In this document: piece by piece, positions 1 through 64,000 of the stretch
Position numbering within the stretch: position 1 is the first letter of the stretch
How the letters are laid out: each line of letters begins with the position of its first letter
NCBI GenBank assembly: GCA_039621445.1
Contig: CP154954.1
Span: forward strand, 21,960,954 to 22,024,953
Length of the DNA: 64,000 nucleotides
Origin: Euglena gracilis
Taxonomy: Eukaryota
Direction: 5' to 3'
Position numbers and translations under genes: made by a program
The notes under the pieces: generated by a model
Databases searched by the model: none
What the model was told of the DNA's origin: nothing
What the model saw: only the letters and a program-made list of their open reading frames with translations

Positions 1-172
1 TAATAATCATTTCCCTAGGTTAAAATCGACTGAAAACCTAAAAGTGGTATTTCAGTGATTTTCGGCCCCACTCAGGCAAATGTTTGCCAATTTTTGGGTT
101 AGGACCACTTTACAGCCGACCCCCCCCGGGGGGGAGGGGTCCGGGTCAAGACCATTCGGGCTCCGCACGGCG

Positions 173-276
173 AGATGGTGAGGTCCTGCTTTCCTTGCCG
201 GCTGTTCCGTTCTGGTGTGTTTGTGCGTGTGCGGGGGGGTGCTTCTTACTGCTTTTTGTTGCTGGAGTTGGCTGAT
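173..276. repeat. Left inverted terminal repeat of the DIRS element (partner 3239-3341)
   Basis: agatggtgaggtcctgctttccttgccggctgttc...gctggagttggctgat is the near-exact reverse complement of 3239-3341. Confidence 0.9.
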
Positions 277-672
277 TCCTATTTCTGCCCTCAAGGAGAA
301 AGAGTTTTACTTTTACGAGTTCAAGTGGAATTATTTTACGAGGAGTACTACTTTCCCAAAGACCATCACTTTGACCAACTGGTGGACCGAACTTTTTCGG
401 AACTTCAACTTCCTGACGGAAGAATTCAACTCCTCGAGTTCAACTGGAATTATTCCCAGAAGTATTGCAATTGCCACAACAGAGATCAATGAATTTCAAA
501 GAAACTCTGAATTTCAAGAAGAACTTCAAAGAACTTCCAAGAAGTCAGCTGAAGCTGGGGAAGGTGGAGACACAGCAGCTGCTGCAGAAGCTGGAGGGGC
601 GGCAGCAACACACCTGTCCGTTGCCATCGCAACCCCCCACCGCATCAGAGATTTCAAAATCCCCCTCTCAAC

Positions 673-1560
673 ATGAGAATGGCCATGGAACATGGACAAC
701 TGTGGTCAGGAGGACAAGAAGGCAGAAGGGGAATACCATCACAGGTCCAACAGACTCCCCCCCTTTTTCTATGTCCCCCTCCTTCCAGGGGACAAAGCGA
801 GGGCTACGGCAGATTTTCAACAAATATCAGAAATCCAAAGGATTCAAGTCATCATGGCTATGGCAGCCAGCATCCAAAAGGACCTGGGGTCCAGAATCAA
901 GGCTATGGAAGCCATCATTCAAGAGGGCAGTGGACCCATGGGCAAGGCTGTGGCAGCCAGTGCCCCAGACTGGAAAGATCCCACTGGGGAAGGGTATGTC
1001 CAACTTACCCCACAGCTCTCTCAAACATAAACCCCTCAGGAGCTGCCCATCCAAGCAAGCAGTCCCCCCTTCAGGGGAAGGCCAATGGAGGCCATTATAT
1101 GCAAGAGGCCAATGGAGGCCAGGGGAAGCATCAAAATATCAAGGCCAATGGAGGTCATTTCAATCAAAATCAGGTTGCCATTGGAGGCCAGTGCATTCCA
1201 GATCACATCAGCCCTTGGGGGGGGCGGCCCAAGATTGGCTACACCAGGGCCCCCCAAGAAGGTAATCAGCCCACACCCCCCAGCTATATATGTACCTCCC
1301 CATTGCAGACACAGACCTTCCCCCATCTTTCAAATTCAGGGGGAAAGCCTGTCTTTGAGCAGCCCTATGGCAGGGCCAGAGGTGACCCCAGTGATGGGGC
1401 TGCCAGGGAGGACCCCAGTGATGGGGCCAGGGGGAAGGACCCCAGTGATGGGGCCTGTGGAATCCCCAGACACATTACACCCAGGGGTGCCCCCCTACAG
1501 AGCCCTGCAGGCCAGCATTCCCCATTGGTTCAAGGCAGGAGCCAGCACAGAGGTATATAA
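673..1560 (+). CDS. DIRS gag-like low-complexity ORF1 region (overlapping frames; short coiled coil in 692-1030)
   Basis: Lies upstream of and overlaps RT; Gly/Gln/Pro-rich with 27-bp repeats. The true frame is uncertain. Confidence 0.4.
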   Translation: MRMAMEHGQLWSGGQEGRRGIPSQVQQTPPLFLCPPPSRGQSEGYGRFSTNIRNPKDSSHHGYGSQHPKGPGVQNQGYGSHHSRGQWTHGQGCGSQCPRLERSHWGRVCPTYPTALSNINPSGAAHPSKQSPLQGKANGGHYMQEANGGQGKHQNIKANGGHFNQNQVAIGGQCIPDHISPWGGRPKIGYTRAPQEGNQPTPPSYICTSPLQTQTFPHLSNSGGKPVFEQPYGRARGDPSDGAAREDPSDGARGKDPSDGACGIPRHITPRGAPLQSPAGQHSPLVQGRSQHRGI

Positions 1561-3009
1561 CTTTCTAAGGGAAGGGGTCAGGGCAGATATTCTCCTCCCC
1601 CCTCAGATGTCCTTAAAAGTTCCCTTCAAAACTCCCCAAGAAATAATGACTGCCCAGAAAATTCTGAGGGAATACGAATGTGCAGCGGCAACCAGCCAAA
1701 TCACCCCAGAGGAGGCAAAACATTTTGTCCCTTATTTTATCATTCCCAAAGAGGAAGGGGGAAAGACAAAGGAAAGACTAATTTCAGATTGTCGACAGTT
1801 AAATCTCCATTTCACCCCCCAGAAGTTCAGATTGGAACACATGGGAAACATCTTCCCATATCTCAGAAAAGGTTGGTTCTGTGGAAAAATAGATCTGAAA
1901 GACGATTATTTCTACTTAAAGCTGCACAGCAGACTGGAAAAACATGTTTGCATGCAGGTGGGGGGGGGGAGAAACGTGGCAATTTCAATCTGCATGCTTT
2001 GCCTGCCACAAAAGTTTATCACTCTAATGAGAGTCTGGGAAAGGAAAGGGAGAAAGGAAGGAAAGGTAGTTTTCATCTACCTGGACGACATTTTGCTGTT
2101 AGCCCCCAGCAAAAAGACAGCAGCCCAACATTTGGCAGAAATGAAAAAAGATCTTTCACTGGCAGGTTTCAGAATAAACCTCCCCAAATCATGTATGGAA
2201 CTAACACAAGAAATAAAGCATTTGGGCCAGTGGATCAATTTTAAAAATTGCCAACTGGAAATTCCACAGGTAAAACTGAAATCCTTAAGAAAGGAATTAG
2301 GAAAGGTGCTGACAGCACAACAAATGAGCTGCAAAAAGCTCAGCTCTATTGTAGGGCAAGTAAGAAGCTATTTAGTTTCAATGCCTTTTCTCAGAATTCT
2401 GACAGATCAACTTTGCAAAATGGTGGATCTGCATACCAAGTGGGGTTGGGACCACACCTTGACCATTCCACAAGGGGTCAAAGATCAAATTGTGGAGTTA
2501 AAGGCATTTTTGCAGCCAGGTGTGGGCAGAGCATTTCAATCCCAGGCCTCTCAGGAACTCTTCTCAGACAGCAGCACCTGGCAATGGGGGGGGGGGGTTG
2601 GACAAAGATTCAGGCCAAAAGGTGCAGGATTTTTGGAGGGACCTGCATGTCCTTCACATCAATCGAAAAGAATTGCAGGCTGCAGTGGAAACTGTAAAAT
2701 CTTTGGCCAAACCAAAACAAACGATTGTGCTTCATGTGGACAGTCAGGTGGCTGTCAGTTATTTGACAAAATGGGGAGGCAAAAAGCCACACCTAAATTC
2801 CATCCTAAAACCCCTGTTGTATCATCTTCAATTTGCAGGTGGTTTTGGTTCCCACAAAAGAACAATTGGCAGACTCCCTGACCAGGCAACAAAAGGACCC
2901 AGGGGATTATACCCTAAACCTGAACATCTTTCACCAAATTCTTCAGGTCTTCAGAATGGACATAACCCCAGAAGTGGACATGTTTTGCACTCCCAGCAAC
3001 AAAAAACGA
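1085..3009 (+). pseudogene. DIRS-type RT, RNase H and N-terminus of MTase, frameshifted and truncated
   Basis: RT motifs RLISDCRQLN, KIDLKDDYF, FIYLDDILL. RNase H motifs LFSDSS, HINRKELQA, VDSQVAVSYL, LADSLTR are spread over three frames, with a shift at the G-run ~2587-2598. MTase start DYTLN...PEVDMFCTPSNKK. Confidence 0.85.
1384..1455 (+). repeat. 27-bp tandem repeat x3
   Basis: gaccccagtgatggggc at 1384, 1411 and 1438. Confidence 0.9.
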
Positions 3010-3014
3010 ATGGT

Positions 3015-3091
3015 CCGAATGGTCTCGGACTCCCACGACAGAGGAAGGGGCAGGAAGGGACCAAGAGGGCGAAGCACAAGAAGATGGTGAG
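3015..3091. repeat. DIRS internal complementary region (ICR)
   Basis: 3015-3025 is the reverse complement of 149-159; 3026-3091 is the reverse complement of ~3332-3397. Confidence 0.85.
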
Positions 3092-4224
3092 CCCAACCCT
3101 TCCACCCAAAACATCAGCAGAAAAAGAAAGACATCCCAACCAGAAAGGGGACCCCCGACCAAGCAGCCATGGGAGAGGGGGGGCGGGGGCGGGGACACGA
3201 CGGTTCAGCTTCGCCAAGGTGTCGGAGGAGGCCTCATCATCGCTAACTCCGGCAACAAAGGCGCAATAAGAAGCACCCCCCGCACACGCACAGACACACC
3301 AGAACAGAACAGCCGGCAAGGAAAGCACGACCTCACCATCTTCTTGTGCTGCGCCCTCTTCGTCCCTTCCTCCCCCTTCCTCTGTCGTGGGAGTCCGAAA
3401 ACCAGTCAGTCACCCTGAAAAAACCAGTCACCTCCGCCCCCCGGGGGGGGGGGGGGTCGGTCAGTGCTTAAGCAACTGCCTGTTCCGGACCACCCCCTCC
3501 TCTCCTTATATTATTTCGTCCAAGGTACCACCCAATTCCACTGAATGGTCCTTCAAACCCTGGCGTAGGATCGTTGAACTCTTTCCCCTGCGGCGGCTTT
3601 TTTCAAGTGCTTCTTCAGTTTTTCTTGGGCACAGCACTGTGAAGCCACTTGAACCAGGAAATCAGGATCCGCCCAGTTCACCATCTGACTAAAGAAAATC
3701 CCTGCCAACGAGGGTTTCCTCAACCTTCTCTTGCATTACTAACTTCTCCACCGAGGAGATTCAACCGCTCGGCCACGTGCTGTGCTCAGGGTTCGCTATC
3801 GCTGGGGGATGTGCTCTCATTCTGGGGTTTTGCCTTTTTTGTGCCCCTGCGCTTCTGGTTATGCCTCACCCAGGGCGGTCCAGACAACCAGTGTTTGCTT
3901 CGCCCGACTTTGGGCTTTGCCAGGCAGGGCCTCCACTAGGCCTTGGCCGGAGGATCCGGGTAGGACCTCTATGTTTGCTTCGCCCGGCTTTGGGCTTGCA
4001 GTCCTCCGGCCTCGGCTTTCGGTTCGACCCGCCGGCACAGCTTAGCTTTGTACAATTTTTTCGAAGTCCTTGACTTTTCCCCCTTGAACTCTTCCCCCTG
4101 GGTTTCTTTTTGTAGTTTGACAACGACAAATCTTGTAAGCAACAAATCAACGATGAGGTAAATTCTGTGAAAGTACTTGTCAGAGCGGTAAAGAAGAACC
4201 TTGTGTGAAGGAAAATTTTGTAGT

Positions 4225-4490
4225 TACATTGGGGGGGTTCGAGTGGGCTATCCTTAGGGTGTGGTTATTTCCTAATCCTAACCAGTCTGAAAATTCAGCC
4301 GGCCGGACTTGGAAAATTCGGCTGTGAAGGTGAGAAGGGTCAAAATTCAGGTTCAGGCACTAAAGGCCGACCCTGTTATCCCTTTCCGAAAGTTAAATTC
4401 GCCTGAAAACCAAAAATGGGTATTTCAGGGATTTTTGAGCCCACTAAGAACAATTCCGGTCAAATTTATGGTTAGGACCCCTTTACACTC
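4225..4490. repeat. Dispersed repeat R (copies at 1-116, 4225-4490 and, inverted, 41846-42105)
   Basis: Shared blocks ctgaaaacc..aaa.tgg.tatttcag.gattt..gcccact and ggttaggacc.ctttaca. ctcgaaccc and caag.ccggccg also match between 4225-4375 and 41960-42105. Confidence 0.7.
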
Positions 4491-5403
4491 CCCCAGAGAG
4501 AAACGTCTTGGGGTCATTTAGTTAATCGCAGAAAATAAAAGGGGTCCGATGAAAAGGAAAATTTTTAATTTTTGCCCCAAGTGGTACGTGTGCTGATCGT
4601 TAAATAACATTCTAACGGTGAGGGGGGGGGCCGCCCTCGGGGCTCGCTCAACCCCGAGGGTCGCAACGGGGGGCAAAATCACAACGGTGCAGCCATGTCG
4701 CAACGGGGCGGCATCGTGCAACGGTGCAACGGGGGGTCACGGCGCATCATAGTTGCGGCCGCCGCACGACGCGTCACCCACGGGGGGAAGGGCTTTAGAC
4801 GCCCCGTACCACCCCCGCAACGGCTGTGGTTGGTCTCCTCCACCAAATTTCAGTGTTGATGGTCCTGTTCCATCCCGCCTCCGCTTTGAACCACTCGATG
4901 GAGTGCCGTGCGTGTATGTGTAAGTCGCGCGTTGTAAATCTGCCGGGTGTCAAACAAAGAAGAGAAGGGGGGGCGTAACTTGGTAGGTCGTGTCACGCCC
5001 GGCCTTGCCTAGGGTTGCGTCGCAACTCGAAAGTTGCACGGCAAGCCTCGACAACGACCATCCACAGCACCCTAATCAGATTTTTGGATCTTTTTTTGCA
5101 GATTTTTTTGTCATTCTTAGGGAACTCTCCGACTTTTTTGAGATCGCTTTTTTTGTAAGTCGACTTTTTTTGAATCAACACTTTTTTGTAGTTCCACCTC
5201 TTTATCCAGCCGTTCGAACGATTTGTTGATTGCTCTGGTGTGTCCGTGTGTCTCTCGATCTGTTACCCGTTGCAGACGAGTACCAAAAATCAAAAGATCG
5301 GAAAAGAAAGCGACTCCGCAACCCGCGGGAGCGATTCCCCACGAAACTTGGCGCCTTGCGAAAACTGAAAAAAACTGAGAAACGGAGAAATCCCCTGAAT
5401 TGC

Positions 5404-5700
5404 TCAAATGGAACCCTCACGAATTCTCTTTTTGAAATACGCCATGAGGTATATTTTCAAATTTGCCTCCTTGGCGTAAACAGAAAATTCTCGAGCGTAA
5501 CGATGGAAAAAATGCCCGATGGGTTCCCAGGTGTTATCCGACTCATCCCAACCCTTCCATTTCACAAGAAATTGCCATTGTCCATTTGGACCTTTTCTAT
5601 GTGAAATAATTTTTTTCCACGACATATTCTCCGGGGGTAGCTTCCACATCCTCGGTTTTGGATTCGGTTTCATGCTGTTTTTTTCCTGGACGACAATCAC
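5404..5700 (-). pseudogene. Chromodomain, probable 3' remnant of a Gypsy integrase
   Basis: KIISHRKGPNGQWQFLVKWKGWDESDNTWEP. Confidence 0.8.
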
Positions 5701-6659
5701 TTCACCCCCCCCTTTGTTGGCAGGGCACGGTGCTGGACAAGGCTGTAGGAAAGGTGTGCATGCACAGTCCGCTTAGCAGTGAGTCGGGCCTCATGTGGCT
5801 GCTGGGGAGGATTTAGAAAACCAATTTGCAGGCACATTTGTAGCACCATTTGTCGGAGTAGTACAGCAATGTTTTGCCCAGAATGTGTGGCACCAGTAGC
5901 GGGGCTATTTGGTCCACGATTTCCCCCCATTTGGGGAGATGGGGAATTGTGGGGGACCTTTTGGTACCGAATGTGTTGCTGGTGGGCAGCCCTTGGTTTA
6001 CCAAGTGGTCCCCGGTGCTGTGGTTGGTGGGTTTGTTTTTTGGAAAAGGTCAGTGGGACCAAGGGCTGCCCAGAGCGGCGAAGATTACGGGGCACATATC
6101 GAGATTTACGGGTCTCTTGCAGATAACTTTCGTATGCTTCTTCTTCTGTGGTGCGCTTGTTCTTTCTGCTGCCCAGGACTTCCAGTCTTTCTTGGATTCT
6201 CGCGATCTTCTCCCCGACCTGTTAGGCATCCAGGGCCACCTGGCCCAAACCTTCCACCACTTGTGCCAATCTCTTTGATAGTATCAGCTCGTCCAAGGTT
6301 TCGTTCAACGTGTCCTCGGTCCCAGGCTCAGGGCTCTCCGGCCCCTTTCCAGCCATGTTTATGCGGAGACGAAAAAAATAGACACGGCATTTGATCGACG
6401 GTGGTGGGGCGAACCGAAACAACCGACCAGTGGCACAGCCTACTGGATTTGAGCGTTCGGGGGAGCAAGGCTGTTTACAGACGCCGACACTCCGAAAGTG
6501 ATGAATTTTTTGTGCTCTGACTGACTGAAGGACCCGGTGTTAGGGAGAACCGAATCCACCGACCAGTGGCGCAGCCTACTGGATTTCTTGTACTTGCATT
6601 GAGGGGCTATGTACACAAGGGTTAGGTATGTACAGCTAGCTGCGTTGGGTGGGAGGGCG

Positions 6660-7770
6660 GTGGACATGGCCTTGTTCAGGTCCTCGGTATACCAGTGTTC
6701 AAGGCTCTCATGATCTGTCAACACGAGTATCTGGACCAGGCTACTGGCTATCCAGCTGCGGAATTTCTGGAGAATAAGCACAATGGTGTATGTCTCCTTT
6801 TCGCGAATGCTCCATTTAACCTGTCCTTTCCCGTTGTCTCCCTGTAGCTTCCTGCTAAAGAAAGCCACAGGTGGGATTTCATTTGCCGCATTATGCTGGC
6901 TAAGAACCCTGCCAACAGCGTAATCGCTGCTGTCGACCTCCAGGACATACGGTTTGTGTGGATCCGCGATATCGAGAACCACGTTCTCGAGGAGCAAGTC
7001 CTTGATTTTATTCAAGGCCTCGCGCATTTGGTCATCCCAAACGACTTTTGCGTTATCAGGTGTCCGATTTTTGAATTGTCGGGTTAGGGGTACCGCTATT
7101 TTCGCGAAATCTTTCATGTAAATCGCGTAACATTGGGCTAATCCCAAGAATCCCTTTAAGTGCGTTAAGGTCTTAACGACCTCAGGAGTCCATTTCTTAA
7201 TGGCCTCCATCTTGCTGGGTGCGGCTTTACTCTGCCCGTTGCTCAAGATGTGCCCGCAAAACTTAATAATTTTGCGAAACAGATGCATTTTGGAACCCTT
7301 CACAAAAAGCACACGCTTTTGGAACGCAGATAATACCGCCTGCACATGATATCCTCGCCCGATTTCGCGGATGGCGGTTGGGTTCCCACCAGTACATCAT
7401 GAATGTACACCAGAGCAAACGGCAAATCGCGCAAAACCCACTGGATCATGCGTTGAAACATGGCTGGACCATTATTAACACCCATGGAGAGCACTGTCCA
7501 TTGGTACACACCCTTGGATGTCACGAATGCTGTGTACGGTTGTGAAGCAGGATGCAAATGCATCTGATGGAAACCGTCTCCCGGATCAAAGATTGACCGC
7601 AACCTGTTATCCGATTGTCTAGTGGACAAAATCCTCGATCAGCGGTAACGGGAAGGGGTCACCCTTCGTTTGGGAGTTCAGGTGCCGTTAATCCAGCACC
7701 AGTGTCCACTTCTTCTGACCAGACTGGTCAGCTGGTTTGGGCACCACATAAGCTTGTGATGTCCATTCAC
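6660..7770 (-). pseudogene. Gypsy family A RT C-part and RNase H, decayed
   Basis: Colinear with 60355-63552 ([26 protein letters not shown] for [23 protein letters not shown]); contains stops and frameshifts. Confidence 0.9.
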
Positions 7771-7774
7771 ACCC

Positions 7775-8042
7775 TCAACGCAGATTTCTGCGGTCATTGA
7801 GAGTGCTGACCAACACCCCAAGTCTGCTGACCACTGCTCGCGAATTACTTGCGAATTCCATGGTGTACTGGATAACCTAGTTTATGCCTGCGACGTCAAC
7901 CCCGCGATTAGCGGTCCGTTCGGTGTTTGCAAAATCGAGCTCAAGGATGGCGCTAAACCCAGGCACCCGAAATTCTTCCGTTGTTCGGGTGAACGCGAAC
8001 AAGCTCTCAACGAGATGATTGAGAAGCTCATCCAGCAGAAAC
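7775..8042 (+). pseudogene. Gypsy family A RT N-terminal block, inverted relative to the adjacent RT body
   Basis: Translates ISAVIESADQHPKS...[14 protein letters not shown]...[18 protein letters not shown], homologous to ~60346-60603. Confidence 0.85.
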
Positions 8043-9789
8043 GTACATATTAAAAACCATAACGTCTGTGCCATCCACAGAGGCTGTGAAATATTGCATC
8101 CGGCGTGGCGGTGATGTCCTGCGTGGCAATGGATGCAATCTTTGACAGGGGGAAATAGCAAGAGTTTTCTTCACAAAACGTGTTGGGGTGAGATATGCAG
8201 TGGATGGCAACAGGTGAAGAGGACCCTGTGATGGCCTCTGGGACCCCATTCTTTGTGTGTAGGGTTCAAACGTTGCCTAATAATCCTTTACCGCATCTGG
8301 AATAATCCTTTGCCCCATCTGGGTTGAGGTAAAATCCAAGTGAATTTCCCAATGGCGAGGTTAGTTTAGGGGTCCATTTGAACACGAGGTTAGGTTAGGG
8401 GTCCATTTTAACATACTTTAACATTAGAACTTCATCCAGGGCTGGATTGAGGTTGAGGTTTGCAAGAAAACTTCAACCTCAATGTTACCTCCTCAATGTC
8501 CAAAAGGCAGAAGATTGACCTCACAAAAATCATCGATTGGAAATAAATGGACCACAACCAGAGCTGATACTTTTGCTTAAAAAACAAAAACCGGACTTTT
8601 TTCAAAAAAGGCAAAAAAACGGGTGTTTTTTTATAAAAAAAAAGAGATCCTTTTCCAGGCATTACCGTCTCCTTGCGTATCACCCGACACACCTTCACGC
8701 CAAAAAACGCACAAAAATAATCTTTTTCATTTAAAAAAAATGCCAAAAATAACCAATGCACTTTCCGAGCAAATTTAAAATCGATCCAGTTACAAATTTG
8801 TTTAGGTTAGGCAATCCAGTTCGGATTCCCTCCTGAACTGTCATCCCAGGGCAAAATGATCCAGAGGATCCAGTTTCCGCTCCCCCTGCCTCTGGATGAG
8901 GTGGGGGACGCGGAGGGGTGGGGTGAGGGCATGCAAAGACATCCTCTTCGGTCAAAGCATGGTTGGATGGCATGAAAAATGTTTGTGCTTCTCAACCAAG
9001 GTTGAGGTGAAGGTGGGAGGGAATGAGGATGGGTGTGTTGGTAGATCTTCATGAGGTGGGTCTAACGCCGATTGGTGTTGGTCAAGCGCAGTGTGTGTGC
9101 AGCTTTTCTGCCCTCTATGGCCCGCCTACCTTTGGGAAATGCTGGAATTACTTGGGAAGCACGTGGCTGTCTCTCTTGGGAACGACTGCAGAGCAGGGGT
9201 GATGGGGGAAATCGGGGAGACCACACAAGAAGCATTCTTGTGGTGGGTATACGGGGGGGTCGCGAGGGTTGCACGGGGGGCAGGTCACGCACGAGTTGCA
9301 TGAGGTCATTTTCTTCCTCTGACGTTGGATCTCAATTGGTAATTTGCATGCCATTTTGTCCAAAAATTGGCCCAATAAGGCACGTGCGACAAATTTTTTG
9401 CAGTTGATTCCTTATTGAGTGGCAAATTCCTGCAGTGTGGAACGTTCTGTACCATTTGGAAGGCTGAACTGGGTTCAGAGTGGGGTCACAAGGGGGTCCG
9501 GGGAAACACCCCCCACAATTCTTATCCAAATTGCACAAGGTGGAGAGATTATAAATATTGGGCTGGGACGCTCACAGAAAAACCAACATTCGATTGTTTT
9601 GGAACTCGAAGAAAGGGAGTCTTGTGCTGATGGATCTACAAACATCAATTGCGCCCACAAAGTTCGCTTGCCGCTACCTTTTTTCTGCTTTTGTGCTTCT
9701 GCCTTGAAACAATCTGCATGTGTTTTTTTGTGTTTTCAAACTGTGTGTCCTGTCCCCAAGCGCCTGACCAGTTGGGTTCCAAGGGAACA

Positions 9790-12714
9790 TTGGTGGATTT
9801 GTGTCTATGGACCGCTTCACCACCCTATCCACAACTTTTCATGAATCGCAACACCGCATTATGCAGTTGTGCGATGAAACGGAAAAGTTTCGGCAATTCC
9901 AGTCACAAGCCAACAAGAATTTTGCTCCCCACACGTGTGTGCGGCAGCTGGGGGAGCGATTTTCCTGTTTGGAGCTGAAAACGTGCTTTTGTGACGCAAT
10001 TCAGGTTGGATTATCCAATCTGAGCGCGAAAGTCGCGGAAGTAGCACAACGGCAGGATTCCCTGCAGTTGCAGTTACAATCCGACATTGGCGGGATTAAC
10101 TCGGCCATTGCGGGTTTGCAACAAAGCTATTCCGCTCTTTGCCACCGAGTTCCAGACATTAGCGGTATTCAGACTGCTAGTGGAGAACTCCAGACCCGGT
10201 ATGCATCGGTATCTACCAAAGTAACGGAAATGCAGTCTCCACCTGCAGGTTCGAGTTCCCGGATTACCGAGAACCCTGATTTCAAGGCACTTTATGACAA
10301 AATGCTCACTGGCAATCAGGAAACCTTGCAAGATTTCTGCAACAATCTATTACGGCTTGAGGAATCGGTGAATCGGAATGCCCGATCCACGCAAGGTGAG
10401 ATTACCAGGTTGGATGAGCGAATTTCCGCGTTGTTGGATAAGTCACAATCCGGAACTTTGACCGTGGGTACCACAACCGCGTTGTCGGATGACCCTGCAC
10501 CGGTTGCACCCATCACCACACCAACCAATCAACCAATGTGCAAACACCTTTGCAGATTCTCTCAAAAGCTGTAAAAGCATTAACGGGACAAATCCAATTA
10601 TTTAATGAGCCTCACGGGAAACTTGTCCAAGATGTCACCGGAATTTTCGAAAGGATTCCGCATTTGGATGATTTTTCACGTTACCGCAAGCGTATTCGCG
10701 TTTTGGAGGATTAAGTTGACCGTATTTGCGGCCAACTCCAACTCGTTGAGCATTTGGAGCAAAGTGTGCATGACTTGTCTGTCGGTTTTGATAATGTGTC
10801 CAACCAACGGCGGGTTTCACACCGCAATTCGGCAGTGTGCATTGCCGAAGATGCGTCAAATGTTCCACATTCGCTTTTCCACAACCCGCATCTGCGTGCA
10901 CATGCACCACCACCACCCGTGTCCCGATTGTCACATTCCGCTATTCCACGAATTGGGCCACCATTGGCCTTGCCCACAACCAAAACCCAGTTTTCGGATG
11001 ATTTTCCCATTACGGGAACCGAGTTTTCAGAAAACACGGCGATTCTGCCTAGTCTCCACCAAGAAATCCATCATTCCATGCTTGTGCGTGGAATGAGCCA
11101 AACCCGTACACCGGGAGTGGGTCACACGTCGCAAGCGCGGCATACCCCCACACCGGACAGTTCCCCTATTACGGGTGACCAACAGGGTTTGAGATCGGTT
11201 TTCCGGTACCAGGATTCACCGTCACCAGAAATTTTGCGACTACGACAAGAATCCGGAAAGGACGCGCGTGGTGCTCGAGTGTACCCGGGCCCGAATCCAC
11301 GGAATACCACCGAGGGTCAGCGGGCTCCTCACAAAGAGTCCAAGGGCACCATCGTATTCGCGAATAAGGTGCGACGGTGATCCAACCACATGGAGACAGT
11401 ATTTCCGGGACTGGTAATGCTACTGGGCACTGAAAGGGCCAACCCAGAACACAAACCCGGAGGTGATCAAGATGGAATTCATCGAATGCCTCCTAAGGGA
11501 TAAGAAGGAGCGTGCGCGACAACTTGTGATTCGCTACCGCGTTTCCTTTGATGACCTGGTGGAGCAATACGCTTCCACGAGTTCAAGTTTTAGTCGCTAG
11601 ATTTACCCTAGAGACCGCTTGGCGGCAATGCGCCCCGCCCGATCGCAAGTGGAAGTCCATTGACCTTTGGTATGCCAAGTGGTTAGGACTCGCCGCTGAG
11701 GTGGATTCAGTGAAAAGCAAATGCGCGAAGAGTTTGATGCTGTTCTCATGCATTTCACGCCTAGCCTCATCAAGGATATTCACCGTGAGGAGGTGGCGAG
11801 TCATCCAATGACTCTTGACCAACGCTGGAACTACGTTTCCAAGCAATTAAAGCTATCACACCTTCTCGGTAAAATTCAATCAGCGTATAACGTGCACCTA
11901 ACCGCTGGAATACCGGCTGGCTCGGTGAACGCATTGCAAAAATAACTGGTTTCACCCACTTCACCCATCGAAAACGCGATTTCGTGATTTTGTGCAACAA
12001 ATCGGGACATATGTCTCGGGAATGTCCTAATCCTGAAGCGCGAAAGCGCCTTCAGAGTCCGTGGTGCTCGACCTCATCACAGGGTTCAGGTTCTTCCGCA
12101 TTTTCACGCAAATCGGGCAATTCACGGTCATCGGATCCCCGTTCCAGCGGTATTAGCCCCCGGATCCCGTTCCGTGATGAGCGGAAACACGGTACCCCTC
12201 GGGGTAGATCACACGGTGCACCAGCCAAGAAGCGTGATTCTTATCGCAAGACATCGCGATCGCGTTCGCGAAGCGGATCATCCTCTTCGCGATTCTCATC
12301 GGGAAAACCTTGATACACCGGTCATGGTCGACGGGGTACCCGCTCACCACGACGGCTTGACGGGAAACAGGGAAACCGATCCCCCCGTTACCCAGAATCG
12401 CGACACAAATCTCGGTGTTCGCTTTGTGGATCGAATGATCACCACTCATCCAAATGTCTGCGTTCTCGTTCTCCCCACCCTAGCCTACGTCATCGCGGTA
12501 TGAATCGCGGTGACAAGGGTCAATCCTCCAACCGCCATAAAGTCGGTTTCAAGATGTCTTGTTCGGAGGATGACATCCCGGCTTCAGGCAGGGAAGGGGA
12601 TGAGACACGGATACCGATTTCGACGAGTCCTGCATGGCGGTGCACACGTTGAAATCCGTTTATACGTCTAAAAGGCCCATAGCCGGCTATTCGGCCGGTT
12701 CGGACCTGGAGTAG
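9790..12714 (+). pseudogene. Gypsy family A coiled-coil N-extension fused to gag (Zn knuckle, RS-rich), decayed
   Basis: 9801-11100 is homologous to 53880-55200. 11330-12714 is homologous to gag 56870-58331 (KGTIVFANKV, PDRKWKSIDLWY, CNKSGHMSREC, SRSRSRSGSSSSR). Confidence 0.85.
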
Positions 12715-13066
12715 GGGAGCCCGAGGTCCGAGGGCACGGACCTGTGGGCTGATGAACAGATGGAGGTAGGGCCTGATGAACCCTGCCCCCCCTGCCCATC
12801 TGCCTTCCTGGTCGGTACCTGGAAAATGTTTGGGTCCCCCACCCCCCACTCCAACTTTCCGCTCGGAATGTTGTGGAAAGTAGAAAAGGGTTCGTGGGAA
12901 AGCTGGCAAGAAAACGTATTTTCGCCAGACACTTCACGTTTCCTACCCCCCATGGAAATTTTGGTCCAAGTGGAAATCAAAACCGAAAATTGTTGTGCAA
13001 ACGTCAAAATTCTCATTGAGACTGGTTGTCGCATAGCACTACTTTTTCGGTTCGGGTTGATGCCAA
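12715..13066 (+). pseudogene. Family A aspartic protease N-part, first of two duplicated copies
   Basis: KILIETGCRIALLF (D>E at the DTG position), homologous to 58347-58680. Confidence 0.8.
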
Positions 13067-13518
13067 TCTGGCCAAGTATCGGTCACGGGGACAAGGGTTA
13101 AAAGATTCTGTGACGCTCCAACAGAAGCCCCTAGAGATATTCACTAAAAACTCGGATTTCGGACACCGTTGCGAGGGTAAGTAAGTAAGGACTGTAGCAT
13201 GTAAGCATGCGACAGGAAAGTGTCCAAACTCAGACAGGGACGATGTGGGGGGGGATAAAGGTAAAAAGGCAAAAGTCAAGCAGTTGTAAGGGCGGTAGGG
13301 GTGAAAAGGTGGAAGGAAGGACGTGCAGGACTGCCCGGGAAAAAGGACATCTTACACCGGGGAGGGTGCTTTGGGGGACCATAAAAGGTGAAAATCGGAA
13401 GGAAAGGTCAGAAAGTGGACAAGGAGACAACACAAAGGCGTGGGGAAAGAGGTTACTTCCGACGTTCCCCCCCCTTCTTTCTGGCCAAGAAGCCGATCAA
13501 AATTACGACGGCTGACAA

Positions 13519-13722
13519 TGGACGTCTCAGAATATTCTTTTGTTTTTCTTGAAATCCTCGGATTCCCAATTTTCTTGATATCCCAATTGTTCCAAAGACG
13601 TAAACACAAGTCAATGTGACATGAAACCAGAGCCAGCAGTCTGCGAGGGGAAAAGTTCAAATTAGGAATACAAAAGTCAGTTCGGCAGTTGTTAAGGTAA
13701 GCGGTCAGGCAAATAGTCCGCA
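13519..13722 (-). repeat. Family B 3' LTR
   Basis: Direct repeat of 20378-20581 with 5 substitutions counted; TG...CA ends. Confidence 0.92.
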
Positions 13723-14007
13723 CACGCCCCCCATGCCGGAGGACGCGGCACCAAAAGTGCAGGACGAAACGGCATCACACCACAGACAAAACGGCTTTAC
13801 TGCGTTCAAGCGCTGATGAATAGTGTTCCATACGAATTGCCCACAAAAAAGGTTCAGAACGACAAATGTCAACACAAAGGAAGGTAAAAGAGGTTACTTC
13901 CGACGTTCACCGTGGTCCCTTCGCTTCGTGGTTGGCTGGCCATTCAAAGGTAACACAAACCTGGGCGGAACTCCTCGCATCAATGGCAGGTTTGTGACTG
14001 AAAGCCT

Positions 14008-15945
14008 TCAAAGGTTAGACAGCAATCCACCCATGGCGAGGCGGGTTGGTGTCTCCTGACCCGAAAAAGCATCCAAAAGGCCCCCTGGGGGGCTTGACTT
14101 TCCTCCCGCGTGACTGAAAGCATGATCAAAACATTTGGGGGAAGGCCAGGCTGTCTCTTGAGATGCCAACCCCCATTCACATTCTGAAACGTCGCAAAAC
14201 ATTCTGAGCGCCTGGCGTAGGATCGATTGTAAATTGTGATCCACACAATAATTCTTGATAACCTCATTCATTCTGCCTCCTGGTTGCACAAAGGAAGCCA
14301 CAGGCTCCCATGTACTGCTGCTTGCCGGAAAATTCTCCCACCAAACCAAAAATTTACATCCCTCTTGGTACATGTGCTTCAAAATCTTGTAAACATTGTA
14401 AAAACCCAATTGTGATTGTTCTTCTTCTGACATCTGCAGGGGGGGGTCCCCTCCCTGGTCTGGCATGGGGGTGTCACCCTCCACTGGGTCTCCCACAACC
14501 ACATCACCGGTCAAAAGGCCTGGGTCTTCTTCTAAAAGACTTTCTTCATTCAAAGCAATCTCCCACTTTTTGCACAAACCCAAAGAAACATCAATGACCC
14601 CTCCCAAAGATGGACTACTTGCAATTTGCACTGAATTGAACCTCGATTTCAGAACCCGAAAAGGTCCTTGCCAGGGGGGGGAAATCTTGGGCCATGATTT
14701 GTTTGGCCATCTTTTGTTGTGCACCAAAACATAGTCATCTTCTTCAATTTTTGCTGGTACCCTCCCTTTGTTGGCACTCTCAAAATCCTTTTTCCTCAAT
14801 TCTTTCAATCTCTGGGAAGCTCTTTCTTGAATTTCAATTTGATTCAAAAGCCAGGAATCGGTGTCTGGGTTTGTCACCGGTTCTGGGGGTAATTCAAACC
14901 TCCAAGCTGGTCTGCCCAAAAACATTTCATGGGGTGACAACATTGTTGTGGAGGAAATCTGTGAACTCATCAAAAATGTGCAATACGGGATCAGCTGAAC
15001 CCAATTTTTGTCCTTGGAAGACAGACTCAATGCTCGCATATTCTGCAAAAACATTTTATTGACGTTTTCAGCCAAACCGTTTGATCGGGGGTTCCGGGGT
15101 AGAGAAAGCGATAATTTCACGTCAAGAGCCTTAAACGCTGTCTGGTAAAAACCACTGGGCTGTCTGAATCGCACGTCGTTGTCAGACCTCACAACGGATG
15201 GTTTTCCAAAAACAGAAATCCACCGGTCCAAAATAAGCCTCAAAACTCCTTCTCCGGTTACCCTTGTCAGTGTGGGGATGAATTGGCAAAAATGGGACAA
15301 ATTGTCGACCAAAGTCAGCACATAGTCAAAACCATTGTAGGGGTCCATTTGCACAAAATCCAAACGCAAAACTTCATTGCTCACTGTTGGAATCGGTAAA
15401 GAACCCACCTTTCCCCGGTCACTGGGGCGGTTTTGTTTTGAAAGGGTGCAAATTTCACAGGTCATCACAATGGCCTTGCAAATTTCCAACATGTCTTTCT
15501 TGGAAACCTTGGACTGCAAATGGCTCAAAAAGAACAACAAAGTCCTTTCAGCACCAACATGGTTGCTTGCCTTGTGACATTCATCCGAACAAACCTTCAA
15601 CAAATGAGATGGAACAACCAACTTTCCTTCGCAATACATTGCCTTGGCAGATCTGAACCAAAACTCATTGTAAATTGAACAGGGTTTTGAAACCTCCACC
15701 TTTTCCCAAAAATCCTTTAGTTCTGAATTCAAATAATCCTTTTCTGACACTTGCACTCTGTGGGACAAACTGAAAATTTTTTGCAAAAACAGGTCAAGCT
15801 GCACATCCATTTTCTGAAAAGCGTTCCTTGCTTCTTCCTCAAAACGAATTTCAAATTTGTTCTCAAAATCAGCACGAGACAAAAAATCACACAATTCATT
15901 TTTGCAACCTGCCACATGAACGATATCCAGTTTGAACTGGTGCAA
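14008..15945 (-). CDS. Family B integrase (HHCC, DDE, GPF) and chromodomain
   Basis: HKASNH..CEIC, LDFVQM, SDNDVRF, SNGLAENVNK, WQGPFRV, KILKHMY..FLVWWENF..STWEP. Confidence 0.9.
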   Translation of the reverse strand: MHQFKLDIVHVAGCKNELCDFLSRADFENKFEIRFEEEARNAFQKMDVQLDLFLQKIFSLSHRVQVSEKDYLNSELKDFWEKVEVSKPCSIYNEFWFRSAKAMYCEGKLVVPSHLLKVCSDECHKASNHVGAERTLLFFLSHLQSKVSKKDMLEICKAIVMTCEICTLSKQNRPSDRGKVGSLPIPTVSNEVLRLDFVQMDPYNGFDYVLTLVDNLSHFCQFIPTLTRVTGEGVLRLILDRWISVFGKPSVVRSDNDVRFRQPSGFYQTAFKALDVKLSLSLPRNPRSNGLAENVNKMFLQNMRALSLSSKDKNWVQLIPYCTFLMSSQISSTTMLSPHEMFLGRPAWRFELPPEPVTNPDTDSWLLNQIEIQERASQRLKELRKKDFESANKGRVPAKIEEDDYVLVHNKRWPNKSWPKISPPWQGPFRVLKSRFNSVQIASSPSLGGVIDVSLGLCKKWEIALNEESLLEEDPGLLTGDVVVGDPVEGDTPMPDQGGDPPLQMSEEEQSQLGFYNVYKILKHMYQEGCKFLVWWENFPASSSTWEPVASFVQPGGRMNEVIKNYCVDHNLQSILRQALRMFCDVSECEWGLASQETAWPSPKCFDHAFSHAGGKSSPPGGLLDAFSGQETPTRLAMGGLLSNL

Positions 15946-17775
15946 AAAAAATATACATCCTTCTCAGCCTTTTGTTGAGGGCGGGTTCACCCTTCAGGAA
16001 AGAGGTGGCTGCCTCATTGTCTGTCATCCACACAATTGGCAGATTTTGCACAATCCTTGTTTGTGAAGCAATGGTCAGCACGCCACTCAAAATTTCCTTT
16101 TCCCAGGTGGTGTATTGTTTTCTTGCCTCACTCCATTTCCAGTTGTAGTGGCCCAAGGGCACCAACCTCATTTCACTAGGGTAGTTGTTTTTCAGGGTCC
16201 CATCCACCTTCACACCACTTGTTCGAAAATTCTCAGGAATTTGTGTTTGTTGGAGGGTTTGCCACTGAAACAAAGCACAACCACCTCCCAAATCCGAACT
16301 GTCAGTCACCATAACAATCTCTCCTGAACTCCTGGGGGTACCCAAAACATCAAGGGATGATAATTTCCTTTTCAAAGCATTCAAACAACTCTCCTCCTTT
16401 TCAGTCCACCTCCATTTCACATTCTTTTTCAGAAGATCTGTCAGTGGGGCTGAGTCAAAAGTAAAACCTTTCACGTGTCTGCAATAAAAATTCATGGCTC
16501 CCAAAATTCGCCTCAAATCCCTTTGATTCTGCACTCGAAAACTCAGAATTGGTTCAATTTTTCTTTTGTTTGCCTGCCACGTTCCCCATCCCAACGAGAA
16601 GCCCAAGTAGTCAATGGTCTGATTCAGAAAAGAACATTTGCTCAGTTTGATTCTCACTTGGTTCTTTCTGCAAACTTCAAACCACTTTTCCAAAAGATAC
16701 AAATGATCCTCCTCAGAGTTTGCACCAACCCCTGTGTCATCGAAAAAAGAAGCCAGGTGTCCATCTTTCAATATCTCTCTCACCCTCAAATCCGTTTTGC
16801 ATTGGGAGGTTAGGATTTCCATCAACTCCTGAAAAATCCCTGGGGCATTCATCAACCCAAACATCATCCTTTTTGGACGAAACACCTCCCTGAAGGAATG
16901 CAAAATGCAGACACATTTGCTGCTCTTTTAGTGATTGGGATTTGCCAATACCCACTCCCCATGTCCAGGGTACTTTTGAACCGACACTTGGCCAGACTTT
17001 CAATCAAAATTTCCATGTTTGGCAAAAAACCTGCATGTGCTTTGCTTCTGGAATTCAATTTTCCATAATGAATGACCATCCTTCTGGTACGTGACCCTTT
17101 TTTGTCCACCAAAAATGTGGGGCTGCACACCTGGGGGATTTCACCAACTGGGAATTGCTCAATCAACCCTGACTTTAGCAATTCTTCACACTGAAGGTCA
17201 ATTTCTTTTTCATCCTCCTGGGGCATGGGCCAACTCTTTTGCCTCAGGGTTTTGCCTTCCCATTCGGGCTTCAGCTCAATGTCTATCAAAACAGGCAGGG
17301 GGGAAGACTCAGAAATTCTGGGCAATGGTCCAAAAACATCATAAAATTTCTCCAAAAGCTCATACAACCTGGGGTGGTCTCTTAATTTCTCAACTTCTTT
17401 CTCAAATTCTCCACTCAGATTCTCAGTAAACAATTTGCTGCTTTTTTCATCAGCCTTTTTCTGGGCCTCCAAAGTCCAAATCTTTTCATGTAAAACTTGG
17501 GAAATGCTTTTGAGTTCATCCATCTTGATTGTTGCCTTGGGGTTCTTCACAGGTTTTGCAAACTGAACATCTTCCACAGGTTGGGACAGCTGGAAAAACA
17601 TCACCTCCACATCTTTTCTCACCTCCTGAAAAAGACTCAGCTCACTTTCAATGTCCTTTGTCAATTGAGCCAAAAAATTGATGTTTTCATGCTCACTCAT
17701 TGGTTCAAACACCACCACATTGACCAACCATTCTTTCACCTTTTCTTCTGATTCCTTGGGGGGAACATTCTCCAA
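15896..17775 (-). pseudogene. Family B RT and RNase H; frameshift near 16880
   Basis: SPTFLVDKK, RMVIHYGKLN, LDMGSGYWQI, MFGLMNAP, FFDD, TDSSDLG, YTTWEKEIL. Confidence 0.9.
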
Positions 17776-18548
17776 AGGAAAACTTGGACTTTCAAAAACT
17801 TGCTGGTCTGCAGGTGGGTTGGCAGGCTGGAGTGCCTGCTGCTGGGGGGAAAATCAGGAAGATCTGGGAAATAAACTTGAATTTCATCATCCACTGTGGG
17901 GTACTTTCTGATCTCACCTCTCAGTTCATCCAAACTCCAATTTCTTGACACTTTCCTGAGCCAACTGACAATTCTGGGGTCCAAAAGCTCAACATCCACT
18001 TTGAATTGCACTGTGTCCACCACACTCACAAACGTGTTCCACAGGGGGGATGGCAGCACCTTTTTGCACCTGTCACCCACAAACAAGGGAACCCCACTTG
18101 AAATTTTCACCCTGGCCACCGTTACCCTTTCCAGCAGGGGGAACAAGTACTGGTCCACCCAGTCTGGGTGTACCAGGACCATTTTTGTTTCTTCAATGCA
18201 CAACTTTGTCACCACTTTGCTTAGTTGGCTGAAGGGGGGGTTTGCCCACAGAAACTTGGAAGGACCAAGGTCACACAACAATTTTCCCCATGAATACCTG
18301 TAGGCTGAATTCCCTTTCGTCATGTACAAAGACTGTGTGTGGTTCAGGTGTTTTCTAAAAAGATCAGTGCAAATCTGACCCTCAGAAATCTTCAATTCAT
18401 CCAAAGCTTTTGACTTCACTGGCTTGACCAAAGTGTAGCTTTCTGTCTTGAAAATTCTGAAAATTCTTTTGATGGTGTGGTCCCCATCATGGCTCTGAAG
18501 TAAAAACTCTTCACCATCGATGATGATTCTGGGGGGTCTGGTCAGCAA
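17736..18548 (-). CDS. Dam-like (N6-adenine/amino) DNA methyltransferase domain of family B pol
   Basis: ICTDLF...N, NSAYRYSW, FLWANPPFS (NPPF at 18231-18242), MVLVHPDW: the motif order of phage Dam/DIRS MTase domains. Confidence 0.8.
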   Translation of the reverse strand: MLTRPPRIIIDGEEFLLQSHDGDHTIKRIFRIFKTESYTLVKPVKSKALDELKISEGQICTDLFRKHLNHTQSLYMTKGNSAYRYSWGKLLCDLGPSKFLWANPPFSQLSKVVTKLCIEETKMVLVHPDWVDQYLFPLLERVTVARVKISSGVPLFVGDRCKKVLPSPLWNTFVSVVDTVQFKVDVELLDPRIVSWLRKVSRNWSLDELRGEIRKYPTVDDEIQVYFPDLPDFPPSSRHSSLPTHLQTSKFLKVQVFLWRMFPPRNQKKR

Positions 18549-19941
18549 CCCTCCAAAAACTCACTTTCTGTAACGTCAGTCCCCAAAACTGCCTCAAAGG
18601 CATTTGTTTCAACCACCACCGCTTTAAGTTTTAGTGTCTTTCGCCCCAACTCCAAACAAACCTCGCACACCCCTTCGGAAAAGATGTACTCCCCGTTGCC
18701 GATCTGCAGAGGTACCGCAGCACTCCGCTGAATTTTATTCTCAGGAACACATTTCTTAGAAACTGCAGTGATGGTGGCCCCTGTGTCCAAAATGGCTTGA
18801 ATTTCCTTTCCATAAACCTTTACTGGCAAAAGATAAGTTTTACACACCATCTGGAGCAACTGCAAAGCATCAGCTTTTCTCTTTTTGGGGTTCTCACCCT
18901 GGGGGTTAACCTGGTTTTGCACTCCCTGGGGTTGAACCGAAGGGGTCCCTTTGCCTGCCCCCTTCTGGGCTGCTGCCTTCTTTTTCTCAAACTTTTCTTT
19001 TGACCAACATCTGTCTTCATAATACCCTTTTTTGTGACAAAATCGACAGAAAATTGTGGCTCCAAATCGTGGGGCTGGGGTGTCATCAACTTTTCTTTCA
19101 CCCTTGCCTTTGCCTTTTCCTTTGCCTTTTCCTTTTCCACTAGATTTTCCACCTTTTCCAGATTCTGGGACACTTTCACCAACTTTTTCAGATTGATCAG
19201 GGGGTCTTTCAATCAATGGTCTGAGATTTTTTTTAGCAAATTCCTCCCCAACCAATCTTAAGAACTTTTTTCCAAAATTGTTTTTCTCAAATCTGTGAAT
19301 GTCTCAGAATGATGTTTGTAAAATCTGTCTGCCCTGATGTCTGCATACATTCTGGGGTGTAATTTCCTCAGCAAAACCAAAAACTTTTCCTGTTCACTCA
19401 TGGCCTGAGGGCTCAACCTGGCCATCAAACTGTCCAACTCAATGAAAAGTTTTTTGATGTCTTGGGGTTCAGGGTTCTGTGAAAGTGCTGGCAATTTCTC
19501 AATGGCAGATCTCAAAGTCATGTCATTTTCCAGTGTTGGGAACAAGTTTGCAATTTCCAACAGCACTTTTTCAAAATCATCATTCTCATCCATCACTTTT
19601 TCAACCAGTTTTTTCACCTTGGGGGTGCAACATTCCAACAGCGAATCCTTTTTCTGGACATTTCTAAATGCAACAGCACCAGTTAACCTCAACCATCTGC
19701 CAAAATCTTTCAAAAACTCTGGCCAATTTGCACCATCAAACTCTGGCAATTTCACAGGGGGTAATCTTGAACTTTGGGTTGAACTTTGGCTGGGGTTGCT
19801 GGAATTTGGTTCAACAATTTGCTTCAGAAATGTTTCAACCTGGGTGATGGGGTTCACAGGGGTAAACACAGACTGACTGCTGCTGGCTGATTTGATTTCC
19901 AATTCTTGCAACCTTCTTTCCAAATCTTCAATGGAGGACAT
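18542..19941 (-). pseudogene. Family B gag (capsid, Zn knuckle) and aspartic protease; frameshift near 19257
   Basis: KLPEFDGANWPEF; CRFCHKKGYYEDRC (CCHC knuckle with H>Y); ILDTGATIT...AVLGTD. Confidence 0.85.
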
Positions 19942-20361
19942 TTCTGCAGATCACTTTCAAAAAACTCAACCACTTGCTCTGAAAACTGGGAGAAACACTG
20001 GCCAACCCAAAAAGACAAACAAAACTAAAGAAACCAGAACAGAAAACCAACCACTTGGTTCAGGACCAGGTCAGCAAGATTATGAAGATCTTGCCTCCAC
20101 CAGGATCTTGTCTGGACAGCAAGGAGAACTGCAGCACTTACAAGCTTCCTCAACCAAGTAACCAATACAACAACTGTTGACAAACTCTCCACTGTGAACT
20201 TGTTCATCACAGCCTCAATGTCAACTTCCTGTTGAAGATGTTGTTCTGTACCAGCATCTCGGTTAACCTTGCCTTCAGGAAGTCCAACTTCTGGAACTTC
20301 AACAACCAGTGAAACAATGTTGAATCTACTCGAAGACGTCTTGGACGACTGGAACAACAAA

Positions 20362-20373
20362 CCTCTGCTACCA
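20362..20373 (-). promoter_or_regulatory. Primer binding site (initiator tRNA-Met type)
   Basis: TGGTAGCAGAGG, complementary to the eukaryotic tRNAiMet 3' end. Confidence 0.85.
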
Positions 20374-20377
20374 ACTT

Positions 20378-20581
20378 TGGACGTCTCAGAATATTCTTTT
20401 GTTTTTCTTGAAATCCTCGGATTCCCAATTTTCTTGATATCCCAATTGTTCCAAAGACGTAAACACAAGTCAATGTGACATGAAACCAGAGCCAGCGGTC
20501 TGCGAGGAGAAAAGTTCAAATTAAGAATACAAAAGGCAGTTCGGCAGTTGGTAAGGTAAGCGGTCAGGCAAATAGTCCGCA
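20378..20581 (-). repeat. Family B 5' LTR
   Basis: Direct repeat of 13519-13722; followed after 4 nt by the PBS. Confidence 0.92.
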
Positions 20582-22740
20582 ATCTCGGTGTTCGCTTTGT
20601 GGATCGAGTGATCACCACTCATCCAAATGTCTGCGTTCTCGTTCTCCCCACCCTAGCCTACGTCATCGCGGTATGAATCGCGGTGACAAGGGTCAATCCT
20701 CCAACCGCCATAAAGTCGGTTTCAAGATGTCTTGTTTGGAGGATGACATCCCGGCTTCAGGCAGGGAGGGGGATGAGACACGGATACCGATTTCAACGAG
20801 TCCTGCACGGCGGTGCACACGTTGAAATCCGTTTATACGTCTAAAAGGCCCATAGCCGGCTATTCGGCCGGTTCGGACCTGGAGTATGGGAGCCCGAGGT
20901 CCGAGGGCACGGACCTGTGTGCTGATGAACAGATGGAGGTAGGGCCTGATCAACCCTGCCCCCCCTGCCCATCTGCCTTCCTGGTCGGTACCTGGAACAT
21001 TTCTTGGGTCCCCCACCCCCCACTCCAACTTTCCGCTCGGAATGTTGTGGAAAGTAGAAAAGGGTTCATGGGAAAGCTGGCAAGAAAACGTATTTTCGCC
21101 AGACACTTCACTTTGCCTACCCCCCACGGAAATTTTGGTCCAAGTGGAAATCAAAATCGAAAATTTTTGTGCAAACGTCAAAATTCTCATTGAGACTGGT
21201 TGTCGCATAGCACTACTTTTTCGGTTCGGGTTGATGCCAACACCCCTTCTTGGTGCAAGCCAAGAAGCCGATCAAAATTACGACGGCTGACAACACCCCC
21301 ATGTGCGGTGGTGACTTGGCATGCTTTTTGGACATAGTCCTGCCCCTCATCACCAAGCACCATTCACCCCCCCCAACCGCAAAATTTTCCGGATACCTGG
21401 GGATATGAATCCGGAATCCATGGTTCTGACGTAATTCTGGGATACCCTTTTTTACGTCAGCACCGGCTGGTAGTGGATTTCCACTCCCACGGTTTGCGCA
21501 CATCACCATTCTCTACATTGCCCCCAAACCCTCATCACATGTGGCGTCAACCGCGACAGCCACCAATTTTTCCACACCGTTTTCAAAAAAATTCACCCCG
21601 TTACCAACCACACCAACCAACGTTTTCCACACCGGGTGTACCGAGAAAGTTCACCCCCTGCCCATTGACACACCAAGTTCCGTTCCCCATCAGGCAAGGC
21701 AAGCGAGTAGCGGTCCCCCCCTCGTTCTATTGGGTTACAAGACGAAAGCCCAAAGGCCTGATGTACGTACGGTGTCGAGTAGTCGCCCAGCTGCACCAAT
21801 ACCCCGTTTTCCACCAGATTAATTTCTTTAAGATACATCTGTACACCCCCCAGCAGCTACAAAAGCGCACCCCAACTTTTACACACACCCCCACCAGACC
21901 AACATACGCGACCAGGACCACTACTCCGACACTTCCCACCAATGTGTGCACTGTAGGAGAATTTCGGCCCAGCCAGATTTCGATTGTGGATATTTAGTCC
22001 AAACACCAACACTAATCCCGGTTTCGCGTAACCATCCACTTGGTTGCGGTTCGCAATGTGCGACCGTACATCAAGTGCTTCAACAACGACGTATTGCCTT
22101 GTTGTTTGGAACCGCGAAATCCGTGTCACACACCTCCCCCACCTCCATCTGGCAGGATATGGACTGGGTATGCACCCATCCAACCCACCAATCCTCGGAA
22201 ATGACCCTTGGGAGTGTGGATGACACACCCTTGGCCTATGTTTGCGGATCCCTGAATTGCGTTACCGCTCTTCAACCCGCGAACCAGGTCGACACCTACA
22301 CAATGCGCGTATGGAATGCATTTAATTTTGGTCAATATCGTATTTTGGAGGAATGGTTCTCAAAATCGCGGTTTTGGCTGATTCCTTCTATTTGTCGTTG
22401 GAAGTTGATGCATTTTCATCAAAAGCACATGTGCGCTGGTCGCGATATTGGTCGCGACATTCCAACGCGTTTCTAAAATTTTGGGGTGATACGGTGCTAT
22501 GGATGCATCCTCCCCCAAAACTTATCCCGGATGTGGTGGAGAAAATCCGCCGCGATGAAGCGCGAGGAGCTCTCCTCATACCCGTCAATCCGAATGCGGA
22601 TTGATTTCACCAACTATCCTCTGTGTGTTTTCGTTGGTGGGGTTTACCCGCTGACGTACCACTGTTCGAGGATTTTTGTGGTATATTATTACCACCCTCT
22701 AAGGAAATCATTTTCCGCGTTTGTTTCTTTGACGCATTCA
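20582..22740 (+). pseudogene. Family A gag end, protease, Cys-rich linker and MTase, decayed second copy
   Basis: 20582-21292 duplicates 12410-13518. Then [54 protein letters not shown]. Confidence 0.88.
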
Positions 22741-23733
22741 GAATATCCGATTTGCGTGTGCCAAGATACCTTGGTACCGATGGGGATATGTTGCAGACGA
22801 GGAATCTCGTGCATGCAACTGTTGTTGCAAATGCAACAACGCGGATGAACAGGACTCCGTTTGTCCCGATAACTGTCGTAGTGAGTCACGCAGGTGCAGA
22901 AACTTGGAGTCATTCCGCGTTTCCACTTCGTGCATGCATTCACTAATTTGCCGGAAGTTTTGCGGGAGGTGTTGGCGCATTTTGTCAAAGGTTTCCTGAA
23001 AGTTTGCAAGGTCAATACCCGCACTTTCGAAATTCCTTCGGCAATATTTGGCAACTTCCTGCAAGTAATTCCAGCTGTATTCCAGCTTGGTGAACACATG
23101 CTTTTGGTTGTCCTCATCAATCTGAAGCACTTTGTTCAGTGCGGTTGCACAATCTGCAACGCATTGTTGCACATGGTTGAACTGCCTCACGAGGGGGTGA
23201 TCCCCTGGAAGCCGAGCAACAATATCCTGCACATCCTCAGCAGTGTGGAGCTCCACCGTGCCCTTCCCATAGCCATCCATGGGTTGGGACGCACCGGAGA
23301 CTTCCGGAACCACTAGGCGAGTCCCCGGCTGCCAAGAAGGTGCGGGATCGCCTCCAAGATTGGGTGGTGGTGGCAAACCTCTGTAAGGGCTTGCCGGTGG
23401 AAGAGCGGGTGGTGGTTGAAAGAAACACGGGGTTTTTAGCCCACCATCACCAGAGAAGTCCGGTGGCGAAATCCCCACGGGTCTCTCCGGTGTGCGCAAC
23501 TGCACCATTGCCGCAGACAGAGGCGAATACCCTTGTTGCGGCAAGGTGAGTGTGGAAGCGGCCGCATCAGCCTCTAAAGCCAGTGATGTGGAGGGCTCAT
23601 CGCCGACCACTGTCAATGATGACAAGAGCTGCAATTTTGACAATTGAACCAATTGTGCCTCATCGGCGTGGGAACTGGAAGCACTTTCACATAAAAGCTT
23701 CCAATCCCCTGTTTCTTGGTCAATGTCTTGCAA
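22738..23733 (-). pseudogene. Family A 5' ORF (N-terminal part of the coiled-coil extension)
   Basis: KTPCFFQPPP, DHPLVRQF..QCVADCATALNKVL, LPQNFRQISE; homologous to 53080-53860; lies just 3' of an LTR and PBS. Confidence 0.8.
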
Positions 23734-24003
23734 TGATGCCTGTAATAAGGCCTAGTTGAATTGATGGTTGGGGCCTGTGCTTTGCATCTTTCTGATTACA
23801 AAAGCAGCAAAAACCCACAAAACTAACCAGTTGTGCTGGCACCAGAGGGGCTGTAACGGGTAATACCGTACAGAGCCTTCCGGAGCCTGCTCGTCTGCTT
23901 AGACGTTGACTAGAAGCCGGGAGCTGACGCTGCGACCGTGTAATAACGGTGCAGGGGCCACCCGCTGCCAGTCAGCGTATGATCGAACCAATCTGCTACC
24001 AAG

Positions 24004-24381
24004 TGTAATACCTGGTAGCCTTTCTTTCTGTGAAGTATGTGTAGGATCGTAACCACATCTGCTACAAAGTGCACGTCTGATTCCCAATTACCCTTTTCAA
24101 ATTCCCAACAAGCATTCGCTTTCGCCTTGGCGCCCCTGCTTGGGAACTGAAAAGCAGAGTAACAGAAAACCCCTTTTCCCAACTTCCCAAGAAGCAAAGC
24201 ACGGAGCAATGCAGGGAGGACGGACTGGATATCCAAAACCGGTCCCGAGAAAAGGAAAGACAAACAGAATAAAGAATACCACCTGTGGAGAGAGAAGGGG
24301 CACCAATTAGGAGATCCTAATAGCATCTGCTTCCATCCTAACTTCCTCAACGGAAGTGGACAGAAGCATACGCCTGGTACA
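24004..24381 (-). repeat. Family A-type 5' LTR with PBS at 23992-24001
   Basis: Starts TGTACCAGGC (same 10 nt as 56141), ends TTACA, then ct and TGGTAGCAGA. Confidence 0.8.
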
Positions 24382-24663
24382 CAACAAGGCCGGCTGATTT
24401 GGGGAGGGGCCGGTCCGGTGGGCTCCCTTGGGTCTTTCTGGTGCGTGGCGGGGCCTTCGGCTCGTCTCCTTTGCCCTCTGCCTGGCTTCCTTCGGCTGGC
24501 GGGAGGGAGGGGCGTGCCTCCCCCTCCCTTGTTCCTGCTCGGTTCTCTTGTGGCGCTCTAGGGGGGGGGTTCCCGGGGGTGAGGGGCCCTCGCTCGGTTG
24601 CCTGTGGGGCCCCTTGGGGGGGGGGTCCTGGCTCAGTGGCCCTCGGGGTCTCTTGGTGGCCCT

Positions 24664-27600
24664 TGTCGGCTGCCGCTGGCGTCGGCAGCCAAAAATTCGC
24701 ACAAAACTCCCTAAAACCCCCAGTAAGAACCATCAAAGTAAGTTAACCGCCACGCGAGAGGATTTGGAACCACAGCACATTCCAGCAAGAATTTGAGAAC
24801 TCGATTTGAGAATCACAAAAGCAGAAAAGTCAATTGAGAATTGAAGGATCAAAAAGGACAATTCAATTATCCAAAGAAGCCAAGGCATCCCTTTCCACAT
24901 TTTTGTTTCCTTGCCACAACAACTCACCTGAACTCAAAGGTACTCACCTACCCTCGCCAGCAGGTTTGTTGTGCTCTGCTATGTGCTTCCAAGTAGGAGG
25001 GTTGGTTTTTTCTTTGCTCACCTTTTGATCCAAATGTTTGAAAAGGCAAAACAGTGGAGGCTAAAAACGATCCTACGCGGGGAGACAGGGGTACCTGGGT
25101 CGGGGGGGCTCACCCCACCCCCATTACCGCCTGTTGATTTGTTTAAAAGGGGGGCCCAACTTGCCAAAGGCCCTGGCCTGAGCCCACCAGGGCCAGAAAA
25201 AGGCATTTGTGGCCCCAGCTAAATCAGCCCCCAAGGGCGAGGAGGGTCCTCCGTCCCCCCCAACATGGTACGCAGAGGTTGCTTTACTGACTCTGTCAGT
25301 GAAGAATTTTTACTTTCGGTTGATGACAAATCAGAACCCCCCAACATGGTTAGCAGAATCTGTTCCAATCTTGAAGGCGGTTCTTCAACTCTGAATGGTG
25401 AAACGGAAACAGATGAAATTCCTACTATTTTTGAGGATTCTGACAGTGAAAATTTTGAGGAAGGGTTCAACCAGCGTGCCCAGTCATCTTGAGGGACTTC
25501 CTCTGACTGTTTGGCGTCAGAGGATTGAATTAGTAGTTGCACAAATTGACAGAACTGTCCGAGGTTGGTGTTTTGACATTGACACCCGTTTTGAGAAATA
25601 TTACGTGTCCCTGTTTGAGAGAGACAAGGCTCTGACAAAGAAGCTGGTTGACGTGCAATGATTATTAAGTGTGGCAAAAGAAGAAATAGGACGAATGGCG
25701 GAACAAATAAAATTGTTGGAACTGCAAATCGCTGAAAAGCTGCAGCTCAATGAAACAAAGTTGCCAAGTCCAAAACAATTTTGTGTCTGTGATTCAAAAT
25801 TCTGGACATGTCACGAATTTGCAAACATCATCAGTGTCTTCTGAGAAAACTTCCTCAGATTTTGCTGCACAGCCAAGAATATTCAGACAAACGAAAAAAT
25901 TCTGGAGGCCTGCCAAAAACAGCTGGAACGACTTTCAATTTTTGAGACCAAATTGGTTTCAAGATTGGTGGGGTTGGGACTGGCATTTAAATCCCTGGAA
26001 CAGCTGGGGGTGGTTTCCACCGTATCAGTGGTGGTGGTGTTTTTTTTTCAGAACACGTCTGACCACTGACTGGCACAGCACAGCACTTTACAGTGTCGAG
26101 CATGTTTCTGTGGGTTGTTTTGTTATTGTATTTTGATAAGTTTTTCACGGTGCGCTAGCGTTGGAGGCAGATGTGCAATCAGGTCGGAAACAAAATTTGA
26201 ACTTTCAGTATTCACTGTTTGGCTTATGGAAAAACAGCCAAGTCAAACATTTTTTGAATCTGGTTTCTGGGGTGCACGTTTTTTCCCCAGTTGCTTTCCC
26301 CTTAAATGGAGACGCCCAGCCACGATGCTTGGCATTTTTCTCGTAGTGTTCAGGCAGCCAGATCAATGATTTTCAGCTTCAGAGTTTTCAGTATTCGGTT
26401 GTGCCAAATGTCATTGGGGGTGGGGCACGGCATTGACATGTGTCATCATCCCAGACGGGGACAAATCAGACATCTCAGGTTGGATTTTTGTTTGTGTTTT
26501 TGCTGGTCCTTTTTGTCATGGGACAGTTTTTCCAGAGAGAAACTTTTTCCCCGGACAGGGACATATGTTGGAGGATCGGCACAGTTTTTTTGGGATTTTT
26601 CAGTCCACTTTCATTGTGGTTTTCGAGTGTGGCAGCCCAGCTGTGGCAGGTTTTATCTGGGCTTTTGACAAATCCTGACGTGGGGGGGAGACCGCCAAGG
26701 GACACTCGTGACCAAACAGTTTTTGGGAAAGCGCGCAAAGAGGGGTTCCGAGGGTAGGGCCCGACCCAGGCAAGGAATAAACACCCCTGTGGCCACCCAT
26801 CTAAGGGCTCAGGAAACAGTTTTCAATTTACAGTGGGAACCAAGGTGGATTAACCCAGGAGGAAAAGAAACCCCTGAGGAAAATTCATTTTTTGGGCACA
26901 TCAGTGGCATCATCAGTGGCATTCAGTTTCGGTTTTTCAGTGAAAAATCTGCTGATCTGTGGGTTGCACTTTCTGCGGCATTTTTCTGGCTGTGGAGTTT
27001 GCTTGAGGGAAGAAAACTCAGAAGTGGGGGACGCCTCACAATGCAAAACTCCCAAATGCAATTTTTGCAGTTTGAGGCTTGCTTATACAGCTTACGTGTG
27101 ACCCATTTGATGGATCAAGATCAGATTATTAAGTGCCGTTTTTGTGCAGAATTCAGTGGCATTTTAACGTTCGGTTCTGTGAGAAATTTCAGAAATCTGC
27201 CTCAGTGGTGAATTTTGTGCGTGTGTGCATGCTTTGTCATGCAGGTTCAAGCAATCAATCAAACAGACAAGCACCGAAGAGAATCAACGCCAAAGATGTT
27301 GAGAATTTCAAGGCTGATGAGTTTTTCAACAAGTTCAAGTCTGTTGACTGGGACAATGATGATTACATTGACATTGAACTACATTGAGATCAAAAGCAGA
27401 CAAAGCATCAAGGAATTTGATTGAATTTATTGAATTCAAAAGTTGCAACAGTTTGCAAAGAATCGACTACAATGAACATTTGGAAGTCGAGTGGGAGAAC
27501 ATACTTCAATGATATCAATCATCAATGGGATCCAAGCAATTGAATGACATGATTACGATTGTCATGATCACAATTGTGGATTATTTGTGGAGTTGCAGAC

Positions 27601-30600
27601 AATGGTGGATTTTTTTCACTCAAGCACTGGCAGTGGAAGTTTAAGGCTGACCTAACCGAACCGGGGACTTTGGCCCAATGCACGGCCAATGCCCAGGCTC
27701 AATGATTGGTTGGCCACTCCCCATCGTGCCAGGAATGTTTCCTGAATTGTTGGAGTCAGGTCAAGGCTGTGTTGAGCAGTTTTTTTTGTGTTGGTGTGGT
27801 GGATCAAAATCAGTTTCGGCTTTACGGTTGGAGTTTTTTGACTCAGAATTGGATACCTTTGTGAGACGTTTGGGTGGGGACAGGAATGCATCATTTTTTG
27901 TGAACGTGACTGGTTTTGGTCACATCCCAGATTGTGACGGGGTTTGATGTTATATTGATTCGGTTTGGACTATTGGATGTTGGTCAAGTGCATTTTTCCA
28001 TGGAACACAGCTTGGAGGCATCCGAACTCGGGGGGGGGGGACCCTGGACCGGAGATGACCCATCCTCCGTCCAAAGGCCCTGGTGTGGGCCAATGAAATA
28101 AAAAAACCCAGCCACGTGGGTACTAAAGCCCTGTGACATAGTGGCTGAGGTCCAACGAGCAGCTCTGTTCTTTTGGCGTTCAAAAAAAATCCAGACATTT
28201 TCATTTGGGATGGATGACAAGGAAGTGAGCGTGCATAGACACAAAACACACAACCGCACAAGCACACGAACCCGCACACCCATTGTACACTATTCCATAT
28301 AACCGCTAACCCACTCACCTTTTCACGTTTGCTTACCGTTTGCCTGTTTCTCACCCAACTGTTCCTGTTCCAAATTGGAAAGGAATGCCAGGGTTTCTCT
28401 TTTTCTTTGCCCCCAAAATTCATTTTCTGAGGCACTGTTGGCCAAAGTCACTTATTTTTTTTAAAAAAATTGAAATTTAATGAAGTCTCACATACTGAAA
28501 GCTGCCAAAAAAAAGAAAGGATTTTCACCAAGGGGGCAGCTTCGGACTTAGGCCTTGGAGTAGAGTGCAAAGATTTTGTGTCCAAAAACACGTTCCCCAT
28601 GCAACTCGGAGGAAAGGGGTGGGGGGGCTTCCCCCGAGGACCTGATTTTTCAGAGTCCCCCAAGGTGCCCGATATTATGGCTGGGGAGGGGTCAGACTCG
28701 TAATACGAATTTCCAAAAAAAAAAGCGACAGAAACCGTTTAATACAAAAACGCAGAACTTTCGGCCCCCACAAAAGAAATCAATTTCACTCTCCCCGTTT
28801 TTGCCCGGGGGGGTGGGGGGGGGGCAGAAAAACGGTTCCGACTAACGTCGCAAGGGAGGGGGTGTCGGCTGCCGCTGGCGTCGGCAGCCAAAAATTTCCC
28901 CAAAGTTCCCAAAACCCCCAGTAAGAACCATCAAAGTAAGTTAACCGCCACGCGAGAGGATTTGGAACCACAACAAATTCCAGCAAGAATTTAAGAATTC
29001 GATTTGAGAATCACAAAAGCAGAAAAGTCAATTGAGAATTGAAGGATCAAAAAGGACAGTTCAATTATCCAAAGAAGCCAAGGCATCCCTTTCCACATTT
29101 TTGTTTCCTTGCCACAACACCTCAGCTGAACTCAAAGGTACTCACCTACCCTCGCCAGCAGGTTTGTTGTGCTCTGCTATGTGCGTCCAAGTAGGAGGGT
29201 TGGTTTTTTCTTTGCTCACCTTTTGATCCAAATGTTTGAAAAGGCAAAACAGTGGAGGCTAAAAACGACCCTACGCGGGGAGACAGGGGGACCTGGGTCG
29301 GGGGGGCTCACCTCACCCCCATTACCGCCTGTTGATTTGTTTAAAAGGGGGGCCCAACTTGCCAAAGGTCCTGGCCTGAGCCCACCAGGGCCAGAAAAAG
29401 GAATTTGTGGCCCCAGCTAAATCAGCCCCCAAGGGCGAGGAGGGTCCTCCGTCCCCCCCCAACATGGTACGCAGAGGTTGCTTTACTGACTCTGTCAGTG
29501 AATAATTTTTACTTTCGGTTGATGACAAATCAGAACCCCCTAACATGGTTAGCAGAATCTGTTCCAATCTTGAAGGAGGTTCTTCAACTCTGAATGGTGA
29601 AACGGAAACAGATGACATTCCTACTATTTTTGAGGATTCTGACAGTGAAAATGTTGAGGAAGGGTTCAACCAGCGTGCCCAGTCATCTTGAGGGACTTCC
29701 TGTGACTGTTTGGCGTCAGAGGATTGAATTAGTAGTTGCACAAATTGACAAAATTGTCCGACGTTGGTGTTTTGACATTGACACCCGTTTTGAGAAATAT
29801 TACGTGTCCCTGTTTGAGAGGGACAAGGCTCTGACAAAGCAGCTGGTTGACGTGCAATGTTTATTAAGTGTGGCAAAAGAAGAAATAGGACGAATGGCGG
29901 AACAAATAAAATTGTTGGAACTGCAAATCGCTGAAAAGCTGCAGCTCAATGAAACAAAGTTGCCAAATCCAAAAAAAATTTGTGTCTGTGATTCAAAATT
30001 CTGGACATGTCACGAATTTGCAAACATCATCAGTGTCTTCTGAGAAAACTTCCTCAGATTTTGCTCCACAGCCAATAATATTCAGACAAACGAACAAATT
30101 CTGGAGGCCTGCCAAAAACAGCTGGAACGACTTTCAATTTTTGAGACCAAATTGGTTTCAAGATTGGTGGAGTTGGGACTGGCATTTAAATCCCTGGAAC
30201 AGCTGGGGGTGGTTTCCACGGTATCAGTGGTGGTGGTGATTTTTTTTTCAGCACAGGTCTGACCACTGACTGGCACAGCACAGCACTTTACAGTGTCGAG
30301 CATGTTTCTGTGGGTTGTTTTGTTTTTGTATTTTGATAAGTTTTTTACGGTGCGCTAGCGTTGGAGGCAGATGTGCAATCAGGTCGGAAACAAAATCTGG
30401 ACTTTCAGTTTTCAGAGTTTGGCTTATGGAAAAACAGCCAAGTCAAACATTTTTTGAATCTGGTTTCTGGGGTGCACGTTTTTTACCCAGTTGCTTTCCC
30501 CTTAAATGGAGACGCCCAGCCACGATGCTTGGCATTTTTCTCGTAGTGTTCAGGCAGCCAGATCAATGATTTTCAGCTTCAGAGGTTTCAGTATTCGGTT

Positions 30601-33600
30601 GTGCCAAATGTGATTGGGGGTGGGGCACGGCATTGACATGTGTCACCATCCCAGACGGGGACAAATCAGACATCTCAGGTTGGATTTTTGTTTGTGTTTT
30701 TGCTGGTCCTTTTTGTCATGGGACAGTTTTTCCAGACAGAAACTTTTCCCCTGGACAGGGACATATGTTGGAGGATCGGCACAGTTTTTTGGGATTTTTC
30801 AGTCCACTTTCATTGTGGTTTTCGAGTGTGGCAGCCCGCCCAGCTGTGGCAGGTTTTATCTGGGTTTTTTCCAAATCCTGACGTGGGGTGGAGACCGCCA
30901 AGGGACCACTCGTGACCAAAAAGTTTTTGGGAAAGCGCGCAAAGAGGGGTTCTGAGGGTAGGGCCCGACCCAGGCAAGGAATAAACACCCCTGTGGCCAT
31001 CCATCTAAGGGCTCAGGAAACAGTTTTCAATTTACAGTGGGAACCAAGGTGGATTAACCCAGGAGGAAAAGAAACCCCTGAGGAAAATTGATTTTTTGGG
31101 CACATCAGTGGCATCATCAGTGGCATTCAGTTTCAGTTTTTCAGTAACAAATCTGCTGATCTGTGGGTTGCACTTTCTGCGGCATTTTTCTGGCTGTGGA
31201 GTTTGCTTGAGGGAAGAAAACTCAGACGTGGGGGACGCCTCACAATGCAAAACTCCCAAATGCAATTTTTGCAGTTTGAGACTTGCTTCTACAGCTTACG
31301 TGTGACCCATTTGATGGATCAAGATCAGATTATTAAGTGCCGTTTTTGTGCAGAATTCAGTGGCATTTTCACGTTCGGTTCTGTGAGAAATTTCAGAAAT
31401 CTGCCTCAGTGGTGAATTTTGTGCGTGTGTGCATGCTTTGTCATGCAGGTTCAAGCAATCAATCAAACAGACAAGCACCGAAGAGAATCAACGCCAAAGA
31501 TTTTGAGAATTTCAAGGCTGATGAGTTTTTCAACAAGTTCAAGTCTGTTGACTGGGAGAATGATGATTACATTGACATTGAACTACATTGAGATCAAAAG
31601 CAGACAAAGCATCAAGGAATTTGATTGAATTTATTGAATTCAAAAGTTGCAACAGTTTGCAAAGAATCGACTACAATGAACATTTGGAAGTCGAGTGGGA
31701 GAACATACTTCAATGATATCAATCATCAATGGGATCCAAGCAATTGAATGACATGATTACGATTGTCATGATGACAATTGTGGATTGTTTGTGGAGTTGC
31801 AGACAATGGTGGATTTTTTTCACTCAAGCACTGGCAGTAGAAGTTTAAGGCTGACGTAACCGAACCGGGGACCTTGGCCCAATGCACGGCCAATGCCCAG
31901 GCTCAATGATTGGTTGGCCACTCCCCATCGTGCCAGGAATGTTTCCTGAATTGTTGGAGTCAGGTCAAGGCTGTGTTGAGCAGTTTTTTTGTGTTGGTGT
32001 GGTGGATCAAAATCAGTTTCGGCTTTACGGTTGGAGTTTTTTGACTCAGAATTGGATTCCTTTGTGAGACGTTTGGGTGGGGACAGGAATGCATCATTTT
32101 TTGTGAACGTGACTGGTTTTGGTCACATCCCAGATTGTGACGGGGTTTGATGTTATGTTGATTCGGTTTGGACTATTGGATGTTGGTCAAGTGCATTTTT
32201 CCATGGAACACAGCTTGGAGGCATCCGAACTCGGGGGAGGAGGGACCCTGGACCGGAGATGACCCATCCTCCGTCCAAAGGCCCTGGTGTGGGCCAATGA
32301 AATAAAAAAACCCAGCCACGTGGGTACTAAAGCCCTGTGACATAGTAGCTGAGGTCCAACGTGCAGCTCTGTTCTTTTGGCGTTCAAAAAAAAATCCAGA
32401 CATTTTCATTTGGGATGGATGACAAGGAAGTGAGCGTGCATAGACACAAAACACACAACCGCACAAGCACACGAACCCGCACACCCATTGTACACTATTC
32501 CATATAACAGCTCACCCACTCACCTTTTCACGTTTGCTTACCGTTTGCCTGTTTCTCACCCAACTGTTCCTGTTCCAAATTGGAAAGGAATGCCAGGGTT
32601 TCTCTTTTTCTTTGCCCCCAAAATTCATTTTCTGAGGCACTGTTGGCCAAAGTCACTGATTTTTTTTAAAAAAAATCGAAATTTAATGAAGTCTCACATA
32701 CTGAAAGCTGCCAAAAAAAAGAAAGGATTTTCACCAAGGGGGCAGCTTCGGACTTAGGCCTTGGAGTAGAGTGCCAAGATTTTGTGTCCAAAAACCCGTT
32801 CCCCATGCAACTCGGAGGAAAGGGGTGGGGGGGATTCCCCCGAGGACCTGATTTTTCAGAGTCCCCCAAGGTGCCCGATATTATGGCTGGGGGGGGACAG
32901 ACTCGTAATACCAATTTCCAAAAAAAAAAGCGACAGAATAAGTTTAATACAAAACCGCAGAACTTTCGGCCCCCACAATAAAAATCAATTTCACGCTCCC
33001 CGTTTTTGCCCGGGGGGGTGGGGGGGGGGCAGAAAAACGGTTCCGACTAACGTCGCAAGGGAGGGGGTGTCGGCTGCCGCTGGCGTCGGCAGCCAAAAAT
33101 TTCCCCAAAGTTCCCAAAAACCCCCAGTAAGAACCATCAAAGTAAGTTAACCGCCACGCGAGAGGATTTGGAACCACAACAAATTCCAGCAAGAATTTAA
33201 GAATTCGATTTGAGAATAACAAAAGCAGAAAAGTCAATTGAGAATTGAAGGATCAAAAAGGAGAGTTCAATTATCCAAAGAAGCCAAGGCATCCCTTTCC
33301 ACATTTTTGTTTCCTTGCCACAACACCTCACCTGAACTCAAAGGTACTCACCTACCCTCGCCAGCAGGTTTGTTGTGCTCTGCTATGTGCTTCCAAGTAG
33401 GAGGGTTGGTTTTTTCTTTGCTCACCTTTTGATCCAAATGTTTGAAAAGGCAAAACAGTGGAGGCTAAAAACGATCCTACGCGGGGAGACAGGGGGACCT
33501 GGGTCGGGGGGGCTCACCTCACCCCCATTACCGCCTGTTGATTTGTTTAAAAGGGGGGCCCAACTTGCCAAAGGCCCTGGCCTGAGCCCACCAGGGCCAG

Positions 33601-36100
33601 AAAAAGGAATTTGTGGCCCCAGCTAAATCAGCCCCCAAGGGCGAGGAGGGTCCTCCGTCCCCCCCAACATGGTACGCAGAGGTTGCTTTACTGACTCTGT
33701 CAGTGAAGAATTTTTACTTTCGGTTGATGACAAATCAGAACCTTCCAACATGGTTAGCAGAATCTGTTCCAATCTTGAAGGCGGTTCTTCAACTCTGAAT
33801 GGTGAAACGGAAACAGATGACATTCCTACTATTTTTGAGGATTCTGACAGTGAAAATTTTGAGGAAGGGTTTAACCAGCGTGCCCAGTCATCTTGAGGGA
33901 CTTCCTCTGACTGTTTGGCGTCAGAGGATTGAATTAGTAGTTGCACAAATTGACAAAATTGTCCGAGGTTGGTGTTTTGACATTGACACCCGTTTTGAGA
34001 AATATTACGTGTCCCTGTTTGAGAGGGACAAGGCTCTGACAAAGCAGCTGGTTGACGTGCAATGTTTATTAAGTGTGGCAAAAGAAGAAATAGGACGAAT
34101 GGCGGAACAAATAAAATTGTTGGAACTGCAAATCGCTGAAAAGCTGCAGCTCAATGAAACAAAGTTGCCAAATCCAAAAAAAATTTGTGTCTGTGATTCA
34201 AAATTCTGGACATGTCACGAATTTGCAAACATCATCAGTGTCTTCTGAGAAAACTTCCTCAGATTTTGCTCCACAGCCAATAATATTCAGACAAACGAAC
34301 AAATTCTGGAGGCCTGCCAAAATCAGCTGGAACGACTTTCAATTTTTGAGACCAAATTGGTTTCAAGATTGGTGGGGTTGGGACTGGCATTTAAATCCCT
34401 GGAACAGCTGGGGGTGGTTTCCACGGTATCAGTGGTAGTGGTGATTTTTTTTTTCAGCACAGGTCTGACCACTGACTGGCACAGCACAGCACTTTACAGT
34501 GTCGAGCATGTTTCTGTGGGTTGTTTTGTTTTTGTATTTTGATAAGTTTTTTACGGTGCGCAAGCGTTGGAGGCAGATGTGCAATCAGGTCGGAAACAAA
34601 ATCTGGACTTTCAGTTTTCAGCGTTTGGCTTATGGAAAAACAGCCAAGTCAAACATTTTTTGAATCTGGTTTCTGGGGTGCACGTTTTTTCCCCAGTTGC
34701 TTTCCCCTTAAATGGAGGTGTGGGCCAATGAAATAAAAAAACCCAGCCACGTGGGTACTAAAGCCCTGTGACATAGTGGCTGAGGTCCAACGTGCAGCTC
34801 TGTTCTTTTGGCGTTCAAAAAAAAATCCAGACATTTTCATTTGGGATGGATGACAAGGAAGTGAGCGTGCATAGACACAAAACACACAACCGCACAAGCA
34901 CACGAACCCGCACACCCATTGTACACTATTCCATAAAACCGCTCACCCACTCACCTTTTCACGTTTGCTTACCGTTTGCCTGTTTCTCACCCAACTGTTC
35001 CTGTTCCAAATTGGAAAGAAATGCCAGGGTTTCTCTTTTTCTTTGCCCCCAAAATTCATTTTCTGAGGCACTGTTGGCCAAAGTCACTTATTTTTTTTAA
35101 AAAAAATCGAAATTTAATGAAGTCTCACATACTGAAAGCTGCCAAAAAAAAGAAAGGATTTTCACCAAAGGGGCAGCTTCGGACTTAGGCCTTGGGGTAG
35201 AGTGCCAAGATTTTGTGTCCAAAAACCCGTTCCCCATGCATCCCCGAGGAAAGGGGTGGGGGGGCTTCCCCCGAGGACCTGACTTTTCAGAGTCCCCCAA
35301 GGTGCCCGATATTATGGCTGGGGGGGGACAGACTCGTAATACCAATTTCCAAAAAAAAGCGACAGAAACCGTTCAATACATAAACAGCAGAACTTTCGGC
35401 CCCCACAAAAAAGATCAATTTCACTCTCCCCGTTTTTGCTCGGGGGGGTGGGGGGGGGCAGAAAAACGGTTCCGACTAACGTCGCAAGGGAGGGGGTGTC
35501 GGCTGCCGCTGGCGTCGGCAGCCAAAAATTTCCCCCAAATTCCCAAAAACTCCCAGTAAGAACCATCAAAGTAAGTTAACCGCCACGCGAGAGGATTTGG
35601 AACCACAACAAATTCCAGCAAGAATTTGAGAATTCGATTTGAGAATCACAAAAGCAGAAAAGTCAATTGAGAATTGAAGGATCAAAAAGGACAATTCAGT
35701 TATCCAAAGAAGCCAAGGCATCCCTTTCCACATTTTTGTTTCCTTGCCACAACAACTCACCTGAACTCAAAGGTACTCACCTACCCTCGCCAGCAGGTTT
35801 GTTGTGCTCTGCTATGTGCTTCCAAGTAGGAGGGTTGGTTTTTTCTTTGCTCACCTTTTCATCCAAATGTTTGAAAAGGCAAAACAGTGGAGTCTAAAAA
35901 CGATCTTACGCGGGGAGACAGGGGGACCTAGGTCGGGGGGGCTCACCTCACCCCCATTACCGCCTGTTGGCTTATTTGAAAATGGGGCCCAACTTGCCAA
36001 AGGCCCTGGCCTGAGCCCACCAGGGCCAGAAAAAGTAATTTGTGGCCACAGCGAAAGCAGCCCCCCAAAGGGCGAGGAGGGTCCTCCATCCCCCCCAACA
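24664..36100 (+). mobile_element. Tandem array of non-autonomous LTR element family C (LARD-like): 4 LTRs and 3 internal regions
   Basis: LTRs TGTCGG...CCAACA at 24664-25265, 28863-29464, 33068-33669, 35497-36100. PBS TGGTACGCAGAGG after LTRs 1-3; PPT AAGGGAGGGGG before LTRs 2-4; TSD CCCT at 24660-24663 and 36101-36104; no RT or IN. Confidence 0.9.
29594..30043 (+). pseudogene. Residual coiled-coil ORF of the family C internal region (also 25395-25850, 33799-34248, 37213-37728, 48475-48825)
   Basis: Heptad pattern EIGRMAEQIKLLELQIAEKLQ conserved across copies; variable stops and frameshifts. Confidence 0.5.
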
Positions 36101-36286
36101 CCCTGTGGGGGGCCTTTGGCTTTCGTGCCCCCTAAGTGGGCCGGCTCGGTCCTCCCCTGGGGGATTGGGGGGTTTTGCTGTTCGGTGCCCCCAGCGGGGG
36201 TGGCTTTGGTTCCCTTTGAAGGGGGCTTGGCTGTTCGGTGCCCCCTGCGGGGGTTTGGCTTCAGTTCCCCAAGGGGGGGGAGGGGG

Positions 36287-39200
36287 TGTCGGCTGCCGCT
36301 GGCGTCGGCAGCCAAAATTTCCCAGAAAATTCCCAAAAACCCCCAGTAGGAACCACCAAAACAAGTCAACCGCCACGCGAGAGGAATTAAAACCCCAGCA
36401 AAATCCAGAACAGAAGTCATTTGAGAATTAAAAAAGATTTGAAGAAAGCCAATACCAAGGACTTACAATTACAAAGAAGCCAGGGCATCCCTTTTCGCAT
36501 TTTTGTTTCCTTGTCACAACAACTCACCTGAATCTCCTGAACTCAAAGTACTGACCTTCCATCTCAAGCAGGTTTATTTGTGCTGTGTGCTTCCAAGTTG
36601 GAGGGTTGGTTTTGTTTTTGCTCACCTTTTGATTCAAATGTTTGAAAACACAAAACAGTGGAGGCTAAAAACGATCCTACGCGGGGCCACTGTGGACCCC
36701 GGGTTGGGGGGGCACACCTCACCCCCTTCACAATCTGTTGGTTTACTGGAAAACGGGGCCCCTTGCCTGAGCCCACCAGGGCCAGAAATGGGAAGTTGCG
36801 GCCCCAGCGAAAGCGGCAGCCCCCCCGGGCGGCGAGGGTCCTCCGGCCCCCCCCAACATGGTAGCAGAGGTTGCTTCACTGACTCTGACAGTGAAGAATT
36901 TGGATTCGGTTGATGACAAATCAGATTTTGATGTTGGTGATTTGAAAATTGTTCGCCAAAAGCTTGAAAGGATGGTTGCAATCAGCAATTTTGATGACTT
37001 TCAACTAGAACTTGTGAATGCTTTGAGGATAATTTGAGATGTGCAGTTTTTGCGATTTTCATGTGGATGAGGTTTGGATTGATGTCTCCGGAAGGGTCAG
37101 TTCGTTTCATTCTGAGAGATGTGGAATTCAGAGTGGAACACATTGAAAAAAAAATTGGCAGGCAAGTGAGCCCAGCCCAATCACTAGGGCATAGAAACGG
37201 GACATAGAATTTTTGACTTTGAAAATCAAAGTGGGTGATAACAGTCAAGATTTTAAGTCCTTGTGGAATGGTGAGGGGGCGATGGCGCGCACTCTGACGA
37301 AACAGCTGAAAGAGGTGACACATTCATTGGGAAAGGCAGAAGTGGAAATCGGAATGTTGACCGAGCAACTAAAAACTTTGGAACTGGAGATCGCTGAAAA
37401 GTTACAGCCCAGTGAAAAATTTCCAAGTCCAGAAAATTTTGTGTCTGTGAACCTGAATTCTGGAAATGTCACAAATTTGCAGCCGTCATCAGTCGTTTCT
37501 CTGAAAAATCTCCTCGGACGGAATTTACCACACAGCCAAGGAACTTCAGACAGGCAAAAAAATTCAGGAGGCCTGCCAAAACCAGTTGGAACAACTTTCA
37601 ATTTTTGCGACCAAGCTGGTTTCAACATTGGTGGGTTTGGGACTGGTACACAAATCCCTGGAACAGCTGGGGGTGGTTTCCACCTTATCAGTGGTTTTAG
37701 TGATTTTTTCAGCAGGTCTAACCACTGACTGGCACCGCACAGCATTTTACAGTGATCAGTATGTTTTTGTGGTTTGTTTATGCCTTTGTTATTATTGTTT
37801 CATACTTCTCATGGTGATTTGGTGTTGGAGGCAGATACGCAATCAGCCAGAATTTAAATCTGGATTTTTAGTTCACAGAGTTTGGCTTATGGAAAAACAG
37901 CCAAGTCAAACATTTTTTGAATCTGGTTTCTGGGGTGCATGTTTTTTCCCCATTTGCTTTCCACTTAAATGGAGACGCCCAGCCACGATGCTTGGCATTT
38001 TTCTCGTAGTGTTCAGGCAGCCAGATCAAATATTTTCTGTTTCAGAGTTTTCATTTTTTGGTTGTTGTCCCAAATATCATTTGGGGTGGGGCACGGCATT
38101 GACATGTGTCATCATCCCAGACGGGGACAAATCAGACATTTCAGGTTGGATTTTTGTTTGTGTTTTTGCTGGTCCCTTTTGTCACGGGACAGTTTTTCCA
38201 GAGGGAAACTTTTCCCCCGGACAGGGACATATGCTGGAGAATCGGCACATTTTTTGTGATTTTTCAGTCCAGTTTTATTGTGGTTTTCGAGTGTGTCAGC
38301 CCAGCAGTCCTGTGGCCGGTTATATCTGGGTTTTTGCCAAATCCTGAGGCAGGGGAGACGCCTCTATTTGACCACTCGAACCAAAAAGTGTTTTTGGGAA
38401 AGCGCGAAAAGAGGGGTTCCGAGGGTGTGGCTAGACCCAGGCAAGGAATAAACACCCCTGTGGCCACCCCCCTAATGACTCAGGAAACAATTTTAAGTTT
38501 TCAGTTCAGTGGGAACCAAGGTGGATAAACCCCAGGAGGAAAAGACGCCCCTGATGAAAGTTCATTTTTGGGCCCATCAGTGACATCATCATGATTTGGT
38601 TCAGTTTTCAGTGACAAAATTTGTGATCTGTGGGTTGCACTTTCTGCAGAATTTTTTTCTGCTGTGGAGTTTGCTTAAGGGAGAAAATCACAGAAGTGGG
38701 GAACGCCTCACAATGCAAAACTCCCACTGGCATTTTTTTTACAGTTTGAGGCTTATTGGAGCAGTTCTCGTGTGACCAATTTGATGGATAAAGATCAGAT
38801 TTTTAAGTGCCGTTTTTGTCCAGAATTAAGTGGTATTTCAGTCAGGAAATTGAGAAATCTGCCTTGTGTGTTGCCAGTGGTGAATTTGTGCGTGTGTGTG
38901 TGTCCTTTGTCATGCAGGTTTTGCAAGCAATCAAGCAATCAAACACAAAATGAAGGAGCAAAGCAGTCAATAAATCAAGTATTTTGACTGAGTTTATCGA
39001 ATTCAAAGATTTCAAACGTTTGCAAAGAATTGACTTCAAAGGCTGGGATTATGAACATTTCAAGTCGAGTTGGAGAACAGACTTCAATGACATCAATTGA
39101 ATTGAATGACGTGATTACAATTGTCATGATTACAATTGTGGATTGTTTGTGGAGTTGCAGAATGGTGGATGCATTTTTTTTTTACTGAAGTTCTGAGGAG

Positions 39201-41760
39201 AGAAGCTTAATGACCTCACAGAGCCTGCAGAGCGATGCAGTTGGCTGCTCCCACAGCGCTGAATCAGATTTTTCATGTTTCTGGGCCTCAAGATTTTGCG
39301 CGTGGTTTGGAGCCATTTTTTCTCCCTCCTCGTGCTGCTGGGTGGGGGGCGGGGGCTGTGTTTAGCCCTGTTTTTTTGTTGGTGTGGTGGATCAAAATCA
39401 GATTTGGCTTTACGGTTGGAATTTTTTGGCTCAGAATTGAATACCCTGTGAGACATTTGGGTGAAGACAGGAATGCATCATTTTGTGAACGTGACTGGTT
39501 TTGGTCACACCCCAGATTGTGACGGGGTTTGATGAAATTTCCATTTTTCCTATTTTTTTTGTCAAGGGGGGATTTCAGTTTTGCAGAAAGGAATTTTCAA
39601 CCCGTGGCCCTACCCGCACTGGTTGACGGTGGGGGGGGGCGACATTTTGAAGGCCCGTCCTTTGACATGTGTGAGATTTCAGCCGGTTTGGATATTACGG
39701 CCCAGGTTTGTGATTTTTTTTTGTTTGGAGGCTGAAGCCAGATTGACCCCCATGGCCCCATGTGACTGGGGAGAGGGGTGCAGCGAAAAATCGCTTTGGC
39801 TGAGAAAATTGGATATGAATTTTTATTATTTTTGAGTTTGCCATGTCATTTGACCATTTGACCCCCATTGCCCCGTGTGATTGGGGGGGGGGGCAGTAAA
39901 TTTTAATTGGCAAGCCGAATTGGTTGGTTTCAGCTGTGAATGGTTGTGCCCAGGGTTGGCTGGATTGGCCTGGCCCCTCTGCAACGGTGTGCTGCTGGAT
40001 GTTGCTTCTGTTGGGTTGGTTGCTCTCGGTTGGACCTTGTTTGTTGGATGTGGCAGGTTAGAATTCTCGATGATCAGGGCTCTTGTAGGCCCTGGACTTG
40101 TGGGTTGGACCCAGATTTTTGATTTTTTGAGGATTTTTTTATTTCTGGAGGATTTTTATTCAAACAGTTGGAAAAAACCTGGGTTTTCGATGATTTTGCT
40201 GCAGGATGAAAAACGAGCTGGGATTTTAGAACTCAGTTTTTTTCTTCGGTTTGGATTATGGACATTCGTCAAAGGCATTTTTTTCATGGAACACAGCTTT
40301 GGCGGCATCCGAACTTGGGGGGGGGGACCCTGGACGGGAGATGACCCCTCCTCCGTCCAAAGGCCCTGGTGTGGACCAATGAAAAAAAAACCCCAGCCAA
40401 GTGGCCACTAAAGCCCTGTGATATAGTGGCTGAGGGCCAATGTGAAGCCCTGTTCTCTTTGCGTTCAAAAAAAAATTGGCCCAGTCATTTTCTTTTGGAA
40501 TGTATGACAAGGAAGTGAGTGTGCATACACACAAAACACACAACCGCACACGCACACGAACCCGCACACCCCTTGTAGACTATTCCATATAACCGCTTAC
40601 CCTCTCACCTTTTCACTTTTGCTTATCGTTCGCCTTTTTCTTACCAAACTGTCCCGAATTGGAAAGGAATGCCTAGGTTTCTGTTTTCTCTTTCCCCACA
40701 CAATTCGTTTTCTGAGGCACTGTTGGCCAAAGTCCCTGATTTTTTTAAAAAAATTGAAATCGAATGAAGCCTCGCATGATGAAAGCTGCCAAGAAAATAA
40801 CAAATAATTTTCACCAAGGGGGCAGCGTGGGACTTAGGCCTTGGGGTGGAGTGCCCAGAGTTTGTTTCGTTTGGAAACGTTTTTCAGATTTTGTGTTCAA
40901 AGGCCCGTTCCCCATGCTGGTCGGAGGAAAGGGGTGGGGGGTGACTCCCCCGAAGACCTTATTTTTTCGGGTCCCCCAAGGTTCCCGATACTATGGCTGG
41001 GGGTGGGGTCGAATCGTAACGCAGATTTTCAAAAAAAAAGGCGACAGGACACGTTTTAAAAAACACAGAATTTTCGCCCCCCACAAAAAAAAATCAATCT
41101 TACTCTCCCCGTTTTTGCTCGGGGGGGAGGGGGGGCAGAAAAACGGGTCAGACTAACGTCGCAAGGCAAGGGGTGTCGGCTGCCGCTGGCGTCGGCGGCC
41201 AAAAATTTCCCAGAAAATTCCCAAAGAAACCCCAGTAGGAACCACCGAAGCAAGTCAACCGCCACACAAGAGGAATTGGAACCACAGCAACTTCCAGAAC
41301 AGAAGTCATTTCAGAATTACAGAAGAATTGAAGAAAGCCAATACCAAGAATTTACAGTTCCAAAGAAGCCAAGGCATCCATTTTCACATTTTTGTTTCCT
41401 TGTCACAACAACTCACCTGAATCTCCTGAACTCAAAGGTACTGACCTTCCCTCTCAAGCAGGTTTGTTTGTGCTGTGTGTTTCAAGTTGGAGGGTTGGTT
41501 TTGTCTTTGCTCACCTTTTGATTCAAATTTTTGAAAACACAAAACAGTGGAGGCTAAAAACGATCCTACGCGGGGAGACAGGGGGACCTGGGTCGGGGGG
41601 GACACCTCACCCCCATTGCTGCCGGTTTTATTTATTTGAAAACGGGGCTCAGTTTCACAAAGGCCCTGACCTGAGCCCACCAGGGCCGGAAATGGGAAGT
41701 TGCGGCTCCAGCGAAAGCGGCAGGCCCCCCGGGCGGCCAGGGTCCTCCGGCCCCCCAACA
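36287..41760 (+). mobile_element. Family C non-autonomous LTR element, divergent subfamily
   Basis: LTRs 36287-36858 and 41174-41760; PBS TGGTAGCAGAGG at 36859-36870; TSD GGGG. Confidence 0.9.
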
Positions 41761-42857
41761 GGGGATTGCTCGGTGCCCCAAGAGGGTTCCTGGCTGTTTG
41801 GCTATGTGGTCCCTTGGGGGACATGGCTGCCTGGCTCCCTCGCTCTGTAAAGCGGTCCTAAGCCAGAAATTGGCCAAATTTGCCTTAGTGGGGCTGAAAA
41901 TCACTCAAATAACAGTTTCTGGTTTTCAGTCGAATTTGGACAAGGGAAAAGGATTACTATGGTTCGGCTTGAAGGCCTGAACTCCATTTTTGACCTTGCA
42001 AGGCCGATACTTTGAAATCTTCAAGACCGGCCGAAAAATTTTCCACCGTAAGAATTGTCATTGTCCCTAAGTAACCTAAGAAAGTCGCAACTCGAACCCG
42101 CCAATTTTAAACTCCATCTCACTCACAGTTTTTTTTTGCCCAGACCATGCACTGGTGCAACACAACAAAAAAATATCAATTGTGTGTGCAGGCGGGAACC
42201 AGATTTTGATAAAACTTTGGATTTAAAGGGTCAATTGGAAAAGCTCAAAATAAAAAAAGAAATGATTGCCTATTCTGACTTCGAAGACCGGCGGCTGCCT
42301 CAAAAAACAGCCGAGGCAGAAGGATCTGAATAATCTTCGAACCAAGGTCGTGGTCTCAAGGAGGTCCTACCCGGAACCTCTGGCCAGAGCGAAGCCCGCC
42401 AGGCAGCTGCAGCAGAAGAAAGACAAAGAAGAAAGACAAGAAGAAAGATCGAAGAAGAAGTTACAACAAAGACATTGTTGAAGCTGCGCTGTATGGAAGC
42501 TGGTGGACCAGTGTGCGTCCATGGACTTCCCTTTGACCCCTTTTGCCCCAGAAAAGCTCTTTCGCTTTCTCCTGGTGCGCACCTACTTAGGTCAGGTGAG
42601 TAAAAATCCTTAGTGTAACAAAACCCTTTGTCACAATTCCCCTATGCTGAGGCAAAGCAAAATGAAAGCTGCTGTGTCGGGATTTTCCTTCACAGTTGTG
42701 TTCAGTTCTTTCAGAGTTTTTGGGTTGCGCCCCAGTGGAGAATAGAGATCCGTGTTGTGGAAAGCAGAACCCGATCAGGACTGTGTCTGAAATCCTGACG
42801 GGATATGGGATGACCTAGTCCAACAAGGAAATTGGGCATAGCAGTGGGAGGGGGATG

Positions 42858-43017
42858 TGTACCAGGCACGATCCCAGCTGTGTGGTAAATCTGCGGAGTC
42901 TGGATCCATCACAATCTGAGGGCTGTGTATGAGCACAGCCTGGCAATCGTGGCAGATTCTATGGCAATTAGCAACACGTATCGCACGTGCTCACGTGATC
43001 TCTTTTCCTCACAGGTG
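42858..43017 (+). repeat. Truncated family A-related LTR preceded by a PPT
   Basis: gggagggggatg then TGTACCAGGC; homologous to 46983-47140. Confidence 0.6.
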
Positions 43018-43066
43018 TAATAATTTCACACCATTTGAGTCAAGAGAAGTAAAAACGTGCCAACGG

Positions 43067-46000
43067 TTACCGCTTATCGCGGTTACATATTAGCCTTTTC
43101 TGGGAAAATAGGGCTGGCAGGTTTCCTGTCAAAGTATCCAATCCACCCACGCGCGGGTTGCTCAAGTGTATTCGCTTAAAACCCGAGGGGTTTTCGCCAT
43201 CGTGTTGCGTGTGGTTGAAATTTTGTTTGTGCTCCCAACTGTCGACGCAATTGGCACATACCAAGGCGACACAGTTCGGGATGTACACGCTCTTATGGAA
43301 CGATTTCTGATACACAGGGTTACAGGCATGGACAAGGGGTAATCCCAAGTCAGGTGCACTGTTGTATGGGTTGTGGCATATGCAAAGCCACCAAAAACGG
43401 CCTTCCGTTTTGTCGACGAGTAAATCGTCGCCAAAGGTCTGAGCCAAAACGTGTGGAGATCTGGAAATGTAATAATTATAGGTCACGTCCTGGTCAAAAG
43501 ACCATTTTTGGCCTTGACCGAACAGTGGCTCAATCCATCGATTGAGACATTGGTCTGTCCTCAGTTTGTGATGGATCCCCATGTACGTGACTTTCAGGTC
43601 AGGGGTCTCAGGATCACCCTGTGCAAGGGGGCGGGCAGGCTCCTATCCTGGTTATACCCGGAAAGGGCCCCTGGGCAGTCATATCCGCACTAGGAAACAA
43701 AAGCCTACTTGCAGAACCGACTGCTGGCGACAGCTTTGCACGGGTGGGGGGAAAGTTAGGAGGAGTGGCTTAGGTCAAAACATAATTTTTGCTGTCTGGC
43801 AGCCTCAAAAGGCCCCATGGCCGAAAAGTGACAACTTTGGTCTTCACAGCAGCAGCTCCTTCACGACGTGATAAGAGGCGCTTACCTCCTGCAGACTGCT
43901 TTCGTCCGCACGTTGGGTTTATGTGAGGTGGGGCCTGGGTGCATCCACCCAAAGTGCCCGTAAGGGGGAGCCATTGGATGCTTACGTCCAGAGCTGGTGT
44001 ACATAACAGACCTGGGTTCATTCCAAGGCTGTTTAGCGGTTTCCGCTACCAGTGTATGATCCTCCACGGATATCCAGGCTCCATGAAGGACCTTCCTTAC
44101 GTTGGGCCTGAGATGATATAATGCCGTTTCGGCACTATATCATATCCAACCGCCCGTAATCATGGCGGGAGTCAAGGGGGTCTTCCACCAGGACCATTTG
44201 TAATTGTTGCGGTGGGGGCCGGTCCACCAGCCAGGTTTCTGGCGATTCGTATTCGAAATCCGGTGGAACACAGTCCCGAACACATCCATTGGAGACTTCT
44301 GGCTTCCTTACACACTCTCTTTCCGCGGGGAACCACTGCAGCTTCTCCCAGTGTTTCATGGGCAGAGTGGCTGGCCAAACGAAAAAATTAATTCGTGGCT
44401 GTTTGGCTGACACCAGCGGTGCATTCCCCGGGTGGAAGTGAATTGGCATGTAGTGTGCAGATTCCGCGCGTACTGTATGAGGTCGTAATACGGCCGCAAG
44501 CCAGTCCTTCCAGGTCATGCCGAAATTTTCCGCCGGCCATTGTGGTAGGCCCCAGCCACCATTTTAGTCCGCTGTGGCGAACAGCAGGAAAAGTATCTTT
44601 TTCCAGTCTCCTGTGTCCAGGAGGTAAAAAATGTTACCCCTGCTTTTTCATCAGCAAGGCTTATCGCCGCACTGTCTACCTGCGAGCCACAGGCCATTCT
44701 CGCGTGGCGGTAGTCGTCAAGCTTGAGGTTGCTGTTCTTTTGAGTGACCACTTTCCAGTCAATCACAATGCCACCTTCCGTGGGTGTCTCAGCTACGGAG
44801 GTCCGGTTTTTTCCATGCCGTTTTGACTGAGGCTTTGGCTCTAAGTTTTTCTCATAGCCGGATGACGTGACATGCGTGAATCCTTGTCCCGGGGTTGATC
44901 CCCGAGAAGAGGATGCCACACCCTGATTTCCAGCACCACCACCGCCTTTCGGTGGGGGCTGGAAATGGGCCAGATTTTGGTGTGGGTTTGCAAGGTGCGG
45001 CGCCCGGCTTTGCTTTGGCCGGGTCCTTCGGGGTTCCGCTTTCCGGAGCGTCCGAGGGTCGTCTTTCGGCGTCGCGTTTTCTAGCCCAGGTGAGTGGTTA
45101 CGCTTGAGATGGGGGCCTTAACCCTGATATTGAGCGTCGTTGTCCTTCAGCAGGGGTTTCCCGAGCTGAGGGCCGCCCCGCACGCTCCTTCGCGGCTTCT
45201 TGGGTATCCCTTAGGTAGCCGGAGGATGGTGTGGGTGCAGGTGTGCCCGGAGCAGTTTGTGTTGGCCGAGCCTGTGGCGGCATGGACGTCATCTCAACCT
45301 GTTTTTCAGGTGCCGGCGTCCTCGTGCCCCGACGCTTCCGTGCCGTGATTTTTGCTGCACGTTGAGGTTCGGTTTCATCCGGTGCCTCAGGTGGCGCTGC
45401 CGGTGCTGGCACTGGTTCATCCTGTGCTGGAACAGCTGGCGTTGTCTCTACTGCCATTGATGTTCTCTGGCCTTCCGTCCGGGTCGCTTCTGACACCGGC
45501 GGCGGCGAAGCCATGGGGGGAGGTTCATCCTTCACGTGGCTGCAGTGCCAACTGCGCCTTCCGCCGGCTGGGCCGTTTCCGCCGCAGCTGTGGAAGACAT
45601 GGCTTCCACAGCTGCCGTACCACGTGGAGTGACAACTGCTATCAGTGAACGCAAACCACCAAGTACGCGTCCGCCCAGCGATGTGTGCCGCTCCGGCCCT
45701 TCAGCCGAAGTGGGCTCATTCTTCGGCTCCTTTGTCGACGGGGTCTCCCCGGAAACAGGGAGCTAGAGGCGTTACACCTCAGGTGTGTGGGGTACCACCG
45801 TATCTCCAAGCAGGTTTTCCCACGGAGGGGTTGGATAGTCCGTCGTACTGAGTGAGGTAGGTGAAGTAGGTACAGGTGTCCTTTCACACTTCCGTGGCTC
45901 TGGGCGCTGGGCAGTTTCCGCCACAGTGTCCAGCATCACGACAGATGGGCTACGGTTTTCCTGTGCCGGAGGTTCCGCTGGCAGAGCTTCATCCTCCGCC

Positions 46001-46875
46001 ATTGGTACCGTTTCCTCGTCCTCCTCCGCTACCGGAGGGGATTCGGTTGTGTGTAGCTGTGCTGCAGAACGCGGGTCATTGTCGATTCTGCAGCACTCCT
46101 GTGCATCTGACAGGCGCCAAAAGCTTATACTTTCACTCCTGTCAGAGTTGGGGCATGGCGGTGGTGTTTGCGGCAGACGAGAAGTCCCACGGAGGTAGCT
46201 CTCCGGCGCGTAGTACCAAGCCGAGTATCGCTCGAGTAGCTTATTCGGTAAGGCAGTGGGCTCACACGCGCGACGTCGTGGGTTCGAGACCCAGGTCCCG
46301 CCGTGTGAGTCGTGATCGATCCCGTACGCGCAGAGGGCATACCGCGGGGATCGATCGGCGTGTGAGGCTGCGCACGTGGACGAACGTTGATGGGTTGGAT
46401 TGCCACGGGCGTGGCCCCTCGCTAGCGGACGAGCCACGGCAAGTAGTATGAGCTGCCCCGTGGCCGTCCAACAGCGGGTGGCTAAACCTACAAACAGGTG
46501 GCCACATTGGTCCTACCCAGCTTCCGGGTAAAGGCTCTTGCTCGCTTTCGTCGGTAATGCACAGGCTTTCCCATTACGCCCGACGCATTTCATCCAAACC
46601 GTTGTCACCTTCTGCTTCCAGAAAGGCCGGTAACGGCAGAGCATAACAACGTTCGCGAACCTCTTGTGACACAATAAAGGTTCGAAACTCTTATAGTTCC
46701 GGATATTCCCGAAGTGGGTGGCGATATGCTCGCGGAGGCCTATTTCGGTTTCCTGGAAGTCCAGCAGCGGGTTCATCCTGCGTCGGTTTCTGTCATCTAG
46801 TCTGGCTTCGACCTCGGTATCCACTTCCTGTAGAATACCACATCGGTCATCCAGGAAATAGATGTAAACCTCCAA
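43067..46875 (-). pseudogene. Long decayed ORF of unknown function
   Basis: Chain of abutting - strand ORFs (46513-46875, 45772-46437, 45098-45535, 44515-44919, 44135-44518, 43770-44021, 43067-43582) with protein-like composition. Confidence 0.55.
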
Positions 46876-46982
46876 GACGTAGGTAATCCACGCCCTGCGC
46901 CAAAATTATTGCCGCAGAAATATTTTCTGCCGGTGCTGTTTCAGCAGCTTTTTGTACTGTGTTCCAATTTGGGGTTGCAGTA

Positions 46983-47242
46983 TGTCCCAGGAACGTCCCA
47001 GCTCTGTAGGATATCTGCAGAGTGTGTTCAGTGACGATCGAACCACTGTGGAAACCTCAGCTGGCACGATCGTGGCAGACCTTACTGGGACCTGCCCCTG
47101 GACACGTCAGCACTTTTCTCTCCTTCCCAAACAGGTGGTATTCCTTTGTTTCATAGACTACAAGTTCCAAGGTTTTATTCGTCAGAGGGAAAAACCCTCA
47201 GAACAGTTGAACGTTGCTTCGGAGGAAACATCTGAAGCCTTT
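46983..47242 (+). repeat. Family A-related LTR portion, interrupted by a family C insertion
   Basis: TGTCCCAGGAACGTCCCAGCT resembles 42858 TGTACCAGGCACGATCCCAGCT; acaggtggtattc is shared with LTR 24004-24381. Confidence 0.55.
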
Positions 47243-50200
47243 TGTCGGCTGCCGCTGGCGTTGGCAGCCAAGAATTTCCAAAAAATCCTAAAAAACTCCC
47301 GGTAGGAATAGCCAAAGCATTTCAACCGCCACGCGAGAGGAACTGGAACCCCAGCAAATTCCAGAACAGAAGTCATTTGATAAATAGAAAAGATTTGAAG
47401 AAATCCAATACCTAGAGTTTACAATTACAAAGAAGCCAAGGCATCCCTTTTCACATTTTTGTTTCCTTGCCACAACAAATCACCTGAACTCAAAGGTACT
47501 CACCTACCCTCGCCAGCAGGTTTGTTGTGCTCTGCTGTGTGCTTCCAAGTAGGTGGGTTGGTTTTGTATTTGCTCAGCTTTTGATCCAAATGTTTGAAAA
47601 GGCATAACAGTGGAGGCTAAAAACGATCTTACGCAGGGAGACAGGGGGACCTGGGTCGGGGGGCTCACCTCACCCTCATTACCGCCTGTTGATTTGTTTG
47701 AAAACAGGGACCAACGTGCCAAAGGCCCTGGCCTGAGCCCACCAAGGCCAGAAAAAGGAATTTGTGGCCCCAGCGAAAGCGGCAGCCCCCCGGGGTGGCG
47801 AGGGTCCTCCGTCCCCCCCAACATGGTACGCAGAGGTTGCTTCACTGACTCTGGCAGTGAAGAATTTTTACTTTCGGTTGATGACAAATCAGAACCCCCC
47901 AACATTGTACGCAGAGTTGGCGTTGCCAACTCTGTTGACAAAGAATTCAAAGAATATAGTGACCAATTCAATTTTTTGTGAATTGAATTCGGTGACACCC
48001 AAACAGATAAACAGAGAAAAGTGGAGGCTGAATATCTAGCGTCTCAGAGGGAGTTTTGGAGGCTCAGATGTGAAGCAGCCATTGGACATTCTCATGGCCC
48101 TGATTCATCTTGTCCATGTCAATCTTGTAAAACGTCAGGGGTAAGCCCAGCAAGTTCACTGCCAGGAGATCCTGAAGTTAAACCAGAAGGTTTTGACCCT
48201 TGTCCAAATGTTTTGCACATAAAGAGGTGTGGCGTGTGAAGCTGTATCACGACAGGTGAGTGTCAAATCCGACAGTGTGGAAACTTCAGAGGTCACCAAA
48301 CCTGAAGCTTTTTATATCCCTTCCAATGAGGGGTTGCAAAAAGTTGAGGCAGGTATCACAGAATTATTTTCAAACACTTTTTCCCTGAACGACAGACTAA
48401 CGAAAGTGGAGGAAGTGCCCAGCCAAAGTGAGTCCAGCCACTTGGAGGGACGGATGACTGAAATTTAAACCGGTTTGAGAGATTTGGCAGATAGTTTTCA
48501 TGACCATTTCACACGAACTTGCAGTGAAATTGAAAATCGTTTTTCTGAAAGGATCCAGTCCGTGTCTGAGAAGGGCGAGGCTCTGTCAAAACGGCTGGAG
48601 AGTGAAGAAAGGGTTCTGGAGGAACGGCTGAAAATGTTTGAATTACAAATCGCTGAAAATATAAAGCCCAGTGAAATAAAACCACCAAGTCCAGAACATT
48701 TTGTGTCTGTGAACCTGAATTCTGGACATGTCACAAATTTGCAGCCGTCATCAGTGTCTTCTGAAAAATCTTCCTCGGATTTTTCCGCACAGCCAAGAAA
48801 ATTCAGACAGGCAAAAAAATTCTGAAGACCTGCCACAAACAGCTGGAACAGCTTTCAACTTTTGAGACCAAATTGGTTTCAGGATTGGTGGGGTTGGGAC
48901 TGGCATTTAAATCCCTGGAACAGCTGGGGGTGGTTTCCACCATATCAGTGGTGGTGGTGATTTTTCTTTCTGACCACTGACTGGCACAGCATGGCACTTT
49001 ACATTCTCGAGTATGTTTCTGTGGGTTGTTTTGAGATTGTTTTTTCGTATATTTTTCACGGTGCCCTAGTGCTGGAGGCAGATGTGCAGTCAGCCAGAAG
49101 TTTAAATCTGGATTTTCAGTTCACAGAGTTTGACTTATGGAAAAACAGCCAAGTCAAACATTTTGAATCTGGTTTCTGGGGTGCATGTTTCTCCCCCAGT
49201 TGCTTTCCCCTTAAATGGAGACGCCCCTCCACGATGCTGGGGAACTTCTCCTAGTGTTCAGGCAGCCAGATCAATGATCTTTCAATTTCAGGTTCAGAGT
49301 TTTCAGTTTTCGGTTCTTGTCCCGAATGTCATTTTGGGGTGGGTCATGTTGACATGTGTCACCATCCCCGACGGAGACAAAACAGTCATCTCAGGTGTAA
49401 TTTCTGATTTGTATTTTTGCTGGTCCTTTTTGTCACGGGACAGTTTTTCCAGTGAAACTTTCTCCTCGGACAGGGACATGTGTTGGAGGATCGGCACCTT
49501 TTTTTGGGTTTTCAGTCCATTTTTATTGTGGTTTTAGAGTGTGGCAGACCAGCAGTCCTGTGGCAAGTTTTATCTGGGTTTTTGCCAACTCCTGAGGTGG
49601 GGGGGAGACCGCCAATGGACCACTCGTGACCCAAAAGTTCTTTGGAAAGCGCGCAAAGAGGGGTTACGAGGGTGGGGCTAGACCCAGGCAGGGAATAAAC
49701 ACCCCTGTGGCCACCCATCTAAGGGCTCAGGAAACAAAGTTTTTTTTCAGTTCAGTGGGAAACAAGATGGTTTAAACCAAGGTGGAAACGACACCCCTGA
49801 GGAAAATGTTTGTTTGGGCCCATCAGTGGCATCATAATCATTTGGTTCCGTTTTCAGTGAAAAACGTGTTGATCTGTGAGTTGCACTTTCTGCGGCATTT
49901 GTTCGGCTGTGGAGTTTGCTTAAAGGGAAAATACTCAGAAGTGGGGGACGCCTCACAATGCAAAACTCCTAAGGGCAATTTTTGCAGTTTGAAGGTTGTT
50001 GGAGCTTTTTTTGTGACCCATTTGATGGATCAAGGTCAGATTTTAAGGGTCAGAATTCAGTGGCATTTTCATGTTCAGTTCAGTGAGGAATTTCAGAAAT
50101 CTGCCTTGTGTGTTGCCAGTGGTGAATTTGTGCGTGTGTGTTGCCTTGTCATGCAGGTGTTCGAAGGAGCAAAGCAAACAAGTTATCAAGGACTTTGATT

Positions 50201-52945
50201 GATTTTGATTGAACTTTGATTGATTTTCACCTTGAATTCAAAAATTACAATATGACTTCAAAAACTGGGATTATGAACATTGGAATGTGATGGAGAACAG
50301 TTTTCAATGACATTAATGAGACCCAAGCAGTTGAAGTACATGATTACGATTATCATGATCACAATTGTGGACTGTCTGTGGAGTTGAAATGGTGGATACA
50401 TTAATTTTATTTCCGTGCTGTGAAGCGTAACGGCCGACCAAAGTGCCTGCAGTGGGCAGCACTTCCATAGCCCAGGTCCAGCACAGGTTGACTGCTCCCA
50501 CAGATTTTTAATGTTTTTGGGTCTCAGGATTTTGCTTGTGGGTTGGAGCCATTTTTTCTCCCCTCCTCGTGCAGCTGGGGGGGGGGGCTGTTTTGAGCCC
50601 AGTTTTTTTGTTGGCGTGGATCAAAATCAGTTTTGGATGTATGGTTGGAATTTTTTGACTCAGAATTGGATACCCTGTGAGACGTTTGGGTGGGGACAGG
50701 AATGCATCAATTTGTGACCGTGACTGTTTTTGGTCACACCCCAGATTGTGACGGGGTTTGATGAAATTTCCATTTTTCCCATTTCTTTCGTCAAGTGGGG
50801 ATTCCGGTTTTGCAGCCAGGAATTTTTAACCCGTGGCCCTCACCACATTGGTTGAGGGTGGGGGGGCATTGTGAATTGCGAAGGCCCGTCCACCGTGACA
50901 CATGGTGGATTTGAGCTTGATTTCAGTCGGTTTGGATATTATTGCCCAGGTTTGTGGTTTTTTTTATTTGGTGGCTGAAGCCACATCGACCCCCATGGCC
51001 CCATGTGACTGGGGGGGGGGGGGCAGCGAAAAAGCGCCCTGGCTGAGAAAATTGGATTTGAATTTTCAGTATTTTTGAGTTTGCCATGTCATTTGACCCC
51101 CATTGCCCCGTGTGAATGGGGGGGGCAGTGATTTTTGATTTGCAAGCCGGATTTGTTTTGTTTCACGGCTCCAGTGAATCGGTTGGAAACAGGGGTGGGC
51201 TGGTTTGGCCTGGACCCTCGGCATGCTGCTGGATGTTGCTTCTGTTAGGTTGGTTGCTCTCGGTTGGACTTTGTTTGTTGTATGTGGCACGTGGAGTTTT
51301 GGATCTTTTTGAGGACTTTTGTTGACTCAGAATTTTGAATGTCTGAGGATTTTTTTTGCTGGAGTATTTTTACACAAAAAGTTGGGGAAATCCTGGAGTT
51401 TGACGATTTTTCTGGAGTTTAAAAAACGAGTTGGGATTTTAGACCGCAGATTTTTATTTCGGTTTGGATGATGGATATTGGTCAAAGGCATTTTTTCATG
51501 GAACACAGCTTGGAGGCATCTGAACTCGGGCGGGGGGGGGGGACCCTCGACCAGATATGACCCCTCCTCCGTCCAAAGGCCCTGGTGTGGGCCAATGGAA
51601 AAAAAAACCCAGCCACGTGGGCACTAAAGCCCTGTGATATAGTGGCTGAGGGCCATTGAGAAGCCCTGTTCTCTTTGCGTTCAAAAAAATCGGCCCAGTC
51701 ATTTTCGGTTGGAATGCATAACAAGGAAGTGAGCGTGCACACAAAAACACACAACTGCACACGCACACGAACCCGCACACCCCTGGTACACTATTCCATA
51801 TAACCGCTTGCCCGCTCACCTCTTCACTTGCGCTCCCCATTTACTCTTTCCTTACCCAACTGTCCCCAATTGGAAACGAACGCCTGGGTTTCTCTTTTTC
51901 TTCCCCAAACAAGTCGTTTTCTGAGGCACTGTTGGCCAAAGTCCCTGATTTTTTTTAAAAAAAATCGAAATCGAAGTCTCACTGAATGAAAGCTGCCAAA
52001 AAAAAAACGGATTTTAACCGAGGGGGTAGCGTGGGACTTAGGCCTTGGGGTAGAGTGCCCAGAGGTGGTTTTACTCAGAATTGTTTTCAGACTTTGTGTC
52101 CAAGAACCCGTTCCCCGTGCTTTTCAAAGGAAAGGGGTGGGGGTTGATCCCCGTGGACCTGAATTTTCAGAGTCGCCCAAGGTGCCCGATACTATGGCTG
52201 GGGGGGGGTCGACTCCTAACACTGATTTTCAAAAAGAAAAGAAAAGCGACAGGACCCGTTTCAAAAAAAAACAGAATTTTCGCCCCCACAAAAAAAAACA
52301 ACAACAAATTCTCTCTCCCCATTTTGTTAGGGGGGGGGGCAGAAAAACGGGCACAAATAACGTCGCAAGGGAGGGGGTGTCGGATGCTTCTGGCGTCGGC
52401 AGCCAAGAATTTCCCAAAAATTCCCAAAAAACTCCCGGTAGGAGTAACCAAATCAAGTCAACCGCCACGAGAGAGGAATTGGAACCCCAGCAAATTCCAG
52501 AACAGAAGTCATTTGAGAAATACAAAAGATTTGAAGAAATTCAATACCTAGAATTTACAATTCCAAAGAAGCCAAGGCATCCCTTTTCACATTTTTGTTT
52601 CCTTGCCACAACAAATCACCTGAACTCAAAGGTACTCACCTACCCTCGCCAGCAGGTTTGTTGTGCTCTGCTGTGTGCTTCCAAGTAGGTGGGTTGGTTT
52701 TGTATTTGCTCACCTTTTGATCCAAATGTTTGAAAAGGCAAAACAGTGGAGGCTAAAAACGATGCTACGCGGGGAGACAGGGGGACCTGGGTCGGGGGGG
52801 CACACCTCACCCCCATTACCGTCTGTTGATTTGTTTGATAACGGGGCCCAACTTACCAAAGGCCCTGGCCTGAGCCCACCGGGGCCGAAAAAAAAAAGGA
52901 ATTTGTGGCCCCAGCGAAAGCCTCAGCCCCCAGAGGGGGCGGGGG
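47243..52945 (+). mobile_element. Family C non-autonomous LTR element with truncated 3' LTR
   Basis: LTR 47243-47823, PBS 47824-47836, PPT and second LTR from 52378. Confidence 0.88.
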
Positions 52946-52949
52946 TGCC

Positions 52950-55250
52950 TTCTGCATCATCATCGTCATTCGTTCGTGACGAAATGCCTTCTTCCATCCC
53001 CGGACACCCACCTTTGAGGCGGCGAGGGGATGAACGCCCTACCAAAACACACTTGGTTCACAAGGATCAGGGGGATGAACCCCATTTACGCTTGGTTACT
53101 CATGTCACCCATGAACAAAGTGAGGGGTATGTGCCCTTTGCTCTGTTCACACCCAAAAGATCCCCGGTGGAAGCACCGGTGCGCCTTTCGGACTGCAACT
53201 CGGTGGAAAAACCGTGTTTTTTCCAACCCTCCCCCCTCAATTACCACCCCAAACACCCTATCGCGCATTGCCGGGATATTACCCGCGGAAACCGCGGTTT
53301 TCCCTGCATTGCCATGGAATCCAGATATGAGTCTGGTGGTACCGCAAACCTCTTGTGCCGTTTCCGTTGTGGAGGACTATGGTGATTTGAGTGATAGCCT
53401 CACCCCGGGTGATGTTTACCGAACTCTGGGTCAAATTCCAACGGATCACCCGCTGAGCAAGCAAATTTCCCCTGTCCACCAGTGCGTTGCGGAATGTGCA
53501 ACCTCGCTCAACAAGGTTTTGTGTTCTATGGGGAAAACTAAAGGGTTGCCAAACACCAAACTGTAATATTGCTTGAATTATTTGCAGGATATCGGCAAAT
53601 ACTGCCAACACCATCTTGAAAATGCGGGGAAAGACCTTCAGCATTTTCGAGAAAGTGTTGACAGTATTTTGCGCATCCAACTCCCACAAAATTTCCAGCA
53701 AATCAGTGAAACACTGCATGAAGCGGAAACGCGGAATCATTCTAAGTTTATGCATGTGCAAGATGGTATAAGTCATCTTTTTGCCGAAGTGGAATCTTGT
53801 TCAACAATGGTACTGCAATTGCAGCAACAGTGACACGCGCAAAACGCCACCCCCAAAAGGCCGTAAATCGGTAACTTTGTTGCGGTTGAGCATATTGCTG
53901 CACTCACCACTTCTTTCCAAGAAGCCCAACAACGGATTCTTGTTCTGTTCTCTGAAATCGAGCATTTGAAGCAATTTTACGCGAAATTGCAAGAAAATTT
54001 TGTTCCCCGTACGCAATTGCAGCTTTGGAGGAACGGATCCTACACTCGGAGCAGAAAGCCTGCCATTGTGCCGCAAACCAGGATGGATTAACCTCCTTGA
54101 ACGTGAAAATCGGGGATTGCGCACAACGCTGGAATTTCGCGCAACAAAAATTGCAAACGGACATTGGTGATATTACTGCCAGCGTTGTCTGTTTGCAGGA
54201 GCGTGTTTATACACTGTCCCAGCGAATTCCCCCCGAAATGAGTGGTATTCAAGCCGCTACTGGGGAATTACAAACAGGTTGTACCTTCTTGTCCACCACA
54301 TTAGCGGAAATGCGCTCACTTCCCAATATTTCGCGCGCTCGGATATCCGAGTCACCGGAAGTTCGCACGTTTCATGACAAAATGCTTGGTGACAACAAGG
54401 AAACCTTGCACGCATTTTGCACGAGTTTGATTCAACTTAAGGAACCTGTGAATCGGAAGGCCCGATCTATGCAAGATGAGGTTTCACGGCTGGATGGACG
54501 AGTTTCTGCGTTGCTGGGAAAGCCAACCACGGGAAATTCGCGCACCACTGCGGAAACCCCCACCAAGACACCCCACCAATTGCAAATTGTCTGAAATGCT
54601 GTAAAAAAGCTGTAAAAAAATGCTGTAAAAAAGCGCTCGCGGGTCAACTCCGGAATGTGGAGGAGTCCCTGGGAAAACTTGTCCAAGACCTAAACTTGGT
54701 TTCCGAAAAGTTGCCACACTTGGAAGATTTTTCCCGTTACCGCAGACGCAATAGGCATTTTGATACTGAGGTTGACCGTATTTGCGGCCAGCTACAGTTG
54801 GTGGAACATTTGGAAGAAACGGTGCATGACTTCTCCGCGAGTTTGGATAAAATGTCCACTCCGGTACCGGTTATGCCACCTCCCACCGCGGTGAGCGCTG
54901 CAGTTGGTATTCCAAATGTCCCGGAATCGCGTTCCCAAATTACTGGTTCTGGATTAGGAAGTAGGAATCCCTACATCCACCGCGAATTTGGTACAACCAC
55001 CCGCGAAAACGCGAGTTGTACCACCTTTACATTTGCCCACACCAGAAACCCACTTTTCAAAGAACATTTCTGAAGAGGAAGTTGCTGCACAGCTCCAAAA
55101 TCGAGTGTCCAGCACGAAATTCAACATTCTAACCTTGTGCGAGGAATGAGCCAACACCCTACACCTGGTATTGGTCATGTGTCGCATTCGCGAAATTACT
55201 GTCCACCAACGGGTTCTGGAATACCAGATCACCCATCGCGTTTTCGTTGG
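52950..55250 (+). pseudogene. Family A coiled-coil 5' ORF fragment, decayed
   Basis: Homologous to 22738-23733 (N part) and 9801-11130 (C part; LVRGMSQ.TPG.GH). Confidence 0.8.
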
Positions 55251-55311
55251 GAAACCCGCCCCACCGGGAGAATTTCACCACATTTTTCACATTTGCAGCA
55301 AGAAAATCCTG

Positions 55312-56138
55312 TGTTCAGGGTCCGGGACTCTGCTCGCCCGGGGGGCTGTTGCTTTCGCTGGGGCTTCAGATTCCCTTTTCCGGCCCTGGTGGGCTCAGGC
55401 CAGGGCCTTTGTGGAAGTTCCCCCCGTTTTCAAACATGCCAGCCGGCGGTAATGGTGGTGAGCTGTACCAGCCGACCCGGGGTCCCCAGTTTCCTCTCGT
55501 AGGATCTTTTTTTCCATCCATTGTTGGTTTTTCCCCATGTTTTGAACTTCTGGTTCCAAATGGTGGCCAATGACAAACCAACCCACCTACTTAGGATCAA
55601 ACAGCAGAGTACAAGAAACCTGGGACTTGAGAGGGTGGGTGAGTACCTTTGAGATCAGGTGAATTGTGGGGCAAGAAAACAAAAATGTGGAATGGAATGC
55701 CTTGGCTTCTTATGGATTGTCAATTCTTTGTGTATCTTTCTTGAATTCTTTCTGGAAACACCAAATGACTTCTTTGCTTGAATTTGCTGGCGTTCCAATT
55801 CCTCGCGCGTGGCGGTTGACTGACTTGGGTGGTTCCAACCGGGGTTTTTTTAGGAATTTTAGGGAAATTTTTGGCTGCCGACGCCAGCGGCAGCCGACAC
55901 CCACTCCCTTGCGACGTTAGTCGGACCCGTTTTCTGCCCCCCCCCCCCGAACAAAAACGGGGAGAGTGTATTTGTTGTTGTTTTTTTTGGGGGGGGGCGA
56001 AAATTCCGTTTGGTTTTTTTTGGAACGGGTCCTGTCGCCTTTTTTTTTTTTGAAAATCAGCGTAACGAGTGTGCCCCCCCCAGCTATAATATTGGGCGCC
56101 TTGGGAGACTCTGAAAAATCAGGCCTTCGGGGGAAGCC
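55312..56138 (-). mobile_element. Family C 3' LTR (55312-55899) with PPT and ~240 bp of internal sequence
   Basis: Reverse complement of the family C LTR (ggctgccgacgccagcggcagccgaca) and its upstream PPT region. Confidence 0.85.
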
Positions 56139-56140
56139 TG

Positions 56141-56569
56141 TGTACCAGGCAGCCATTCTGCCATGGCACTGTGTACCAGATACAAGGGGCTACGGCCTAC
56201 AACCTGGCTACGGCCGGGCCGTACACAGTGGCATGGTTAAAACCATAAGACAAAGAGAGAATCTCAGAGCTAGCGAAAGCTTAGCGAAAGTAACTGGTTC
56301 CTAATTCAAGGTTACAGGGTTTGGTGCTTTGCAATTCTGTTTTAGAATTCTGAGGGCGAAGTCCCATTTGAATAGAAGTTTTCTTTCTTTCTTTTACAAA
56401 GCTCGAAAGAGCAAAAGTCACAATCATATAAGGGACTGCGGTCCCACCAATTCTTCTGCTTGTGTGCTTTGCATTCAAAAGGGGAAAAGGGAAGCAAATT
56501 TTATTGTTACTCCCCCCACGGGCTTTTCAGGGGAATACCTTAAATAGAAAAGCCGGGGTGGGACGTACA
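56141..56569 (+). repeat. Family A 5' LTR
   Basis: TGTAC/GTACA terminal inverted repeats; followed by ct and the PBS. Confidence 0.75.
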
Positions 56570-56571
56570 CT

Positions 56572-56581
56572 TGGTAGCAGA
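56572..56581 (+). promoter_or_regulatory. Primer binding site (tRNAiMet type)
   Basis: TGGTAGCAGA two nt after the LTR end. Confidence 0.8.
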
Positions 56582-56813
56582 TTAGGTTTAACGGTCGTAC
56601 GACCACACAAAAACTCAGAAAAGGCGCCTAAGCACGGGCGAGGTGTCTCAGTGGCACAAGTGGCTACGGCTGCATCACAACGCCTCTGAGCCCCCACCTT
56701 TGCTTATATTTTTGGGTCTTTTCACACAAATTTTTACAAATTTTACAATTTTTACTATTTTCACAAAAATTTTCCCAATTTTTCATCAGAAATGCAAAGT
56801 GCACCATGGTACC

Positions 56814-58331
56814 ATGAGTACCATCCTGGATGCGCATTCGCGCATGCCACCACAACAACCTTACTCCAACAATTACGATGGAAATCGTGGTCCACAACGC
56901 GATTTCAAAGGTACAATTACAATTGCCAACAAGGTAAAGCCACAATGGGACGGAGATCCCACAACCTGGAAACAATTTTGGCGCGATTGGACATACTACT
57001 GGGACTTGAAGGGTCCAACCCAAGACGGGAACCCTGAGGTAATCAAGATGGAATTCATTGATTGCCTCCCCAAGGAAGAAAAAGAACGCGCCCGACAACT
57101 TGTGATCCGGAATCGGATAACTTTTGATGAACTGGTTGACCAATATGCGTCAACTTGTTCAAGCCTAATTTCGCGAATTACGCTTGAGAAAAAATGGCGG
57201 CAATTCGCGCCCAGTGACAGAAAATGGAAGTCAATCGACCTTTGGTATTCCAAATGGTTGGGATTGGCTTCTGAGGTTGATGAACTGGGAGAGAACCAAA
57301 TGAAAGAACAATTCGATGCGGTTCTCGTCCATTTCATTCCTACAATTATCAAAGACATTCACCGCGAGGAACTCGCGGACAACAAACTTACACTGGAACA
57401 ACGGTGGAACTATGTTTCCAAACAAATGAAACTCTCACAACTTTTGGGACAGATACAATCGGCTTATACCCACCACCCTACCGCTGGTCTCCCTAGCGGT
57501 ACGGTAAGTGCCCTACAAAAGATTCCTTCTCCAAAATCCCCACGGGGATATGGAAAACACACAACCTCTCCAAAGGGTGATACAAAAACGCGCTATCCGC
57601 GCTCATCTGACCAATCTTCGGACAAAACTTGCTTTTTGTGCAACAAATCGGGGCATATGTCCCGAGACTGCCCCCATCCTGATACGCGAAAGCGGAATCA
57701 GAGCCCAAGGGGTTCACAATCCTCGCGGAGGTCCCGCTCCTCTGGGTTTTCACACAAATCTGGACAATCACAATCCTCGGGTTATCGACAACGGTCCCGA
57801 TCACCGTTCCGCGACCGCGGACGCGATCGCACACCTCGTGGTCGATCACCCCGACCCCCTTACAAACGTGATACAAATCGCGACTCATCGCGATCACGTT
57901 CGCGAAGTGGATCATCTTCTTCGCGATCGTCATCCGGGAAACCGGATTACAATAAGAACCGTGGTCGAACGGGATTCCGTTCACCAAGACCTCCAAGGGG
58001 TGAAAGCCCATCACAAAACCGACAAAAATCACAAAACCGACAAAAGTGTTCCCTTTGTGGATCACATAACCATCATTCGTCCAAATGTTACCGTTCTCGC
58101 TCTCCCCGCCCGAACCAACGTCACTACAATGATACAAAACACAACAACAAACACAAGGTCGGGTTCAAAATCTCCTCTTTGGAGGAGGGAACCCCGGCTT
58201 CGGGCAGGGAGGGGGATGAGAACTCTGAATCCTCGTTGGAGGATGACCGCAATGCGGTCCGCGCATTGCGCGCTATCTACTCACACCAGAAAACGATAAA
58301 CAGCCGAAGTGCTGAATCGGACCTGGAGTAG
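56814..58331 (+). CDS. gag: Gag with two CCHC zinc knuckles and an RS-rich spacer
   Basis: PQWDGDPTTWKQF; CFLCNKSGHMSRDC; CSLCGSHNHHSSKC. Start at ATG 56814 is inferred. Confidence 0.88.
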   Translation: MSTILDAHSRMPPQQPYSNNYDGNRGPQRDFKGTITIANKVKPQWDGDPTTWKQFWRDWTYYWDLKGPTQDGNPEVIKMEFIDCLPKEEKERARQLVIRNRITFDELVDQYASTCSSLISRITLEKKWRQFAPSDRKWKSIDLWYSKWLGLASEVDELGENQMKEQFDAVLVHFIPTIIKDIHREELADNKLTLEQRWNYVSKQMKLSQLLGQIQSAYTHHPTAGLPSGTVSALQKIPSPKSPRGYGKHTTSPKGDTKTRYPRSSDQSSDKTCFLCNKSGHMSRDCPHPDTRKRNQSPRGSQSSRRSRSSGFSHKSGQSQSSGYRQRSRSPFRDRGRDRTPRGRSPRPPYKRDTNRDSSRSRSRSGSSSSRSSSGKPDYNKNRGRTGFRSPRPPRGESPSQNRQKSQNRQKCSLCGSHNHHSSKCYRSRSPRPNQRHYNDTKHNNKHKVGFKISSLEEGTPASGREGDENSESSLEDDRNAVRALRAIYSHQKTINSRSAESDLE

Positions 58332-59318
58332 GGGAGCCCGAGGTCTGTGGGCACGGACCTCTGGGCTGATGAACAGCCGGAAGTAGGACTTGATCAACCT
58401 TACTTTCCCTGCCCATCTGCCTTTTTGGTCGGTACCCGGAAAATTTTCGGGTCCCCCACCCCCCACTCCAAATTTCTGCCTGGAATGCTGAGCAAAGTAG
58501 GAACGGGATCCTGGAACAGTTGGAGAGACAACAATTTTACACCAGATCCTGCACTTTGCGTACCCCCCATGGAACTTTTGGTCCAAGCGGAAATCCGAAC
58601 ACAAAATTTTTCTACCAAATGCAAAATTTTGGTCGACACAGGGTGTCGAATTCCCCTTCTCTTCCGAACGGGATTAATTCCCAACTCCCTCTTGGTGAAA
58701 GCCAAGTACCCCATCAAAATTATGACTGCTGACAACAGCCCCATGTGTGGTGGTGACTTGGGATGCTTTTTGGACATACTCCTCCCCATCATCCCCAAGC
58801 ACCACTCACAACCCCCACATATACAAAATTTTCTGGGTACCTGGAGTTACGAATCGGGTATTCGCGGCTCTGACGTAATTTTGGGTTTTCCGTTCTTGCG
58901 TCAGAACCGCCTTGTTGTGGATTGCCCCTCTCTCGGTTTGCGCACTACCTCACGCACACAACCCACACCACCGAATTACCCCCCCAAGACATCTTCCAGG
59001 ATGTCCCCCCGCCTGGCCACAACGTTTTCTACAACCGAAAACACCGTTTCCTACCCTAAGGGTAAAGAGAAAGCTGCCCCCCTGCCCACTACACTTTTAC
59101 CGCACGTTTCCCATGCGGTAGGGAAAGCGAGTAGCTTACCCCCCACGTTTCACTGGGTTCCAAGGCGAAAGCCCAAAGGCCTGAAGAAATTTCGGTGTCG
59201 AGTAGCCGCCCAGCTGCACAACTTTTACGTTTTCCACCAGGTGTGTCGATTTCGGACACCCCTGTACACCCCCCAGCAGCTACAACTTCCAACACCCCCA
59301 AGCAGTCACCACACATGA
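58332..59318 (+). CDS. Retropepsin aspartic protease, in frame with gag after TAG
   Basis: KILVDTGCRIPLL...SDVILGFPFL. Confidence 0.88.
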   Translation, partial: GSPRSVGTDLWADEQPEVGLDQPYFPCPSAFLVGTRKIFGSPTPHSKFLPGMLSKVGTGSWNSWRDNNFTPDPALCVPPMELLVQAEIRTQNFSTKCKILVDTGCRIPLLFRTGLIPNSLLVKAKYPIKIMTADNSPMCGGDLGCFLDILLPIIPKHHSQPPHIQNFLGTWSYESGIRGSDVILGFPFLRQNRLVVDCPSLGLRTTSRTQPTPPNYPPKTSSRMSPRLATTFSTTENTVSYPKGKEKAAPLPTTLLPHVSHAVGKASSLPPTFHWVPRRKPKGLKKFRCRVAAQLHNFYVFHQVCRFRTPLYTPQQLQLPTPPSSHHT

Positions 59319-60358
59319 CCGACATGCACTACCAGACCGACACTTCCTTCCAATGCGCACAATGCCGGAGAATTTCCACACAACCTGATTTTGACTGTGG
59401 ATGTATTGTTGAACCTTCCAAACTAATCGCCTTACTCAACAACCAGAGTACACTTGGTACCGAAATCGGTACTGAGTTTACCCGGAACGCTGAACGAGAA
59501 CACAACACACCGGGTTGTTACCCGTTGTGTGTTGAAGTACATCGACAATTGGACAAACGCGGAATCGCGTCCCTGTTTGGAATCGCGAGAACCGCGCTGG
59601 AGGACTTACAAGGGCAGAAAGCCAATCTCTATGACCCCGAATGGCAGAATGCCAATCCCTCCAATACGCCTGCATACAAGTGGCAGAATGCCAATAACAA
59701 TCACACTTTCGACAATACACCTGATGCGTGTGATACACTTGGTACAATGCCTGGTGAAGTGTCTTCGGACACACCGCATTACCGATGTGGCTCGGTAAAC
59801 TGCGTTTCAGCCCTCCACAGGACTGAAACCGCGACAGTTTTCGCGAACCGCATTTGGAATGCGTTCAATTTTGGACAATACCGCATTTTGGAAATTTGGT
59901 TTTCCAAAATCGCGCGAATCGCGAAGTCGATGGACCTACAATTGGAGATTGATGCATTTTCGTCCAAGGCACATTCTCGCTTACCCAATTACTGGTCAAG
60001 CCATACAAATGCGTTTGATAAGTTTTGGGGTGATGTGGTCTTGTGGCTACATCCACCTCTGAAACTTATCCCTCTTGTTGTTGACAAGATCCTTCGGGAT
60101 CAAGCACGCGGTGTGCTGCTCATTCCTATAAATCCCGAAGCGGAATGGTTCCAACAATTGACGTATGTCACTTTTCAGTGGTGGGATTTACCGAATGACA
60201 CGCCATTGTTTGAAGATTTTTGCGGTGTCATGTTACCACCATTGAAAGAAATCATTTTTCGTGTTTGTTTCTTCGATGCATTCGGAACCGTTGACCACAA
60301 TGACAAATTCCTACGGGAAAAAGGTCAGAAAGACCAAACATACCACTATCCGCAGTGA
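59195..60358 (+). CDS. Cys-rich linker and Dam/DIRS-like DNA methyltransferase domain (~59870-60290)
   Basis: [54 protein letters not shown] matches the DIRS/Dam MTase motif series; motif IV is HPPL at 60050-60061. Confidence 0.8.
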
Positions 60359-63300
60359 TAGAAAGCGGTGGTCAACATCCCAAATCACAGGAACTGTGTA
60401 CAAAGATCAATCGCGAATTCAGTGATGTTCTTGAACATCCTATCTATGCCCATGACATAGATCCTGCAATTCGCGGACCTTTTGGTGTCTGTAAAATCGA
60501 ACTCAAAGAAGGTGCACAGCCCATGCACCGAAAATTCTTTCGCTGTTCAGGCGAAAGAGAAGAAGCTCTCAATACAATGATAGAAAACATGATTGAACGA
60601 AAATGGATCATACCCTCCAAAAGCGAGTGGACCTCACAAGCTTTTGTTGTACCCAAGCCTCCCGATGCTTCTGGACAGAAGAAGTGGAGACTTGTACTGG
60701 ATTACCGATACTTAAACTCACAGACAAAGGACGATCCATTTCCGTTACCACTTATTGAAGACCTGATTACAAAACAAGCGGAAAACCGCCTCTGGTCCAT
60801 TTTCGACTTAGAGGATGGTTTTCACCAGATGCACTTACATCCTGACTCACAACCATACACCGCATTTGTAACCTCCCATGGAGTTTACCAATGGACGGTG
60901 TTACCAATGGGTGTTAAGAATGGCCCAGCCATGTTCCAAAGAATGATACAATGGATTTTACGAGATTTACCATTCGCAATGGTATACATTGATGATGTGC
61001 TGATAGGCACACCTCCTCCACTTACAAATTCGGGTAGTGATATCCTTGATATTCACTACCGCGATATACGATCCGTACTGACAACGTTTCAAAAACACTT
61101 GCTTTTCGTCAAAGGCGCGAAAATGCATTTGTTTCGCGAAACGATAAAATTTTGTGGACACATTCTTAATAACGGACAAAGGAGAGCATCTCCAAGCAAA
61201 CTCGAAGCTATAAAGAAGTGGACACCTGAAAACATCAAGACAATCACCCATTTAAAAGGATTTTTGGGTTTAGCGCAGTATTACGCGATTTACATGAAGG
61301 ATTTCGCGAAAATCGCGGTACCACTGACGCGACAACTCAAAAATCGCGCTCCTGACAATACAAAGATACAATGGGATGATACAATGCGAGAATCGCTAAC
61401 GACAATTAAACAACTGATGTTGGACAATGTTGTGCTTGACATTGCCGACCCGTACAAACCATACGTACTGGAGGTCGACAGCAGCGACTATGCTGTCGGC
61501 GGTGTGTTGAGTCAACATAATTCGTCCAATGAACTGCGCCCTGTAGCATTCTTCAGCAGAAAGCTACAAGGTGAAGACGGAAAAGGACAAGTCAAATGGA
61601 GCATACGAGAAAAGGAGACGTATGCCATTGTCCTTATCCTACAAAAATTCCGAAGTTGGGTCGCCAGTTCACTCGTACAAATACTAGTGTTGACAGACCA
61701 CGAGTCTCTCCAACACTGGTACACCGATACATTAAACAAAGCCATGTCCTCAGTTGGCCGAAGATGCCGCTGGCACGAATTTTTGAGTCAGTTCAACCTG
61801 GTGGTAGTTTACACACCAGGTCATACTCAAAAAGTCGCAGACCCACTCTCTCGTGCACCTTGGCATTACCCTGGTAACCCTGACGAGGGTGATGCCACGT
61901 TTCACGGAAGTCGCGAAGCCGACGAATACGCAAGGCGCGCAGACGCCGCAGACAACCTACTCGACAATTTTCCTGTCTCGCGGATTTGGCGGCGGTTGCC
62001 GATAGCCCCCGTACGGGGAAAACGACAACGCGGCAGAATGCCGGGCCCCCGCCGGGTCACGCGATCAGAATCCCCATCTCCTCTCTTTTTTCGAGAATGG
62101 GATTATTCCAAAGATGATTTTTACAATGATATCGTACAAAGATTGCGTAATGGTGAATTGATTGAGAATTACACCTTATCGCCTTTACGTTTGATTTTTC
62201 GGAATGATACCGGATACAAGTACTGCATACCCTGTGACTTGGTTGATGACGTACTTTTGTGTTATCACAACCAAGGTCACCCTGGGGCCCCCAAACTTCT
62301 TTCTTTGGTGGGTCGCAGGTACTGTACAACCCTCACCGAAAAAGAATTGTACAAGCGCTGTTTACAAATTTCACAACGGTGCCAAATTTGTCAAGCTGTG
62401 AAACCGCGCAGAGGTACCCCCCCTGGTACGATGGACTTCTTCCCCGTACCAAATGACATTTTTACATCCCTCTGCATGGATTTTCTGGAACTTGAACCTT
62501 GCAAAGGAACAGATGACAAAATTTACGATTACGTTCTTGTTGTCGTCTGTCGGCTGAGTGGGTACATTGTAGCCATTCCATGCCAGAAAGCAGGGTTGAC
62601 AGCACAAGTTTTGGCACAAATGTTTTTAGAAAGATGCATTTGCCTCATGGGTTTACCGAATGAAATCGTGAGTGATCAAGACCATTTGATTTCTTCTCGA
62701 TTTTTTACAACTCTTTGCGGTTTACTCGGAATTGAGCAGCATTTTTCTATCATTTACCGACCAAAAGGTAATGGTCGCGCTGAAGCGGCAGTGAAAGCTG
62801 TAGTCAATATGCTACGACTTTCACTGGCCGAATCGCACAATGCCTGGCTACAAGTATTACCCTGGTGTTTATTTTATATCAACACTTTACCGGGGTTAAT
62901 ACTACAATACTCACCGTACAAGATCGTCTTCGGACGAGACCCCCCAGCCATCGGCGACATCCCGTCAGAACGACCCGCTCGTTCTAGCGTGAGTTGCGAA
63001 ACATGGTTCTCTGAAGTAGAATCATTGCGCACGGATGTGCAAAAGCGCGTAGTCGCTATACATTTACAAAAACAAAAACAATTCTTACAAGAATACAAAT
63101 CACCGATATACAACCCAGGTGACCGCGTGTGGGTTCGGAACAGTAGAACCCGCATGCAATCCACGAAGTTGGACCCCCTCTGGATCGGGCCATGTGAGAT
63201 CCTCGACCGGTTGGGTACAAGTGGGCGCTACAAAGTCGCTTTACCCAACGGGGTTGAGGATGTGCACATGGATGACTTCAAACCATACTTGACTCCACCG

Positions 63301-63552
63301 AACGGTAAAGCAATACCCTGTCTCTACTTCAAACCACGGTCAAAACTGCCTGAAACAGATGATTTTGTCGTCGACAAAATCCTCGACCACAAAGTGGACA
63401 GGGGTATACACTACTGGAAAGTACGATGGAAAGGGTATGGTCCCGAAGAGGACACTTGGGAACCTGCAACTAGTTTTGTTGGTTACATCCAACAAGACTG
63501 GAAACTATGGAACAAAAGAAACAACATTGACATTTCTGTAAACATCTTCTAA
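60355..63552 (+). CDS. pol: Pol: RT, RNase H, integrase and chromodomain
   Basis: [75 protein letters not shown]; uninterrupted 1065 aa. Confidence 0.95.
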
Positions 63553-63601
63553 GGGATAATGTACAAATGTCCAAGATTTTGTCCATAGCCTGGACTTTTG
63601 A

Positions 63602-63650
63602 CAAAATGTATAATGGGCGGATGCCAAAATGTATAATGGGCGGATGCCAA
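63602..63650 (+). repeat. 23-bp tandem duplication
   Basis: caaaatgtataatgggcggatgc x2. Confidence 0.9.
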
Positions 63651-64000
63651 ACCATTTTGTCCCTAGCGAAGGACTTTTCGCTAAAGGACTACGGTCCTAT
63701 ACAAAGTACTTTTACACTTGGAGCTACAATTTTGATTTTACAATTATTGCAAACATACAATTATTTCTGTGTTTCTGTACACTTGGTTGCATGCGTACAA
63801 TGTTACCGTACAATGCCTTATTTCTCTGTTTCCCCACAGCTCAGTACTTGCTACTATCTGCTCTTTTTCAAGATGGATGCTGGAGGAAGGGGACCTGGTC
63901 CCCCATCCTCCCAACCGTATGTTCCCCCTGGACAACCTCCTCCGGGAGGACCCCCTTACCCACAACCTCCTTCGGGAGGACGAGGACTTGTACTCCCTCG

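Follow-up and report, generated by a model that had tools for sequence, protein, structure and literature searches.

A decayed Ty3/Gypsy chromovirus-like element of Euglena gracilis with a Dam-type methyltransferase domain between protease and reverse transcriptase

We have analysed a 64,000-nucleotide stretch of Euglena gracilis contig CP154954.1 (the window). Its minus strand carries, at positions 13519–20581, one decayed copy of a Ty3/Gypsy chromovirus-like LTR retrotransposon, here called element B. A domain of about 200 residues between the protease (PR) and the reverse transcriptase (RT) of this element is of methyltransferase (MT) type, and its assignment to the Dam (PF05869) kind is supported by homologues and by its predicted fold. 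Element B is a DAM-LTR of the chromovirus type, and elements of this kind are already in print. We hold our explanation as a whole, which includes the view that the domain in intact copies most likely methylates adenine N6 in the replication products of the element, at slightly better than even odds.

Structure and state of element B

The features of element B are listed in Table 1, together with those of a second Gypsy family of the window, family A. As in Ty3/Gypsy chromoviruses, element B has PR, RT, RNase H (RH) and integrase (IN), a chromodomain that ends the integrase, and LTRs of the form TG..CA; the two LTRs are 97.5–98% identical. The sequence TGGTAGCAGAGG next to the 5′ LTR would be complementary to the 3′ end of an initiator tRNA-Met; a tRNA scan and an Rfam scan of the whole window gave no match. 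The gag frame has only a faint Pfam match, to Ty3_capsid (E 0.053). In the integrase frame, the matches to rve (E 1e-5), Integrase_H2C2 (E 0.0012) and Chromo (E 1.9e-4) are all under the Pfam cut-offs; the chromodomain match is weak in element B (21.7 bits, cut-off 25.1) and clear in family A (37.8 bits). The ESM Atlas clusters matched by the integrase frame are those of chromovirus integrases, with members from fungi, oomycetes and chordates.

The order gag-PR-MT-RT-RH-IN-chromo was deduced from the Pfam matches and from collinearity with the relative P0156, an uninterrupted frame of 1684 residues on a 9.5-kb contig with the order MT-RT-RH-IN-chromo. The Dam-like domain of P0156 is 58% identical to that of the window copy, its residues 353–1111 are collinear with the RT and RNase H of element B, and its residues 1097–1683 are 52% identical to the integrase-chromodomain frame. 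In three other relatives, P0012, P0017 and P0158, a single frame encodes gag, PR and MT.

Table 1. Features of element B and of family A, with positions in the window
Feature	Position	Strand	Remarks
5′ LTR of element B	20378..20581	−	204 nt, TG...CA; direct repeat of 13519–13722
Primer-binding-site-like TGGTAGCAGAGG	20362..20373	−	4 nt inside from the 5′ LTR
gag frame	19258..19950	−	ATG at 19941; collinear with N-terminal parts of P0012, P0017 and P0158
gag end and aspartic protease (ILDTGAT)	18542..19303	−	PF13975 E 3.8e-10, RVP E 4e-7
Frame carrying the methyltransferase domain	18560..17736	−	stop-to-stop; between the protease and RT frames
Dam-like (PF05869-type) methyltransferase domain	17886..18479	−	about 200 residues; homologues, model, fold matches
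DLF	about 18357–18365	−	in the methyltransferase domain of element B
NPPF (in WANPPFS)	18231–18242	−	in the methyltransferase domain of element B
VLVHPDW	about 18159–18179	−	in the methyltransferase domain of element B
RT (FFDD) and RNase H	15896..17853	−	two frames (17853..16864, 16927..15896); RVT_1 E 6.2e-14, RT_RNaseH_2 E 1.2e-11
Integrase (H2C2 zinc finger, rve core) and C-terminal chromodomain	14008..15963	−	Pfam, alignment to P0156
Chromodomain of element B	about 14284–14400	−	Chromo E 1.9e-4
Purine-rich tract (GGGGGG core), polypurine-tract-like	13723..13737	−	directly before the 3′ LTR; putative function
3′ LTR of element B	13519..13722	−	204 nt, TG...CA; direct repeat of 20378–20581
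Second, broken family A domain copy, LWMHPPP	22326..22946	+	one in-frame stop
Family A copy	56592–63549	+	gag with zinc knuckle, PR, Dam-like domain, 1082-aa RT-RH-IN-SH3-chromo frame
Family A Dam-like domain, LWLHPPL	59807..60355	+	between PR and RT; Pfam Dam E 2.5e-4

Among 148 proteins with the domain, 49 have a protease directly upstream and the other 99 are without a protease match; only 2 of these 99 extend upstream of the domain for 150 residues or more. For the relatives with at least 150 upstream residues or a detected protease, the proportion with the protease directly upstream is 49/51, which indicates that the order PR-MT-RT is the rule in the B family. Other orders are observed in distant relatives. 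The MT domain follows RNase H in P0041, precedes a weak protease match in P0062 and P0099, and occurs together with a weak C5 DNA_methylase match (E 6e-4) in P0146. P0041, P0099 and P0146, the last of which was placed in the tree through the MT profile only, share a clade of 28 rows (SH-aLRT 98) with no upstream protease match in any of its members. P0062 branches apart, near the base of the MT tree.

Compared to its single-frame relatives (P0156, P0012 and P0158), the window copy shows five frame changes and is otherwise collinear. All five breaks are located in or beside homopolymer runs, and there are breaks both before and after the methyltransferase domain. Within the domain, an arginine follows DLF where the relatives have alanine (112/128), and a leucine follows Tyr138 where they have tryptophan (111/117). 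As judged from these letters, the window copy is dead and unable to make the enzyme. The first-pass annotation had described an “NPPF-intact methyltransferase” and had considered element B a better candidate for an active enzyme than family A. The motif is indeed intact, but the frame around it is not and the two substitutions lie in the domain; the preference for B over A holds at the level of the family and not for the copy in the window. The frame breaks, the homopolymer runs and the variants of other copies suggest that the window holds a decayed member of the family or, in part, an assembly with homopolymer errors.

These variants were obtained by aligning to element B the Logan contigs of four runs (X1 and X3, both DNA, and X15 and X20). 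At a likeness of at least 90%, 13034 contigs of X1 and 11617 of X3 matched, and such thousands of contigs indicate that family B is very abundant. At 18142 and 18145, in the codons of the conserved tryptophan and its neighbour, almost every contig departs from the window sequence, and at the breaks at 15944, 16879 and 18554 other copies are one letter longer or shorter. Less damaged copies of element B exist. Both length forms are present in the DNA runs, where the window form predominates at 15944 and 18554 and is the rarer one at 16879. In the RNA-type libraries, all covering contigs carry the other length form, except for about a sixth of the X15 depth at 15944; position 16879 is not covered by X20. 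The element is matched by 120 contigs of X15, for which the RNA type is only a guess, and by 49 of X20, a leaf-litter metatranscriptome with cover absent from 5 of 30 element bins; as DNA can be present in both libraries, these contigs do not establish transcription.

No target-site duplication was found for element B, since the 5 nt that border one LTR on the outside are not the same as those that border the other. On either side of the element lies one copy of a direct duplication of ∼710 bp from the gag-PR part of family A (12408–13518 and 20581–21293, 97–100% identical), and the left copy of this duplication holds an extra piece of 417 bp (13067–13483) with a 40-bp match to the 3′ untranslated part of element B. 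Recombination between two B insertions residing in two A copies would explain both the missing target-site duplication and the flanking duplication. The missing duplication points to a later rearrangement of element B and is not an argument against the Ty3/Gypsy class.

The Dam-like domain and its homologue in family A

The frame between protease and RT contains, in this order, ICTDLFRKHLNH, NSAYRYSW, FLWANPPFSQ and MVLVHPDW. The motifs that had been noted at first between the DTG protease and RT (TDLF..N, NSAYRYSW, WANPPFS and VLVHPDW) are all present on the minus strand, and the interval given for them, 18010–18445, covers the core of the domain (17886–18479). The domain has motif IV of the amino-methyltransferases, (N/D)PP(F/Y/W). 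NPPF alone is not beyond chance, as the pattern [ND]PP[FYW] has five matches in the six-frame translation of the window.

A word-indexed search with the B domain identified 11 homologues (E 2.7e-81 to 9e-9, 41–65% identity), several of them with the domain fused to a protease, and WANPPF is invariant in 11/11 aligned rows. Profile searches against 1.84 billion cluster representatives (metagenome proteins) matched 1374 proteins at E≤1e-3, of which 380 reach E≤1e-10 and 111 reach E≤1e-30. Conservation was counted with a domain HMM run against 159 proteins, in clusters of 50% identity, which gave 150 domain hits, 124 of them covering the motif. The motif asparagine is kept in 120 of these 124, with the family A domain of the window itself as one of the four exceptions, and NPP[FWY] is found in 103. 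Conservation of NPPF across the family and the presence of a methyltransferase fold had both been named beforehand as tests of the domain, and both were borne out by these counts and by the model described below. The relatives also share VDLFA (Asp in 116/125, Phe in 123/128 and Ala in 112/128), an invariant lysine (123/123) and a P.W motif (Pro in 119/123 and Trp in 115/121). The family has no conserved glycines that would form a glycine-rich SAM loop, and only VDLFA...N lies ahead of the NPPF strand.

The window copy matches Pfam Dam (PF05869) with an E of 0.0022 (18.1 bits, under the cut-off of 28.1) and the phrog_111 profile “DNA methyltransferase” with an E of 8e-4. Among 74 relatives, PF05869 is matched by 50 at E≤1e-3 (best 5.7e-9) and by 19 at E≤1e-5, and PF12237 (PCIF1_WW) by a single one (E 5.7e-6). 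In the ESM Atlas, the methyltransferase frame falls into eukaryotic clusters at 0.78–0.81, one of which has PF05869 in 14% of its members. Sequence searches of the PDB returned no match, either for the single B protein or for the profile of 74 rows.

An AlphaFold2 model of the domain built from these 74 rows (pLDDT 94.5, pTM 0.90) consists of a reduced five-stranded sheet with flanking helices; it supersedes an earlier model from 11 sequences, which had a pLDDT of 67 and weak fold matches. Ranks 1–13 in a viral fold library are occupied by phage DNA N-6-adenine methyltransferases, with E values as low as 9.9e-8, and the best of these enzymes superpose with an rmsd of 2.5–2.8 Å over 141–149 alignment columns. 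Over the best fold matches, the phage enzymes of PF05869 type have E values of 9.9e-8 to 1e-5, an rmsd of 2.5–3.4 Å and a TM score of up to 0.82 on the phage protein, and they have the NPP-aromatic motif in common with element B. They are free-standing proteins of prokaryotic viruses, whereas the B domain is embedded in a polyprotein, and they are without the conserved N- and C-terminal stretches that the A and B domains share (hhalign, 151 columns). The matches of 50 of the 74 relatives to PF05869, together with the phage enzymes as best fold matches, are the basis of our assignment of the domain to the Dam kind. We give next to no credence to the reading of the spacer between PR and RT as a stretch of chance motifs with no domain, as it is refuted by the homologues, by the 1374 profile matches and by the fold predicted with a pLDDT of 94.5.

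The closest solved structure to the model is PCIF1/CAPAM (6irx; Foldseek E 3.3e-5), with a sequence identity of 14–16% and ∼128 aligned residues of the Rossmann core. The alignment to 6irx is restricted to the core, spanning residues 9–158 of the model. With VIA-align, PCIF1 (Z 8.5, rmsd 3.1, 128 residues) is the sole chain at Z≥8 among the matches listed, followed by KsgA, Erm and DIMT1 (Z 7.0–7.5), T4 Dam (6.3) and EcoDam (6.2). Of the 50 matches listed, all but two, a “putative hemolysin” (3opn) and MtNAS (3fpe), are described as methyltransferases or complexes containing one. Z values in this range count as middling according to the tool, and it is the phage matches that carry weight. PCIF1 has an NPPF catalytic motif. 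Membership of the B domain in the PCIF1/CAPAM family was rejected because the WW and helical domains are absent, so that there is resemblance only.

The structural matches raise the question of whether the domain is an active adenine-N6 methyltransferase that acts on the element's own RNA, at a cap-adjacent or internal site as in PCIF1, rather than on double-stranded DNA. PCIF1 as best solved-structure match, the rRNA adenine methyltransferases KsgA, Erm and DIMT1 behind it, the one relative that matches PCIF1_WW, and the giant-virus PCIF1-like proteins found from rank 14 onward in the viral library would all fit an RNA substrate. These same giant-virus proteins are, however, outranked by the phage DNA enzymes, the helical and WW parts of PCIF1 are absent from element B, and the PDB ranking is biased toward RNA enzymes, since sequence searches of the PDB brought up no member of PF05869. 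We consider action on RNA quite improbable.

Family A of the window carries a homologous domain. It aligns to the B profile with an hhalign probability of 98.3% (E 1.7e-14) over 151 columns with 24% identity, and it is matched by phrog_111 (E 1e-6). A word-based search for homologues of the family A domain found none among proteins of 100–321 residues, which is weak evidence. Both domains are located between PR and RT, as the first-pass annotation had proposed. Its description of the two families as divergent also agrees with our results. Element B is a methyltransferase-bearing Gypsy element with a chromodomain, as shown by the PF05869 relatives, the phage Dam fold matches and the chromodomain match itself, and it is distinct from family A in GC content (0.442 in B vs 0.475 in A), in CpG o/e (0.33 vs 0.99) and in RT, where family A and the B-type relatives are about 25% identical. 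The family A copy at 56592–63549 has long open frames, and the window stops before its 3′ LTR. With a CpG o/e of 0.99, compared to 0.33 in element B, this copy looks young or unmethylated.

The family A domain has a histidine in place of the catalytic asparagine, leucine or proline in place of the aromatic residue, and asparagine in place of one conserved tryptophan. Its two copies in the window differ chiefly at synonymous sites, with a pS of 0.74 and a pN of 0.18 over 126 codons (pN/pS 0.25), so that the domain has been under purifying selection. Since a domain with HPPL or HPPP is thus retained, at least one lineage needs it for something beyond canonical catalysis. The state of family A thus makes a non-catalytic role a serious rival to methylation. 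The domain would then be derived from Dam without methylating any longer, and would serve as a binder of nucleic acid or SAM or as a structural part of the PR-RT linker. Selection on family A without the catalytic asparagine, the aromatic residue and one tryptophan argues for such a role, as does the apparent lack of a glycine-rich SAM loop in the family as a whole. On the other hand, retention of the tetrad among the relatives (asparagine in 120/124 and NPP[FWY] in 103/124) is hard to explain without chemistry at that site, and the annotation given to PF05869 proteins is DNA adenine methyltransferase. A non-catalytic role of the domain is, in our estimate, unlikely, though it deserves to be taken seriously.

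In a quick MT tree, which was midpoint-rooted with no outgroup, a branch of 3.95 changes per column sets family A apart from the 82 B-type rows, all of which it falls outside. Such a tree neither supports nor excludes a single capture of the domain for A and B. The alternative of one clade or repeated capture, posed at the outset from the shared position, is the same choice that the preprint discussed below addresses in its available text (bioRxiv 10.64898/2026.05.21.726589); the tree without an outgroup cannot make it.

Published DAM-LTRs and the proposed function

The available text of a preprint on eukaryotic DAM proteins reports 10,030 of them, mostly borne by transposable elements, and proposes a single origin of DAM in DIRS-like elements with at least four transfers into Ty3/Gypsy elements, termed “DAM-LTRs” (bioRxiv 10.64898/2026.05.21.726589). 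Five lineages are described in that text; some DAM-LTRs are chromovirus-like, some also carry DNMT, and the DAM domains have a conserved Asn-Pro-Pro pocket (bioRxiv 10.64898/2026.05.21.726589). DAM-LTRs are reported there as absent from Metazoa and Streptophyta, and the authors claim the first report of DAM domains in LTR elements other than DIRS (bioRxiv 10.64898/2026.05.21.726589); our literature search found no further paper on DAM domains in non-DIRS LTR elements.

Element B agrees with this description in having RVT_1, PR, rve and direct LTRs, the Asn-Pro-Pro motif and, via its relatives, a domain of the PF05869 type. As far as the preprint text goes, the PF05869-type domain in pol is common to element B and the DAM-LTRs; the Asn-Pro-Pro pocket, the reduced five-strand fold and the chromodomain are common to element B and the DAM-chromovirus-like elements; and the B family and, in some genomes, the DAM-LTRs reach high copy number. 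The relatives with a C5 methylase-like stretch (P0146) recall the EpiLTRs of that text. The PR-DAM-RT order of element B is not given in the available text, where one lineage has DAM between integrase and RT, and a sister family with HPPL/HPPP under purifying selection is not mentioned in it. The preprint screen used hmmsearch at E≤1e-5 (bioRxiv 10.64898/2026.05.21.726589). At this threshold, as stated in the available text, the B copy (E 0.0022), the A copy (E 2.5e-4) and all but 19 of the 74 relatives fail, and the lineage may thus be under-sampled in the preprint.

Methyltransferase domains of DIRS elements in fungi have been detected with PF05869, according to the portion of that study available (PMC3783388), and they belong to the same Pfam family as the B domain. 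DIRS elements are characterized by a tyrosine recombinase and by repeats that are inverted or split; they lack a protease and a DDE integrase, and their MT comes after RNase H. In element B, by contrast, the LTRs are direct, PR, an rve integrase and a chromodomain are present, and MT lies before RT. Identity of element B as a DIRS element is excluded by its PR, rve and direct LTRs and by the absence of a Phage_integrase match. A DIRS-like fragment is present in the window on the plus strand (1031–3415), with an inverted repeat (173–276/3341–3239). It encodes RVT_1 and RNase_H (PF00075), followed by VDMFCTPSNKK and then by truncation of the element. As read from its residues, VDMFCTPSNKK resembles the beginning of the MT domain of DIRS elements; this fragment and the B domain share the N-terminal signature hydrophobic-D-L/M-F-A/C...N. 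Its hhalign match to the B profile (38%, E 3.4e-4, just 39 columns) is too weak to use.

In intact copies of element B, the methyltransferase domain would be made within the Gag-Pol polyprotein and would travel with RT. There it would most probably methylate adenine N6, with SAM as the donor, in cDNA or RNA:DNA hybrids of the element itself, and new insertions would carry 6mA, which the host might read as permissive chromatin. The preprint authors likewise propose 6mA deposition on replication intermediates (bioRxiv 10.64898/2026.05.21.726589). According to their available text, 6mA is enriched on DAM-LTR insertions of Euglena and of two ichthyosporeans, DAM-LTR insertions in ichthyosporeans are also enriched for expression, and DIRS and DAM-LTR domains expressed in dam- E. 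coli produced no gain of 6mA (bioRxiv 10.64898/2026.05.21.726589). The 6mA enrichment on DNA speaks against RNA as the substrate. The E. coli result would fit action on RNA and also counts in favour of a domain that no longer methylates.

We hold the catalytic step on a DNA-containing substrate only tentatively, at slightly under even odds, and the chromatin consequence of 6mA marking is less likely than this step. Our caution on catalysis is due to the reduced five-stranded core, the apparent lack of a glycine-rich SAM loop, the negative assays in dam- E. coli and the state of family A; that on a DNA substrate is due to the closest solved structures, which act on RNA. With PCIF1 as nearest structure and negative assays on double-stranded DNA, the question of the substrate becomes a concrete one between DNA, hybrid and RNA. 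One further, rather improbable, combination is that families A and B represent an additional DAM-chromovirus lineage that has been poorly sampled and keeps the PR-DAM-RT order throughout, present as many thousands of fragments in a multi-gigabase host and mostly below the threshold of the published screen, in which the B enzyme would act like PCIF1 on RNA or on an RNA:DNA intermediate and the A domain would be a pseudo-enzyme under selection.

If adenine N6 methylation by element B is correct, retrotransposons with their own adenine methyltransferase could write a host mark of active chromatin on themselves, and such self-marking by 6mA would be the opposite of the usual account, that of silencing. 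The two families also offer a natural comparison within one genome, since family B keeps NPPF across hundreds of diverged relatives and family A has lost the motif and conserves the domain. Such a comparison could show whether selection maintains catalysis. The practical value is modest, as elements of this kind are already published and the copy in the window is dead.

Sequence context in the window

Pfam was scanned with 64 of the 105 long open frames of the window, among them 34 in a large block of tandem and dispersed repeats at 24664–56138, and these 34 gave no match. Within the block, repeat units of ∼4.2 kb at 24664–34717 are 94–98% identical, and copies that are 80–86% identical to these units are located at 37372–41760 and 48631–52950. 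The dinucleotide TpA is strongly depleted, with an o/e of 0.41 in the window and 0.23 in element B, at a GC content of only 44–48%. This depletion accounts for the many long open frames found on all six frames, 105 of which are at least 130 residues long in the window.
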